From assembly GCA_963624975.1 (NCBI GenBank), contig CAVFRF010000064.1, positions 1-54,506 of the forward strand: a DNA stretch of 54,506 bases. Reading direction: 5' to 3'. Source of the stretch: Bacteroidaceae bacterium (GTDB lineage: Bacteria; Actinomycetota; Coriobacteriia; Coriobacteriales; CADBOM01). Of this stretch, positions 1-54,506 are shown piece after piece. The position numbers were made by a program, and so were the translations under genes. The notes beneath the pieces are model-generated. The model searched no databases. It saw only the letters and a program-made list of their open reading frames with translations, and had not been told where the DNA came from. Positions within the stretch are counted from its first letter, which is position 1. Each line of letters begins with the position of its first letter.

Positions 1-113
1 CATACCATAACGGCTCAGGCTGGGCTTTACAGCCAGAAGTCGCCGCTATGGCACGTCCCGCACAGGGCCCCGGCGACTCAGCCATGTTCTTGTTGAGGAC
101 TCGCCAGGTGCCA
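1..113. repeat. Copy A of a 113-bp imperfect direct repeat (partner at 4553..4665); may extend left of the window
   Basis: Hand alignment of 1..113 with 4553..4665 gives 7 mismatches and no gaps. Homology stops at 113/4665. It contains one unit of a dispersed motif: ACGGCTCAG, then a GGCTG..CAGCC hairpin, then AGAAGTCGCCG. Confidence 0.9.
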
Positions 114-147
114 CCATGATAAAGCCGATGCCAACCGCACGGCGATG

Positions 148-1407
148 TTACTCCGAAATCCGAATCGGTTGAACTTCTTCCATATCATCGGAAACAGGGA
201 TACATCCGAGCGATGCCAAAACGCAACGACCCACGTGATATCCCAGATTCACTGGCACCGCATTGCCAATTTGCCTGTATTTTGCCGTCATCTTTCCAGA
301 AAATTCCCATTCATCCGGAAACGTCTGGATACGAGCGTATTCCCGAACACTAAGCGGACGCGTCTCGGTGGGATGGCATCGTTCCGTCTGCTTTTGAGCC
401 GGAGCGCACGTGAGCGTGAGGCACGGTTGATCCCAGGACATCCTCCTCGCCATCCCGGTTCTTCCGCCCGAGAGATGAAAGCTCCCCTTCATGTACTCTT
501 TTTGCACGTCGATGGGAAGGTCGCGCCAGTTGCCGCCTTCCGGAACCATCGCCATTATCTCGGCTTTACGCTTCGGATAGGTCTGGCACTCGGATTCGGG
601 ACAACCGGCTAGCGCCTGTCTCAACGAAATAAAATAGTCCTTTTCTCTCGGGAATAGAATGGGGAGGTCGAGGTCTTTTCGGACAGCAAACAGAATTAGC
701 CTCTCGCGCTTCTGGGGGACATCCAGATACTGTGCCCGCAGAACCCGGTAGTTTACCTTGTATCCAAGCGAATCAAGAGTATGCAGCATCGTGTCGAGCG
801 TCCTGCCGCCATCGTGCTTCACAAGCCCGCGCACATTCTCGCCAATTGCGATCTTGGGATGTATGGCTTCGATTGCACGCGCGAATTCGAAGAAAAGCGT
901 ACCGCGCGTGTCTCCGAATCCCTTGCTCTTGCCCGCATACGAGAAGGCCTGACATGGGAACCCTGCTTGCACCACGGGAGTTCCCTCGTACTCGCCAAAG
1001 TCGAGTTCTCTCACATCGCCGGAAACGATGTTCCACTCCAAACCAAGCTTGTCGCTGTTGAATCGAAGCGTGGCAACGGCGTCTTTGTCTATTTCGTTGA
1101 GCATCACATGGGGCATGCCAGCATTATGGAAGCCCAGCGCAGTACCTCCAGCCCCTGCGAAAAGATCGATGCACGATGCCTCTCCGTAGGATACATCGCT
1201 TCTCAGAACCCTATATTCGGTAGCATCATCTCCACCGTTGAGCTTGCTCTGGAGTCTTTCAATTTCCTCGAGATTGAACAGTCGTCTATTGTTCTTGTCC
1301 CGAGTCGCTTTGATGAGCCCCATCTTATTCCAACGTCGGATTGTATCAACAGATACATCTAGAGCATGAGATGCTGCAGTTATGGTGACGTGTTTGCATT
1401 CTGCCAC
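148..1407 (-). CDS. DNA (cytosine-5)-methyltransferase with N-terminal MerR/excisionase-like HTH
   Basis: 419-aa ORF with a GTG start and GGAGGA 6 nt upstream. C5-MTase motifs are visible: DLFAGAGG (I), GFPCQAFS (IV, PCQ), GENVRGL (VI), QIGNAVPV (X). The first ~55 aa (ITAASHALDVSVDTIRRWNKMGLIKA..RLFNLEEIERL) look like an HTH domain. Confidence 0.93.
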   Translation of the reverse strand: MAECKHVTITAASHALDVSVDTIRRWNKMGLIKATRDKNNRRLFNLEEIERLQSKLNGGDDATEYRVLRSDVSYGEASCIDLFAGAGGTALGFHNAGMPHVMLNEIDKDAVATLRFNSDKLGLEWNIVSGDVRELDFGEYEGTPVVQAGFPCQAFSYAGKSKGFGDTRGTLFFEFARAIEAIHPKIAIGENVRGLVKHDGGRTLDTMLHTLDSLGYKVNYRVLRAQYLDVPQKRERLILFAVRKDLDLPILFPREKDYFISLRQALAGCPESECQTYPKRKAEIMAMVPEGGNWRDLPIDVQKEYMKGSFHLSGGRTGMARRMSWDQPCLTLTCAPAQKQTERCHPTETRPLSVREYARIQTFPDEWEFSGKMTAKYRQIGNAVPVNLGYHVGRCVLASLGCIPVSDDMEEVQPIRISE

Positions 1408-1423
1408 GAGAAATCCTCCAAGG

Positions 1424-1459
1424 AATCAATAACCCTTACATATGCAAGGGTTATTGATT
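1424..1459 (-). terminator. Perfect 14-bp stem-loop between the R and M genes (attenuator or terminator-like)
   Basis: AATCAATAACCCTT (1424..1437), loop ACATATGC, AAGGGTTATTGATT (1446..1459). It lies between the endonuclease stop (1487) and the methylase RBS and start (1407). There is no clear U-tract. Confidence 0.5.
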
Positions 1460-1486
1460 ATATCGCCTGACGGCTTTGGCTGAAGG

Positions 1487-2260
1487 CTATTCTTCGTCGA
1501 TAGGCACAATCTGATAAGACAACACATCGGGATGGCTCACTATATCTTCCGCAAGACATTCGATAGTCTCATCCAGCAGATTCGTGTTTGTGTAATCCTT
1601 GGCGCAATCGGAGAAAACATTGATAAGATCTTCGTAAAAATTCTCGTCGCCCGTGAGGTGATACCAGAATTCCTTGCCGGATAGGACAGGATAGTCCTGC
1701 TCGATGCGCTTGTAGTTCGCACTGATTTGAGAATGGTCACCATAGAGGATTCCAACGCAGCAATCAGTCATAGGATTGAAGTCGGCAAAATGATTTGTCC
1801 TTGCCAGATTCTTGAGTCCTGCAAAATGTCCTCTAATCGTATCCACGTCATCTTTGTTGATTGTCTGTGGGCCTGCCTTGAGCTGGCAATACTTCTTGCG
1901 TCCATCGACTACGTCGATGAATTCAATATCCATCCCTGCCGTTGTCGACGCATACCCCGAAAGAACCTCGTGGCAGAATGTCTGCACGTTGTTTCCAAAC
2001 GTGGTCGCAATCGAAGTACCCAGAACACGAGGGTAAATGAGAACTTTCGCCAAACTCTCAGGCGATTCATCCCCAAAGGCGAACGAAGCGAGGTAGTGAA
2101 TAGTGAAGGGATTGACGTTGAACTCCTTGAGCTTCGAGAGCTTCTGGGTGTTTCCCGCATGACTGTCTGCAATGGAAGTCTTGAAGAAATCCCGTGCCTT
2201 TACAAGAATCTCTTCGCGTTCCTGCTCATTCATAAAAGCCCCCAATCTTTTATGAGCCAT
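1487..2260 (-). CDS. Putative type II restriction endonuclease (partner of the C5 methylase)
   Basis: 257-aa ORF immediately upstream of, and co-oriented with, the methylase. It has a PD-(D/E)xK-like stretch GMDIEFIDVVDGRKKYCQLKAGP. No other recognisable domain, and the family is not assignable by eye. Confidence 0.6.
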   Translation of the reverse strand: MAHKRLGAFMNEQEREEILVKARDFFKTSIADSHAGNTQKLSKLKEFNVNPFTIHYLASFAFGDESPESLAKVLIYPRVLGTSIATTFGNNVQTFCHEVLSGYASTTAGMDIEFIDVVDGRKKYCQLKAGPQTINKDDVDTIRGHFAGLKNLARTNHFADFNPMTDCCVGILYGDHSQISANYKRIEQDYPVLSGKEFWYHLTGDENFYEDLINVFSDCAKDYTNTNLLDETIECLAEDIVSHPDVLSYQIVPIDEE

Positions 2261-2407
2261 CGCAATTCTTTGAATGTTAGCATGAATATCCCAGCAAAGT
2301 TCATTAGGACTGCGTTCTAGCTATACCTCGATCAACCCATTGCCCTATACCCATTATTGCTAGATATGACGAAAATAGTCCTGATGTATGATTAGACATC
2401 CCTACAA

Positions 2408-2455
2408 CAACATAATGTGTAGTATGATTCAATCTGTCACAACATGTTGTGTAGT
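2408..2455. promoter_or_regulatory. Two 16-bp direct boxes CAACATNNTGTGTAGT upstream of the R gene; the second contains a perfect 14-bp palindrome
   Basis: The boxes are at 2408..2423 and 2440..2455, with 32-bp spacing. CACAACATGTTGTG at 2438..2451 is a perfect palindrome. They lie in the divergent region between the R-M operon and the DUF4417 cassette. Confidence 0.4.
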
Positions 2456-2773
2456 TCAACCATCAGATCTCATATGTCAATGTCTTGATGGCCGGGTTCT
2501 CTTGCCAAGCATTTTCGAAAGGAGGTGATCACCTTGCGAAACGACAAGTAGTAGCAGCCGACAAAGTATAAACTCTGACGGCTGCTACGCTGGTGTGAGA
2601 ACACACCGTGTGACAACAGAAGCATCTCACGCCAGCCCAGCTAACAGAACTCAAAATTCCAAAAGGTGATACATCGCCGGAAGGGCAGGTGAGGAACATG
2701 CCTGGATTTTCGAGCCCATACACAAGTGCTTATCATCCAGTTGACGGCATCTTGGAATTCTCCGGGTGTTTCT

Positions 2774-3550
2774 ATGAAGCGCAATAGCATCAAGGTACTC
2801 GATAACGGATCCAAAGAGTACAGCGAAATCGACCTCTACAAGAAACTCAACTTTGAGTTCTTGCGTTACACAAATCTTACGCATGCGGCTGGCAAGCGCA
2901 ATCTCCCATCCCTCGTATGCAACACAAAAATTTTCCCTGACTACATTGCTTTGTCTAATCAGCCATCTCTTTTTCATAAAACCGAACTCACAGCAATTGG
3001 ATTTTGGGAATACGATATCGACTTCGATGGATTCGACGGGCTGTTCAACGCGATTTATTACAACAGGAAAGATCGTCTCGAATTCTATAAGAAGCGCTTT
3101 TCGAACGTGAAAATCTTCTTCACACCCGATTACTCTCAGTTTGGAGATGTGTCGGATATCGAATCTGATTACAGGTTGTTCAAAGATCGCGTAGTAGGAA
3201 TCTGGCTTGCCATCGAGCTCCACGCAGTGGTCATTCCATTTGTAACGGTTCCAACAATCGATAGCATGCCCTGGGCATTGAACGGTTTGGAGGATTGTTC
3301 GGTTGTTGCATTCAGCACCAAGGGCTATGTAACCGTCCCAGAAGAACGTTCAACGCTAAAAGCCATCGTTCGATGCACCGTGGATACGCTCGATCTGAAG
3401 ACGATAGTCGTATATGACGTATGTGGCTCCAACGATGCGGTCAACGACATATTCGCTTACCCGATTGAGCAAGGCATCGAGATCGTTGTACCCATGAATT
3501 CTCTCAAAGAACGCAACATTGAACGCAGGAGATTTCGCAATGCGCAGTAA
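2774..3550 (+). CDS. DUF4417-like protein (divergent paralog of 45001..45663)
   Basis: By-eye alignment to the second copy: FWEYDxxF vs FYEDDxKF, FTPDYSQF vs ISPDFSLY, YRLFKDR vs YRSRAF, VVIPFV vs PVIPNI, VVAFSTKG vs AIAVGSHG, KTIVVYD vs TTIVVYG. The start is uncertain: ATG 2774, or GTG 2726 as in the track. Confidence 0.55.
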   Translation: MKRNSIKVLDNGSKEYSEIDLYKKLNFEFLRYTNLTHAAGKRNLPSLVCNTKIFPDYIALSNQPSLFHKTELTAIGFWEYDIDFDGFDGLFNAIYYNRKDRLEFYKKRFSNVKIFFTPDYSQFGDVSDIESDYRLFKDRVVGIWLAIELHAVVIPFVTVPTIDSMPWALNGLEDCSVVAFSTKGYVTVPEERSTLKAIVRCTVDTLDLKTIVVYDVCGSNDAVNDIFAYPIEQGIEIVVPMNSLKERNIERRRFRNAQ

Positions 3551-4040
3551 CAACGGCCATCTTGCACACGGGACGACTGGAAATCCTCAAACTTCTATAG
3601 ATCAGGAATTCTATGCGTATGTCGTTCGCGATAACGAGCGCAGACTTAGGGATCTAGTATTGGACCCGATGATTGACGAGTCACTAGTAGCCGAGCTTGA
3701 ACGCTTGGAGGTAAAATTCAATCGCAAAGAAATGGTCTTCATCGCACGTGACAAAACAGGCCAGATTGTCTGGTTGGAGAATGGCACATCGAGCGCAGGG
3801 CTTACACATCTTGAGAAGCGTGGACATATAGGCGACTTGTCGAGAAAATTCTGCGTCGACGAATCGGATGTTCCCAGGCTCATTCGAAATATCGTGAGGG
3901 ATGGAAAGGTTGTCTCAAACAAACTTGTTGATCGCCATGGTCGCAAGGGATATGAACGAACCTACGAATATAGAGAACACAAGGTTGTTCTTGCCGCCAT
4001 CGGCACCAACGGTTTCTTGGTTACTATCTATCCTATTTAG
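3540..4040 (+). CDS. Toxin-like small protein (possible BECR/RelE-like RNase fold), function unknown
   Basis: ATG 3540 follows AGGAG at 8-nt spacing and overlaps the DUF4417 stop by 11 nt. The C-terminal half (IVWLENG..GLTHLEKRGHIGDL...YEYREHKVVLAAIGTNGFLVTIYPI) has the beta-rich ...VTIYP ending seen in DUF4258/BECR-type toxins. This is a by-eye judgement only. Confidence 0.45.
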   Translation: MRSNNGHLAHGTTGNPQTSIDQEFYAYVVRDNERRLRDLVLDPMIDESLVAELERLEVKFNRKEMVFIARDKTGQIVWLENGTSSAGLTHLEKRGHIGDLSRKFCVDESDVPRLIRNIVRDGKVVSNKLVDRHGRKGYERTYEYREHKVVLAAIGTNGFLVTIYPI

Positions 4041-4052
4041 AAAGGGAGCTTC

Positions 4053-4379
4053 ATGAAAACCATCAAGCTTATGCTCGATTACCTGCAAGGCCCCATATGG
4101 ATTAGTGATGTGGAAACAGGCAAGCCGATGACAGGTATCGACATTATTGACAACGATGAGCAGATCCGAGTTCTCAATTTCGAGATACAGAACGCTTATG
4201 ACTCGTATTACGAGTTTGATTCTCATGACCAAGCCTGCTGGTTCAACGAGGAGCAGGAGCGGAAAGACAAGGAACGCATGCTTGAGCTGTTTGCAAAGCT
4301 CAACAGCAGGCTCGACGAAATCAACGACGGGACATTCATTGTCGACGACCGCGAAACTCCGCGTATTCAGAAACTCTAA
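4053..4379 (+). CDS. Small acidic protein, immunity/antidote-like by position
   Basis: 108-aa ORF with AAGGGAG RBS, starting 12 nt after the previous stop. It is rich in D/E and has no recognisable domain. Confidence 0.5.
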   Translation: MKTIKLMLDYLQGPIWISDVETGKPMTGIDIIDNDEQIRVLNFEIQNAYDSYYEFDSHDQACWFNEEQERKDKERMLELFAKLNSRLDEINDGTFIVDDRETPRIQKL

Positions 4380-4528
4380 GCCTGACTCGGTAAAGACTAC
4401 TGGCTCTTCTAGACCTCTGTTTTAGATACTCCAGAGAGATGGGTAGCTTCAGAAAGAGTTGCAAGCAGAAGTCGAAGAGACTCGCCGGGTGTCGACCTGC
4501 AAGTCCACGCAATTTTCTACTTGAAGCT

Positions 4529-4747
4529 CCACCTGGGATGCCCTGCGCGGGACATACCATAACGGCTCAGGCTGGACTTTACAGCCAGAAGTCGCCGCTA
4601 TGGCACGCCCCGCACAGGGCTCCGGCGACTCAGCCATGTTCTTATTGAAGACTCTCCAGATGCCAGCGTGGGGTGTGTCCGAACGGCGACTTTTGGCCGA
4701 AGGCCAACTGAGCCGTTTGGATATACCCCACGATGGCACCCCGGTGG
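4529..4747. repeat. Long imperfect foldback element; includes repeat copy B at 4553..4665
   Basis: Complementary segments checked by hand: 4529..4542 with 4735..4747; AACGGCTCAG 4561..4570 with CTGAGCCGTT 4708..4717 (perfect); CCAGAAGTCGCCG with CGGCGACTTTTGG (1 mismatch); CACGCCCCGC with GCGTGGGGTGTG (with G-U pairs). Each arm carries its own small GC hairpin. Confidence 0.8.
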
Positions 4748-4764
4748 ATTTTCAACGAAAGCAC

Positions 4765-5190
4765 TTACGCCATCGAGGATCCCAGCTTCTTGCAATCCTC
4801 GGCGGCATCGCCCTCGGGATAGTCCTTCACGATGAGCGTATCCACTACGTTCACGCCTGCCTTGACGGCGCGGTCCTTCCAAACGTCCATCCATTCGCCT
4901 TCGTTCCAGTCGTAGGATCCGAAGAGCACCGTGGGCTTGCCGCCAGAGGCCAGTTCGCCCTCGACCGCGCTGTACATCGGCTCGAACTCGTCTTCCTCAA
5001 GCTCCTCGTCGCCCATTGCGGGGCATCCGAAGGCGAAGGCGTCGTAGTCGCCAAGCTTGCTCGAATCGAACCCAGACGGAGTCATCACATCGACCTCGAC
5101 GCCGGCTTCCTTGGCGCCATCGGCGACCAGGTTGGCCATGGTCTCGGTGTTGCCGGTGCCGCTCCAATATACGGCTGCCACTTTGCTCAT
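4765..5190 (-). CDS. Short-chain flavodoxin
   Basis: 141 aa. It has the N-terminal FMN-phosphate loop YWSGTGNTE and an acidic body with FGCPAMG and GSYDW. It overlaps the upstream gene stop by 4 nt. Confidence 0.9.
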   Translation of the reverse strand: MSKVAAVYWSGTGNTETMANLVADGAKEAGVEVDVMTPSGFDSSKLGDYDAFAFGCPAMGDEELEEDEFEPMYSAVEGELASGGKPTVLFGSYDWNEGEWMDVWKDRAVKAGVNVVDTLIVKDYPEGDAAEDCKKLGSSMA

Positions 5191-5711
5191 GCTGCTGCTC
5201 CTTTCGAGAACATACCTTCAGACATGAGGCTCTCCAGGCTATCGCCTGCCTCATACCGCTCTTCAAAGCACCTCGCGCATTCCTTGTAGCGCGCGAAGCA
5301 CTCGATTGCCTCTTCGACGTTGGCATAGACCTTCCAGCATCCCGATGCCAGCGAGTTTGCGCCGTTGTTCTCAACGAATCCGATTACATCTTCGAGCGGG
5401 TACCCGAGGAAAACCCCGATCTCGTGAGGAAAGTTGCCCGGTTGCCCGTCGGCTGTGGCATGGGTGTTCTGCATCCTCATGCGACGGCGCAGGATGCTCA
5501 TGCAATCGCGTGCCGAGGTGGGGTCGTAACCGTAGGCGCGCAGAAATTTCGCAACCTGCAGGTCGTTCAGCCGAGCCTCGAGCATCTCGGGGCGATACAC
5601 GTAGATGAGCGTGCCATGGTTGCGCTTTGCAAGCGGTTCGACCGCCAGGCCCATTGGCGAGAATCGGTCGCGACACTCCTTGAGGGCATGTCGGAGCATC
5701 TTGCAGTGCAT
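5187..5711 (-). CDS. DUF3793-family protein (commonly flavodoxin-linked)
   Basis: Trimmed from the 291-aa track ORF to Met at 5711. It contains FPHEIGVFLGYPLEDVIGFVENNG...GCWKVY, typical of this family. The discarded N-terminal extension is antisense to the ATPase remnant. Confidence 0.75.
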   Translation of the reverse strand: MHCKMLRHALKECRDRFSPMGLAVEPLAKRNHGTLIYVYRPEMLEARLNDLQVAKFLRAYGYDPTSARDCMSILRRRMRMQNTHATADGQPGNFPHEIGVFLGYPLEDVIGFVENNGANSLASGCWKVYANVEEAIECFARYKECARCFEERYEAGDSLESLMSEGMFSKGAAA

Positions 5712-5760
5712 ATGATGGATGGAGGAGCATCGCTCGTCGGCAGCGACAGCCGCGTCGTAG

Positions 5761-6099
5761 CAGCTCGGCGACGGCATCAACGACGCGCCCGCTCTCAAGC
5801 GCTCATACGTGGGCATCGCCATGGGCGGAATCGGCAGCGACATCGCGGTGGATGCGGCCGACATCGTGCTGGTGGGAGACGGCATCGACACGCTCCCCCG
5901 TCTGGTGGCGCTGTCGAAGCGCATGATGGGCACCATCAAGCTCAACCTCACCTTCTCGCTCACGCTCAACTTCGTGGCCATAGCGCTGGCGATGACGGGC
6001 ATCATGGGACCCGTGATAGGTGCGCTCGTGCACAACGCCGGCTCGGTGCTGGTGATCGGCAACTCCGCGCTGCTGCTGGGCTGGAAACCCGGGCGCTAG
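5761..6099 (+). pseudogene. 3-prime remnant of a heavy-metal P-type ATPase
   Basis: The frame opens right after an in-frame TAG at 5758. It reads QLGDGINDAPALKRSYVGIAMGGIGSDIAVDAADIVLVGD..., which is the GDGxNDxP hinge, followed by the last two TM helices. No upstream A, P or N domains are present in any frame. Confidence 0.8.
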
Positions 6100-6102
6100 C
6101 TC

Positions 6103-6831
6103 CTACAGGGCGCGAAACTCCCTGCGTAGCCGCGCCATCACGTCGAGCATCACGTAGAAGAGCGTCTCGTAGTGCATGAAGCCCAGCACGTTGCTGTCCC
6201 ACATGAACACGATCTGCGCGTCGAACTCGTCGTCGCCGTCCCAGAACTGAAACATCAGGTCGAGCCAGTCGAACAGCGGCAGCATATAGGTGAGGTCGGC
6301 ACGGGCAATCGCGGGCTGCAGCTTGCCGCCCAGATTCTCGCATGCTTGCGCGAGCTTTTCCACGTTGCCGCAGAACTCGTCGGCATACTCCTGGCTGAAC
6401 ACGCCCGGGGAAGGACTCGCCCCCACAGGCGCGAGCGTGGTGACCGTGCAGTACTGCCCGGACAGGCACGACGGCTGCAGCCCCGGCATCGCGCCTTCGT
6501 GCGTGGCGCCGGGAGCAAAGTCTTGGAAGCGGCACAGCATATCGTAGATGGTGAGCACGGGAGCCGGCTCGGTGTAGGGCACCCACTCCCCCGAAGCGCC
6601 GAGCACGTCGACCTCTGCCGTCGTGCGCGACACACGGCACTTCTCGTCCATATATGCGATGTAGAGGTAGTCGTCGTCGTGCCCGAGCCCCAGATGCCCG
6701 AAACGGTCGATCGTCTTTTGCATGTCGTATTTCACGAAGTACTGTCGGCCCTGCACCCCGAGCTTCTCGAAATTGCTCATGTCGTCGAGAATGATGTTGG
6801 CAAAGTCGTTGCTTTCCGCACAGTGCGTCAT
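6103..6831 (-). CDS. DUF3786-like protein
   Basis: Trimmed to Met at 6831, giving 242 aa. The C-terminal FWDGDDEFDAQIVFMWDSNVLGFMHYETLFYV resembles the DUF3786 signature. It overlaps the mntP stop by 4 nt. Confidence 0.65.
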   Translation of the reverse strand: MTHCAESNDFANIILDDMSNFEKLGVQGRQYFVKYDMQKTIDRFGHLGLGHDDDYLYIAYMDEKCRVSRTTAEVDVLGASGEWVPYTEPAPVLTIYDMLCRFQDFAPGATHEGAMPGLQPSCLSGQYCTVTTLAPVGASPSPGVFSQEYADEFCGNVEKLAQACENLGGKLQPAIARADLTYMLPLFDWLDLMFQFWDGDDEFDAQIVFMWDSNVLGFMHYETLFYVMLDVMARLRREFRAL

Positions 6832-7406
6832 AGAGCAAGCACCCCCAGATGTTCGAGCAGAACCTTGAGTCCGATGAGAATGAGAACAACGCCGCCAACT
6901 ATGGTCGACGCCTTCTCGTATTTGGAACCGAACCTGTTGCCGATTACCACACCTGCAAACGATATCACGAACGTGGTGCATCCGATAAGGGTGACGGTGG
7001 GTACGATGTCGACCTGCACGAGCGCGAACATGATGCCGGTGGCCAGCGCGTCGATCGACGTGGCGATGGCCAGCATGAACAGCTCCTTGATGTCGAGTTT
7101 GGGCGCATCTTCCGCGACCTCGTCTTCGTCGCCGTCGTGGAATGCGTCCCATAGCATCTTTCCGCCGATGAGCGCCAGCAAGCCAAAGGCGATCCAATGG
7201 TCGATGGGGTCGATGAGCACCTTGAGCTGCGCGCCCAAGAACCACCCGATCGTGGGCATGAGAGCCTGAAACACGCCGAAGAACAGCGCGATCACGAAAG
7301 CGTGCTTGTAGTTGACGCGCTTCATGCCCAGCCCCTTGCAGATCGAGACTGCAAACGCGTCCATGGACAGGCTCACGCCTATCAAGAGGATATCTACGAA
7401 TCCCAT
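6828..7406 (-). CDS. mntP: Manganese efflux pump MntP
   Basis: 192 aa and multi-TM. It has the duplicated SMDAFAVS / SIDALATG motifs characteristic of MntP/YebN. Confidence 0.9.
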   Translation of the reverse strand: MGFVDILLIGVSLSMDAFAVSICKGLGMKRVNYKHAFVIALFFGVFQALMPTIGWFLGAQLKVLIDPIDHWIAFGLLALIGGKMLWDAFHDGDEDEVAEDAPKLDIKELFMLAIATSIDALATGIMFALVQVDIVPTVTLIGCTTFVISFAGVVIGNRFGSKYEKASTIVGGVVLILIGLKVLLEHLGVLAL

Positions 7407-7467
7407 ACGTTCCCTTCCAAAAAGTCAGCCCGTTGCGCCGACGTTGCAAAGCTTGAATAACTCTCAT

Positions 7468-7590
7468 GGCATCTGGCTGGGTGTGTCGTCACCGGCGACT
7501 TCTGCAACGAAGCGAAGCCGAGCCGGTGGCGATGCAGCCAGCCAGATGCCCGAGTTGAGTCCCAAGGTGCCCGGCAGGGTGTGTCGTCAG
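7468..7590. repeat. Third, more divergent copy of the dispersed GC-rich structured repeat unit
   Basis: GGGTGTGTC..CGGCGACTTCTG..CGAAG..GAGCCG parallels 4671..4716. There is an internal 13-bp inverted repeat (GGCATCTGGCTGG at 7468..7480 with CCAGCCAGATGCC at 7538..7550). There is also a 12-bp direct repeat GGGTGTGTCGTC at 7479..7490 and 7577..7588. Confidence 0.7.
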
Positions 7591-8192
7591 CAGCTCTCCC
7601 CTTCCAACTTTGCCTGCAGCTTTCCGAGAGCTGCGAAGATTTTCTCGCGGTCCTCGTCTTTGTGTCCGTCGGTCCACCATTGCAAGACCATCTTGACCAG
7701 ACCACCCGACACGAACGCGGCGAACATCTCCTTGTCGATGTCGCAGAGAATCTCGCGAGCGTTGCCCGCGTTCAGCGATTCGATTACAGATTCACCGATG
7801 AAGTCGGAAAACGACCAGAGCAGATTGCCCAGCACGTTGCTCTTCAGCACGTTGTCCATAAGACCCGAGTGCTGCGACAAGAACGTCATCATCTCGTCGG
7901 CCATCATGGTCTCGCATTCATAGGAGCCCATGGGCGTGTCTCTGCCGGCCACGGCAGAACGAAACTTGTCGCGGATGCGCGCCATGTAGAACCTGAAGAA
8001 CTCGTTCTTGTCCTCGAAATGCTTGTAGAACGTGGTGCGGCGAATCATGGCCCGTTCGCACAGAAGCCCGATGGTGATCTCTTCAAAGCGCATCTCCTCC
8101 ATGAGGGTGGTAAACGCATCTGTGAGCGCCATGTAGGTTTTCTGAACGCGCAGATCCGAGGTCTGCATCTTGCCTTCGACATCAAAAGCCAT
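7587..8192 (-). CDS. TetR/AcrR-family transcriptional regulator
   Basis: N-terminal HTH with the ITIGLLCERAMIRRTTFYKHFEDK signature. The start is uncertain: Met at 8234, 8192 or 8171. Confidence 0.85.
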   Translation of the reverse strand: MAFDVEGKMQTSDLRVQKTYMALTDAFTTLMEEMRFEEITIGLLCERAMIRRTTFYKHFEDKNEFFRFYMARIRDKFRSAVAGRDTPMGSYECETMMADEMMTFLSQHSGLMDNVLKSNVLGNLLWSFSDFIGESVIESLNAGNAREILCDIDKEMFAAFVSGGLVKMVLQWWTDGHKDEDREKIFAALGKLQAKLEGESC

Positions 8193-8324
8193 GTGTCTCA
8201 GCCCGCCAATCTCATCAAAGTGAGCCGTCCCCACCGACGGCTTGCTATGACTCTATTGTAGGCGACAATAACGAACATGTGTCGCTTATTTTACAAGTGT
8301 CCACGATTGGCAGCTGGCGATTAG

Positions 8325-8825
8325 CTAGATCATATAGAAGCCCAAGATGCCGCTCAGGACTCCCAGCAGCAGGCCGCAGGCCACGTCTTTGGGGAAGTGC
8401 ACGCCGGTGAGCACTCGCACTGCGGCAAGCAGCACCGATACGGCTAGCATGATCGCACCCGGTATCGGGGTTGGCAAAGCTGTCATGAACGTCATGGAGA
8501 TTACCGAGATTGAGAACACGTGGCGGCTGGGCATCGACTTGCCCTTGGTGTTCTTGGGAATCACCGAACTGCGCCCGAACACCTCGTAGGGCCTTGGTGC
8601 GTTGATGAGCTTGCGCACCACGGTGACCAGCACGAACGATATGAACGGCACCAGCACGGCACGCAGCAAAAGCGGGCTGCCGGTGCACGCCAGCCATACC
8701 AGCAGAGACGGATATGCGACGTAGACCGCGTAGGTGATGGCCTTGTTGGCGAGCGAGATGGCCTTCGCGCAACGGGGCCTCTGCTCGAACCATTCCATCA
8801 TGGAGTCGTAGGTGCTCTTCTGCAT
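8325..8825 (-). CDS. PAP2-family phosphatase (membrane)
   Basis: 166 aa. The three PAP2 motifs are visible: KLINAPRP, PSRH, and VRVLTGVHFPKD. Confidence 0.85.
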   Translation of the reverse strand: MQKSTYDSMMEWFEQRPRCAKAISLANKAITYAVYVAYPSLLVWLACTGSPLLLRAVLVPFISFVLVTVVRKLINAPRPYEVFGRSSVIPKNTKGKSMPSRHVFSISVISMTFMTALPTPIPGAIMLAVSVLLAAVRVLTGVHFPKDVACGLLLGVLSGILGFYMI

Positions 8826-8858
8826 ACAGGCTCCCCTTGCGTGCGCGTATTGCGAATG

Positions 8859-9959
8859 CTAGTTCTGCGGAGTGTGGTGCGCGGGATAGGTCTGGCGGTC
8901 GATGCCCTTGAAGGTGTAGCCCAGCTGCTGGTAGTACTCGATGATCGAGGGCAGGGCATCCACGGTCGACTGCTTGGTGGCCGAATCGTGGCACAGCAGG
9001 ATGATGTTGTTGAGGTCCTCGTGACCTATGGAGTTGTCGATGGTATCCTGGGTCTCGATGTTGGAGCCATCGCCCGAGCTGACGTTCCAGTCGTAGTACT
9101 GGTAGCCCTTCTCGTGAACAGAATCCACCAGGCGCGACATGATGCCCTCGCAGTACTTGGCCGACACCGAGTTGGACGAGCCTCCGGGGAACCTGATATA
9201 GGCTGGCACGTAGCCGATCTGCTCCTTGACCACCTGCGCGATCTGGTCCAGGTCCTCGAAATACGCCTCGTCCGACGCATAGACCTGCTCGTAGTCGTGG
9301 GTGTAGGTGTGCATCCCCACGGTGTGGCCGCGCTTGGCCTCCTCGGCGATGAGGTAGAAGCAATCCTCGCTATGGCCCACCACGAAGAACGTTGCCTTGG
9401 CGTTGTACTTGTCGAGGATGTCGAGCACCTGAGGGGTAAGGTCGGAGGGGCCGTCATCGAAGGTGAGGTAGACGACCTTCTCGTCGGTAGCTTCGCTAGA
9501 CCCGGGAACGTTGCCCAGCTGCACGGCGTTGACGTTGTCGGATTGCGGCGTGGTGCTGGACGCAGCCTCTTTCTGGTCGGCGGCATTGCCGGTGTCTGCG
9601 CTGCCGGCATCCGTGGTGTCGGAAGCCTGCACGTTCTGCTGCCCCAGCTGAGCCTGTCCCATCGCGCCTATGGCGAACACGCCCACGAACAGCACCAGCA
9701 CTACGGCCAGCACGCCCAGAATCCTCGGGTCCATGCGACGCGTAGAAGACCGCCTGTCCGGCTCGACCCGCGTGCTCCTTCCCTTCTGCGACCCGTCGTA
9801 GTGCACGCTACGGGTGCTTTGGACCTGAGAACCCGAATTCCACTGCGGCCTTGCGCCCTGAGAATTGCGATGCCCCTGTGCATTGTATCGGCGCCCATCG
9901 CCGCTTCTGCTGCTACCGTACTCGCTATAGCGAGAATCCCTGTTGTCCCTGCCAGCCAT
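8859..9959 (-). CDS. Polysaccharide deacetylase (NodB domain) with disordered N-terminus and one TM
   Basis: NodB motifs are present: LTFDDGPS, KATFFVVG, HTVGMHTYTHD. A TM segment (ILGVLAVVLVLFVGVFAIG) follows an R/S/G-rich N-terminus. Confidence 0.88.
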   Translation of the reverse strand: MAGRDNRDSRYSEYGSSRSGDGRRYNAQGHRNSQGARPQWNSGSQVQSTRSVHYDGSQKGRSTRVEPDRRSSTRRMDPRILGVLAVVLVLFVGVFAIGAMGQAQLGQQNVQASDTTDAGSADTGNAADQKEAASSTTPQSDNVNAVQLGNVPGSSEATDEKVVYLTFDDGPSDLTPQVLDILDKYNAKATFFVVGHSEDCFYLIAEEAKRGHTVGMHTYTHDYEQVYASDEAYFEDLDQIAQVVKEQIGYVPAYIRFPGGSSNSVSAKYCEGIMSRLVDSVHEKGYQYYDWNVSSGDGSNIETQDTIDNSIGHEDLNNIILLCHDSATKQSTVDALPSIIEYYQQLGYTFKGIDRQTYPAHHTPQN

Positions 9960-10048
9960 TTTCGCCGCTCCACACGCTGTAATCTTGCAAGCTGTCCGCC
10001 CCGGCGGTCGAGCCAGGACGGACAGCGAATTGGTTCCCTATCGTTTCC

Positions 10049-11824
10049 CTACGAGCGAATCGAGATGTTGGCTTCTTTGAGCTGCCTCGGCGAAATCTCG
10101 CCGGGGGCACCCGTCATCGGATCGGAACCGCTGGAGGTCTTCGGGAACGCAATCACGTCGCGGATCGACTGGAAGCCTCCCAGCAGCATGCACACTCGGT
10201 CGAGTCCGAGCGCGATTCCTCCGTGAGGCGGCGCACCGTAGGAAAGCGCCTCGAGCAGAAAGCCGAACTTCTCCTCGATCTCTTCGTCGGAGAGTCCGAG
10301 ACGACGCAGAACCCTGCGCTGCATCTCGGGGGTATGGATACGGATGGTGCCGCCTCCGATCTCGAAGCCGTCCATCACGATATCGTACGAGTAGCTGCCG
10401 CACTCCAGCGGGGCGTCCTCGATCTTGTCCACGTCTTCGTCCTTGATGCGGGTGAAGGGGTGGTGCTCCGCGCCGTAGCGGCCTTCCTTCTCGTCGTACT
10501 TGAACATCGGGAAGTCGACCACCCACAGCAGCGCATGGCCCTTGCGCTCGATGCCCAGGAGGTCGGCGGTGTGCAGCCTGAGGGCGGAGAGCACCGCGCT
10601 TGCAACCTCGTAGGTGTCGGCGGCGAACAGCACCAGATCGCCGGGCTCCACGTTGCAGGCCTGCTTGATCTGCGCGTACATCTCGTCGTCGAAGAACTTG
10701 ATAATCGGCGACTTCTCGTCACCGCCGGACGTGAAGGCAATCCAGGCCATGCCCTTGGCGCCGTTGTCGGCTGCAACCGCGCCGAGCTTGTCGATCTCGC
10801 CACGCGACCAGTCGCCAGCACCCTTAACGTTGATGGCCTTGACCACGCCTCCGTTCTCGATGGCACCGGAGAACACCTTGAAGCCGCATCCGCGCACGAT
10901 GTCGGTGAGGTCAACCAGCTCCATGCCAAAGCGCACATCGGGACGGTCGTTGCCGAAGCGGTCCATGGAATCCTTCCAGGAGATGCGCTGCAGCGGGAAC
11001 TCGTGCTCCACGCCCACCGACTGCAGGACCTCCTGCATCACGTCTTCCATCATCTGCATCACGTCGTCTTGCGTGACGAAGCTCATCTCGATGTCGAGCT
11101 GGGTAAACTCGGGCTGGCGGTCGGCGCGCAGGTCCTCGTCCCTGAAACAGCGGGCCACCTGGTAGTAGCGCTCCACGCCGCCCACCATGAGGAGCTGCTT
11201 GAAGAGCTGCGGCGACTGCGGCAGCGCGTAGAACCTGCCCGGCGCCAGCCTGGCCGGCACGATGAAGTCGCGGGCGCCTTCGGGAGTGGACTTGCCCAGG
11301 ACGGGAGTCTCGACCTCCATGAAGCCCCTGTCGCCAAGGGCGTTGCGCATGGCGCGGGTCACGTCGGAGCGGAGCTTGAGGGCGTTGAGCACCTCGGGGC
11401 GCCTGATGTCGAGGAAGCGCCAGCGCATCCTCGTGATCTCGTCGGTGTCGATGCCGTCCTCGATGGCGAAGGGCGGGGTCTTCGACTCGCTCAGCACCTG
11501 CATCGAGGTCGCCTCGATCTCGATGGCGCCGGTGGAAAGGGAATCGTTCTCGGTGTCGTCGGGCCTGTGCCTCACCTTGCCGCCGATCAGCACGGTCCAT
11601 TCGGGCCTGATCTTCTCGGCGAGCGCGAACGCGTCGCCCGAATAGTCGGGGTCGAACGTGCACTGCACGTAGCCGCTCCTGTCACGAAGGTCGACGAAGA
11701 TAAGTCCACCATGATCGCGCCTTCTGGCAACCCATCCGGTGAGCTTGACCTCTTCGCCGATGTTATCGGTGGTGAGTTCTCCGCACGCGTACGTGTGCAT
11801 CGAGTACTTGCTGGAATCCGACAT
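10049..11824 (-). CDS. aspS: Aspartate--tRNA ligase
   Basis: 591 aa. It has an N-terminal OB fold (GWVARRRDHGGLIFVDLRD) and class II motifs (FRDEDLRADRQPEFTQLD, GGGTIRIH, GIALGLDR). Confidence 0.97.
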   Translation of the reverse strand: MSDSSKYSMHTYACGELTTDNIGEEVKLTGWVARRRDHGGLIFVDLRDRSGYVQCTFDPDYSGDAFALAEKIRPEWTVLIGGKVRHRPDDTENDSLSTGAIEIEATSMQVLSESKTPPFAIEDGIDTDEITRMRWRFLDIRRPEVLNALKLRSDVTRAMRNALGDRGFMEVETPVLGKSTPEGARDFIVPARLAPGRFYALPQSPQLFKQLLMVGGVERYYQVARCFRDEDLRADRQPEFTQLDIEMSFVTQDDVMQMMEDVMQEVLQSVGVEHEFPLQRISWKDSMDRFGNDRPDVRFGMELVDLTDIVRGCGFKVFSGAIENGGVVKAINVKGAGDWSRGEIDKLGAVAADNGAKGMAWIAFTSGGDEKSPIIKFFDDEMYAQIKQACNVEPGDLVLFAADTYEVASAVLSALRLHTADLLGIERKGHALLWVVDFPMFKYDEKEGRYGAEHHPFTRIKDEDVDKIEDAPLECGSYSYDIVMDGFEIGGGTIRIHTPEMQRRVLRRLGLSDEEIEEKFGFLLEALSYGAPPHGGIALGLDRVCMLLGGFQSIRDVIAFPKTSSGSDPMTGAPGEISPRQLKEANISIRS

Positions 11825-11867
11825 TATCCGATTCTCTCCTTATTGACTTGCTTTCCGTTCTTGAAAC

Positions 11868-11900
11868 GGGAGCCTCCGTGCATGCAGGCACGCGGCTCCC
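11868..11900 (-). other. GC-rich hairpin in the hisS-aspS spacer
   Basis: GGGAGCC..GGCTCCC encloses CGTGC..GCACG. It sits about 45 nt upstream of the aspS start, with no U-tract. The role (processing or attenuation) is unknown. Confidence 0.35.
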
Positions 11901-12032
11901 GATTGTTTCACACGTTTCGAATTATCGCACACGCAGACGGGCACGGCGCAAATTCGCACCGACGTTTGCAGCCGATGGCGAGCAAATGCGAGCAGTCCGC
12001 CGCAGAAGCGGCCTCTGGACCGCGTCCGACCA

Positions 12033-13343
12033 CTACAGCCTGCCGGAAACCTCGGCCGCAACCTCGGCGATGGCCACCTGCGCCTCTTCGTGGGTCTGCA
12101 TATCGCGAATGGTGACCTTGCCCTGCGCCAGCTCGTCGGGTCCCACTACCACGGCGAGCCTGCATCCCACCTTGTCGGCCTGCTTGAACTGCGACTTGAG
12201 CGACCTCGACTGGTGATCTTGATCTGCGCTCACTCCGGCATCGCGAAGCGCCTGCACGATGGAGAAGGCGCTGTCGTCGCAGCTGGCGTCCACCACGGCC
12301 ACGTACACGTCGCAAGCCGGGGCCTCCTCGAAGTCGATGCCGGCGGCCTGCAGTGCCAGATAGGTTCTCTCGAAGCCCAGCGCGAATCCGATGCCCGGAG
12401 TGTCCTTGCCGCCCACTGCCTGCATGAGCTTGTCGTACCTGCCGCCTCCGCCGATGGCGTTCTGCGAACCCAGACCGTCGATGACCTGCACCTCGAACAC
12501 CGTGCGGGTGTAGTAGTCGAGTCCTCTCACGAGCTTGGGATCCTCGATGTACTCGATGCCGGCAAGGTCGAGATAGCGTTTGACCGCCTCGTAGTGCTCG
12601 CGGCAGTCGTCGCAGAGGTTGTCCGAGATCTTGGGCGCAGCGTCCATGATCTGCGCGCACTTCTCGTTCTTGCAGTCGAAGGCGCGCAGCGGGTTGATGT
12701 CGGCGCGCCTGTTGCACTCCTCGCACATCTCGTCCGCATGGTCGTGGATGTAGCCGCGCACCGTCTCGCGGTAGGCCGGGCGGCACGCGTCGTCTCCCAT
12801 GGAGTTGACGAGCAGCCTCACCGACTCGCGCTTCACGCCCATCTCCTCGAAGAAGCGGATGAGCATCGCGATCATCTCGGCATCTGCCGAAGGCTCGTGG
12901 GCGCCCAGGCACTCGGCTCCGATCTGGTGGAACTGCCTTAGCCTGCCCTTCTGTGGACGCTCGCATCTGAACATCGGTCCCGCGTACATGAGCTTCACGG
13001 CTGCGCCGCCCTGCGGAACGAGGTTGTGCTCGATCGCGCAGCGCACCACGCCTGCGGTGCCCTCGGGGCGAAGCGAGAGGTTCTGCGCGTCCTTGAGCGG
13101 TATGCTCTCCGACACCTTGGCGAAAGCATCGTTGGACAGCACGTGGAACATCTCCTTGTCCACCACGTCGGTGGCCTGGCCTATGCCCCTCACGAACACG
13201 TCCTGCTGCTCGAACATCGGGGTTTCCATGAACCTGTAGCCGTACTTCGAGAATACGTTGCGAGCCGTTTCCTGCATCGACTGCCAGGCCAGCGAGTTCG
13301 CCCCCAGCAGGTCTTCTGTTCCACGAGGTGCCTTCGTTGCCAT
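12033..13343 (-). CDS. hisS: Histidine--tRNA ligase
   Basis: 436 aa. It has the class II HisRS signatures (MFRCERPQKGRLRQFHQIG, GGGRYD) and a C-terminal anticodon-binding domain. Confidence 0.97.
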   Translation of the reverse strand: MATKAPRGTEDLLGANSLAWQSMQETARNVFSKYGYRFMETPMFEQQDVFVRGIGQATDVVDKEMFHVLSNDAFAKVSESIPLKDAQNLSLRPEGTAGVVRCAIEHNLVPQGGAAVKLMYAGPMFRCERPQKGRLRQFHQIGAECLGAHEPSADAEMIAMLIRFFEEMGVKRESVRLLVNSMGDDACRPAYRETVRGYIHDHADEMCEECNRRADINPLRAFDCKNEKCAQIMDAAPKISDNLCDDCREHYEAVKRYLDLAGIEYIEDPKLVRGLDYYTRTVFEVQVIDGLGSQNAIGGGGRYDKLMQAVGGKDTPGIGFALGFERTYLALQAAGIDFEEAPACDVYVAVVDASCDDSAFSIVQALRDAGVSADQDHQSRSLKSQFKQADKVGCRLAVVVGPDELAQGKVTIRDMQTHEEAQVAIAEVAAEVSGRL

Positions 13344-13509
13344 ATTGCGCTTCCAATCTCTAGATTCGGACTATACGCTGCCGTTATAGCACGCCTGCAT
13401 CGTGCGATGCCGTATCAGGCTGAAGTTGCGTTCGAATTTTGCACGTACGTTTTTCACTTTAGCAGAACGGTCATCTTGCAAGGCCACTGCAAAGACGGAT
13501 GGAAAGCGC

Positions 13510-13552
13510 GCTCGTGCCACCTGCGCGTTTTGCATTCTAAGGTGGCACGAGC
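13510..13552 (-). terminator. Hairpin downstream of the surface-protein gene
   Basis: 13-bp arms GCTCGTGCCACCT and AGGTGGCACGAGC with a 17-nt loop. On the minus strand it is followed by GCGCUUUCC, a weak U-tract. Confidence 0.45.
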
Positions 13553-13575
13553 TATTGTCTGGGATCTGCGCAGCT

Positions 13576-15588
13576 CTACTTGCCGCAGATGCGCCTCTTG
13601 GATACCAGCGCCTTCAGCAGAAGCGCTATTCCGCTGCCCACGCATGCCAGCAAGACGCCGATCACCGCTATGCCCACGTCGCCGGTCTTGGGCACGTACC
13701 CCTTGGCCGACACGTTGCCGGAAGTCGTGCCTGTGGTGTCCACATCCTCGGGATCCGCCGGGTCGACAAGCGGCTCCTCGCCGGGCACCACCACCTCGTG
13801 CTCGACTTTGTTGGTCGAAAGCGAGATCTGTCCGTCGTTCACGCCGATGTCGGCCTTGTTCTCCACGAGGGTTCCCGCAGCTGCATCCGCGTCCACCACC
13901 ACGTCGAACCTGAGCTTCACGCTCTCGCCGGGCGCCACATCGCTCCATGTAGCGCAGACAACCCCGCTGCCATCGTGCACCATGCTCGTGTCCAGCTCGC
14001 CCTTCGAGCACGACTCGCCCTCCTCGCACGCCACGCTGTCTTCGACGAGCTTGGTGTGCTGTGGCACTGCATCGGTTACGATCACCTTCTGCGAAACGGT
14101 GTCGGAGTTGCGATAATCCACCTCATACGAGATCTTCTGCCCGGGCTTCACGGTCTCGCCCGACTCCGGGTCGGAGGACTTGAGTGCCGTTGCCTCGACC
14201 CACCTGCCGTACAGCGTGGTCTGAGCGGATGTGAGCGGGGTGCCGTCGACCCACTTGTCGGTGCACTCTTCGTCGGTATACCAGCCCAGGAAGTAGTAGC
14301 CCTCGTCGGAAGTCTGCATCCCGGGTTTGGCGGTGTACTCGTCGTAGAGGTCGTACGTCTGCTCGTCTACGGGCACCGCGTCGGTAAGCTCGGGGTCGGG
14401 CACCACGTCGCCCACAATCTCATAGTCCACGTTGGCCTGGATCTGCATGTTCATCTCGATGAGCAGGTTGGAAGCATCGCCTCCTCGCTCCAGATATGCG
14501 AGCTTGAAGTTGTGCTCGCTCGAAGGCTCAAGCTCGATGCCAAGCTCGTCGAACGTCACGTATCCGTAGGTGTCGGCGTTCCAGTCCACTCCTGCCTCGT
14601 CGAATCCGCTCGTGTTCATCGTGGTGCCCGAGTTGGCCACGCTTGCAGAGAACGACTCCATCTGCGCCTCCGAGAATGTGGTGCCGTACACCACGATCTG
14701 GTTTGCGAAGTCGATGTATCCCGGAACCGCCCCATGTGCACCGCCCAGGTCCAGCGCCAGCTTGTCGTCCACGTAGACCACCAGGTCGTCGTCTCCGGAG
14801 AACGCGAAGAAGTACTCGTTGTTGTCCAGATACGCCTGGCTGGGCAGGTAGAAGTCGAAGTCCATGGTCATCCCGAAGTGGACCTCTACCTCTCCGAAGG
14901 GCCAGAAGCCCATGTTCTGCTCTGGATTGGACTCGGCTACCCGCTCCGTCTTGGAGATGTGCCCGTCGCCGTCGAACCTCGACCACGACTCCTTGGACGA
15001 GTAATGGTAGGTGTTGTTGCTGCGGTCGTAGCTGAAGTCCATCAGCACATCGTCGTACACCTGCTTGAAGCACGTCCCTCCGTAGCTGCAGCTAGCGGAG
15101 TCTTTGCCGAACAGGTCGCGCGACGGCACGGCTATGATATCGGACCAGTTGGAGAATTCCGGCTCGAACATCCCCCATCTGAACATGCCCCCTTTGAGCG
15201 TGGAGCCGTCTTCGTCTAGAAACGAGCTGGGGTTTCCCGGGGTGAGCCAATCGGTCCACCACGCGTCCCAGAAGCGCATCGTAGCCGGCTTGTCGACTTC
15301 GGCAGCCTCCCAGTTGGTTGCGCAGTCCAGCCCTTCGTTTAAGACGGTCGGATCCTTGGTGACCCACTCCCCATCGACTTCGCAACCGTAGTCGTATAGC
15401 GTTACCGGAATTTGCACCGTATCGGAATACCTCTCGGTATCCATAGCCACGGCACCTGGATAGGTGATGTCGGCTATCGTCACGGCATGGGCCACCGCAG
15501 CCGGATACAGGCACATGGTGAACAAAAGCACTGCCGCAAGCCCTAGCGCGAACGCCGTCGAACGTGGTTTGAATTTGGTTTCCCTCAT
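13576..15588 (-). CDS. Sortase-anchored surface protein (fibro-slime/PA14-like, Listeria-Bacteroides repeat and DUF11-like domains)
   Basis: Start set at Met 15588, with AGGAGG 6 nt upstream. It has a signal peptide, then FSGDDDLVVYVDDKLALDLGGAHG (fibro-slime signature), YYFLGWYTDEECT...LYGRW, and a C-terminal VPKTGD sorting motif followed by a TM segment and KRR. Confidence 0.88.
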   Translation of the reverse strand: MRETKFKPRSTAFALGLAAVLLFTMCLYPAAVAHAVTIADITYPGAVAMDTERYSDTVQIPVTLYDYGCEVDGEWVTKDPTVLNEGLDCATNWEAAEVDKPATMRFWDAWWTDWLTPGNPSSFLDEDGSTLKGGMFRWGMFEPEFSNWSDIIAVPSRDLFGKDSASCSYGGTCFKQVYDDVLMDFSYDRSNNTYHYSSKESWSRFDGDGHISKTERVAESNPEQNMGFWPFGEVEVHFGMTMDFDFYLPSQAYLDNNEYFFAFSGDDDLVVYVDDKLALDLGGAHGAVPGYIDFANQIVVYGTTFSEAQMESFSASVANSGTTMNTSGFDEAGVDWNADTYGYVTFDELGIELEPSSEHNFKLAYLERGGDASNLLIEMNMQIQANVDYEIVGDVVPDPELTDAVPVDEQTYDLYDEYTAKPGMQTSDEGYYFLGWYTDEECTDKWVDGTPLTSAQTTLYGRWVEATALKSSDPESGETVKPGQKISYEVDYRNSDTVSQKVIVTDAVPQHTKLVEDSVACEEGESCSKGELDTSMVHDGSGVVCATWSDVAPGESVKLRFDVVVDADAAAGTLVENKADIGVNDGQISLSTNKVEHEVVVPGEEPLVDPADPEDVDTTGTTSGNVSAKGYVPKTGDVGIAVIGVLLACVGSGIALLLKALVSKRRICGK

Positions 15589-15640
15589 GATTGTCCTCCT
15601 GCTGGTTAACAACATTGCGAGGACAACTCTAGAGGGCGAA

Positions 15641-15681
15641 TCTTACCGAAATGTATAACCATTTCTTACCAAATTCTTACC
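15641..15681 (-). promoter_or_regulatory. Three direct TCTTACC repeats upstream of the surface-protein gene
   Basis: TCTTACC starts at 15641, 15664 and 15675, giving spacings of 23 and 11 bp. The repeats sit 50-95 nt upstream of the start codon. Confidence 0.35.
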
Positions 15682-15952
15682 AGATTCAAAACCATTTCCA
15701 ACCGTGTCGAAGGTGTCCGAGTACTCTTTCAGACACGTAAGACGAAACCGCGCATTCGTATGCAGCAATCGCTTCCCGGCCGCCGCCCTTGCAGCCACGC
15801 TTCAGCCGCTCGCGCACGAAAACGGCACGCGTGCCGCAGCCCTACAGCTACTGCCCGCGTGCCGTCATCTGGCATCGCATATGTCTCTCGCAAGGCATGC
15901 GCCTCGCCGAACCCGCACACCGGGCCGCAAGCGGCCCACCGCGCAAACCCCC

Positions 15953-16576
15953 TTACGAGTTCTTCATGATCACCGTGCTCATCACGTCGCCTGCCTGCGC
16001 GCACTTGTCGCAGCACTTCTCCATGATCCTCACCAGGCTCTCCCACACCATCACGTAGGACGCGTCGTGCAGGTACTTCACGTGCAGCGTGCGGATGGCG
16101 TCCACGTACTTCCTGTCGGCGGCCTCCTCGTAGTCGCTCACGTCTACCAGCAGGGTCTGGATCGTGGTCGACTTCTTGAAGTTGCGGAAGTCCACCATGG
16201 CTATGCGCAGCGCGTTGGCCGACTTGCCGATGAGGGAGGCCATCTCGATGGCCGGCGGGAAAATCTCCTTGATGTCGTACATGTACATCGTCATGATCAC
16301 GTCTTCGATCGAGTCCACGATGTCGTCCAGGCACTGCGCCAGCAACAGGATGTCGTCGCGCTCGATCACGGTGATGAACTCGTCGATGAGGTTCTTGTAT
16401 ATGTCGTGGTTCACATGGTCGGCGTTGTTCTCGATCGTGTGCATTGCGTTCATCTCGTCTTCGATCGCGTCGGGATCGTAGTTCATCACGACCCTCTCGA
16501 GCGCCTGCGCCTCATCGCATGCATACCCGACGATCTTTTCGAAAGCCTCGAAGTAGTCGAACCTGCTCTTGCCCAT
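15953..16576 (-). CDS. DUF47/PhoU-like protein
   Basis: Trimmed to MGKSRFDYFEAF, giving 207 aa. It is helical and acidic, with typical DUF47 layout. No adjacent Pit transporter is seen. Confidence 0.75.
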   Translation of the reverse strand: MGKSRFDYFEAFEKIVGYACDEAQALERVVMNYDPDAIEDEMNAMHTIENNADHVNHDIYKNLIDEFITVIERDDILLLAQCLDDIVDSIEDVIMTMYMYDIKEIFPPAIEMASLIGKSANALRIAMVDFRNFKKSTTIQTLLVDVSDYEEAADRKYVDAIRTLHVKYLHDASYVMVWESLVRIMEKCCDKCAQAGDVMSTVIMKNS

Positions 16577-16702
16577 CTGCTCTCCTGCCAAGTAGTTTCC
16601 AACCTGCATCTAGATTGCCGGCGCATGCACGCGCCGAAGCGCGTCTACCGCCGCAAGTATCATACACAAAAGCGCTTGAAAATCGAGACTCCAAACGCAA
16701 AG

Positions 16703-16735
16703 CGTGCGCATGGGGAGCCACGCCCCATGCGCACG
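16703..16735 (-). terminator. Terminator hairpin after gatB
   Basis: CGTGCGCATGGGG and CCCCATGCGCACG form a 13-bp stem with a 7-nt loop, 12 nt past the gatB stop. On the minus strand it is followed by GCUUUGCGUUUGG. Confidence 0.6.
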
Positions 16736-16746
16736 ATCGGCACCAT

Positions 16747-18309
16747 TTACTTTTCCAGCTCCTCGGTCACGATCTGGTTGACGACCTTGGGGTTGCCCTG
16801 GCCGCGCATCTCCTTCATGACCTGGCCCACGAAGAAGCCCGAAAGCCCCTTCTTGCCGCCCTTGTAGGCCTCGACCTTGTCGGGGTTCTCGGCCAGAAGC
16901 CTAGTCACGATCTCGAGGATTACGCCGGTGTCCGACACCTGCTCCATGCCCTTCTCGGCCACGATTTCGGCGGGGGCCTTGCCCGTCTCCATCATCTCGG
17001 CGAAGACCTCCTTGCCCTGCTTGGACGAGATGGTGTCGGCTGCCAGCAGCTTGCACAGCCCCACGATGCCGTCGGCCGTGGCATGCGTTTCGCCAAGCGC
17101 CACACCGTTGGAGTTGAGGTATGCGCTCAGGTCGTTGATGAGGATGTTGGCCACGGGCTTGGCCAGCGAGCCGTCGACCTTCATGCACTCGTCGAAGAGC
17201 GCTGCCATGTCGTGGTCGTTGGAGATCACTAGCGCCTCGTCGCGCGACAAGCCGTAGTCGGCCATGAAGCGCGCCTTTTTCTGGCGGGGAAGCTCGGGCA
17301 GCCTCGCCCTCACGCTCTCCACGAACTCGTCCGAGAGGTCGTAGGGCGCAAGGTCGGGCTCGGGGAACAGCCTGTAGTCGTCGGCCGTCTCCTTCACGCG
17401 CATCGTCACGGTGCGCTTGTTGGCCGGCTCCCAATGCCTGGTTTCCTGCTGGATCGTGCCGCCCGACTCCAGCACCTCGGCCTGCCTGCAGATCTCGTAG
17501 GCCAGGCCGTCGTGCAGGTTCTTGAAGGAGTTCATGTTCTTAAGCTCGGTCTTGGTGCCGAACTCGGCGGCGCCGCGCCTGCGCAGGCTCACGTTGCCGT
17601 CGCAGCGCATCGAGCCCTCCTCCATCGAGCAGTCGGAGATGCCCAGCTCCAGGAACGCCTGGCGCAGCTCCTGCATGAACAGGCGTGCCTCGGCCGGAGT
17701 GCGCAGATCGGGCTCGGTAACCAGCTCGATGAGCGGGGTGCCGGCGCGGTTGTAGTCCACCATGCTGTGCGTGGCGCCGGTGATGCGGCCGTCCACGCCG
17801 CCGATGTGCACCATCTTGCCCGCGTCTTCCTCCATGTGGATGCGGGTGATGCCCACCTTGGCAAGGTAGCCGTAGTCGGTCCTGGTCACGTTCTCGACGG
17901 TCTCGCCCTCGGCAAGCACCTCTATGCCGGGACGCTCGGCAACGCCGGGTCCGTCGACCTCCAGCTCCAGGTGGCCGCGCATGCAGAACGCCACGGGGCC
18001 CTGGGTGGTCTGGAAGTTCTTGGCCATGTCGGGGTAGAAGTAGTTCTTGCGGTAGAACATCGACCTGCGCTCGATGTCGCAGTTGGTGGCAAGGCCGGCC
18101 AGCACGATCGACTCGATAGCGACCTTGTTGGGCACGGGCAGCGCGCCCGGCATGCCCAGGCACACGGGGCACGTGTGGGTGTTGGGCTCGTCGCCGAACG
18201 CGATGGGGCACGAGCAGAACATCTTGGTCTTGAGAGTGGTCAGCTCGGTGTGAATCTCGAGGCCGATCACGGCCTCCCAGTCCTCGAGGACCTCGGCAAG
18301 CTCCTTCAT
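16747..18309 (-). CDS. gatB: Asp/Glu-tRNA amidotransferase subunit B
   Basis: Trimmed from the 926-aa track ORF to MKELAEVLEDWEAVIGLEIHTEL. Conserved CPVCLGMPGALP is present. The ATGA junction overlaps the gatA stop. Confidence 0.96.
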   Translation of the reverse strand: MKELAEVLEDWEAVIGLEIHTELTTLKTKMFCSCPIAFGDEPNTHTCPVCLGMPGALPVPNKVAIESIVLAGLATNCDIERRSMFYRKNYFYPDMAKNFQTTQGPVAFCMRGHLELEVDGPGVAERPGIEVLAEGETVENVTRTDYGYLAKVGITRIHMEEDAGKMVHIGGVDGRITGATHSMVDYNRAGTPLIELVTEPDLRTPAEARLFMQELRQAFLELGISDCSMEEGSMRCDGNVSLRRRGAAEFGTKTELKNMNSFKNLHDGLAYEICRQAEVLESGGTIQQETRHWEPANKRTVTMRVKETADDYRLFPEPDLAPYDLSDEFVESVRARLPELPRQKKARFMADYGLSRDEALVISNDHDMAALFDECMKVDGSLAKPVANILINDLSAYLNSNGVALGETHATADGIVGLCKLLAADTISSKQGKEVFAEMMETGKAPAEIVAEKGMEQVSDTGVILEIVTRLLAENPDKVEAYKGGKKGLSGFFVGQVMKEMRGQGNPKVVNQIVTEELEK

Positions 18310-19802
18310 CGCTGCCCCCTCTCGCCCTCGTCGCCACGCGCCATGGGCGCCAGCTTGGGCACGTCGGCATAGCATGTCTCGAGCGCTGCGGCCACGCGCA
18401 GCATGTTCTCGTCCCTGAACTGCGGCGACACGATCTGCACGCCCACCGGCAGCCCGCTCGTCTCGCCAAGCTCCACCGGCAGACTCATGCCGCCGTTGCC
18501 CACGATGTTGAGCGAGATGGTGAACATGTCGGAGAGGTACATCGAAGTGGGATCCGAGATCTCGCCGAACTTGAACGCGGTGCGCGGCGACGACGGCAGC
18601 ACGATGGCCGAAACCTTCTCGAACGCCTTGCGGTAGTCGTCGGTGATGAGCGTGCGCACCTGCTGTGCAGGGTAGTAGTACTTGTCGTAGACGCCGGCCG
18701 AAAGCAGGTAGCTGCCCAGCATGATGCGCCTCTTGGCCTCGGCGCCGAAGCCGTCGGCACGCGACAGCTCGTATTGCTCGCCCAGCTCCGCGCCGTCGAC
18801 CCTGTTGCCGTAGCGCACCGAGTCGAAGCGGGAGAGGTTGGAGAAGGCCTCGCAGGGGCCGATCACGTAGTAGGCGCTCATGGCCGCGTACGCGTGCGGG
18901 AGGTCGACCTCCACGATGCTGGCGCCCATCTTCTCGAGGTTTGCGATGGCGCGCTCCACGCCGTGCTTGACCTCGGGATCGAGGCCCTCGGCCTCCATGA
19001 ACGACGGCACCACGCCGATGCTGAGCCCCTCGACCCCCTCGCCCAGGTTGGCGGTGAAGTCGGTGCTCACATGCTGCGACGTGCAGTCGAGCGGGTCGCG
19101 TCCCGAAAGCGCGTTCAGGGCCTGCGCCACGTCGTCGGTGCTCTTGCCGAAGGGACCCACCTGATCGAGCGACGAGCCGAAGGCCACCACTCCGTAGCGC
19201 GAGACCACTCCGTACGTGGGCTTGACGCCCACCACGCCGCAGAAGGCGGCGGGCTGCCTGATCGAGCCGCCGGTGTCGCTGCCCAGCGTGAGAGTGGCCA
19301 TGCCGGCCGCCACCGCTGCAGCGGAGCCGCCCGACGAGCCTCCCGGCACCCTCTCCAGGTCCCAGGGGTTCTTCGTCGGTCCGAAATACGAAGTCTCGGT
19401 GGAGGATCCGAAGGCGAACTCGTCCATGTTGAGCTTGCCCAGCGGAATCGCGCCCGCGTCCACCATCTTCGACACGCAGGTGGCGGTGAACGCCGAGTCG
19501 TAGCTGGCCAGCATCTTGGAGCCGCACGTGGTCTTGGTGCCCAGCTGGTTCATGTTGTCCTTGAACGCGGTGGGCACGCCCGCCAGAGGCGGAAGCTCCT
19601 CGCCCGCTGCGCGCATCGCGTCGACCTTCTCGGCCGCCTCGCGAGCCAGCTCCGGCGTGAGCTCCAGAAACGCATGCACATCGCCATCCCTGGCGTCTAT
19701 CGCGTCGAACGCGCCCTCCATCAGCTCCACCGCCGAGAAGTCGCCGTCGGCGATGCCCTTCTGGATGTCGCGGACGCTGAGGTTCTCTATCGAAACGCCC
19801 AT
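18306..19802 (-). CDS. gatA: Asp/Glu-tRNA amidotransferase subunit A
   Basis: Trimmed to MGVSIENL, giving 498 aa. The amidase signature GGSSGGSAAAVAAG is present, along with the DTGGSIRQPAAFCGVVG catalytic region. Confidence 0.96.
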   Translation of the reverse strand: MGVSIENLSVRDIQKGIADGDFSAVELMEGAFDAIDARDGDVHAFLELTPELAREAAEKVDAMRAAGEELPPLAGVPTAFKDNMNQLGTKTTCGSKMLASYDSAFTATCVSKMVDAGAIPLGKLNMDEFAFGSSTETSYFGPTKNPWDLERVPGGSSGGSAAAVAAGMATLTLGSDTGGSIRQPAAFCGVVGVKPTYGVVSRYGVVAFGSSLDQVGPFGKSTDDVAQALNALSGRDPLDCTSQHVSTDFTANLGEGVEGLSIGVVPSFMEAEGLDPEVKHGVERAIANLEKMGASIVEVDLPHAYAAMSAYYVIGPCEAFSNLSRFDSVRYGNRVDGAELGEQYELSRADGFGAEAKRRIMLGSYLLSAGVYDKYYYPAQQVRTLITDDYRKAFEKVSAIVLPSSPRTAFKFGEISDPTSMYLSDMFTISLNIVGNGGMSLPVELGETSGLPVGVQIVSPQFRDENMLRVAAALETCYADVPKLAPMARGDEGERGQR

Positions 19803-19803
19803 T

Positions 19804-20106
19804 CTAGTTGTCGCCTCCGCCCAGAATCGTGGGAATCTTGAACGACCCGTCCTGGGTCGAGGAGGAATTGGCAAGGGCCTCCTCCTGCGTGAAGCCATCC
19901 TTCGGCTCGTCTTCCCTCATAACGTTTACCAGCCCCGCTATCGGGTGAAACGTGGGCTCTACGCCCTCGAGGTCGAACTCTGTGATGGGAGCCAAGCTTG
20001 CGATGATGTCGTTGAGGTCGCGCGTCATCTGCGTGACCTCTTCGTCGGTGAGGCCGATGCGCGTATAGGTCGCGATGCCCCTCACGTCCTTCTCCGAAAG
20101 AGCCAT
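19804..20106 (-). CDS. gatC: Asp/Glu-tRNA amidotransferase subunit C
   Basis: 100 aa, beginning MALSEKDVRGIATYTRIGLTDEE. It lies directly upstream of gatA with a 1-nt gap. Confidence 0.93.
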   Translation of the reverse strand: MALSEKDVRGIATYTRIGLTDEEVTQMTRDLNDIIASLAPITEFDLEGVEPTFHPIAGLVNVMREDEPKDGFTQEEALANSSSTQDGSFKIPTILGGGDN

Positions 20107-20291
20107 TGGCCATCCTTCTTTCTGGATGTTCGAAACTACCTGCACAAGTATACGTTGAGAGCGCGCCGGCTCATGCGACGCAAGTGGCAAACGCAGGGCA
20201 TGCCTCAGGGTCGCAGCTGCCGCATGGGTGGATCGGCGCCCACATCCGCAGCGGCGGTGGCTCGCTGCATGCCAGAAGCCCGGCGCTCGTC

Positions 20292-21236
20292 CTAGTTGGT
20301 CGTCTTCACCGACACGTTGCCCGAGTTGGAACTCGAGGAGTCGCTGGAAGTCGATGTGCTCGAGCTGCTGGTGCCAGAAGTCGAGCTGCTGGCATCGGTG
20401 CCCGTGCCGCTCGAGCTGCTGCTCGAGCTGCTGCTCGAATCCGAGCCGCTGGTAGTGCCCGACGTGCCCGTGCCAGAGGCGTCCGTCGTACCTGCTGAGG
20501 TGCCCGTGCTCGTGCCCGTCGTGGTGCTGGTCGAGCCCGCGGCTCCCACCGCCGTGTACACCACCTTGCCGGTGGCCACGTCGGCGGTCTGCACCTCGGT
20601 GGAGAACGGCTCCACCACCAGCATGTGGTAGCCGCCGTTGATCATGTAGTAGCACCTGATGTTGCCCGAATACGCATAGGTGATGCTCTGCGACACTCCG
20701 TTGGTGTACTGCGTGGAGTGCGCGATGGAGTACATGGACGCCGCGGTGTCGTAGTCGACCCCCGCGACCGACCTTATGAGCGCGATGGAGTACTTCTCGA
20801 ACGTGGCCTGCCCCGAGTTCGCGCTCGAGGTGTCCCAGAACACGCGGGCCTCCTTGAGAGTGGAGTCGGCATCGTAGGCCGCCGCCTCGAACGACGGCGC
20901 CTTGTCGCTCAGCTCGGCCATCTTGTAGGTGAACGCCTGTCCGGCCGAATCGGCGTCCTGCTTGACGGTGGTCCACACGTCGAGCGAGTCGATGGTGGGT
21001 ATCTCGAGCGAGTCCTCGCTGGACACGTAGTTGATGTTCTCCGAGAGCTTGGCCAGGTCCAGCACCACCACCATGCCGTTGGAGTTGGTGGAGGTCTGCG
21101 TGGTGGGCTTGTTGAACGTGCCCTGGGCACCGCCGCCGCATCCGCCCAACGTCAGCACGGCCGTCATGGCCGCAGCCGCCAGCATTGCCGCCATGCCCAT
21201 TTTCGCGGCCCGCCTCATGCAAGAGAGCTTCTTCAA
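20292..21236 (-). CDS. Lipoprotein with Ser/Thr/Gly-rich C-terminal tail
   Basis: It has a signal peptide with lipobox LTLGGC. The last ~80 aa are low complexity (TGTSTGTS...SSSSSSSSS). No recognisable domain. Confidence 0.75.
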   Translation of the reverse strand: MKKLSCMRRAAKMGMAAMLAAAAMTAVLTLGGCGGGAQGTFNKPTTQTSTNSNGMVVVLDLAKLSENINYVSSEDSLEIPTIDSLDVWTTVKQDADSAGQAFTYKMAELSDKAPSFEAAAYDADSTLKEARVFWDTSSANSGQATFEKYSIALIRSVAGVDYDTAASMYSIAHSTQYTNGVSQSITYAYSGNIRCYYMINGGYHMLVVEPFSTEVQTADVATGKVVYTAVGAAGSTSTTTGTSTGTSAGTTDASGTGTSGTTSGSDSSSSSSSSSSGTGTDASSSTSGTSSSSTSTSSDSSSSNSGNVSVKTTN

Positions 21237-21350
21237 AATCTTCTCCCCAAAAAGTCATATGCCTGCATGCGTTTTTCAAAACTCATTATGCATCGAAACA
21301 TGCGATAATGCCCTCACGCAAAAGGCGACTTGGCAAAAGGGAGGATGGCG

Positions 21351-21599
21351 ATGAGCGCGAAGAGAAGCCCGCATTTCGGAGAGCTGCAGACGCTCGTGGA
21401 CGACCTGTTCGCGTCGCGCAAGACACTGTCGTCCACCGAGCTGGTGCTCAACGCCGAGATACTCGACCTGCACCCCGACCTGCTGGAGATCTGCCAGATA
21501 GTGCCCTTCGGCACCTACGACCGGCAGACGCTGTGCGACCAGATCAACTCCGCCATGACCGCGCACGGCTGGGGCGGCGTGTACGGCACGGTGGAATAA
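21351..21599 (+). CDS. Small hypothetical protein
   Basis: 82 aa from ATG 21351, with AAGGGAGG 7 nt upstream. There are no recognisable motifs. Confidence 0.5.
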   Translation: MSAKRSPHFGELQTLVDDLFASRKTLSSTELVLNAEILDLHPDLLEICQIVPFGTYDRQTLCDQINSAMTAHGWGGVYGTVE

Positions 21600-21637
21600 A
21601 AAGCCGCAGGCCGGCGCTTCTCGCCAGACCTGCGGCT
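21596..21637 (-). terminator. Bidirectional intrinsic terminator (best for clpB)
   Basis: AGCCGCAGG (21602..21610) pairs with CCTGCGGCT (21629..21637). On the minus strand the stem is followed by UUUUUAUUC. Confidence 0.75.
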
Positions 21638-21649
21638 CTTCTGTATCCG

Positions 21650-24325
<2,676 letters not shown>

Positions 24326-24352
24326 CGCTTCTCCTCTCGTATGGGACCGGCC

Positions 24353-24748
24353 TTACTCCAACCCGTCCCAGGGATACCTCTTGGGCTCGTTGTCGACCTT
24401 GACGATGGCCTTGATGGTCTCCCTCATTCTCAGATCGTGGACGTCTTTCTCGAGCTGCCTGTTGCGGCGCTCAAGCTCCTCGATCCTCTTCTCACGCTCC
24501 TCGAGACGCTGCTCGAGGTCCAAAATCCTTATCACTCCGGCAAGGTTGATGCCCTCGTCGGTCAGGTCTCCGATCAGACCCAGGCGGTCGATGTCGGCCT
24601 TCGAGTACATGCGGGTGTTGCCGGCGGTGCGTTTGGGCACCACCAGCCCCTTGGCCTCGTAGGCGCGAAGCGTCTGGGGGTGAACCCCCGTTAGCTCCGC
24701 GGCCACGCTGATCATGAACAGCGGCCTGCTGTCGTCGTCTTTCGCCAT
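24353..24748 (-). CDS. hspR: MerR-family heat-shock repressor HspR
   Basis: 131 aa. It has a MerR HTH (ISVAAELTGVHPQTLRAYEAKGLV) and sits immediately downstream of dnaJ, as in actinobacterial dnaK operons. Confidence 0.9.
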   Translation of the reverse strand: MAKDDDSRPLFMISVAAELTGVHPQTLRAYEAKGLVVPKRTAGNTRMYSKADIDRLGLIGDLTDEGINLAGVIRILDLEQRLEEREKRIEELERRNRQLEKDVHDLRMRETIKAIVKVDNEPKRYPWDGLE

Positions 24749-24787
24749 GGCGTCCTACCGCCTCTCGTCTTGCTTCCAGCCGCGCGG

Positions 24788-25804
24788 CTATGCTCCCAGC
24801 TGCGCGTCTATCTCGGGCCTCGGCCTGTCGCCCGCCTTCTCGTCTGCGCGCTTGAGCGCCTCGAGCGCCTCGCGCTGCTCGCTGGTGAGGTTCTCGGGAA
24901 CCTTCACCTCCACGGTGACCTTGAAGTCGCCGTTGCCATCGCCCTTGACCTTGGGAGCGCCCTTGCCCGAGATCACGAACGTCTTGCCGCTCTCGGTGCC
25001 TGCCGGGATGTTGAGCTTGATCTTCTCGCCCGCAGGCGTGGGCACCGTAATCTTGGCGCCCAGCGCCGCCTCCCATGCGCGAACGGGCAGGGTCATGAGC
25101 ACGTCGGCGTTCTTTCGCGAGAACACCGGGTGCGGCTCTATGCTGGTAACCACCAGCAGGTCGCCGCGGTCGCCGCCATCGGAGCTGTATCCGCCCTTGC
25201 CCTTGTAGCGGAGCTTTCCGCCCTCCACGGCTCCGGCGGGCACCTTGACGGTGACTTCCTCCACGTCTCCCGAGTCGGGATTGCGGAGCTTGATCTTCTT
25301 GGTGGCTCCGCGGAAGGCCTCGTCGAAGGTGACCTTGAGGGTCGTCTTCACGTCGCGTCCCTTGGCGGGGCCGCTGTGACATCCGCCGCCTCCGCAGCCG
25401 CCGCCGCAGCCGCCCGAGGACGCGCCCGCAGAAGCGCTGGCCGCGCCCCTGAACATGTCGCCGAACCCGCCGAAGCCTCCGAACCCGCGGAGGATGTCCT
25501 CCAGGTTCACCTGGCCGCCGGGGCCTGTGGTCGTGTATGTGTATGTGCCGCCGCCGGGGTAACCACCACGGTAGCCTCCGGCGCCCGCACTGCCGGCATA
25601 TTGCCCGAACTGGTCGTACTCCTTGCGCTTGTCGGGATCCGACAGCGTCTCGTAGGCCACGTTGATCTGCTTGAACGCTTCCTCATCGCCGCCTGCATCC
25701 GGGTGCTGTTCGCGCGCCAGCTTGCGGTACGCCTTCTTTATCTCGTCCGTGGTAGCGTCGCGGCCCACACCCAAGATCTCGTAGTATGTCTTCGTGTTTG
25801 CCAT
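24788..25804 (-). CDS. dnaJ: DnaJ-class co-chaperone (J domain, G/F region, no canonical CxxCxGxG zinc-finger repeats)
   Basis: J domain YYEILGV...HPD, then a Gly-rich linker with a single CGGGCGGGGC stretch, then C-terminal substrate-binding domains. Confidence 0.92.
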   Translation of the reverse strand: MANTKTYYEILGVGRDATTDEIKKAYRKLAREQHPDAGGDEEAFKQINVAYETLSDPDKRKEYDQFGQYAGSAGAGGYRGGYPGGGTYTYTTTGPGGQVNLEDILRGFGGFGGFGDMFRGAASASAGASSGGCGGGCGGGGCHSGPAKGRDVKTTLKVTFDEAFRGATKKIKLRNPDSGDVEEVTVKVPAGAVEGGKLRYKGKGGYSSDGGDRGDLLVVTSIEPHPVFSRKNADVLMTLPVRAWEAALGAKITVPTPAGEKIKLNIPAGTESGKTFVISGKGAPKVKGDGNGDFKVTVEVKVPENLTSEQREALEALKRADEKAGDRPRPEIDAQLGA

Positions 25805-25833
25805 GTTCTACCTCGTAGTTCTAGTTCGCCTCG

Positions 25834-26481
25834 CTAGGCCTCGCGCTTGGGGCCTCCGCAGCTCACCACCACCATGGCCGGGCGCAGGTTCTTGTCGCCC
25901 ATCGTGTACCCCTTCTGGTACACCTCCACGATGGATTCGTCGGGCACCGACGCGTCCTCCACCTTCTGCACCGCCTGGTGGCAGTGGATGTCGAACGCGT
26001 CGCCCTTGGCGGGGTCTATCGCCGTGAGCCCCTCGCGAGACAGTATGTCCACGAACTTGGAGTGCACGGCCTTGATGCCTGCCAGCATCGGGTCGTCCTC
26101 GGCAACGCCCGAGCCGTTGATCGCCCTCTCCATGTCGTCCACGACGGCGAGGAGGTTGGAGACCAGCCGCTCGTTGGCGCGTGCGCGCTCCTGCTCGCGT
26201 TCGGCTGCCGTGCGCTTGCGGAAGTTGTCCCACTCGGCCTGCAGCCTCAGGTACTTGTCCTTCATCTCGGCGAGCTGGGCCTCGGGGTCTGCCTGCGTCC
26301 CCTCGGCTCCCTCGCCGCCTTCTGCGGCCTCGGGTTCGGCTTCGGCCTCCCCCGCTACCGCGTCTTCTCCAGCTTGCGCGTCGGCCTCAGCCTGCTCGGC
26401 TGCAGCATCCTGCGCATCGTTTTCGGGAGCGCTGGCCTTCTCCTCCACACCCTCTGCGGCGTCGTTGGTCTGAGCGCTCAT
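25834..26481 (-). CDS. grpE: Nucleotide exchange factor GrpE
   Basis: 215 aa. An acidic N-terminus is followed by the YLRLQAEWDNFRKR signature. Confidence 0.95.
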   Translation of the reverse strand: MSAQTNDAAEGVEEKASAPENDAQDAAAEQAEADAQAGEDAVAGEAEAEPEAAEGGEGAEGTQADPEAQLAEMKDKYLRLQAEWDNFRKRTAAEREQERARANERLVSNLLAVVDDMERAINGSGVAEDDPMLAGIKAVHSKFVDILSREGLTAIDPAKGDAFDIHCHQAVQKVEDASVPDESIVEVYQKGYTMGDKNLRPAMVVVSCGGPKREA

Positions 26482-26483
26482 GT

Positions 26484-28385
<1,902 letters not shown>

Positions 28386-28595
28386 TTTGCTGTGCTCCTT
28401 CCGCAGTTGCCTGCTGTTTACCAAATCCACTGTCTGCGTTCTCGACAAAGTCAAGTTCTCGTTGTTTGCGATGCGGCGTAGCGTCCTTGAGATGCCGGAT
28501 AGCCGTCTCGCCCGCGCAATCTCTCGATCCTCTCGGTCGAAAACTTGCACTTCAGATTTTCTTTGCTTTTGCGTCTTATAAAATCTGCGTGTCCT

Positions 28596-28624
28596 ACTAT
28601 AAGATTTTTTGACAGACAATTCAA
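28596..28624 (-). promoter_or_regulatory. Sigma-70-type promoter for the dnaK operon
   Basis: On the minus strand it reads TTGAAT (28624..28619), a 17-nt spacer, then TATAGT (28601..28596). It lies about 210 nt upstream of the dnaK start. Confidence 0.6.
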
Positions 28625-28685
28625 CACTTAATTTGCAAAAACTTTTTGAATCTGGTATAGGGGCTGCGCTGGAGCAACCGGGCGC

Positions 28686-29570
28686 CTAGGATTGCGCCGC
28701 GTCGAACTTCTCCAGAAGGGTGTCCATGAACGCCCGAACCGCCGCCGAGCGCTTGACCGCCGGGCGCGTGACCAGCCCGATCGTCTTGATGGCGGGCTTT
28801 GCAAGCGGCCTGATCTCGATGTCGTAGGGGCAGCGCTCGAGGATGAGCGAAGGCAGGATACCCACGCCCAGCCCGGCTTCCACCATGGCCATGATGATAT
28901 GGTCGTTCCACGTCTTGAAGAACGGTGTGGCCACGCCGCCGCATTCGGCGAACACCTCGCGCACCTCCTGGTTGCCGTCCTTCTCGACCAGGAAGAGCCT
29001 CTCCTCCAGCAGGTCGCGCGCCTCGACCTTCTCGCACTTAGCCAGCCTGTGGCCCCGGGGCAGCACGGCCAGGAACTCGTCTTGCGCGAAGGGCACCGCG
29101 TCGAGCGACCTCGAGCACGGCAGGCGGGTGATCGCGCAGTCGGCCCTTCCCTCCTCGACCCATTTGTCGATCTCGAAGTAGTCGCCCAGCAGGATCTCGT
29201 ACGTGATCTGGGGGTGGTCCTGCAAGAACTCGCATATGAGCTTGGGCAGGTAGTGCGTGGCGAAGCTCGCCATGGTGGCGATCTTCACGTGTCCCACCGT
29301 GGCGCCCTCGAGGCCGTGCACCGTCGAGGCGAACTCGTCCTGGGCCTCCACTATCCTGCGCGCCGCCGCCAGCAACGCCTCGCCCTGGCCGGTGAGGCAC
29401 ACGCCCGCACGCGACCTTTCCAGCAACGCGACGTTCCACTCCTGCTCGAGGGCCGAGATCATCCTGCTCATGGCCGACTGCGAAAAGCCCATGTCGGCTG
29501 CCGCCGCGCTGAGACTGCCCAGCTCCACTGTCCTTATAAATGCACGGTAGCGCGTGATCGACCCGTCCAT
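28686..29570 (-). CDS. LysR-family transcriptional regulator
   Basis: Trimmed to MDGSITRYRAFIRTVELGSLSAAAADMGFSQSAMSRMISALE (LysR HTH), giving 294 aa. It is divergent from the EamA gene. Confidence 0.9.
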   Translation of the reverse strand: MDGSITRYRAFIRTVELGSLSAAAADMGFSQSAMSRMISALEQEWNVALLERSRAGVCLTGQGEALLAAARRIVEAQDEFASTVHGLEGATVGHVKIATMASFATHYLPKLICEFLQDHPQITYEILLGDYFEIDKWVEEGRADCAITRLPCSRSLDAVPFAQDEFLAVLPRGHRLAKCEKVEARDLLEERLFLVEKDGNQEVREVFAECGGVATPFFKTWNDHIIMAMVEAGLGVGILPSLILERCPYDIEIRPLAKPAIKTIGLVTRPAVKRSAAVRAFMDTLLEKFDAAQS

Positions 29571-29728
29571 GGGCGTTGTCCTTTCCAGTCGAGTGCTCGC
29601 TGCAACAGATATGCGTTTTGCGCAATCTAATGTTTTGATACTTGCAGATTGAGTATACACGAGCTTGGGATAGCATGTTCCATGCAGCACATTCCCTTCC
29701 GAGGGAGTGCCGGTTTGGGCAGATAGCT

Positions 29729-31009
29729 ATGACAAGGAGACAGCGGGTGGCACACAGCGGGACATTTATAGCGAGTTCTGCCGACAGTGCCGCATGCGCC
29801 GGCGATTGGATCTGCGACGACTCCGAAAGCGCCGGAGCATCCTCCTTGAGAAATGCCGGCTCCGATGCTTCCAGCAAATGCGTGGTTGGCGATGGTGCGA
29901 TCGCAGGAGCCAGCGGCAAATGTGCGGATGGCGACGGGGCGATCACGAAAGGCAATGCGTCATGCGCGATCGACGCCGAGTCCGCTGTCGAGTTGGAATC
30001 CTTCCGCGTTTGCGGACGTGGAGCGTCTGCGACCCGCACCCGCAGCCTGGCTTCCAGCTATGCGAAGTTCGTGCCGGCTCTCCTGCTGTTCGGATCCAAC
30101 GGCATCGTGGCCAGCGGCATCGAGCTTGGCAGCATGCAGATCATCTTCTTCCGAACGCTGCTGGGCACCTTGCTCATGGGCATACTCGTGGCTTTGAGCC
30201 ACGTTGCGAATGCAAGGCGCACGGGAGCGGTCGACACCGCGACGGCGCAGACAGGCACGATCGTGCACGGCGCGGGCAAGCGCGTCTCGCCCATCAGCAT
30301 CCTGCTGGTAGTGGCATCGGGGACGTTCATGGGCATTAGCTGGATGTTCCAATACGCCGCGTATGCGACGGTGGGCATCGCCTCCACTTCGCTCATCTAC
30401 TGTCTGGGACCCGTGTTGGTGGTGGCCACGTCTCCGCTCCTCTTCGGGGAGAAGATCGAGGCGCGCAAGCTCGTGGCTTTCGCGCTGGCACTGGCGGGCA
30501 TCGCGCTGGTGAGCACCGGGTACGGAGCCGCGCAGTTCGACCTTGCCGGAATCGTGTTCGCGCTCATGTGCGCCTTGTCGTATACAGGTCTGGTGATTTG
30601 CAACAAGCTGGCCAGCGCAGGCGACCGCATACCGCCGAAGGGCACGACCATCTGCCTGCTGCAGCTGGGTTCGGCGTTTGCGGTCACGGCCATCTGCTGC
30701 GCCGCTACCGGCAACCTTCCGCTGCAGGTTCCCGAAAGCAGCATCGCGCCCATCCTGGTGCTCGGACTTATCAACACGGGGCTTGGATGCTACCTGTATT
30801 TCTCGAGCATCGGTGGCATCCCCGCGCAGTCGGTGGCCATCATGGGGTATCTCGAACCCATGTCGTCAACAGTTCTAGCTGGTCTTTTCCTGGGGGAGAG
30901 CCTCTCGGTGCAACAGCTTGCCGGGGCAGCTCTCATAGCATGCGGAGCCTTGGGATGCGAGTTGCGGCCGAGCGTACTCGCCACCCAAAGACGGACGGCG
31001 CGCAGATAG
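29729..31009 (+). CDS. EamA/DMT-family transporter; start uncertain
   Basis: The ten-TM EamA-like body begins near 30050 (YAKFVPALLLFGSNGIVA...). In-frame starts are ATG 29729 (426 aa) or TTG 29993 (338 aa). Confidence 0.8.
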   Translation: MTRRQRVAHSGTFIASSADSAACAGDWICDDSESAGASSLRNAGSDASSKCVVGDGAIAGASGKCADGDGAITKGNASCAIDAESAVELESFRVCGRGASATRTRSLASSYAKFVPALLLFGSNGIVASGIELGSMQIIFFRTLLGTLLMGILVALSHVANARRTGAVDTATAQTGTIVHGAGKRVSPISILLVVASGTFMGISWMFQYAAYATVGIASTSLIYCLGPVLVVATSPLLFGEKIEARKLVAFALALAGIALVSTGYGAAQFDLAGIVFALMCALSYTGLVICNKLASAGDRIPPKGTTICLLQLGSAFAVTAICCAATGNLPLQVPESSIAPILVLGLINTGLGCYLYFSSIGGIPAQSVAIMGYLEPMSSTVLAGLFLGESLSVQQLAGAALIACGALGCELRPSVLATQRRTARR

Positions 31010-31139
31010 CCTCCCGAATCTGCGGGCCAGTCCAGCATCCGCCCAAAGCACAACGGGCGCGGGTCTGGCAATCCTACGTCCGTTGTGCTATCAAGTTGTG
31101 TATCGCACCAAATACGCATCATCATGGGAAGGGGTTTTC

Positions 31140-40135: not shown

Positions 40136-40901
40136 CATCCTCGAGCTTGTAGGCGTGCGAAAGACGTTCGCAGGACGGCGCACGGGCGGTGCAGAGTCGG
40201 GCAGCGTGCGCGCCCTCGACGGCGTGTCGTTTCGCGTGGAGCGCGGCGAGTGCGCGGGGCTGGTCGGCGAGTCCGGCTGCGGCAAGAGCACGATCGCGCG
40301 CGCCATCTGCAGGTTCCTCGACATCGACGAGGGACATATCCTGCTCGACGGCGAGGACATCTCGCACATACGCGGCAAGCAGCCAGGCGGCCTCTGCAGC
40401 AAGGTCCAGATGGTGTTCCAGAACCCCGCCGGCTCATTCGACCCGCGCCGCACGCTCGCCCACGGCATATGCGAGCGACTCGTGCTGGAGGGTGCCAGCC
40501 AGGCAGAGGCGCATGCCACGGCCGACGAGCTTGCCCGCCAGTGCGGCCTCGATCCGGCGATCCTCGACAGGTACCCCCGCGAAGTGAGCGGCGGTCAGTG
40601 CCAGCGTGCCGCGATAGCACGGGCTCTGGCGGCCAGGCCGGAGCTGCTCATCTGCGACGAGGCCACCAGCGCGCTCGATGCCACGGTGCAGCGTCAGATC
40701 GCCGAGCTTCTCGGACAGCTGCGCCAACAGCACGGCACGACGATGCTCTTCATCTCCCACGACCTGGCGCTGGTGTCCAGCATCTGCGACCACGTGGTGG
40801 TGATGCGCTCGGGCGAGGTGGTAGAGGACGGCCCGACGCAGCAGGTCGTGCAAAACCCCTCATCTCCCTACACCCGCCTGCTGCTGGAAGCTGCGCTGTA
40901 G
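40128..40901 (+). CDS. ABC transporter ATP-binding protein (OppF/NikE-type)
   Basis: GTG start overlapping the upstream stop. Walker A GESGCGKST, signature VSGGQCQR, Walker [12 protein letters not shown]. Confidence 0.93.
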   Translation: MDSILELVGVRKTFAGRRTGGAESGSVRALDGVSFRVERGECAGLVGESGCGKSTIARAICRFLDIDEGHILLDGEDISHIRGKQPGGLCSKVQMVFQNPAGSFDPRRTLAHGICERLVLEGASQAEAHATADELARQCGLDPAILDRYPREVSGGQCQRAAIARALAARPELLICDEATSALDATVQRQIAELLGQLRQQHGTTMLFISHDLALVSSICDHVVVMRSGEVVEDGPTQQVVQNPSSPYTRLLLEAAL

Positions 40902-40977
40902 CCTGCGGCTTGCAGCGCAATGCACGCTTTCGCCCCGCTGCACGTGCAACACGCGCCAACTTGCATCCGAGCAATTT

Positions 40978-41030
40978 CTTCCCGAACGTGAATATTTTGG
41001 CAAATATGCTAGAATCTTCCCGAACGTGAA
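40978..41030 (+). promoter_or_regulatory. Putative hipBA promoter flanked by two identical 15-bp boxes
   Basis: CTTCCCGAACGTGAA occurs at 40978..40992 and 41016..41030. Candidate -35 GTGAAT (40988..40993), a 16-nt spacer, and -10 TAGAAT (41010..41015) lie between and over the boxes. Confidence 0.45.
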
Positions 41031-41042
41031 GATTTGAAGGGA

Positions 41043-41360
41043 ATGCCGATGCGAGAGAAAGTCCGAAAACTTGGCAAGATCTCCATCCCGCTCGGAGAGG
41101 GAGTCCACCTCAAAGAAGGCGAGCACCCGCTCATAAGCGAACGGGTGCTCAGCTCCGCCCAGCTCGGCCAGGCGCTGAAGAGGCGCCGTCGAGAACTGGG
41201 CTACACACAGAAGACGGCTGCCGAGCTTAGCAACCACAGCGTTCGTGCTATAGGCGACATCGAGAGGGGCCGCAGCTCGGTGGGCGTTGGCATCGTGCTC
41301 GATTACGCGCTGTCGCTGGGCGTAGACCTAACGTTGTCGGTGAGGGGCAGGTCGCAATGA
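41043..41360 (+). CDS. XRE-family HTH antitoxin (HipB-like)
   Basis: HTH LGQALKRRRRELGYTQKTAAELSNHSVRAIGDIERG. The stop overlaps the hipA start (ATGA). Confidence 0.8.
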   Translation: MPMREKVRKLGKISIPLGEGVHLKEGEHPLISERVLSSAQLGQALKRRRRELGYTQKTAAELSNHSVRAIGDIERGRSSVGVGIVLDYALSLGVDLTLSVRGRSQ

Positions 41361-42643
41361 GGCTATACGTTCACAGGGAGTTCAAGGGACGCTACGAACC
41401 TGTCGGAGTCCTGCAGGACGACAGCGGCGCACCGTCGTTCTCGTACGCCGAATCATATCTGTCTTCCAACGATGCGGCACCGATATCGATAAGCCTCCCG
41501 CTCGCAAGCGAGCCTTTCGACTCGAACACGACGGCTGCGTTCTTCGACGGACTGGTGCCGGAAGGGTCGCTTCGCAGAAACCTTGCCGATGTCGCCAGAG
41601 CCGACAGACGAGACTTCCTCGCAATTCTCAATCAGGTCAGGAACGAGCCCATTGGCGCATTGGTGTTCTCTTCAGAAGCAGAGCTCACATTTCTCGATGC
41701 ATCCTATGAAGAGCTGCCGGCCAGCGAACTGAAGAACATAGCATCGATGCCGGAATCCACGGCATTGGACCTAACACTGAAGAGCAGGATCTCGCTTGCA
41801 GGCGCGCAGACGAAAATCGGGCTCTACCATTCTGGAGACGACCCTGAAGAAGGGTGGCATCTTCCCAGAGGCGGTGCCCCATCGACGCACATTCTCAAAA
41901 CATGCTCCGAGGCTTTTCCCGGAGAAACGGTCTGCGAAGCGCTGTACCTCAAGGCTGCGAAGAGAATCGATCTGCCTGCGGCAAACTGCTTTCTGATAGA
42001 GTCTGGCGCCCGAAACCCCATACTGGCCGTCGAGCGCTACGACCGCAGGTTTCCCAATGGGAACCAACGCATCATTTCAGGGCTTCCTGCACCGCTCAGG
42101 CTCCACCAGGAAGATATGTGCCAGGTGCTGGGAATTAGCTCGGGTTTGAAATACGAGGCGACGAGCACCGACTATCTCAATCTGATGTCCTTTGCCCTAA
42201 CCGGATGTTCGAGCGAGCCTACGGAGGACAGGTTCACGCTTGGCTATTTCCAGTTACTCGATTACTTGCTCGGAAATTGCGATAACCATCTCAAGAACTG
42301 GTCCATCCTCTACAGCGAAGACTGGAACGGTGCGAGGGTGGCCCCTCTCTACGATGTGGTGAACACGACGATCTATCCGCAGCTGGCGAGGGAGATGGGC
42401 GTTTCCTTCGGAGGAAGCCGGGTTGTCGACGACGTGACCGCCGATATGATCTACGAGCGCTTGGGCAATGCCGGCCTGGCTTCGTATTTCGTGAAACAGA
42501 TGTGCGCGGATATGAGAGAAGAGTTGGTACCAGCTCTCGAAGATGCGGCCAGCGAACTGGCGGAATCGGGCTTTCCGGAAGCGAAGAGCCTACTAGACGA
42601 AATCGAGCCTGGCATCAAACGCCGGCTCGAGGTAATAGCGTAG
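41357..42643 (+). CDS. hipA: HipA-family serine/threonine kinase toxin
   Basis: 428 aa. N-terminal coupling domain (FSYAESYL...PISISLPL, FFDGLVPEG), then LAGAQTKIGL and the catalytic NCDNHLKNWSILY. Confidence 0.88.
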   Translation: MRLYVHREFKGRYEPVGVLQDDSGAPSFSYAESYLSSNDAAPISISLPLASEPFDSNTTAAFFDGLVPEGSLRRNLADVARADRRDFLAILNQVRNEPIGALVFSSEAELTFLDASYEELPASELKNIASMPESTALDLTLKSRISLAGAQTKIGLYHSGDDPEEGWHLPRGGAPSTHILKTCSEAFPGETVCEALYLKAAKRIDLPAANCFLIESGARNPILAVERYDRRFPNGNQRIISGLPAPLRLHQEDMCQVLGISSGLKYEATSTDYLNLMSFALTGCSSEPTEDRFTLGYFQLLDYLLGNCDNHLKNWSILYSEDWNGARVAPLYDVVNTTIYPQLAREMGVSFGGSRVVDDVTADMIYERLGNAGLASYFVKQMCADMREELVPALEDAASELAESGFPEAKSLLDEIEPGIKRRLEVIA

Positions 42644-42655
42644 CAACGCAGGCTA

Positions 42656-42692
42656 AAAGGTCCCGACATCCGCAATGGATACCGGGACCTTT
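42656..42692. terminator. Bidirectional terminator hairpin between convergent hipA and ybaK-like genes
   Basis: AAAGGTCCCG and CGGGACCTTT form a 10-bp stem with a 17-nt loop, with A/T runs on both flanks. Confidence 0.65.
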
Positions 42693-42696
42693 CGCG

Positions 42697-43227
42697 CTAC
42701 TCCTCAGGAGCTTCCAGCTTCACCACTCGCACCGGGGTGCCGTGCTCTTCCAGCAGCTTCAGCAGATCCGCCATGCGGATTCGCACCGATGCCGTGTTGT
42801 CGCATGGATGGCAGCCGATGAACTCGCGCGCCGCGCTCTCCTCGTCCAAGATGAACTGCACCTCGCAAGCCGCGTCGTTGAGCGCTCCCAGCGGATTGAC
42901 CGCTCCGGGGTACAACCCGAGCTTGGCAGCGAGATCCTTCTCGGAGGCGAACTGGAGCTTGCGCGAATCGAGCGCCTGCTGGATGCCCTTGAGTGGCACG
43001 CGCTTGTGGTCGGGCATCGACACCAGGTAGTAGTTGCGCTTCTTGTCGTCGCGCAGAAACAGGTTCTTCACCACGTCGTCCGCAAACCACAGGTCGAACC
43101 CGTCCAGGTCGTCCACCGTGAGCGCCGCTGGATGCTCGACGATCTCGTACTCCATCCCATGCTCGTCGAGTATCGCCAGCACGTCTTCCTTGGTGAGCGG
43201 GTTCGCCTGCTCAATCGTCTCAGCCAT
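42697..43227 (-). CDS. YbaK/ProX-type aminoacyl-tRNA deacylase domain protein
   Basis: Trimmed to MAETIEQ, giving 176 aa. KNLFLRDDKKRNYYLV and GAVNPLG are typical of prolyl-tRNA-synthetase-associated editing domains. Confidence 0.8.
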   Translation of the reverse strand: MAETIEQANPLTKEDVLAILDEHGMEYEIVEHPAALTVDDLDGFDLWFADDVVKNLFLRDDKKRNYYLVSMPDHKRVPLKGIQQALDSRKLQFASEKDLAAKLGLYPGAVNPLGALNDAACEVQFILDEESAAREFIGCHPCDNTASVRIRMADLLKLLEEHGTPVRVVKLEAPEE

Positions 43228-43334
43228 CTTATCGCCTCCGAAATTCGGCATTCGCAAAAAAATCACACGGCCAAGATGATACCAGCCCGCCCGCTACAGT
43301 CTCGCACTTTTTCAACAAGTTGAAGAAGAGTTGA

Positions 43335-43370
43335 CAAGCTCGTTGTTGCCCCGGTCGCGTGCAACGTTTA
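43335..43370. repeat. Left copy of a perfect 36-bp direct repeat
   Basis: CAAGCTCGTTGTTGCCCCGGTCGCGTGCAACGTTTA is identical at 43335..43370 and 46616..46651. Confidence 0.95.
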
Positions 43371-43382
43371 CCACGAGACCGA

Positions 43383-43691
43383 TCATCGGCTATGGCTTTT
43401 TTGAAACTTGGCAAATGCGCCTGCCGCATCCTGCACGTTGCCTGCGGCGTAATCATCGTATCCCCGCTGGATTTTGCCGTGAATCTGTTCTTCGGTCATT
43501 TTTGAAGCATCAATGCTTTCGGGAGCTTTGGGAATAGTTACCGGAAATGGGATCCCTCCTACGAGCACCACTTGGGTCAAAAACATATCGACGGCTGTGG
43601 ACATCGGTATTCCGAGTCTCCCCAGAACGTTTTCTGCATCGTGCTTCAATGTCGGGTTGATCCTCAAATTGAGTGTTGCAGATTTATCCAT
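43383..43691 (-). CDS. RelB/DinJ-family antitoxin, with no cognate toxin adjacent
   Basis: N-terminal ribbon-helix-helix LNLRINPTLKHDAENVLGRLGIPMSTAVDMFLTQV. The stop lies 12 nt from the 36-bp repeat. Confidence 0.8.
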   Translation of the reverse strand: MDKSATLNLRINPTLKHDAENVLGRLGIPMSTAVDMFLTQVVLVGGIPFPVTIPKAPESIDASKMTEEQIHGKIQRGYDDYAAGNVQDAAGAFAKFQKSHSR

Positions 43692-43805
43692 TCTTATCGC
43701 CTCCAGTCAATAAGCAGTATCGAAAACTCAGAAAACGATGACTTGCTTATAGTTCCATATCAAATAAGCAAAGGTTAGCTCATGAAATACCGTTCGGTAA
43801 TTGTA

Positions 43806-43856
43806 TTGACATTTTTTGTCGCCAAGGTAAAATGCCAACTGGTAATTTGATTACCA
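43806..43856 (+). promoter_or_regulatory. Promoter plus 17-bp palindromic operator upstream of the XRE gene
   Basis: TTGACA (43806..43811), a 16-nt spacer, TAAAAT (43828..43833), then the palindrome TGGTAATTTGATTACCA (43840..43856). Confidence 0.6.
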
Positions 43857-43875
43857 TACCACTGAAAGGAAAAAC

Positions 43876-44181
43876 ATGGAGTTGGGAAAAAGAATTCAGG
43901 AGCTCTTAGATGCTCGCAATATGAGTAGGAAGGAACTCGCGGATGCGACTGGACTGACTGAAGCGGCGATAAGCAGGTATATCACAGGTACCCGGATGCC
44001 AAAGTCCATCAGTCTCAGCGCTATCGCCAAGGCCCTAGATGTCACGTCTGACGAGCTGCTCGGTAACGTTAACGACACAATAGACGAAGTGGACGACGCT
44101 ATCAGGCTGGTAGCCCGCAACGCGGGAAGTATTACCAAAGAGCAGAAGAAATACCTCATCAATGCCCTCATCGGAGACTAG
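43876..44181 (+). CDS. XRE-family HTH regulator
   Basis: 101 aa. HTH LGKRIQELLDARNMSRKELADATGLTEAAISRYITGTRMP. Confidence 0.88.
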   Translation: MELGKRIQELLDARNMSRKELADATGLTEAAISRYITGTRMPKSISLSAIAKALDVTSDELLGNVNDTIDEVDDAIRLVARNAGSITKEQKKYLINALIGD

Positions 44182-44190
44182 GAGGATAGC

Positions 44191-44763
44191 TTGTACCTGG
44201 AACCCTCTAGATACGAGGAGCTAAACCGTGAGGTTGCCGACCTCATAGAGACATACGATGCGTGCGCGTACCCTTTGGACGTATTCGCTTTGGCGGGTAG
44301 GATGGGTATCGTGTTGAGATCATACTCGTCAATCCCCTTTACAGAGCGTTCAGCATTCCAGAACATCTCCAAAGACGCGTTCACCATCGCGTCTGGCGAG
44401 TACGAGGTGGACACGACATTCATTTGTTACAACCAAAACATGAACGGCGGCAGGCTGAGACAGAGCATCGCCCACGAAATCGCTCACATCTGGTTGGAGC
44501 ACCCAAACGACAAGGATCCCTTTGAGACCGAAGCCGAATACTTCGCTGCATATCTTCTAGCGCCCATACCCCTCATTATCAAATTAAGGCTAGCGAGCGT
44601 ATTGGAGGTTAAAGAGCGTTTCGGCGTAAGCTTCGAGGCCGCAAGAATCTCCCTCGAGCGAGCTGGTAACAGATGCCGATGCGGCAAGGCGGGATTTGAA
44701 TACGAGTACGGGATCATCAACATGTACAACCTGAAAGGAGGTGGTTGCCTTGAAATCGCCTAG
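44191..44763 (+). CDS. ImmA/IrrE-family zinc metallopeptidase
   Basis: TTG start with GGAGGA upstream. HEXXH motif HEIAHIWLEH followed by EAEYFAAYLLAP, the typical DUF955/ImmA layout. It is paired with the upstream XRE gene. Confidence 0.85.
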   Translation: MYLEPSRYEELNREVADLIETYDACAYPLDVFALAGRMGIVLRSYSSIPFTERSAFQNISKDAFTIASGEYEVDTTFICYNQNMNGGRLRQSIAHEIAHIWLEHPNDKDPFETEAEYFAAYLLAPIPLIIKLRLASVLEVKERFGVSFEAARISLERAGNRCRCGKAGFEYEYGIINMYNLKGGGCLEIA

Positions 44764-45000
44764 CAAAAAGCGGCCGCCGGAATTGGCGTTCCAGCGACCG
44801 CGGGCGGTATGGCACGCCATACCTAGTGCAACGAGTATTGTGCCATGCCGTCCGTCGATATCGATTGCAATTCAGAAGAAATCCGACGGAAGGATACGGT
44901 GTTCCAATGGTCCAATACCATCACGTTTGTAAGTTCGTCTTAGCTCTGCATTTCGGTGTGGGTAGTACGCATCTTGCTTCTCTGAGGGGAGGTGAGTAGT

Positions 45001-45663
45001 ATGACCAAGGAAAATTACAAACGCAGCGGATGTGTTGACGTGTTCAGGTCTTATCTCGTCAAAGACGCAACATTCGCCGGTGAGCTTGAGATTCCTACAC
45101 TGAAGCCTGTCGACCTGCTGCCCGGCGAAATGAAACCCTTTTCGCAGGCCATTTCCTCTAGGAAGAGGCATATCTGGGTCCACTTCTACGAGGACGATGC
45201 GAAGTTCGAGCGCATCTGGAACAATCCAAAGCGGTACCTGAAAATGCTGGGAGAGTTCGACGGAGTAATATCTCCCGATTTCAGCCTGTATAGGGATATG
45301 CCACTTGTCATGCAGTACTGGAACATTTACAGGTCGAGGGCATTCGCTCATGCGCTGCAGTCAGCTGGCGTACCCGTCATCCCCAACATTCGCTTCGGGG
45401 ATTCTAGAACATGGGAAGCATGTTGCCTTGGAATCCCCGTCAACTCTGCCATCGCCGTTGGAAGTCATGGCAATCTGAAGAACGCCGAAGACCGCCGACA
45501 TTTCACGGCTGGCCTCGACTATGTTGTCAAGGCGGTGCGACCGACAACCATCGTTGTATATGGAGCTGCGCCAGATTCGATATTTGGCGTATACATCAAG
45601 CAAAGTATTCGGGTCGCCTCATTTACGAGCGAATTCGCTAGCTCTCGCGAAACGAGCGCATAA
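45001..45663 (+). CDS. DUF4417 domain protein
   Basis: ATG 45001 sits 8 nt after GGGGAGG. WVHFYEDDAKFERIWNNPKRYL...GVISPDFSLYRDMPLVMQYWNIYRSRAF...GVPVIPNIRFGD matches my recollection of the DUF4417 consensus. Confidence 0.75.
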   Translation: MTKENYKRSGCVDVFRSYLVKDATFAGELEIPTLKPVDLLPGEMKPFSQAISSRKRHIWVHFYEDDAKFERIWNNPKRYLKMLGEFDGVISPDFSLYRDMPLVMQYWNIYRSRAFAHALQSAGVPVIPNIRFGDSRTWEACCLGIPVNSAIAVGSHGNLKNAEDRRHFTAGLDYVVKAVRPTTIVVYGAAPDSIFGVYIKQSIRVASFTSEFASSRETSA

Positions 45664-46157
45664 TGGGTGGCGGTTATCATGGTGGCTTCGGAGCCACCTC
45701 CGGCAGTGTCGCAATGGGCGATGCTACTTTCATGGAAAGATCCGATCAGTTTCTCAGATACATCCGCAAACGATCTGATGTTGACCCTGGCGGGAAATTT
45801 GACATTATTGCGCATGGAACCGCCCAAAACATGCAGATAGAGCACAACGGGAAGAAGATACTGGTCAACTCTCGCACTGCTGCGAATATGATCAAGAGGA
45901 TTCCAGACTATAAGGGGCAAAGCATAAGACTTCTTTCCTGCAGCACCGGATCGAGAAATGCTGGCTTTGCCCAAAACCTTGCAAATAAACTTGGCGTGAC
46001 AGTCTATGCCCCTAACGATAAATTGTGGGCATATAGCGATGGAAGCCACATTATCGCCCCCGTCAGCTCCATTCCAGACAAATACGGCAATCCTCAGCCC
46101 GACACCAGCCGTCTTGGAAAATTTGTAAAATATACCCCGGGAGGTAACAAACGATGA
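45663..46157 (+). CDS. Unknown 164-aa protein with His...Cys dyad pattern (clan-CD/CPD/DUF4347-like, by eye)
   Basis: The start overlaps the DUF4417 stop (TAATG). The N-terminus is Gly-rich. FDIIAHGT and, about 45 aa later, IRLLSCSTGS each follow hydrophobic strands. This is followed by FAQNLANKLGVTVYAP. Confidence 0.6.
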   Translation: MGGGYHGGFGATSGSVAMGDATFMERSDQFLRYIRKRSDVDPGGKFDIIAHGTAQNMQIEHNGKKILVNSRTAANMIKRIPDYKGQSIRLLSCSTGSRNAGFAQNLANKLGVTVYAPNDKLWAYSDGSHIIAPVSSIPDKYGNPQPDTSRLGKFVKYTPGGNKR

Positions 46158-46504
46158 ACTGCCCAAAATGTAACAGCTCAACTATTTCTAAAATCGAAGG
46201 CTCCACTTTGATAATCAAATGCACAGAATGCGAGTGGTCGGTTGCAACGAGCTATGTTGACCCGATCTACGAAGACGAGACCGTTTATATCGTTCGGGTT
46301 GGTCAGGTTCTCGACCCTAACAAAGAGCAGCTCAAAGCCGTCTCTTCTGTAGCCGGAGTTAACTTCATCGCTGCAAAGAAAACCTTGGAAACCCCGGGTG
46401 CAACTTTGATTGAAGGTCTTGCTCCAGAGATTAAAGAAAGCGTAGCGAAGCTTTCTAAATCAAATGTCGCCATCACCATCGAACCTGAGTATCCCTATCT
46501 CTAA
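46154..46504 (+). CDS. Zinc-ribbon protein with an L7/L12-CTD-like C-terminal half (immunity/antidote-like by position)
   Basis: ATGA overlap with the upstream gene, and GGGAGG RBS. CPKC..(14)..CTEC forms the zinc ribbon. The C-terminal KEQLKAVSSVAGVNFIAAKKTLETPGATLIEG resembles the ribosomal L7/L12 C-terminal domain pattern. Confidence 0.6.
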   Translation: MNCPKCNSSTISKIEGSTLIIKCTECEWSVATSYVDPIYEDETVYIVRVGQVLDPNKEQLKAVSSVAGVNFIAAKKTLETPGATLIEGLAPEIKESVAKLSKSNVAITIEPEYPYL

Positions 46505-46615
46505 ACGGCGGTAGGCTCACCAAACGTCACGGCCAGCAAGCGAACCACAGCGTCAAGAGCTACCAGATCCTTCGTCCACAGGCGCGCGCGAGAAATCTCG
46601 ATCCGACAATATGCG

Positions 46616-46651
46616 CAAGCTCGTTGTTGCCCCGGTCGCGTGCAACGTTTA
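46616..46651. repeat. Right copy of the perfect 36-bp direct repeat
   Basis: Identical to 43335..43370. Confidence 0.95.
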
Positions 46652-46846
46652 ACATATCGCTTTGGCTAGACTCGCTTGTTTTCGACTAGCATATAGAAGG
46701 TTTGTCGGACGTTTACACGTTTGCGCGTTTGCGCGTTTGCGCGCCAAAGCGTTCGCGCATCGAAGCGTCGGATGCCCGGCGGCCTGCAGGAAAGGGTCGG
46801 CTTGCCATGCCAACGGCGGGCCGCAAGGAGAAAAGAGAAAGAGACG

Positions 46847-54506: not shown

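Follow-up and report, generated by a model that had tools for sequence, protein, structure and literature searches.

The window analysed here is a stretch of 54,506 nucleotides (C64:1-54506), and its left end raises the question of how a small, AT-rich defence islet came to lie between two long direct repeats, and of what these repeats are. The sequence-only reading had reported a 113-bp imperfect direct repeat (1..113 and 4553..4665), ungapped and with 7 mismatches, and this alignment was reproduced by blastn (93.8% identity, E = 4e-44). A repeat search within the window lengthened the match to 1-118 and 4553-4670, at 92% identity.

The window starts at a contig end that lies inside the repeat, and the left copy, noted earlier as cut by the window edge, does continue for 82 nt beyond it. 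Contig C8, when reverse-complemented, overlaps C64 by 41 exact bases, and an independent NCBI MAG contig (L026) agrees with this join at 99.98% over 4541 nt. The full left copy is thus 200 nt long (82 nt to the left of the window plus positions 1-118) and starts inside the TAG stop codon of an EttA-like ABC-F gene carried by C8, while the full right copy spans 201 nt (4470-4670). The two full copies are identical in 180 of 201 aligned columns (89.6%), with one indel, and their longest identical run, of 37 nt, falls within family sequence that is common to other copies. Leftward extension had been proposed as a check for a larger, unrelated duplication; the repeat did prove longer, at 200 nt, but the duplication still ends exactly at the island.

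As the window begins within the repeat, the bracketing might have been produced by mis-joining, or by collapse of the repeat, at the contig end. That assemblers break or mis-route at this repeat family is seen in L070 and L071, contigs of other assemblies which connect the flavodoxin-side repeat to the flanks of family copies on C22 and C14. We considered them as signs of a repeat-mediated rearrangement or of an empty site but set them aside as evidence, since their two joins contradict one another and the assemblies they come from also have islet contigs (L091 and L092) ending within the right copy. L070 and L071 are probably chimeras. Against an artefact, both junctions recur in independent assemblies: L026 and L067 each bridge the left gap, and L067, a 16-kb ENA contig from a strain that is ~99% identical, covers the EttA-like gene, the left copy, the islet, the right copy and the flavodoxin gene in one piece. 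An assembly origin of the bracketing is therefore hardly credible.

The repeat features of the locus are as follows.

1..118, plus strand: visible part of the left repeat copy, comprising most of an inverted hairpin unit 'A' and, after a spacer, ~25 nt from the start of a unit 'B' (covariance model match C64:1-55, minus strand)
4470..4670, plus strand: right repeat copy, which runs from a private 37-nt leader through the A unit and a spacer into the first part of the B unit
4514..4648, minus strand: hairpin unit A, with apical loop type GCTGTAAAGCCCAG (covariance model R1, 119.4 bits)
4633..4763, plus strand: hairpin unit B, complete in the right copy only (covariance model R1, 122.7 bits; fold of -67 kcal/mol)
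7442..7573, plus strand: third, diverged family unit in the window (covariance model R1, 59.9 bits)

Between the two copies lie 4.35 kb of low-GC DNA carrying the following features.

119..4469, no strand: low-GC foreign islet, 48.4% GC against 61.6% for the genome, without a recombinase gene
148..1407, minus strand: C5 cytosine DNA methyltransferase with an N-terminal MerR-type HTH (PF00145, 1.9e-76; PF00376, 4.6e-9; TIGR00675; PADLOC MTase_II)
1487..2260, minus strand: type II restriction endonuclease of the EcoO109I family (PF14511, 4.5e-31)
2726..3550, plus strand: DUF4417 protein, first gene of a three-gene cassette (PF14386, 1.1e-10; phrog_8680 and phrog_940, 'nuclease')
3540..4040, plus strand: 166-aa protein without a family match, in the slot taken in DUF4417 cassettes by a variable second gene of ~170 aa
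4053..4379, plus strand: 108-aa protein, last gene of the DUF4417 cassette, of conserved length

Fewer than 1% of the 4-kb windows of the genome fall below 50% GC. The earlier statement that the repeat brackets an AT-rich island was borne out: the outer limits of the 48%-GC DNA coincide with the repeat edges, and the left copy ends exactly where the foreign DNA starts. The methyltransferase is called as 391 aa in some assemblies, and its 419-aa reading was absent from the records in an exact-protein look-up. The DUF4417 cassette adjoins defence genes in other genomes too. A DUF4417 search of genome contigs, made in looking for an empty site, led to one 1.2-kb contig. The closest relatives of the protein are only ~67% identical, their hosts being other Coriobacteriia and one Staphylococcaceae MAG. 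No integrase or transposase was matched in the islet with Pfam, NCBIfam, PHROGs or PADLOC, and no tRNA or tmRNA gene was found in the window.

The flanking sequences are two copies of a compound element made of dispersed hairpin repeat units. A dispersed repeat family was one of the two origins that the sequence-only reading had entertained and, as to the identity of the sequence, it is the correct one: blastn and nhmmer together located 77 units at 54 places in the genome, intergenic and in both orientations, which overlap predicted genes almost nowhere. About half of these places (25-26 of 54) are at contig ends. A unit is ~110-130 nt long, with mutually inverted ends (GAGGACTCGCCAGGTGCC ... 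GGCACCCCGGGAGAGTC) and a stem of ~26 bp; its internal loop (GACTTyTG / CCTGA) is conserved, its apical hairpin variable. Compensatory changes affect 15 of the 26 consensus stem pairs, a covariation that does not tell a DNA hairpin from an RNA hairpin, and two G.U pairs are near-invariant (39/40 and 40/40 units). A sequence that may be an EcoO109I-type site (RGGNCCY) also occurs in the A units; at this GC content, sites of this kind are common.

The covariance model built for the family gave 106 matches in this genome, with scores that are asymmetric between strands (~130 bits on one strand against ~40 on the other). The same model had no match in 11 genomes of the same family, and ~300 genomes of the same class yielded weak matches of 28-36 bits in 5 only. 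The hairpin family is limited to this species. An Rfam scan of positions 1-8000 returned only sub-threshold matches to miRNA hairpins, which were dismissed as spurious, generic hairpin hits.

These properties recall the REP/BIME elements and REPINs (Bertels & Rainey 2011, PMC3116915; Di Nocera et al. 2013, PMC3733652), which are likewise short, imperfectly palindromic, intergenic, high-copy and lineage-specific repeats occurring singly or in small arrays of alternating orientation; REPIN doublets, too, form hairpins of ~100 nt whose stems are kept paired by compensatory changes. The units of the present family are longer (~110-130 nt), and have a conserved asymmetric internal loop and G.U pairs invariant on one strand. 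In REPs, one end of the palindrome bears a conserved GTAG or CGTC tag (PMC3733652), whereas no such tag was present in an alignment of 41 units, where GACG occurred only in a variable triplet region. The genome also differs in lacking a RAYT gene, as PF01797 (RAYT / Y1 transposase) had no match in this 98%-complete genome and did match in control genomes, and the host is a Coriobacteriia-type actinobacterium and not a proteobacterium. A comparison with MITEs fits the units in so far as they are small, non-coding and multi-copy with inverted ends. However, these ends are the outer part of one long palindrome, and the genome revealed no insertion sequence that could be a partner with matching ends: a search with the terminal 15-mer (up to 2 mismatches) gave 11 stray single matches and no inverted pair around a gene. 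Inspection of the alignment by eye showed units with fuzzy limits and established no target-site duplications.

Whether the two flanking copies are more to each other than any two members of this family depends on a short stretch. All of the repeat except a leader of ~22-37 nt belongs to the 77-unit family. The 37-nt leader (3 mismatches, E = 7e-8) is found genome-wide only in the two flanking copies, which also have the same architecture and the same orientation. Since the leader is private to them, the two copies appear to be sister copies and not random family members. This sisterhood rests mainly on the leader because other members are closer elsewhere in the element: in hairpin A, each flanking copy is slightly nearer to a copy on C52 (2 mismatches in 88 positions) than to its partner (4 in 88), and the proximal leader of 28 nt shows an even closer match to further members of the family. 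On the 158 nt in common with the family, the flanking copies group together weakly (43% support).

A less likely reading than the one favoured below is that the flanking arose by chance, two members having landed independently, one having hopped locally, or the islet having dropped between neighbouring copies that were already there, so that the repeats had no part in its arrival. [quoted passage not shown] (PMC2853133). Such an origin does not readily explain the private 37-nt leader together with the identical composite architecture, the match of both repeat edges to the GC drop, or the left copy being cut exactly where the foreign DNA begins. A general habit of low-GC islands in this genome was also considered and rejected, as the other low-GC islands are not flanked by the hairpin family.

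Furuta, Abe & Kobayashi (2010, PMC2853133) attributed direct repeats around R-M genes to site-specific recombination, to long target duplication or to chance insertion between repeats. Under the first heading, the repeats would be the attL and attR sites of a small, CIME-like element mobilised in trans by an integrase encoded elsewhere. The direct repeats do lie exactly at the islet edges, the left one starting in the stop codon of a conserved gene, and perfect 36-bp repeats are found at another island of the window that lacks a recombinase. These 36-bp repeats are unrelated to those of the islet, however, and there is neither an integrase in or adjoining the islet nor a tRNA gene in the window. 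Moreover, with repeats of 200 nt that are 89.6% identical and belong to a 77-copy family, a site-specific enzyme would face dozens of targets. We regard this origin as very improbable; the 113-base repeat is neither a fragment of a host gene nor a classical att site.

The class of insertion with long target duplication, for which the same survey cites Nobusato et al. (2000), shares several features with the locus. Here too, R and M genes lie in an insert of less than 20 kb (4.35 kb) without a mobility gene, the direct repeats at both ends exceed 30 bp (200 and 201 nt), far beyond transposon target duplications, and the insert is of lower GC and sits between conserved genes. The published duplications are near-identical (e.g. 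44/46 and 47/47), single-copy and matched to an empty site in a related genome, and multi-copy genomic repeats were excluded by Furuta et al. (PMC2853133), whereas the islet repeats are 89.6% identical and mostly multi-copy family sequence.

Related strains indicate how the islet has moved more recently. In comparison with L067, the block from -364 to 4845 contains 7 differences in 5210 nt (0.13%), against 71 differences in 4759 nt (1.5%) in its flanks; ~78 differences would be expected in the block (P = 6.5e-25). L068 and L069 share the right-hand boundary of this block, and L068 also the left-hand one, while L069 stops short on the left. The right-hand boundary falls in the core gene next to the islet.

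4765..5190, minus strand: short-chain flavodoxin gene, right core neighbour, with the exchanged block ending ~80 nt inside it

As deduced from the SNP pattern in these three contigs, homologous recombination inside the core genes on either side transferred a 5.2-kb block from one lineage of the species to another, comprising the last ~280 nt of the EttA-like gene, both repeat copies with the islet, and the last ~80 nt of the flavodoxin gene. Because the low-divergence block ends inside the flanking genes, the islet appears to spread by homologous recombination in its flanks. The repeats were not the crossover points of the recent exchange, and the earlier suggestion that recombination between repeats moves the island found no support, the block ends being in the EttA-like and flavodoxin genes. 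Judging by the 89.6% identity of the copies, the duplication itself would be much older than the split of these strains. In recombining bacteria, the exchange of recombinase-less islands via flanking core genes amounts to allelic island replacement. The locus is similar in that a low-divergence block including the islet ends in flanking core genes, in three contigs among which no islet-free recipient allele was seen.

An empty site with a single repeat copy was not found in exact-protein look-ups with the flavodoxin, the EttA-like protein, a 162-aa neighbour, the 108-aa protein and a flavodoxin variant (P0122). Each contig from these look-ups carries the islet or breaks within a repeat, and all 16 of 16 conspecific contigs with the 108-aa gene hold the islet. 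A scan of JGI metagenomes for conspecific sequence with a DUF3793 protein gave no close relative. In a genome of the same genus (G001), taken to show the ancestral neighbourhood, the EttA-like gene abuts a DUF3786 gene, without islet, repeat or flavodoxin gene there; the TCGAAG that follows the EttA stop codon in both genomes was given no weight, as it is coding sequence of another gene in G001. The retention of the islet in every sampled assembly fits stabilisation by the R-M pair. The repeats could, in principle, loop the islet out by recombination.

In a further conceivable origin, a circular islet bearing a compound copy from a conspecific donor recombined, in the manner of Campbell, into a resident copy 3' of the EttA-like gene. 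Such an integration would leave two chimeric direct repeats, and its reverse would excise the islet. The layout fits, in that homology stops in the left copy at the point where a truncated copy brought by the island should stop, and appears in the right copy at the point where it should start; stretches of identity reaching 37 nt could sustain recombination, and the islet has no recombinase. Conversely, neither a circular or excised form nor an empty site was present among the contigs retrieved by protein look-up, the recent strain exchange went via the flanking genes and not the repeats, and 89.6% identity over 200 nt makes a poor recombination substrate. We consider this route unlikely. The related proposal that the island carried its own copy of a host sequence may hold: the private leader marks the copies as sisters, but a donor-borne copy is disfavoured because the family is confined to this species and the DUF4417 relatives occur in other taxa.

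Taken as a whole, the best explanation, to which we give a probability of roughly 0.55, is a sister-copy duplication with the islet between the copies, exchanged between strains via its flanks. One compound of ~200 nt just 3' of the EttA-like stop codon would have been duplicated in direct orientation, and the 4.35-kb foreign defence islet, with its type II R-M pair and DUF4417 cassette, today fills exactly the space between the duplicates. Most probably, duplication and insertion arose together, which would match R-M insertion with long target duplication; alternatively, local copying of the repeat may have produced the same layout.

A broader idea is that recombinase-less defence cassettes (DUF4417, R-M) may use long hairpin intergenic repeats as landing pads, inserting at a hairpin or beside it and duplicating ~100-200 nt of the local repeat. 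A second case was seen in another Coriobacteriia species (L059), where a DUF4417 cassette has 94-nt direct repeats, 82% identical, each folding into a long hairpin. Flanking by long direct repeats is not a general feature of DUF4417 cassettes, as only 1 of 5 other loci showed it. The landing-pad idea is doubtful at present.

An islet flanked by repeat copies is an ordinary kind of arrangement, and nothing here would surprise a specialist of mobile elements. For this species, direct repeats around islands need not be att sites. The hairpin family explains genome fragmentation, as about a quarter of the contig ends located in repeats are in this one family, and it adds a REP/REPIN-like family without a RAYT in a Coriobacteriia-type gut actinobacterium. 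Finally, the locus illustrates cleanly how a small defence islet travels from strain to strain through recombination in flanking core genes.

The sequence-only reading described a gapless 113-bp direct repeat, and the alignment of 1-113 with 4553-4665 was reproduced with seven mismatches (93.8%, E 4e-44); a repeat search lengthened the match to 1-118 and 4553-4670 (92%). The left copy was also correctly described as cut by the window edge, as contig C64, which makes up the entire window in an assembly of 100 contigs (1.97 Mb), starts inside the repeat. The reverse complement of another contig, C8, overlaps the start of C64 by 41 exact bases, but the genome contains this 41-mer six times and the join thus required independent support. 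The proposed join matched an NCBI MAG contig (L026) at 99.98% over 4541 nt, and an ENA contig of 16,184 nt (L067) from a strain that is ~99% identical carries the EttA-like gene, the left copy, the islet, the right copy, and the flavodoxin gene on a single piece. To the left lies a 559-aa EttA-like ABC-F gene, and the left copy begins within the TAG stop codon of this gene. At full length, the left copy spans 200 nt (82 nt outside the window plus 1-118) and the right copy 201 nt (4470-4670); the two agree in 180 of 201 columns (89.6%), differ by one indel, and are identical over at most 37 consecutive nt. The possibility that the repeat was part of a larger duplication unrelated to the island was borne out only in that the repeat is larger than first seen (200/201 nt); its ends still coincide with the edges of the islet.

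Recombination between members of a dispersed repeat family was one of the two options raised in the sequence-only reading, and blastn and iterated nhmmer indeed found 77 hairpin units at 54 places, representing 0.31% of the genome. The repeat is real, about 200 nt long, and a member of this family. Because 25-26 of the 54 places lie at contig ends, the family explains much of the fragmentation of the assembly. The units are intergenic, in tandem, convergent, and divergent gene contexts, and their orientation relative to the neighbouring genes is unbiased. The structure derived from an alignment of 40 complete units is ~110-130 nt long, with mutually inverted ends (GAGGACTCGCCAGGTGCC ... GGCACCCCGGGAGAGTC) and a consensus stem of 26 pairs, 15 of which showed compensatory changes. 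Two G.U pairs were retained in 39 and 40 of the 40 units, respectively, the internal loop GACTTyTG / CCTGA was conserved across units, and the apical hairpin was of three types. The covariance model gave ~120-130 bits on one strand versus ~40 on the other. The window contains the following units, the first two belonging to the right copy, a compound of leader, inverted A unit, spacer, and complete B unit.

Hairpin units in the window
4514-4648, inverted A unit of the right copy
4633-4763, complete B unit of the right copy
7442-7573, plus strand, third, diverged unit just upstream of the DUF3786 gene (59.9 bits, covariance model)

The left copy matches the right one through leader, A unit, and spacer, and its B unit is broken off after ~25 nt, exactly at the onset of low-GC DNA. 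Outside the window, a second dispersed repeat of ~300 nt, AT-rich (44-46% GC) and with motifs such as TTTGTCGCAGAT, directly adjoins hairpin units at several places (C95:43698-44045, C19:23983-24268, C8:5990-6224, C13:14102-14397, C14:13210-13289, C91:16188-16459, and C80:15195-15335). The hairpin unit may be one component of a larger composite element.

As far as the compared genomes go, the family appears to be restricted to this species. No match was found by blastn in 30 relatives, or by the covariance model in 11 genomes of the same family, one of them of the same genus; among 300 genomes of the same class, it gave weak 28-36-bit matches in five and nothing stronger. The genome has neither a Y1/RAYT transposase gene nor an insertion-sequence-like partner with the ends of the unit, nothing in Rfam resembles the unit, and the family does not flank the other low-GC islands of this genome.

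The DNA between the copies, previously described as AT-rich, has a GC content of 48.4% versus 61.6% for the genome, in which fewer than 1% of 4-kb windows fall under 50%. Searches of four libraries found no integrase or transposase among its five genes. The islet is foreign and carries no recombinase.

Genes in the islet and after the right copy
148-1407, minus strand, C5 methyltransferase with a MerR-type HTH
1487-2260, minus strand, EcoO109I-family restriction endonuclease
2726-3550, DUF4417 protein
3540-4040, 166-aa protein
4053-4379, 108-aa protein
4765-5190, minus strand, short-chain flavodoxin, after the right copy

Gene callers differ on the methylase start, giving 391 aa without the MerR HTH or 419 aa with it, the latter being the version in GCA_963605625.1. 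The nearest DUF4417 proteins are only ~67% identical, and the layout of a DUF4417 gene, a ~170-aa gene, and a 108-aa gene was found again in other gut Coriobacteriia (L059 and L062-L066), next to restriction-modification, Abi (AbiE), and DUF4143 genes. These cassettes occur without the particular restriction-modification pair of the islet, which is therefore a two-module defence islet. An XRE-ImmA pair is often found upstream in other loci; the middle gene is variable (DUF6883 at some loci), and the 108-aa gene is constant in length. In another Coriobacteriia species, for which one source gives Paratractidigestivibacter sp. as the origin of a protein of the locus, the cassette lies between 94-nt direct repeats (L059:6715-6808 and L059:9882-9975, 82% identical), both of which form long hairpins when folded (-48 and -57 kcal/mol); the pair is also present in contigs L060 and L061. 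No such flanking repeats were found at four loci among L062-L066. The second DUF4417 island of the window has a perfect 36-bp direct repeat (43335-43370 and 46616-46651) unrelated to the hairpin family, and the two DUF4417 proteins of the window are only 25% identical.

The divergence of this genome from strain L067 was compared segment by segment.

Divergence between this genome and strain L067
EttA-like gene, 21 differences in 1681 nt (1.25%)
Islet, 6 differences in 4345 nt (0.14%)
Both repeat copies and the remainder of the B unit, 1 difference in 504 nt (0.2%)
Flavodoxin to DUF3786, 44 differences in 2703 nt (1.63%)

The low-divergence block extends from -364, within the EttA-like gene, to 4845, within the flavodoxin gene, and contains seven differences versus ~78 expected (P = 6.5e-25). 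Its right-hand boundary is identical in contigs L068 and L069, and its left-hand boundary in L068 (L069 does not reach beyond the left edge of the window). As low divergence is bounded inside the flanking core genes, the block was recently exchanged by homologous recombination in these genes, and the repeats are not the crossover points.

No empty site was found among the contigs of this species. The gene order is identical in all 16 contigs with the 108-aa gene, which come from no fewer than 10 samples or assemblies, and all EttA-side contigs either reach the methylase gene or end within hairpin A. Two contigs from other assemblies, L070 (1041-3468) and L071 (1040-2063), connect the repeat on the flavodoxin side with sequences that, in this genome, flank the family copies of C22 and C14. 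They were not retained as repeat-mediated rearrangements, since the same assemblies have islet contigs ending in the right copy and the two joins disagree; they are probably assembly chimeras. In a genome of the same genus (G001), the ortholog of the EttA-like gene, 91% identical, lies immediately next to a DUF3786 homolog, convergent and almost overlapping (G001:C30, ~7999-8001), without flavodoxin, DUF3793 gene, islet, or repeat. This region looks much more AT-rich than the window locus. The synteny is not shared in more distant relatives.

Furuta et al. [quoted passage not shown] The layout of our locus matches the second class, although that class features single-copy, near-identical repeats, which those found here are not. 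Chance insertion between two repeats is a serious rival, and in hairpin A each flanking copy differs from the copy on contig C52 at 2 of 88 positions versus 4 of 88 from its partner, other family members being likewise nearer than the partner in the proximal leader. Conversely, the first 37 nt, AGTCGAAGAG.CTCGCC.GGT.TCGACCTGCAAGTCC (three mismatches, E 7e-8), are found genome-wide only in the two flanking copies, which also have common composite breakpoints and group together, with weak 43% support, over the 158 nt common to the rest of the family. These comparisons, mainly that of the private leader, suggest that the flanking copies are sisters. The two strains show an equal divergence of ~10% between these copies, and thus either the duplication long predates the separation of the strains or the copies differed from the outset. 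We infer that the duplication is linked to the insertion of the islet. The feature is real and well explained. Its hairpin repeats form a new family but represent an already known type of intergenic repeat, and the defence islet without recombinase that they accompany is of a known type as well.

Follow-up and report, generated by a model that had tools for sequence, protein, structure and literature searches.

The genes at positions 2774–4379 of the window, by which we mean the whole 54,506-nt stretch of DNA that was analyzed, probably form a three-component polymorphic toxin module, of which a differently loaded second copy is located at 43876–46504. We assign this reading a probability of about 70%; the part played in it by the DUF4417 protein is one that we infer. 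The two copies are referred to below as locus A and locus B.

Locus A consists of three genes on the forward strand. Gene 1 (2774–3550; 258 aa, ATG start) encodes a DUF4417 protein of a divergent subfamily, designated here the 259-type. It overlaps by 11 nt with gene 2 (3540–4040; 166 aa), the predicted toxin gene, which has an ATG start and an AGGAG ribosome-binding site. Gene 3 (4053–4379; 108 aa), predicted to encode the cognate immunity protein, follows after a gap of 12 nt. The product of gene 2 is basic (pI 8.7) and that of gene 3 is acidic (pI 4.4). These coordinates agree with the cassette composition reported in an earlier note on this DNA, including the open reading frames, the overlap, the gap and the acidic third gene. 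Locus A lies back-to-back with a type II restriction-modification operon, a neighbour that the same note had named. The divergent genes matched an EcoO109I-type restriction enzyme (E = 4.5e-31) and a C5 methyltransferase (E = 1.9e-76).

Locus B contains five genes, all on the forward strand. The first gene encodes an XRE-family HTH regulator (43876–44181; HTH_3, E = 2.5e-14), followed by an ImmA/IrrE-type (M78) metallopeptidase (44191–44763; Peptidase_M78, E = 1.8e-13), a canonical DUF4417 protein of 220 aa (45001–45663; PF14386, E = 2.6e-63), a predicted toxin of 164 aa (45663–46157) and a predicted immunity protein of 116 aa (46154–46504), which is acidic (pI 4.8) and carries an N-terminal zinc ribbon. 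Such a set of XRE, ImmA, DUF4417, toxin and immunity genes is the usual full module, and the XRE and ImmA pair was located upstream of DUF4417 in 16 of about 40 genomic loci with enough upstream sequence. Unlike locus B, locus A has no XRE and ImmA regulators, and this switch may have been lost from it. An ImmA remnant upstream of locus A was considered, where nucleotide similarity over about 50 nt is visible, but tblastn gave no significant match. Three tandem small genes at 32010–33091 resemble the locus B immunity protein superficially, with no BLASTP or Pfam support.

To describe the variation among such cassettes, 55 genomic loci were clustered, of which 46 were found with gene 1 alone and 9 had been found earlier. 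A joint alignment of both DUF4417 subfamilies was too divergent to serve as the query for the locus search. In the 46 loci found with gene 1, the next gene overlaps the DUF4417 stop codon, and its product starts with M-R-S-x-[ND]-[ST]-G-L-A-H-G-T-S-G-S-P-Q and diverges afterwards. Across the 55 loci, the C-terminal domains of gene 2 fell into 11 clusters and the products of gene 3 into 12 clusters, and the multi-member toxin clusters corresponded one-to-one to third-gene clusters. This result bears out the pattern that had been claimed from the letters of the window, in which the first gene is conserved, the second is exchanged and the third matches the second. The toxins comprised six multi-member families and singletons, with EndoU and DUF6883 among them, and one leader was common to at least five toxin families in the 259-type loci.

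The toxin domains of other cassettes matched EndoU_bacteria (E = 3e-26) and DUF6883 (E = 2e-27), the latter paired with DUF4926 (E = 3e-16). A Gln_amidase (Tox-PL1) domain was detected in a phage (E = 1e-16), and several toxin and immunity families have no Pfam model. The DUF4417-toxin-immunity trio turns up in dozens of genomic settings that are unrelated to one another, and the association is therefore more than chance; it is intact even where the gene order is permuted (L008). Two features that define a polymorphic toxin system were observed, namely a conserved N-terminus with variable C-terminal domains and a downstream immunity gene that co-varies with the toxin, as seen in the one-to-one clusters and in a toxin/immunity pair in which the toxin is a protein of 1254 aa.

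The product of gene 2 can be divided into a Gly-rich leader of about the first 20 residues (MRSNNGHLAHGTTGNPQ), a helical linker at residues ~18–41 and a toxin domain at residues ~45–166, which resembles the BECR-fold RNase domain of CdiA-CT(BWH57). The family profile of gene 2 matched 7m5f_C with E = 2.6e-20 over profile positions 36–163. The AlphaFold2 model (pLDDT 83) agreed with this, and a Foldseek comparison with the same chain gave E = 1.1e-8, a target-normalised TM-score of 0.74 and 30% identity. For the 7M5F toxin, H47, E51, H52 and R89 were reported as candidate active-site residues (PMC8616854). Candidate residues H47, H52 and R89 align with H90 (near-invariant), H96 (invariant) and R135 (mostly conserved) of gene 2, and E51 aligns with R94. 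Gene 2 is accordingly predicted, from profile and modelled fold, to encode a toxin whose domain is homologous to the CdiA-CT RNase toxin of Serratia marcescens BWH57, which gives substance to its earlier description as toxin-like. The same domain was also found at the C-terminus of proteins of 500–1254 aa, and it occurs with either leader type.

The family of gene 3 co-occurred without exception with the toxin domain of the locus A type (T1) among the 55 loci clustered. In addition, a homologue of gene 3 (55% identity, E = 4e-44) follows the 1254-aa toxin; the C-terminal domain of this toxin is the same, and no DUF4417 gene lies near it. Gene 3 is, on this co-occurrence, the predicted cognate immunity protein of gene 2, and the immunity protein appears to move with the toxin domain between delivery architectures. 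When gene 3 was compared with the 7M5F chains as a single sequence and as 4- and 12-sequence profiles, no match was obtained at E <= 10, and a search against PDB sequences returned no CdiI chain and nothing else meaningful.

In the locus B toxin, the leader MGGGYHGGFGATSGS precedes a His/Cys domain (AHG...LLSCxTG). Among the 272 homologues of this toxin are some that JGI named 'filamentous hemagglutinin', and its domain is likewise located at the C-terminus of longer proteins. Weak matches to Peptidase_C80 were obtained for 14 of 25 family members, and the toxin is probably a cysteine protease related to clan CD; its profile (A3) gave nothing meaningful against PDB sequences. The third gene of locus B co-occurs one-to-one with this toxin family and is predicted to encode the immunity protein cognate to the locus B toxin. 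The NCBIfam matches to zinc ribbons were weak and limited to this third gene.

The earlier note had found genes 2 and 3 dissimilar to their counterparts at 45663–46504. This stands for the toxin domains, which are unrelated (hhalign probability 5%), and for the third genes, which gave no BLASTP match, but not for the leader of gene 2, since the second genes of both loci share a related Gly-rich N-terminal leader. The related leaders and a homologous upstream element, common to both loci, had been overlooked.

The upstream element is a two-hairpin non-coding element on the forward strand, located in locus A at 2548–2641, some 130 nt before the start codon of DUF4417, and in locus B at 44765–44857, directly after the ImmA stop codon. 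The locus A element scored 70.1 bits against the covariance model R1 and had a fold z-score of -4.25. The locus B element, which was outside the seed alignment, scored 42.5 bits (E ~1e-5) and keeps its pairs via compensatory changes. The structure has 31 pairs, with 94.7% paired and 19 pairs showing compensatory changes, and none of 500 shuffles reached the observed values. No Rfam family was matched at the gathering score, and the matches seen were at chance level (E = 0.46 and E = 0.6). Candidate roles for the element are those of an RNA leader, a terminator and an operator.

Gene 1 matched PF14386 with 41.8 bits (E = 1e-10; gathering score 28.9), and BLASTP aligned it with the product of 45001–45663 over 156 aa (E = 5e-7, 25% identity). 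These scores confirm its proposed identity as a divergent DUF4417 protein related to the second copy. PF14386 was present in 120 of 120 gene 1 homologues among the matches listed. Residues D81, P118-D119-x-S121, R139, I154-P155, G171, G184, I211/V213/Y214 and F227 are invariant in both DUF4417 subfamilies. The AlphaFold2 model (pLDDT 89) has an alpha/beta, TIM-barrel-like fold, so that the predicted fold is enzyme-like, with invariant Asp, Ser and Arg. Foldseek against the PDB returned weak TIM-barrel neighbours alone (UlaE, 2p10 and carboxyltransferases; query-normalised TM-score <= 0.43), and a search of a viral library with a DUF4417 model returned unnamed phage proteins and nothing else. 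Because these neighbours were weak or unnamed, no chemistry was assigned to DUF4417. The DUF4417 profile gave nothing other than chance-level matches against PDB sequences.

A QueD gene adjoins some DUF4417 cassettes. Together with the likeness to a TIM barrel, it led us to consider a tRNA-guanine transglycosylase or DpdA-like identity for DUF4417, and no significant match was obtained. DUF4417 is present in many gut bacteria and is encoded in 507 phage records, which include gene 1 of mycobacteriophage L5 and many Streptococcus prophages. In the retrievable literature, four papers mention DUF4417, and none links it to toxins. Within the cassette, gene 1 is the constant, accessory partner.

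The leader type was compared with the DUF4417 clade. Of 49 loci with the 259-type DUF4417, 39 had the GLAHGTSGSPQ leader, and about 10 fell outside the leader patterns used. The short classical DUF4417 pairs with an MGGGxxGGFGxTxG or GGRGAS leader, and the ParB-fused DUF4417 occurred with the GGRGAS leader in 64 of 70 loci (6 of 70 outside the patterns used). Two proteins with different toxin domains, P0050 and P0146, share 18 of the first 21 leader residues. The leader type thus appears, from these alignments, to co-vary with the clade of DUF4417 rather than with the toxin domain. A full-text literature search for the leader motif returned nothing relevant.

In phages, a ParB-fused DUF4417 gene lies just upstream of the terminase gene and is followed by 1–5 proteins starting with MGGRGAS; the phage DUF4417 and leader genes adjoin terminase. 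ORFs with the GGRG leader were located downstream of DUF4417 on the same strand in 73 of 80 viral loci, and the GGRG motif was found in 2 of 1911 opposite-strand ORFs of these loci. In six phage leader proteins, a Prp cleavage motif of the L27/80alpha type (xNxQxF) stands directly before GGRG, and some toxin domains match PHROG families annotated as head maturation protease. In mycobacteriophage L5, gp1 is a DUF4417 protein and gp2 has no recognisable leader; therefore, DUF4417 can occur without a leader protein. The 259-type cassettes were almost absent from viral contigs (2 loci), and delivery by virions is thus unsupported for this type. We infer that the DUF4417 toxin module is phage-derived.

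For the polymorphic toxin reading, a working mechanism may be outlined. DUF4417 would recognise the leader and then process, modify or load the toxin, by analogy with other polymorphic toxin systems in which a dedicated peptidase or adaptor has this kind of role. The module may descend from a phage late operon in which DUF4417, often fused to ParB, lay upstream of terminase and was followed by variable MGGRGAS proteins. Because of this descent, leader-tagged effectors were probably packaged into virions along the ancestral route. The usual placement of chromosomal cassettes under an XRE/ImmA switch suggests induction by stress or a mobile element. Delivery to other cells is suggested by the phage packaging context. 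In a more far-reaching version, DUF4417 (with ParB in phages) and the leader would form a trafficking system of phage origin that loads variable effectors into virions to be injected with the DNA, and the chromosomal cassettes would be stripped-down modules that arm the particles of resident or infecting phages with interbacterial toxins. In most phage copies, the leader would be a GGRG exposed at the N-terminus, either via removal of the initiator Met or via Prp-type cleavage. We hold this version to be tentative and rather improbable.

The cassettes could also act inside the cell as a tripartite toxin-antitoxin or abortive-infection system. The toxin would then stay inside, with gene 3 as its antitoxin and XRE/ImmA as an infection- or SOS-responsive switch, and DUF4417, as a sensor or regulator, would release or activate the toxin when a phage infects the cell. 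The surroundings are consistent with this, as the cassettes are small low-GC islets (GC 0.46–0.50, compared to 0.63 for the host) among housekeeping genes, with the type II restriction-modification operon, HipA, RelB and a Type ISP restriction enzyme as neighbours. The toxins have no signal peptide, no export apparatus, secretion genes or phage structural genes are encoded near the cassettes, and the scarcity of the 259-type in viral contigs points in the same direction. However, none of six proteins gave a significant match in PADLOC-DB 2.0, where the sole match was a weak one of gene 2 to DrmC (E = 0.0068). The other parallel drawn in the earlier note, a modular defence system, found neither support nor contradiction. 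Abortive-infection effectors seldom require a dedicated immunity protein that co-varies one-to-one, and the same kinds of toxin/immunity pair occur on long multidomain toxins, which is typical of exported polymorphic toxins. An intracellular role also leaves unexplained a leader that tracks the DUF4417 clade and is kept across toxin families, and we consider it unlikely.

A functional link between DUF4417 and the toxins is itself open to challenge, since phages encode fusions of DUF4417 to ParB-CTPase folds (bioRxiv 10.1101/2025.10.10.680097) and some records annotate DUF4417 as a nuclease or methylase. The ParB fusion hints at a DNA-directed rather than a protein-directed activity. DUF4417 might then be a DNA-directed phage enzyme, either a nuclease or a modification enzyme acting with ParB, and the toxin/immunity pairs would be independent selfish genes that by chance insert at a shared hotspot just upstream of the packaging genes, as the L5 gp1 gene without a leader-bearing neighbour would allow. 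Simple adjacency does not account for a trio whose genes remain neighbours, stop codon overlapping start codon, in dozens of settings outside phages and which persists under permuted gene order, nor for a leader type that follows the DUF4417 clade across toxin families. This explanation is highly improbable in our view.

Among known systems, the module is comparable to S8-PTS (Li, Tan and Zhang 2022, PMC9424270), a polymorphic toxin system with three components that belongs to Gram-positive bacteria. Both have a conserved accessory enzyme, a toxin with a conserved N-terminus and swappable C-termini (mostly BECR RNases in S8-PTS) and a cognate immunity gene. The accessory enzyme of S8-PTS is a subtilase, and its toxins have a signal peptide and a BetaH domain, whereas the module described here uses DUF4417, has a leader of ~20 aa and a helix as its conserved part, has no signal peptide and is probably phage-derived. 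MuF toxins (Jamet et al. 2017, PMC5576092) are also phage-borne, have immunity genes and belong to the DNA-packaging module beside terminase and portal. Their toxin and the MuF head protein form one fusion protein, whereas here a small separate toxin carries a Gly-rich leader and DUF4417 is encoded by a separate gene; unlike MuF toxins, DUF4417 modules are found in addition as free-standing cassettes on chromosomes.

[quoted passage not shown] Unlike the Serratia marcescens host of that CdiA-CT, the host here is Gram-positive (Coriobacteriia-like). The leader recalls T4 capsid-targeting sequences and the Prp-processed capsid and scaffold of 80alpha (PMC9405229), where a short N-terminal peptide is likewise carried by proteins made together with head proteins; the leader proteins of the DUF4417 module are at most putative virion components, and the leader motif is unrelated to the T4 capsid-targeting sequence. 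The three-gene module appears to be undescribed in searchable papers.

These results would give a first functional context to DUF4417, a widespread phage protein, and its link to leader-tagged, swappable toxins is a concrete and testable hypothesis. The leader motif and the structured upstream element can be used directly as search handles, and the DUF4417 cassettes offer a fresh starting point from which toxin and immunity domains can be mined. For the gut and rumen microbiota, the module is a candidate mechanism for phage-associated interbacterial antagonism.

Locus A (2774-4379) comprises three open reading frames at the positions and with the spacing claimed in the earlier note: gene 1 (2774-3550, 258 aa) overlaps gene 2 (3540-4040, 166 aa) by 11 nt, and gene 3 (4053-4379, 108 aa) follows after a gap of 12 nt. 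The gene 3 product is acidic (pI 4.4), as was also claimed, and the gene 2 product is basic (pI 8.7). The locus diverges, again as described, from a type II restriction-modification operon on the minus strand (148-2260), which encodes an EcoO109I-family restriction endonuclease and a C5 cytosine methyltransferase with a fused N-terminal MerR-type HTH. The window begins inside the low-GC island holding this operon, and the left boundary of the island lies beyond the window. The G+C content was 46% at locus A and 50% at locus B (43876-46504), compared to 63% in the surrounding chromosome.

Gene 1 encodes a DUF4417 protein, which scored 41.8 bits against PF14386 (cut-off 28.9; E=1e-10). The by-eye similarity to the product of 45001-45663 in locus B, a canonical PF14386 member (E=2.6e-63), was borne out by BLASTP (E=5e-7; 25% identity across 156 residues). 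In the joint alignment of the DUF4417 proteins, D81, P118-D119-x-S121, R139, I154-P155, G171, G184, I211/V213/Y214, and F227 were invariant. An AlphaFold2 model (pLDDT 89, pTM 0.84) consisted of repeated beta-alpha units, with the invariant residues at strand ends or just after them. Apart from unnamed phage proteins, Foldseek returned only TIM-barrel neighbours of weak similarity (query-normalised TM-score at most 0.43). Judging by this predicted fold, DUF4417 looks like an enzyme, for which no reaction could be assigned. The searchable literature, which mentions DUF4417 rarely and leaves out most subscription journals, contained no tie of the family to toxins, and an earlier description is possible.

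Genes 2 and 3 had no significant match among Pfam, NCBIfam, and PADLOC models. Homologues of gene 2 formed about 50 clusters, and a family profile built from 24 of these matched one solved structure, 7M5F chain C (E=2.6e-20). This structure shows the C-terminal toxin domain of Serratia marcescens BWH57 CdiA, described by its depositors as a BECR-fold RNase without annotated relatives (PMC8616854). The AlphaFold2 model of gene 2 (mean pLDDT 83) had a confident domain at residues ~45-166, preceded by a disordered stretch (1-18) and a helix of lower confidence (18-41), and its sole significant PDB neighbour was also 7m5f_C (E=1.1e-8, target-normalised TM-score 0.74, 30% identity). Three of the four proposed active-site residues of 7M5F, H47, H52, and R89, correspond in the alignment to H90, H96, and R135 in gene 2, of which H96 is invariant, H90 near-invariant, and R135 mostly conserved within the family. 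We consider gene 2 to be a CdiA-CT-type toxin. Among 1.84 billion representative proteins, 1306 relatives of this domain were found, many with the domain at the very C-terminal end of a long protein (e.g., 1254, 848, 768, and 501 aa). Directly after the 1254-aa toxin lies a 108-aa gene whose product is 55% identical to gene 3 (E=4e-44), and DUF4417 was not found near it. Therefore, the gene 2 domain and gene 3 form a portable cognate pair, in which gene 3 is the immunity protein of gene 2.

The toxin of locus B (45663-46157, 164 aa) had 272 homologues, some of them named 'filamentous hemagglutinin' by JGI and some longer proteins with the shared domain at the C-terminus. It keeps a His/Cys pair (AHG...LLSCxTG), and 14 of 25 family members matched Peptidase_C80 weakly. 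As the earlier note held, genes 2 and 3 are unlike their locus B counterparts: the toxins had an hhalign probability of 5%, and gene 3 is unrelated to the third gene at 46154-46504. Directly left of locus B are a HipA-family kinase toxin (41357-42643) and, on the minus strand, a YbaK-type tRNA-editing protein (42697-43266) and an apparently orphan RelB antitoxin (43383-43691). Elsewhere in the window, a low-GC islet (32010-33091, 47% G+C) contains three tandem small paralogues of 106, 101, and 103 aa, which lack a Pfam match and resemble an orphan immunity-like array.

Across many chromosomal neighbourhoods unrelated to one another, homologues of both toxins adjoin DUF4417 and a small third gene. 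In one locus (L008:241-2945) the order is permuted to HTH, ImmA, toxin, immunity, and DUF4417, so linkage of the cassette genes does not depend on their order. In ~16 of the ~40 genomic loci with enough upstream sequence, and likewise in locus B, an XRE regulator and an ImmA/M78 peptidase lie directly upstream. A profile search with gene 1 only, using one genome per species, avoided selecting on gene 2 and found 46 loci, spread over Coriobacteriia, Bifidobacteriaceae, Clostridia, Lactobacillus, and Fibrobacter. With few exceptions, the gene that follows overlaps the stop codon of DUF4417 and starts with the leader M-R-S-x-[ND]-[ST]-G-L-A-H-G-T-S-G-S-P-Q...E-Q, after which the products (139-505 aa) diverge. 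When these 46 loci were clustered with nine earlier ones, including both window loci, the second-gene regions past residue 45 gave 11 groups and the third genes 12. Groups with more than one member (about 12, 10, 8, 6, 4, and 4 loci each) corresponded one-to-one. Such a correspondence defines polymorphic toxin systems and upholds the toxin/immunity pattern originally proposed. The architecture is polymorphic, with DUF4417 and the leader as its constants. Second-gene domains included EndoU_bacteria (E=3e-26) and DUF6883 (E=2e-27), the latter partnered by DUF4926 (E=3e-16); DUF7674 and a pentapeptide-repeat protein were among the third-gene families identified. The pentapeptide-repeat protein has 198 aa (L035:5263-5859). 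Such proteins are often DNA mimics protecting gyrase, and by analogy this one hints that its partner toxin may target a DNA-binding enzyme. Four related contigs (L001-L004:6908-7327) carry a PTPS/QueD-family gene straight after the cassette, probably a host gene placed there by coincidence.

The leader type follows the DUF4417 type rather than the toxin domain. The GLAHGTSGSPQ leader occurred with the divergent, 259-type DUF4417 that includes gene 1 in 39 of 49 loci, and GGRGAS with ParB-fused DUF4417 in 64 of 70; the short classical type had MGGGxxGGFGxTxG in 6 loci and GGRGAS in 8. Either leader can precede the CdiA-CT-like domain of locus A, according to the DUF4417 at the locus (L005 and L009 versus the window). 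Conversely, one protein with the locus A toxin type (P0050) and one with the locus B type (P0146) had 18 of their first 21 residues in common (MGGGxGxGLDFGxTWGSGRLP). A core of roughly GG-[LFR]-x-G-[AT]-[ST]-x-G is common to the three variants, for which a single origin is plausible.

The ~230-nt gap upstream of gene 1 can be aligned with the ImmA-DUF4417 gap of related loci and folds as two hairpins with compensatory changes. A covariance model seeded with eight loci detected this ~95-nt element upstream of gene 1 (2548-2641, 70 bits) and, outside the seed, upstream of the locus B DUF4417 (44765-44857, 42.5 bits, E about 1e-5); it was also present in L027, likewise outside the seed, and in seven other loci. 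Across the ten sequences, 94.7% of cells were paired and 19 of 31 pairs changed on both sides, although these pairing figures are biased towards the structure by an alignment fitted to the model. When, as a control, the pairing partner was moved by one to three columns, 31-44% of cells were paired, and none of 500 shuffles reached the observed values. The element had no match in an Rfam search and could be a 5' leader, an operator, or the terminator that ends the XRE-ImmA unit. Just upstream (2490-2547), ~50 nt resemble the ImmA 3' end of related loci around its 'KGG' codons; this stretch may be left over from a deleted XRE-ImmA unit, with similarity below significance at the protein level.

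The module probably stems from phages. In IMG/VR, the classical DUF4417 profile detected at least 209 loci, and tblastn found DUF4417 in 507 phage records, including mycobacteriophage L5 gene 1, Streptococcus prophages, and Roseburia phage Jekyll. By contrast, viral contigs had almost no 259-type DUF4417, with 2 loci that are not clearly phage. Phage DUF4417 proteins usually have 340-390 aa, a length that fits the reported ParB N-terminal fusion (bioRxiv 10.1101/2025.10.10.680097), and terminase genes lie directly downstream. In 73 of 80 viral loci, one to five ORFs with GGRG near the N-terminus came after DUF4417 on the same strand; of 1911 opposite-strand ORFs, only 2 had this motif. These downstream proteins (L065-L144; L147:4073-4752) are variable and start with MGGRGAS. 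GGRG came straight after the initiator Met in 126 of 144 such ORFs; in six, it was instead immediately preceded by xNxQxF, which matches the motif cleaved by Prp in ribosomal protein L27 and in the capsid and scaffold proteins of 80alpha (PMC9405229). Given these two arrangements, the mature N-terminus of most phage leader proteins would be GGRG. One of these proteins, with a Tox-PL1 glutamine deamidase domain (E=1e-16), has a small gene after it. In mycobacteriophage L5 (L145, 411-2084), gp1 is a DUF4417 protein annotated as 'nuclease' beside the left cos end; the next product, gp2 (259 aa, weak DUF3626 match), has no recognisable Gly-rich leader.

The main argument for an interaction between DUF4417 and the leader is that their types co-vary, and we infer that DUF4417 would recognise or process the leader. 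The ancestral role was probably effector loading during phage head assembly. The main rival reading is that the chromosomal cassettes act inside the cell, as toxin-antitoxin or abortive infection systems. Of the systems described so far, the three-component S8-PTS (PMC9424270) and the MuF phage toxins (PMC5576092) come closest.

Follow-up and report, generated by a model that had tools for sequence, protein, structure and literature searches.

The locus lies in contig CAVFRF010000064.1 (assembly GCA_963624975.1; Coriobacteriales CADBOM01), the whole of which, 54,506 nt, constitutes the window analyzed here. It occupies the interval between two host genes: ybaK (42697..43227, reverse strand), coding for a YbaK/ProX-type aminoacyl-tRNA editing protein (Pfam tRNA_edit, 3.5e-26), and metQ (46847..47695, forward strand), coding for the NlpA lipoprotein of the metQNI transporter (Pfam Lipoprotein_9, 5.2e-88). 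A whole-window search found the 36-mer CAAGCTCGTTGTTGCCCCGGTCGCGTGCAACGTTTA twice on the forward strand, at 43335..43370 and 46616..46651, without a single mismatch, in agreement with a preliminary description of the sequence. The left copy sits in the ybaK upstream region and contains a dyad (CGTTG-N16-CAACG); the right copy is followed by the metQ start 195 nt downstream. Identity between the two ends at exactly 36 nt in the window (ttgaCAAGC vs gcgCAAGC at one edge, TTTAcc vs TTTAac at the other), while in strain L001 the loss of A43334 lengthens the repeat to 37 nt. No third copy is present in the window, even with up to three mismatches allowed, and GTDB species genomes, IMG/VR and JGI metagenomes contain no exact match to the 26-nt core of the repeat. 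Thus, the notion that the 36-mer might be a dispersed repeat was not borne out.

The interior of the island (43371-46615) measures 3,245 bp and the whole unit 3.28 kb. Its G+C content, 0.499, compares with 0.58 in the left flank, 0.633 in the right flank and 0.607 in the window as a whole. The shift in composition at the boundaries is therefore real, but it is gradual within 300-nt windows and not exact as had been claimed. Next to the right repeat is a non-coding stretch of 111 nt (46505..46615) which, as described earlier, is rich in G+C (0.595). It carries one SNP in strain L001, resembles no fetched locus outside the source species, and is possibly an arm of a former attP. An Rfam search of the 43200-46900 interval returned no riboswitch or leader RNA of known kind, even at E<=1; the "metQNI leader" of the preliminary description is thus a merely descriptive label.

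The leftmost gene of the island (43383..43691, reverse strand) encodes an orphan antitoxin of the RelB/DinJ family (Pfam RelB, 1.5e-9; TIGR02384 RelB_DinJ, 9.9e-18), its stop codon lying 12 nt from the left repeat. No toxin gene is found downstream of it in the ORF list; a complete RelBE type II toxin-antitoxin system was discarded since no RelE/ParE toxin ORF follows the antitoxin. The remaining genes read in the forward direction. A promoter scan placed a sigma-70-like promoter (TTGACA-16-TAAAAT, 11/12; 43806..43833) ahead of a gene for a 101-aa XRE-type HTH repressor of the ImmR/CapH kind (43876..44181; Pfam HTH_3, 2.5e-14; PADLOC capH, 3.8e-12), which also matches the phrog_8 transcriptional regulator. 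It is followed by the gene for a 190-aa M78 zinc metallopeptidase resembling ImmA, IrrE and CapP (44191..44763; Pfam Peptidase_M78, 1.8e-13), with the motif HEIAH at residues 95-99. A spacer of 237 nt (44764..45000), conserved with other cassettes, separates this regulator pair from the next operon; it contains a hairpin with a 13-bp stem (44770-44801) and has no match in Rfam.

The operon begins with the gene for a 220-aa DUF4417 protein (45001..45663, forward strand; Pfam DUF4417, 2.7e-63), a protein with more than 1,300 relatives. At E<0.01 no solved structure corresponds to its AlphaFold model (pLDDT 88.5), which weakly resembles the TIM barrels of phage TGT/DpdA type (E 1.5e-3). The second gene (45663..46157, forward strand) encodes a 164-aa protein without a match in PDB, Pfam or NCBIfam. 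The alignment of 17 homologues revealed an invariant Gly-rich N-terminus and the motifs D..HG and IRLxSCxTG, from which the protein is possibly a Cys-His enzyme; its single-sequence model (pLDDT 55) is too poor for use. The third gene product (46154..46504, forward strand; 116 aa) combines an N-terminal CxxC...CxxC zinc ribbon with a C-terminal domain whose last residues are P(D/E)(F/Y)PY, and has no Pfam or NCBIfam match above cut-off. The 116-aa and 164-aa proteins are found together at seven other loci.

Evidence that the island is a discrete insertion came from a metagenomic contig of the same species (L030, 1.55 kb), the one contig from which the empty site is known. Here the interval between ybaK and metQ contains a single 36-mer, and the start codons of the two genes lie 338 nt apart, the distance predicted when the island and one repeat are subtracted from the spacing in the window. 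The empty site that the preliminary description proposed to look for in relatives therefore exists. The flanks of L030 carry the SNPs of the island-bearing L001 lineage (43334del, 46730, 46733 and 46867) plus two private ones; hence the empty allele is nested within island-bearing diversity and, judging from these polymorphisms, is likely to represent a secondary loss. Three strain lineages carry the island, and within them it is inherited vertically, with decay. Strain L001 differs from the window at 11 positions in the 3,245 nt of the island and at 145 in 17,219 nt of flank. In another lineage (strains L027 and L028) the left repeat is mutated (T43360C) and G44476T converts the codon for the catalytic Glu of the peptidase to a stop. 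No circular (attP) junction was seen. A 3,311-nt Logan contig (L033) extending exactly from repeat to repeat was considered as a circle and set aside, its ends being explained by breaks in the de Bruijn graph.

The same ybaK-metQ site is occupied differently in a sister species, whose YbaK and MetQ are 86% and 90% identical to those of the window. There it holds an island of 3,041 nt with 47% G+C and no integrase, inverted relative to the window's island. The proteins of the two islands share 36% (HTH), 29% (M78) and 26% (DUF4417) identity, and the sister-species island is a separate acquisition. It is bounded by CGTTGTTGCCCC, the 12-nt perfect core that is also found in the left repeat. Since this core is where two unrelated islands lie, one in each species, it points to a recognised site and not to chance homology. 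Between species the repeat keeps its arms (CGTTGTTGCCCC and CAACGTTTA) while its centre diverges. The right end of the right repeat with its flank (AACGTTTAACATAT) is kept upstream of metQ in three species, so the repeat is host-derived sequence. As ybaK DNA is 83% identical between the two species and the window repeats are identical to each other, insertion in the window took place after the species split. The locus thus provides a natural example, resolved to the base, of the occupied, empty and differently occupied states of one site, in a poorly studied lineage of Eggerthellaceae-like gut actinobacteria.

None of the island's six ORFs matches an integrase, transposase, relaxase or T4SS component in Pfam, PHROGs, PADLOC or NCBIfam, so that the lack of the first three, noted previously, now stands against four HMM libraries. 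Nor would a recombinase gene fit into the non-coding gaps of the island, which measure only 184, 237 and 111 nt. The recombinase families also have no match in the remainder of the 54.5-kb contig. These findings therefore fit the earlier proposal that the element either uses a recombinase in trans or is a decayed remnant. Within the island, no fragment of an ICE, IME or phage backbone is recognisable, and decay from a larger element is therefore unproven; the sole hints of such an ancestor are the toxin-less antitoxin 12 nt from attL and the 111-nt G+C-rich stretch at attR. Two other classes of element were considered and rejected. A transposon or IS is at odds with the lack of a transposase and with the inner ends of the island (ccacgagaccg... 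and ...cgacaatatgcg), which are not inverted repeats; to our knowledge, moreover, no target-site duplication is as long as 36 nt. As for a prophage or phage satellite, PHROG matches are confined to regulators, the metalloprotease and DUF4417-type proteins, and the island DNA has no match among 50,697 phage records.

We favor, with a probability of roughly 0.6, the view that the 3.28-kb unit is a CIME-like islet which has kept attL and attR, has no integrase of its own and was inserted by a recombinase acting in trans. A circular form with a 36/37-bp attP stretch identical to the intergenic ybaK-metQ attB would recombine there, in a conservative, site-specific reaction most probably carried out by a tyrosine recombinase from a helper element (ICE, IME or prophage). 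The resulting attL and attR would each hold one repeat copy, so that both ybaK and metQ would retain their upstream sequence. Reversal of this reaction, or else RecA recombination or slippage between the repeats, would excise the island precisely and restore the single copy. A 36-bp segment of identity suits the att sites of tyrosine recombinases, not those of serine integrases or the target duplications made by transposases. The interpretation of the repeats as attL and attR, already put forward in the preliminary description, is supported by the empty site and by site reuse; that a recombinase, rather than a RecA crossover, was responsible is what we infer.

Compared with the published definition of CIMEs (cis-mobilizable elements; PMC6323972, PMC5704250), the unit is bounded by repeats, is devoid of integration, excision and transfer genes, and has a single-copy attB in a relative (L030). 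It resembles CIME19258 and CIMEL3catR3, found beside ICESt1/ICESt3 in Streptococcus thermophilus, in having attL/attR repeats and no integrase, relaxase or transfer genes, in varying between strains, and in sharing one att site with different elements. The tandem accretions formed by CIMEs have a counterpart in a related cassette at another locus (L019; DUF4417 77% identical), which, again with no integrase, has a copy of the guaA 3' end on either side. Unlike in CIMEs, the att site is intergenic and not at the 3' end of a gene, and the island measures only 3.3 kb, with no backbone remnant and no known cognate ICE or integrase. The host also differs, being an uncultured Eggerthellaceae-like actinobacterium. 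As an element type the islet is already known and conveys no new principle about genomic islands; its 12-36-bp intergenic att site, now defined, can be used to seek the cognate recombinase.

The repeats and the single-copy empty site are equally predicted by a Campbell-type integration, in which a circle with a short host-derived segment, for instance one released by excision in a different strain or acquired through transformation or conjugation, would enter by a single RecA crossover and be lost in the same way, with no dedicated recombinase or att site. RecA recombination across 36 bp would give the same products as those expected of a CIME, which is a point against our interpretation, and no integrase lies anywhere near. 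Variable homology would, in addition, account for the diverse repeats that flank other DUF4417 islets: at least 118 nt (92% identical; 1-118 and 4553-4670) around a second islet in the window, 147 nt at locus L116 and 321 nt at locus L069, both in Clostridia. The other 30 of 32 Clostridia loci with DUF4417 cassettes have no flanking repeat beyond chance length, and this pattern, too, speaks against the CIME reading in looking more homologous than site-specific. However, efficient RecA recombination has its lower limit at about 36 nt, and the 12 nt of the sister species fall below it; this mechanism would also make the 12-nt core shared by two unrelated islands in two species a matter of chance homology, and would require the element to have gained the host 36-mer at an earlier time. 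We therefore consider it rather unlikely. As to the idea that the repeats arose by chance or misassembly around a merely variable, low-G+C segment, several contigs do end inside the repeat. Yet the chance expectation for a 36-mer match is 0 (none of 100 shuffles yielded any match) and both copies recur across several independently assembled samples and with two assemblers, making this idea next to untenable.

The remaining explanations assign the recombinase a different source. In IMEXs such as CTXphi, TLCphi and the gonococcal genetic island, and likewise in the pdif modules of Acinetobacter, sites are repeated and the recombinase is encoded elsewhere; IMEXs lack an integrase and are flanked by repeated sites (PMC5357621, PMC4246890). 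If the host XerC/XerD acted here at a dif-like site, the island would need no integrase of its own. Pieces resembling the arms of E. coli dif do occur near the right repeat (ACAATATGCGCA, 46606-46617; TTTAACATA, 46647-46655), but they are wrongly ordered and about 30 nt apart, and no core of the ATAA-N6-TTAT type is present in or beside the repeat, which is not dif-like. Over the 54.5 kb visible, cumulative GC skew has no turning point at 43-47 kb, hence no sign of the replication terminus at which an IMEX would be expected. Moreover, TTTAACATA is kept upstream of metQ even in differing neighbourhoods and is thus better explained as a metQ promoter or operator, all of which makes the participation of Xer very improbable. 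The HTH-M78-DUF4417 module could instead be an autonomous mini-element, in which DUF4417 or its small partners would be a new, damage-induced site-specific recombinase. DUF4417 modules lie in at least six islets that have flanking repeats but no integrase (L019, L069, L116, two in the window and one in the sister species), the two sister species carry modules only distantly related to each other at one and the same site, and the succession of repressor, peptidase and a third gene beside an att site recalls the immR-immA-int order of ICEBs1. Against this, the confident DUF4417 model has no counterpart among the folds of recombinases, transposases or nucleases. The domain is also frequent in phages, with 507 records (PMC8066415), most of them from mycobacteriophages and phages of streptococci, and phages would not require it for integration. 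Among related loci, flanking repeats are mostly lacking, with wide variation in repeat length and target site. The conjecture is thus a very long shot. If true, it would place a new recombinase family at the "int" position of immR-immA-int elements, and would explain both the att core shared by the two species and the several integrase-less, repeat-flanked modules. The L116 islet contains a transposase of the IS110 family.

The locus is reminiscent of defence islands. As in their hot spots between conserved core genes, one intergenic slot is filled by low-G+C cassettes that differ from one related species to the next, and some strains have it empty; the cargo, with its antitoxin, its stress-responsive pair of regulators and downstream gene pairs that vary, is conflict-like. 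Unlike in those hot spots, a repeat fixes the boundaries to the base, which argues for a specific att site rather than exchange via flanking homology. The XRE-HTH and M78 HExxH pair upstream of the operon is of the kind found in ImmR/ImmA (ICEBs1, phage phi105), CapH/CapP and DdrO/IrrE (Deinococcus). In such pairs, DNA damage is expected to cause the peptidase to cleave the repressor (10.1101/2022.04.27.489752). The island's peptidase aligns with the PADLOC capP profile (7e-12) only at positions 7-148 of 242; at 190 aa, it therefore lacks the C-terminal GAF domain by which CapP senses ssDNA. Without the combination of this domain and a cysteine-switch loop that marks CapP, the protein is nearer to the short ImmA type. 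By analogy with these systems, the pair probably de-represses the downstream operon upon DNA damage, and the module as a whole is probably stress-induced. Regulator pair and operon are read in the same direction across the conserved spacer of about 230 nt, which falls within a 77%-identical DNA alignment to L019 (43785-45697); from 43785 onward, the DNA is conserved with the cassettes in L019 and L023. Unlike CapH/CapP operons, DUF4417 and the two small proteins correspond to no described defence system, none of the three having a match in PADLOC. We read the operon of DUF4417, putative Cys-His enzyme and zinc ribbon protein as a conflict or defence module. The ImmR/ImmA-like switch with DUF4417 and interchangeable gene pairs makes a plausible candidate for a stress-induced system of a new kind, serving defence or toxin immunity, which would offer DUF4417 a testable role. 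The HTH-M78-DUF4417 module is widespread in gut and rumen Clostridia, occurs twice in this 54-kb contig, and is followed by gene pairs that vary between loci.

The sequence CAAGCTCGTTGTTGCCCCGGTCGCGTGCAACGTTTA is present twice in the window, at 43335-43370 (designated attL) and 46616-46651 (attR), and identity between the two 36-nt copies stops exactly at the ends assigned to them in the preliminary description. No third copy with up to three mismatches is found, and none of these occurrences would be expected by chance. The 3,245 nt between the repeats (43371-46615) have a G+C content of 49.9%, against 58% for the left flank, 63% for the right flank and 60.7% for the window as a whole. In the 111 nt that adjoin the right repeat (46505-46615), G+C rises to 59.5%; a similarity search with this segment gave no match to which its origin could be traced. 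The island lies between a YbaK-type tRNA-editing gene (42697-43227, minus strand) and the metQNI genes (46847-49212). It begins with a RelB/DinJ antitoxin gene (43383-43691, minus strand) that stops 12 nt from the left repeat and has no accompanying toxin gene. This is followed by the genes for an XRE helix-turn-helix (HTH) repressor (43876-44181) and an M78 peptidase with an HExxH motif (44191-44763), a spacer of 237 nt, and the genes for a DUF4417 protein (45001-45663), a 164-aa protein (45663-46157) and a 116-aa zinc-ribbon protein (46154-46504). None of these genes encodes a recombinase, a transposase or a relaxase, in agreement with the earlier claim that the island lacks mobility functions, and searches for recombinase families in the remainder of the contig were equally negative. 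Outside the island, the contig carries housekeeping genes (aspS, hisS, gatB, clpB, the dnaK operon, transporters). The window, at 54,506 nt, is apparently a whole contig, since none of the contigs listed for its proteins is longer. The closest organism-named relative of MetQ, 72-73% identical, is that of Ellagibacter isourolithinifaciens; the host organism is Eggerthellaceae-like.

Searches for exact copies of the YbaK, MetQ, RelB and 116-aa proteins yielded about 12 contigs of the same species, from several samples and assemblers. Most of them contain both repeats and the island (for example in assemblies ERZ27314044, ERZ27279234, SRR8978442 and SRR11880811), and by way of RelB and of the 116-aa protein the island was found at this locus in this species only. 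Tabulating the SNPs distinguished three island-bearing lineages. Besides the window type, with its 36-nt repeat, there is a type represented by contig L001, diverging by 0.84% in the flanks and by 0.34% in the island, in which the absence of A43334 makes the repeat 37 nt long. The third type (contigs L027 and L028) carries T43360C in the left repeat only, together with G44476T, which puts a stop in place of the codon for the catalytic Glu of HEIAH and cuts the peptidase product to 95 aa. In this lineage, an uncleavable repressor would leave the DUF4417 operon silent. The existence of three lineages, one of them mutated in this way, shows that vertical inheritance of the island goes back some time and that decay is under way in one lineage.

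One contig of the same species, L030 (ena:ERZ27314057:k141_50204, 1,552 nt), reads ybaK ... gagttgCAAGCTCGTTGTTGCCCCGGTCGCGTGCAACGTTTAacatatcgc ... metQ, with one copy of the repeat. The start codons of ybaK and metQ are separated by 338 nt, which is exactly what remains of the window's distance once the island and a single repeat are subtracted. An empty site with a single 36-mer between these genes, which the preliminary description had proposed to look for, is thus found, in one short contig. The empty-site (attB) join reads gagttgCAAGC...TTTAacatat, and the attP junction of a hypothetical excised circle would read atatgcgCAAGC...TTTAccacga; an ORF-like frame spanning the latter on the minus strand is unsupported. 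A false join is unlikely, since a unitig would cross the repeat node only if the island branches had been pruned, and in that case most cells of the L030 sample would be without the island. In its flanks, the L030 allele carries SNPs of the L001 lineage (43334del, 46730, 46733, 46867) besides two private ones. The empty allele is therefore nested within the island-bearing diversity, and it is most economically read as a secondary, precise loss of the island; its introduction by recombination, as opposed to loss in place, is the less economical account. A Logan contig of 3,311 nt (L033), extending from the start of the repeat to 30 nt into the right repeat, was considered as an excised circle and rejected, because a k=31 graph yields the same product from a linear repeat-flanked segment. 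Strains also differ upstream of metQ, where three tandem copies of CGTTTGCG (46717-46744) are polymorphic: L027 and contig L029 have an 8-nt insertion, CGTTCGCA, and L001, L028 and L030 have two SNPs.

The same site is occupied differently in the closest other species (YbaK 86% and MetQ 90% identical), both contigs of which come from the same two samples. Its island was rebuilt from L120, on the metQ side, and L010, on the ybaK side, which overlap by about 139 nt. It spans 3,041 nt of 47% G+C between ybaK and metQ and encodes an HTH protein, an M78 peptidase, three small proteins and a DUF4417 protein, all directed towards ybaK, that is, opposite to the window's island; again, no integrase is present. 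Identities to the window's proteins (36% for HTH, 29% for M78, 26% for DUF4417) indicate a separate acquisition. The edges of the sister-species island are a perfect 12-nt direct repeat, CGTTGTTGCCCC, which is the core of the window's 36-mer; beyond it, the repeat is degenerate as far as a CAACG motif that follows after 15-16 nt (alignment A4). The two species share the site architecture CGTTG-N16-CAACG, with conserved outer parts and a differing centre. A third species, in which synteny differs, still has the right end of the repeat, AACGTTTAACATAT, upstream of metQ, which indicates that the repeat is host sequence. Since the window's repeats are identical to each other, as against 83% identity of ybaK DNA between species, the window's insertion must be younger than the species split. 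The ybaK-metQ site has been used at least twice. The HipB/HipA pair adjoining ybaK on the left in the window (41034-42643, 55-60% G+C) is missing in the sister species, whose ybaK gene precedes mgsA-alaS-ruvX-mltG; variation thus affects the surroundings of ybaK on both sides. A more distant relative (L122-L125, MetQ 83% identical) has a tRNA-Arg(CCG)-like gene between ppx-ppk and metQ, about 150-230 nt upstream of metQ; this gene has no sequence in common with the repeat. It is followed by a conserved AACGTTTAACATAT ... TTTTCGACTAGCATAT element, also present downstream of the window's right repeat, which is probably a promoter or operator of metQ.

The edges are precise to the base, the empty site retains a single copy, unrelated cargoes have used the same core in either orientation, and the repeat is long; together, these features bear the signature of conservative site-specific recombination. 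Such recombination would take place between an attP and an attB sharing the 36/37-bp identity segment. The repeat far exceeds in length any known target duplication made by a transposase. Identity segments of this length suit tyrosine recombinases and not large serine integrases. The original observation is borne out, and the empty site, the reuse of the site and the exact edges support the initial interpretation of the repeats as attL and attR. The main rival explanation, RecA-dependent recombination of the Campbell type, would give the same products, and the very long repeats that surround some related islets speak for it; we nevertheless consider it rather improbable here, given that the sister-species repeat measures 12 nt and that the same site was reused. 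Elements that keep attL and attR and miss the genes for integration and transfer are defined as CIMEs, or cis-mobilizable elements (PMC6323972, PMC5704250). Having no recombinase in cis and retaining both att sites, the island falls under this definition, and the data support its description as a CIME-like islet, an already known type, at a reusable att site. Part of its value lies in an unusually complete set of alleles, namely occupied, empty and differently occupied.

Other readings of the repeat were discarded. A transposon is ruled out by the absence of both terminal inverted repeats and a transposase. Neither a tRNA or tmRNA gene nor a riboswitch can be the insertion target: the window contains no tRNA gene and gives no Rfam match at gathering score, and the 43200-46900 interval gives none even at E<=1. 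By the same token, the "metQ leader" of the preliminary description is not a known riboswitch. A dispersed repeat is argued against by the presence of only two copies in the window and by the lack of exact matches to the 26-nt repeat core in 185,579 species genomes, IMG/VR and JGI metagenomes, collections seemingly devoid of the window's own species. Comparison with dif revealed no more than two short pieces that resemble its arms but are wrongly ordered, so that a dif site, and with it an Xer-dependent integrative element (IMEX), was rejected; GC skew has no turning point at the island position within the 54.5-kb window. Searches of phage and plasmid collections for a prophage or plasmid origin gave no DNA match.

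Analysis with PADLOC matched the HTH protein to capH (3.8e-12) and the M78 peptidase to capP (7e-12). The C-terminal half of CapP has no counterpart in the peptidase, which is nearer to the short ImmA type. Upon DNA damage, HTH-M78 pairs de-repress excision genes of prophages and ICEs or immune operons (10.1101/2022.04.27.489752). The DUF4417 protein has more than 1,300 relatives, and the domain is found in 507 phage records. Its structural model, predicted with confidence (pLDDT 88.5), matched no solved structure (best E 0.01) and bears a weak similarity to phage TGT/DpdA-like TIM barrels (E 1.5e-3); structure searches lent no support to the idea that it might be a recombinase. The family of the 164-aa protein has an invariant MGxGxxGGFGxTxG N-terminus and D..HG and IRLxSCxTG motifs, a pattern of residues suggesting a Cys-His enzyme. 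No database match to this family was obtained, including in a profile search of PDB sequences, and the single-sequence model (pLDDT 55) is too poor for use of the fold. The cargo is probably an uncharacterised, damage-induced conflict module. The module itself is a candidate new defence or toxin-immunity system.

The nearest DUF4417 relatives, 66-77% identical, occur elsewhere in chromosomes in the same HTH-M78-DUF4417-164aa-133/116aa cassette. DNA similarity to these cassettes is limited to positions 43785-45697; only the window's island has this relB side and these ends next to the repeats. A survey of 80 loci in GTDB species genomes, mostly of rumen and gut Clostridia (51-59% identity, one at 72%), showed the HTH-M78 pair directly upstream of DUF4417 in about half of them; the M78-DUF4417 spacer measures about 200-350 nt in most loci. 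DUF4417 and, where present, the HTH-M78 pair are the constant part. On the 3′ side of DUF4417, interchangeable pairs were found (164+116, 164+133 and 173+108 aa, DUF6883+190 aa, and others) that are reminiscent of toxin-immunity or effector modules. No integrase or phage family stood out among 118 neighbouring genes at 32 loci. Flanking repeats, all perfect, surrounded only two of 32 related loci, both from Clostridia/Erysipelotrichales. In L069 (8450-12554), 321-nt direct repeats enclose the DUF4417 module; in L116 (Allobaculum stercoricanis, 6694-12153), 147-nt repeats duplicate the 3′ part of rmlD and an IS110-family transposase lies within. A case of tandem accretion was seen in contig L019 (7825-12155), where three copies of the guaA 3′ end (7841-7856, 8473-8488, 12140-12155) bound two islets, neither with an integrase: a DUF4160/DUF2442-like pair with final codons resembling the end of guaA, and an HTH-M78-DUF4417-164aa-133aa cassette. 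DUF4417 modules are thus recurrently linked to integrase-less, repeat-flanked islets. The third-closest cassette (L023/L040, CAVCDT010000013.1; DUF4417 72% identical) comes from a bin labelled Akkermansia muciniphila. This label may be wrong, as the other closest cassettes lie on metagenome contigs and the one checked, L019, has flanks of 60-68% G+C.

A second islet of low G+C content (45-53%) occupies positions 1-4670 of the window. Its edges are direct repeats of at least 118 nt, 92% identical (1-118 and 4553-4670), the left copy being cut by the contig start. Two of its genes, on the minus strand, encode a Dcm-type methylase (148-1407) and an EcoO109I-like restriction enzyme (1487-2260). 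The islet also encodes another DUF4417 protein, divergent from the first (2726-3550), and a pair of 173-aa and 108-aa proteins (3519-4379), and here, too, a recombinase is absent. The same pair is also found 3′ of DUF4417 in many Clostridia loci. Elsewhere, in a patch of 47% G+C (32010-33091), three paralogous ORFs of about 100 aa each stand in tandem. They share 29-38% identity, match no family and resemble an array of immunity-type genes. The patch is closely preceded by a 26-nt inverted repeat (31701-31726 and 31857-31882) whose arms are 96% complementary.

Follow-up and report, generated by a model that had tools for sequence, protein, structure and literature searches.

Colicin and pyocin operons express an SOS-induced toxin together with its immunity protein; their killing domains are swapped, and the N-terminus of the toxin is disordered and Gly-rich. 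T6SS adaptors and chaperones (DUF4123, DUF1795, DUF2169) and the T7SS LXG-Lap proteins recognise the constant N-terminus of an effector, while the capsid-targeting sequences of phage T4 internal proteins are short conserved N-terminal peptides. The mechanism of the repressor–metallopeptidase family is described for ImmR/ImmA, DdrO/IrrE and CapH/CapP (bioRxiv 10.1101/2022.04.27.489752). An arrangement with DUF4417 is not among the trafficking modes in the survey of polymorphic toxins (PMC3482391), and a full-text literature search returned four papers that mention DUF4417, none of them with an account of DUF4417-linked leader toxins. The arrangement is present in hundreds of gut-bacterial genomes and phages. 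The initial annotation of the locus analysed here proposed an undescribed conflict module. It appears to be undescribed in print, but it is classifiable, as a polymorphic toxin–immunity cassette.

The locus occupies positions 43876-46504 of the window, which is the entire 54,506-nt stretch of DNA that was analysed. Its five ORFs all lie on the + strand, at the coordinates first assigned to them. The GC content is 0.50-0.53 over 43-47 kb and 0.63-0.67 in the flanks, and a repeat search recovered a 39-nt direct repeat (family D1; no strand) with a left copy at 43335..43373 and a right copy at 46616..46654 (38/39 identity), confirming the original description of five co-oriented genes in a repeat-bounded, AT-rich island. 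The element between the repeats is 3.28 kb long, low in GC, and contains just six small genes; no empty site for it was found in same-species contigs. A RelB-like antitoxin ORF (43383..43691, - strand; PF04221, E 1.5e-9) lies inside the element without a partner toxin gene, and had been missing from the earlier gene list. A prophage or ICE immunity region, in which an ImmR/ImmA pair governs integrase or excisionase, replication or structural genes, was considered and rejected given the element's six small genes and the lack of phage genes in the flanks of related loci.

The locus is best read, with a probability of about 70%, as a stress-switched polymorphic toxin–immunity cassette made up of two units, in which DUF4417 acts on or through a leader peptide of the toxin. 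The DUF4417 protein (45001..45663, + strand; clade A, 220 aa) matches PF14386 with E 2.7e-63 (213.2 bits against a cut-off of 28.9). Its ORF opens at GTG 44992, with a better ribosome-binding site at ATG 45001. Close relatives are encoded in 311 species-level genomes, and clade A proteins are at least 52% identical across 80 species. Residues D66, D93, S95, D99 and R113 are kept across all three DUF4417 clades. The structure model is confident (pLDDT 86) and has alternating beta/alpha elements in a barrel-like fold; it has no close PDB relative, its best matches being generic TIM-barrel folds (E >=0.015), and there are weak structural matches to phage TGT/DpdA-like proteins (E 6e-3). The modelled protein is probably enzyme-like, with a conserved acidic site.

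The DUF4417 stop codon TAA (45661-45663) gives its last A to the ATG of gene 2, forming TAATG, and the ATG of gene 3 (46154-46156) overlaps the gene 2 stop TGA (46155-46157) in an ATGA junction. Translational coupling of the last three genes had been claimed from exactly these junctions. A Shine-Dalgarno sequence ahead of gene 2 is embedded in the final DUF4417 codons. Among the 82 loci with a callable gene 2, 68 have its start on the final base of the DUF4417 stop; elsewhere the start falls within ~20 nt of that stop.

Gene 2 (45663..46157, + strand) encodes a candidate polymorphic toxin of 164 aa, for which a C80/clan-CD-like cysteine-protease fold is predicted. No Pfam family exceeds threshold, the sole match being Peptidase_C80 (E 0.007; 17.0 bits against 23.8). 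Foldseek ranks the cysteine protease domains of MARTX and TcdB first (E 1.5e-3, probability 1.0, TM 0.41), ahead of SAVED-CHAT and legumains. H51, G52 and C93 are invariant. The protease-like His...Cys layout seen earlier would correspond to an invariant His/Cys pair in the predicted fold. In other proteins the same toxin domain forms the C-terminus of Fil_haemagg_2/DUF637/PT-VENN, CdiA-type, RHS_repeat, PT-HINT and PT-TG proteins. Gene 3 (46154..46504, + strand) encodes the candidate cognate immunity protein, a 116-aa zinc ribbon (CPKC...CTEC) with a C-terminal domain and without a significant PDB or Pfam match. Its residues C3, C6, C23 and C26 are invariant in the family, and it lies 3′ of the closest relatives of the 164-aa protein in the five non-redundant loci where it was detected (L001, L004, L026, L027 and L072). 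The ATGA overlap of the two genes fits a bacteriocin-like producer that stays protected.

A second cassette at 2774-4379 had been put forward as a recurrence of the DUF4417-first trio, and proves to be a genuine sibling whose DUF4417 belongs to another clade. Its clade B DUF4417 protein (2774..3550, ORF from 2726, + strand; 258 aa) matches PF14386 with E 1.1e-10 (41.7 bits against 28.9), which places both window copies above the gathering threshold and upholds the family assignment. The protein has 222 homologues, with named relatives in Coriobacteriia. The candidate toxin (3540..4040, + strand; 166 aa, ORF 173) joins the clade-B leader MRSNNGHLAHGTTGNPQTS to a CdiA-CT-like domain; its family profile matches PDB 7M5F chain C, ‘Toxin CdiA’ (E 4.7e-19), and the family is also found behind clade-A leaders. 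The candidate cognate immunity protein (4053..4379, + strand; 108 aa) has counterparts in every clade-A locus with this toxin family, and orphan copies also lie behind other pairs. The cassette adjoins an EcoO109I-type restriction enzyme and a C5 methylase.

The comparison set comprised 122 related loci, with ORFs called mechanically, and 80 phage-type viral loci; the genome loci are the 80 best matches and not a random sample. This order of genes is found again in 80 species-level genome loci and in 36 loci from metagenomes, which argues, as the initial annotation did, for a functional unit over chance adjacency. The proposed test, whether gene 1 stays constant across genomes while genes 2 and 3 vary, proved strongly positive: a single clade A leader is joined to at least 16 unrelated gene-2 C-terminal families, and clade B draws on the same pool. 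Each gene-2 family pairs with a single gene-3 family, the exception being the P164-like cluster, which is split between two. The gene-2 domains include Ntox50 (E 1e-27), an LHH nuclease (E 1e-30) partnered with SUKH_5 in gene 3 (E 3e-29), and DUF6883 partnered with DUF4926. Orphan immunity genes or leaderless toxin stubs are present in 16 of 110 loci; the window itself has no orphan toxin or immunity modules.

A conserved leader of ~15 aa on every gene 2 was not visible to the initial annotation. In the window it reads MGGGYHGGFGATSGS (45663..45707, + strand; consensus MGAG[FYI]HGGFGxTxG). Across 72 distinct proteins, M1, G2, G4, G7 and F9 are 100% conserved, and conservation collapses beyond residue 15. 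The codons of the leader vary synonymously, which indicates that selection acts on the peptide. No Pfam family or trafficking domain was matched in it, and it is absent where the window's toxin domain is fused to RHS or CdiA proteins. The clade B leader is of the type [ST]G[LQ][AS]xGT[ST]G[SA]PQ and is conserved across metagenome loci, while phage DUF4417 is paired with MGGRGAS-type leaders. Toxin domains are common to the clades, though leader types differ by DUF4417 clade. Because each clade keeps its own leader type yet shares the toxin pool, DUF4417 may act on or through the leader; the clade-specific leaders could also simply reflect inheritance of the leader and the DUF4417 3′ end as one recombination block.

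Upstream of DUF4417 lie an XRE-family HTH repressor of the ImmR/CapH-like kind (43876..44181, + strand; HTH_3 E 2.5e-14, PADLOC capH E 3.8e-12) and an ImmA/IrrE/CapP-like M78 zinc metallopeptidase with a HEIAH motif (44191..44763, + strand; PF06114 E 1.8e-13, PADLOC capP E 7e-12). A promoter-like TTGACA-16-TAAAAT precedes the XRE gene (43806..43833, + strand; 11/12 match in a consensus scan, to be read as a consensus match only). Peptidases of the CapP type have a C-terminal GAF-type sensor domain; the window's peptidase has 190 aa and matches the capP profile only at positions 7-148 of 242, and Pfam detects no second domain in it. As the match covers only N-terminal profile positions, the ssDNA-sensing part may be missing. 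The proposal that XRE and ImmA form a regulatory pair gains from its recurrence as an upstream switch: the pair precedes DUF4417 in 74 of 100 evaluable loci (57/75 in clade A, 17/25 in clade B). About a quarter of loci are without it, including the window's own second cassette.

Directly 3′ of the peptidase gene, a terminator scan identified an A-run, a 13-14 bp hairpin and a T-containing tail (44770..44801, + strand). Counterparts of the hairpin helix in 26 loci show changes on both sides in 13 of 14 pairs; its paired fraction is 72.6%, which none of 500 shuffles reaches, and the slid controls give 40% at most. It is probably a terminator that divides two transcription units, and the five genes appear to form these two units and not a single operon. 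Between the hairpin and DUF4417, a palindrome GGTATGGC-AC-GCCATACC (44806-44823, + strand) is followed by a -10-like TATTGT (44836-44841, + strand), and a third half-site GCCATGCC lies on the same strand within 44806..44849; all three were read by eye. The layout of palindrome and -10-like element recurs in the 26-locus alignment, with differing palindrome letters (e.g., GGATGC..GCATCC). The stretch 44806..44849 may serve the DUF4417 operon as operator and promoter.

The architecture of the cassette, the covariation of toxin and immunity genes, the identities of both and the recurrence of the regulator pair and hairpin are established at the level of sequence comparison. In the proposed mechanism, the first unit would be a derepression switch of the ImmR/ImmA, DdrO/IrrE and CapH/CapP type, in which the XRE repressor would keep the downstream promoter closed until it is cleaved by the M78 peptidase. 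The inducing signal would most likely be DNA damage or ssDNA. The second unit would then supply DUF4417, toxin and immunity protein from three translationally coupled genes. The toxin would consist of the Gly-rich leader of ~15 residues and an exchangeable killing domain, here with a predicted C80/caspase-like cysteine-protease fold, and the zinc-ribbon immunity protein would protect the producer. DUF4417 would recognise or process the leader, or hand it over to a release or delivery route, and the targets of the toxin would be other cells. Recombination just 3′ of the leader would swap toxin–immunity modules and leave behind orphan immunity genes and leaderless stubs.

Were the toxin to stay in the cell, the locus would be an abortive-infection or TA-like defence system: DNA damage or phage would derepress the operon, the infected producer would die or arrest, and DUF4417 would be a sensor or activator. 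The regulators lend themselves to this, as XRE and M78 match PADLOC CapH/CapP and such a pair controls anti-phage operons (bioRxiv 10.1101/2022.04.27.489752). The window's second cassette adjoins a restriction-modification system, and the cassettes carry no export machinery, with no signal peptide, secretion-system, lysis or phage structural genes found in or next to the chromosomal ones; this result also counts against the main reading, in which the toxin would reach other cells. Some flanking genes encode AbiEii-type AAA_21, AAA_15 or SMC_N ATPases; most are housekeeping genes, however, and the case for a role in a defence island is weak. In PADLOC-DB v2 only the two regulator genes match well, and no core gene matches any model: DUF4417, both toxins and both immunity proteins are without a match at E < 1e-3, the toxin of the second cassette having a weak DrmC match (E 0.0075). 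Toxin and immunity protein are moreover co-transcribed and translationally coupled, so induction alone should spare the producer. Additional orphan immunity genes, directed at other toxin families and kept beside the pair in 16 of 110 loci, would make sense only with incoming toxins. The toxin domains are of the inter-bacterial CdiA, RHS and T7SS types, with SUKH immunity. Intracellular defence is accordingly regarded as unlikely. Somewhat less probable again is a role as phage-particle cargo, in which DUF4417 would load leader-tagged effectors into capsids or onto DNA being packaged, and the chromosomal cassettes would be satellites that use the particles of co-resident prophages for toxin delivery upon SOS induction. 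DUF4417 is encoded by more than 562 viral contigs and 507 phage records, where the next ORF usually begins MGGRGAS, and this pair is followed immediately by genes for the small terminase, large terminase and portal; the 78 ORFs examined behind it in 26 phage loci include 23 matches to Terminase_3, seven to Terminase_6N and seven to the portal family. Many phage copies have a ParB-type N-terminal extension. The phage effectors include some ADP-ribosyltransferase toxins with a small gene behind them, and a role as head cargo has been proposed for toxins of this kind encoded close to packaging genes (PMC9503650; PMC3482391). A subset of phage leaders opens MKLNIQLF|GGRGAS, resembling the F|A site at which Prp cleaves capsid and scaffold proteins. 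Clade A/B cassettes, in contrast, are essentially absent from viral contigs (>41% identity in only 2 of the 80 best loci) and terminase, portal and capsid genes are missing from their surroundings. Clade-B leaders are not N-terminal glycines, and virion association of any of these proteins is hypothetical.

DUF4417 and the pair behind it could also be unrelated neighbours, DUF4417 being a nucleic-acid-modifying enzyme (e.g., DpdA/TGT-like) with a role of its own and the toxin–immunity pair a selfish addiction module that lodged by chance at its 3′ end. Its contact with the leader is indeed deduced indirectly, and the weak structural matches (E 6e-3) are to phage ‘queuine tRNA-ribosyltransferase’, the annotation that one phage DUF4417 carries. 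A hitch-hiking module would, however, have no need of a common N-terminal tag, whereas at least 16 unrelated toxin families share a leader conserved as a peptide, the start-on-stop junction is kept in more than 100 loci, and three DUF4417 clades each have their own leader type. Chance lodging is thus the least probable of these readings, and quite improbable.

Read as a stress-switched toxin–immunity cassette, the locus can be set beside several known systems. The best fold match of its 164-aa toxin is the C80 domain of MARTX and TcdA/TcdB (PDB 3GCD, 3EEB and 3PA8), and both have His-Gly after one strand and Cys after the next. Unlike C80, which is an internal autoprocessing module, the domain is a putative killing domain, stand-alone or C-terminal; the likeness is distant (17.0 against 23.8 bits in Pfam, TM ~0.41), and activation by InsP6 would be unexpected in bacteria. 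The regulators resemble CapH/CapP, ImmR/ImmA and DdrO/IrrE (bioRxiv 10.1101/2022.04.27.489752) in placing an HTH repressor gene beside an HExxH M78 peptidase, upstream of a potentially toxic operon and with a palindrome in the putative target promoter region. The window pair differs in being co-oriented with its target, with a terminator-like hairpin between them, in its short peptidase that corresponds only to the N-terminal part of CapP, and in a cargo that is a toxin–immunity cassette instead of a CBASS or excision module.

Colicin and pyocin operons offer parallels in the proposed stress-induced co-expression of toxin and immunity protein, the modular killing domains and the disordered, Gly-rich N-terminus, but DUF4417 cassettes lack receptor-binding and translocation domains as well as a lysis gene, occur in mostly Gram-positive hosts, and contain an additional conserved enzyme-like gene. 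T6SS adaptor and LXG-Lap trios likewise have a conserved small gene immediately upstream of variable effector–immunity pairs; there are, however, no T6SS or T7SS genes near DUF4417 cassettes, the fold is unrelated, and DUF4417, with its conserved acidic site, looks more like an enzyme than a chaperone. The T4 capsid-targeting sequences are likewise short conserved N-terminal peptides on hypervariable small proteins, and the phage genes lie beside head and packaging genes, but DUF4417 leaders share no sequence similarity with them and the chromosomal cassettes are without capsid genes. From the polymorphic toxins (Zhang et al., 2012, PMC3482391), especially the MuF class (Jamet et al., 2017, PMC5576092), the cassettes differ in that the constant part of the toxin is only ~15 residues, without LXG, RHS, PAAR, MuF or filamentous haemagglutinin, that DUF4417, encoded separately upstream, supplies the constant element, and that an XRE/M78 switch usually precedes them, with no identifiable secretion system. 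Both nevertheless combine a constant N-terminus with exchangeable C-terminal toxins, an immunity gene immediately downstream and orphan modules; they draw on a common toxin pool (Ntox50, LHH, CdiA-CT and SUKH immunity), and the MuF class and DUF4417 are both phage-linked, beside terminase genes.

The best-supported reading of the five-gene cassette at 43876-46504 is a stress-derepressed polymorphic toxin-immunity cassette. As the initial annotation had proposed, five co-oriented genes lie here within a repeat-bounded AT-rich island; the gene order is borne out by an ORF listing with Pfam, and the island by a direct repeat and low GC content. An XRE repressor gene (43876-44181, + strand; HTH_3, E 2.5e-14) and an M78 peptidase gene (44191-44763, + strand; PF06114, E 1.8e-13, with a HEIAH motif) precede a DUF4417 gene (+ strand; PF14386, E 2.7e-63), for which the ATG at 45001 is a likelier start than the GTG at 44992. 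Gene 2 (45663-46157, + strand) encodes a 164-aa protein whose only Pfam match, to Peptidase_C80, is sub-threshold, and gene 3 (46154-46504, + strand) encodes a 116-aa protein with a CxxC...CxxC pattern. The two downstream junctions are also as claimed, with TAATG joining the DUF4417 stop to the gene 2 start and ATGA the gene 3 start to the gene 2 stop. The cassette stretch has 50-53% GC, against 63-67% for the genome, and a 39-nt direct repeat (38/39 identical; 43335-43373 and 46616-46654) encloses a 3.28-kb element. No empty integration site was found as proof of the element's mobility, and the element is present in all same-species contigs.

Within the repeat-bounded element, a RelB-like antitoxin ORF without a RelE-type partner (43383-43691, - strand) stops 10 nt short of the left repeat copy. 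A stretch of 57-59% GC immediately 5' of the island carries, at 41034-42643, a HipB-like HTH gene (108 aa) and, overlapping it, a gene for a HipA kinase toxin (428 aa; Couple_hipA and HipA_C domains). A sharp low-GC patch (0.47) at 32010-33091 contains a tandem set of three paralogous ORFs, 101-106 aa long, that share 30-37% identity, have no Pfam match and are laid out like a tandem immunity-type gene array. A role for these paralogues as orphan immunity genes of the DUF4417 system is not supported: none of them resembles a cassette protein.

For the 164-aa protein there are 272 close homologues, most of about 160 aa, and their contigs show either all five genes, as in the window, or just DUF4417 with genes for 163-aa and 115-aa proteins, between housekeeping genes. 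A scan of a DUF4417 alignment against one genome per species gave 311 genomes with a relative; the 80 genome loci analysed are the best matches of these 311, not a random sample. In the related loci, ORFs were assigned mechanically, and the organism labels of metagenome-assembled genomes may be wrong. Of the 82 loci with a callable gene 2, 68 have its first base on the final nucleotide of the DUF4417 stop codon, and the other 14 have it no more than about 20 nt away; a Shine-Dalgarno sequence sits within the last DUF4417 codons. A DUF4417-toxin fusion made by frameshifting is rejected, as the reading frame of gene 2 stays open for only 1-27 codons 5' of its ATG; the Shine-Dalgarno sequence ahead of that ATG also speaks against it. 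Chromosomal cassettes are flanked mostly by housekeeping genes, with some AbiEii-type ATPases, and export, lysis and phage structural genes are absent alongside them. A prophage-embedded cassette is not supported for the chromosomal clades.

Across these loci gene 1 is conserved and genes 2 and 3 vary, as had been anticipated. All gene 2 products of clade A, the DUF4417 type of the five-gene cassette, start with MGAG[FYI]HGGFGxTxG, a Gly-rich leader in which M1, G2, G4, G7 and F9 are 100% conserved among 72 distinct proteins, and conservation drops sharply past residue 15. Selection acts on the leader peptide, because its codons vary synonymously. Behind the leader comes one of at least 16 mutually unrelated domains, each about 100-150 residues long, and gene 3 co-varies with them, one gene 3 family accompanying each gene-2 domain family with the exception of the cluster of relatives of the 164-aa toxin, which is split over two. 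Most of the 16 families have no Pfam match; the matches include Ntox50 among the gene-2 domains (E 1e-27) and the pairs LHH HNH/EndoVII nuclease (E 1e-30) with SUKH_5 (E 3e-29) and DUF6883 with DUF4926. Through such homology, several gene 2/gene 3 pairs are recognised as putative toxins and immunity proteins of the classical polymorphic type. In 16 of 110 loci the active pair has additional neighbours, either orphan immunity genes or toxin stubs that lack a leader. In one related locus (L050, 699-1801), an immunity gene, a 76-aa C80-like toxin fragment, a further immunity gene and a further toxin fragment lie 5' of the active cassette, an array that is a graveyard of orphan modules.

In the family of the window's 164-aa toxin, His51-Gly52 and Cys93 are invariant and a GFAQNLANKL motif is found. 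The AlphaFold model (pLDDT 77) has its best PDB matches in the MARTX and TcdB cysteine protease domains (top match E 1.5e-3, probability 1.0, TM 0.41), followed by SAVED-CHAT, Craspase CHAT and legumains. The toxin is thus modelled as a clan-CD fold, though it falls under the Pfam C80 threshold, and the protease-like His...Cys layout recognised earlier stands; at the sequence level, no significant structural relatives of the toxin were found. A profile of the toxin domain gave 3037 matches among 1.84 billion representative proteins. The domain (profile positions ~15-160) is C-terminal in long proteins, ten of which carry haemagglutinin repeats with DUF637 or PT-VENN, RHS repeats, or PT-HINT or PT-TG, and because of this position it is taken to be an uncharacterised polymorphic-toxin killing domain. 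The leader is limited to the DUF4417-linked form. Eight proteins from the profile search (P0361-P0365, P0399, P0407 and P0409) are giants of 3000-6800 aa with 4-7 internal copies of this C80-like domain, and in these the fold may be a repeated processing or adhesin module, not a terminal toxin. The zinc-ribbon protein encoded by gene 3, with four invariant Cys residues, was detected at 5 non-redundant loci, where it follows close relatives of the window toxin, and has no significant structural or family match. Its C-terminal half looks by eye like an L7/L12 C-terminal domain, a resemblance for which profile matches were non-significant (E 0.1-1) and Pfam gave nothing.

The second DUF4417 locus pointed out by the initial annotation, at 2774-4379, is real and comprises a divergent DUF4417 gene (2774-3550) and two small genes. 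Its DUF4417 protein (~258 aa) belongs to a separate clade, clade B, with named relatives in Coriobacteriia. In 36 metagenome loci the clade-B gene 2 leader is [DNKS][ST]G[LQ][AS]xGT[ST]G[SA]PQ, with a helical linker behind it, and in the window copy it reads MRSNNGHLAHGTTGNPQTS. The leaders of the two clades align on a G-x-x-x-H-G-x-x-G core, and the toxin domains behind the clade-B leader are drawn from the clade-A pool. At the second locus the toxin belongs to a family that matches CdiA, the toxin of a Serratia marcescens CDI complex (PDB 7M5F, E 4.7e-19); the immunity protein of this locus has no similarity to the CdiI of that structure. A type II restriction-modification pair (148-2260, - strand) in an island of 45-47% GC adjoins this cassette; it consists of a C5 cytosine methylase whose N-terminus carries a MerR-type HTH, and an endonuclease of the EcoO109I family.

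The pairing of XRE and ImmA as a putative derepression switch ahead of the cassette recurs: in iterated profile searches, XRE and M78 genes lie directly upstream at 57 of 75 clade-A loci and 17 of 25 clade-B loci, and the proteins match the CapH (repressor) and CapP (peptidase) models of PADLOC. The gap between the peptidase and DUF4417 genes is typically 190-260 nt, with an A-run, a hairpin and a T-containing tail. Direct pair counting supports the first hairpin only, which covaries over 26 loci (13/14 pairs changed on both sides) and pairs at 72.6%, against at most 40% in slid controls. RNAalifold predicted no pairs on a gappy global alignment of the gap, and Rfam had no known RNA element at E up to 1 in the 240-nt gap of the window. 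A palindrome, a -10-like element and a repeated half-site, whose sequences vary by locus, lie 3' of the hairpin. The region is read as two putative transcription units, with the repressor probably acting on the second promoter. In the CapH/CapP-type family, DNA damage or ssDNA triggers cleavage of the repressor (bioRxiv 10.1101/2022.04.27.489752), and by analogy we infer that the same triggers may act at the window locus.

The DUF4417 model is confident (pLDDT 86), alternating beta/alpha and barrel-like; it has no close solved relative, no significant structural relatives at the sequence level, and only weak TIM-barrel matches in Foldseek. DUF4417 also weakly resembles phage TGT/DpdA-like proteins. 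D66, D93, S95, D99 and R113 are kept in clade A, clade B and the third clade, that of the phage copies, which points to a possible catalytic function rather than a passive chaperone role. More than 300 bacterial species from gut and rumen carry DUF4417. Its phage form shares no more than 41% identity with clade A and turns up in 507 phage records and over 562 viral contigs; among mycobacteriophages, 385 records have it as gene 1 or 2. In phages the protein encoded after it starts MGGRGAS, MGTRGSS or MGRGRS, and in 26 non-redundant viral loci the terminase and portal genes come immediately 3' of the pair. The phage equivalents of gene 2 include VIP2-like ADP-ribosyltransferase toxins, as in mycobacteriophage Bugsy and Gordonia phage JSwag. 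In these two phages (L088 653-2552 and L127 430-2281, respectively), a DUF4417 gene annotated 'nuclease' at the left genome end overlaps the ADP-ribosyltransferase gene by 94-163 nt; the latter starts MGGRGS, contains a long poly-Gly linker and is followed by a ~100-aa gene and an HNH gene. The arrangement looks like a phage-borne toxin-immunity pair of the cassette design. Some phage effectors (L161, L176 and L208) start MK[LI]NIQLF-GGRGAS, and one chromosomal toxin family (clade-A loci L011, L033, L051 and L082) has (K)[IL]NLQ[FL]FA straight after the leader. Both segments resemble the Prp F|A site of Firmicute L27 and of the phage 80alpha capsid and scaffold proteins, which suggests that a host protease may trim these proteins, exposing or removing the leader. 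Removal of methionine from MGGRGAS starts, or Prp-type cleavage after the longer prefix, would therefore each expose GGRGAS.

Taken together as a mechanism, stress would derepress the toxin-immunity cassette, and DUF4417 would be the constant partner, working through the leader. The toxin is probably aimed at other cells; this is favoured over a suicide or defence module because toxin and immunity protein are co-expressed, orphan immunity genes persist, and the toxin domains are of the kinds found in inter-bacterial toxins. The phage context of DUF4417 makes capsid loading an attractive, if unproven, delivery route: DUF4417 would be an enzyme or adaptor that reads the Gly-rich tag and loads small effectors into phage capsids or onto DNA under packaging, and the chromosomal cassettes would be toxin satellites. 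We consider this proposal unlikely. If it were true, the phage pair of DUF4417 and MGGRGAS protein, encoded directly ahead of the terminase genes, would be a source of injected effectors, and the XRE/M78-switched chromosomal cassettes would be minimal satellites. DNA damage would then arm the particles of a co-resident prophage with a polymorphic toxin, and transducing particles would become kin-discriminating weapons.

As a probable stress-derepressed polymorphic toxin-immunity cassette, the system is of a known kind, within which the DUF4417-plus-leader module and its regulator appear to make up a variant not described before. The earlier claim of an undescribed composition agrees with a full-text literature search, outside which most subscription journals lie, where no association of DUF4417, leader and toxin was found. 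Surveys of polymorphic toxins (PMC3482391) and viral ADP-ribosyltransferases (PMC9503650) do not describe a DUF4417-toxin association. DUF4417 has been named as a fusion partner, enriched in phages, of the ParB-CTPase fold and elsewhere appears as gene-table entries. The cassette provides a functional context for a domain found in hundreds of phage genomes, and a search for the leader directly 3' of DUF4417 offers a handle for discovering new toxin and immunity families. It also brings toxin-immunity cassettes, besides anti-phage systems, within the reach of the CapH/CapP-type DNA-damage switch. If the leader is a delivery or packaging tag, it would mark an undescribed protein-toxin route in Gram-positive gut bacteria and could serve as a cargo-loading tool. 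The orphan modules beside DUF4417 cassettes leave the same module-replacement footprint as is seen in CDI and Rhs loci. Whereas known polymorphic toxin systems employ a large trafficking domain, the constant module here is a separate, enzyme-like gene and a leader of just 15 residues.
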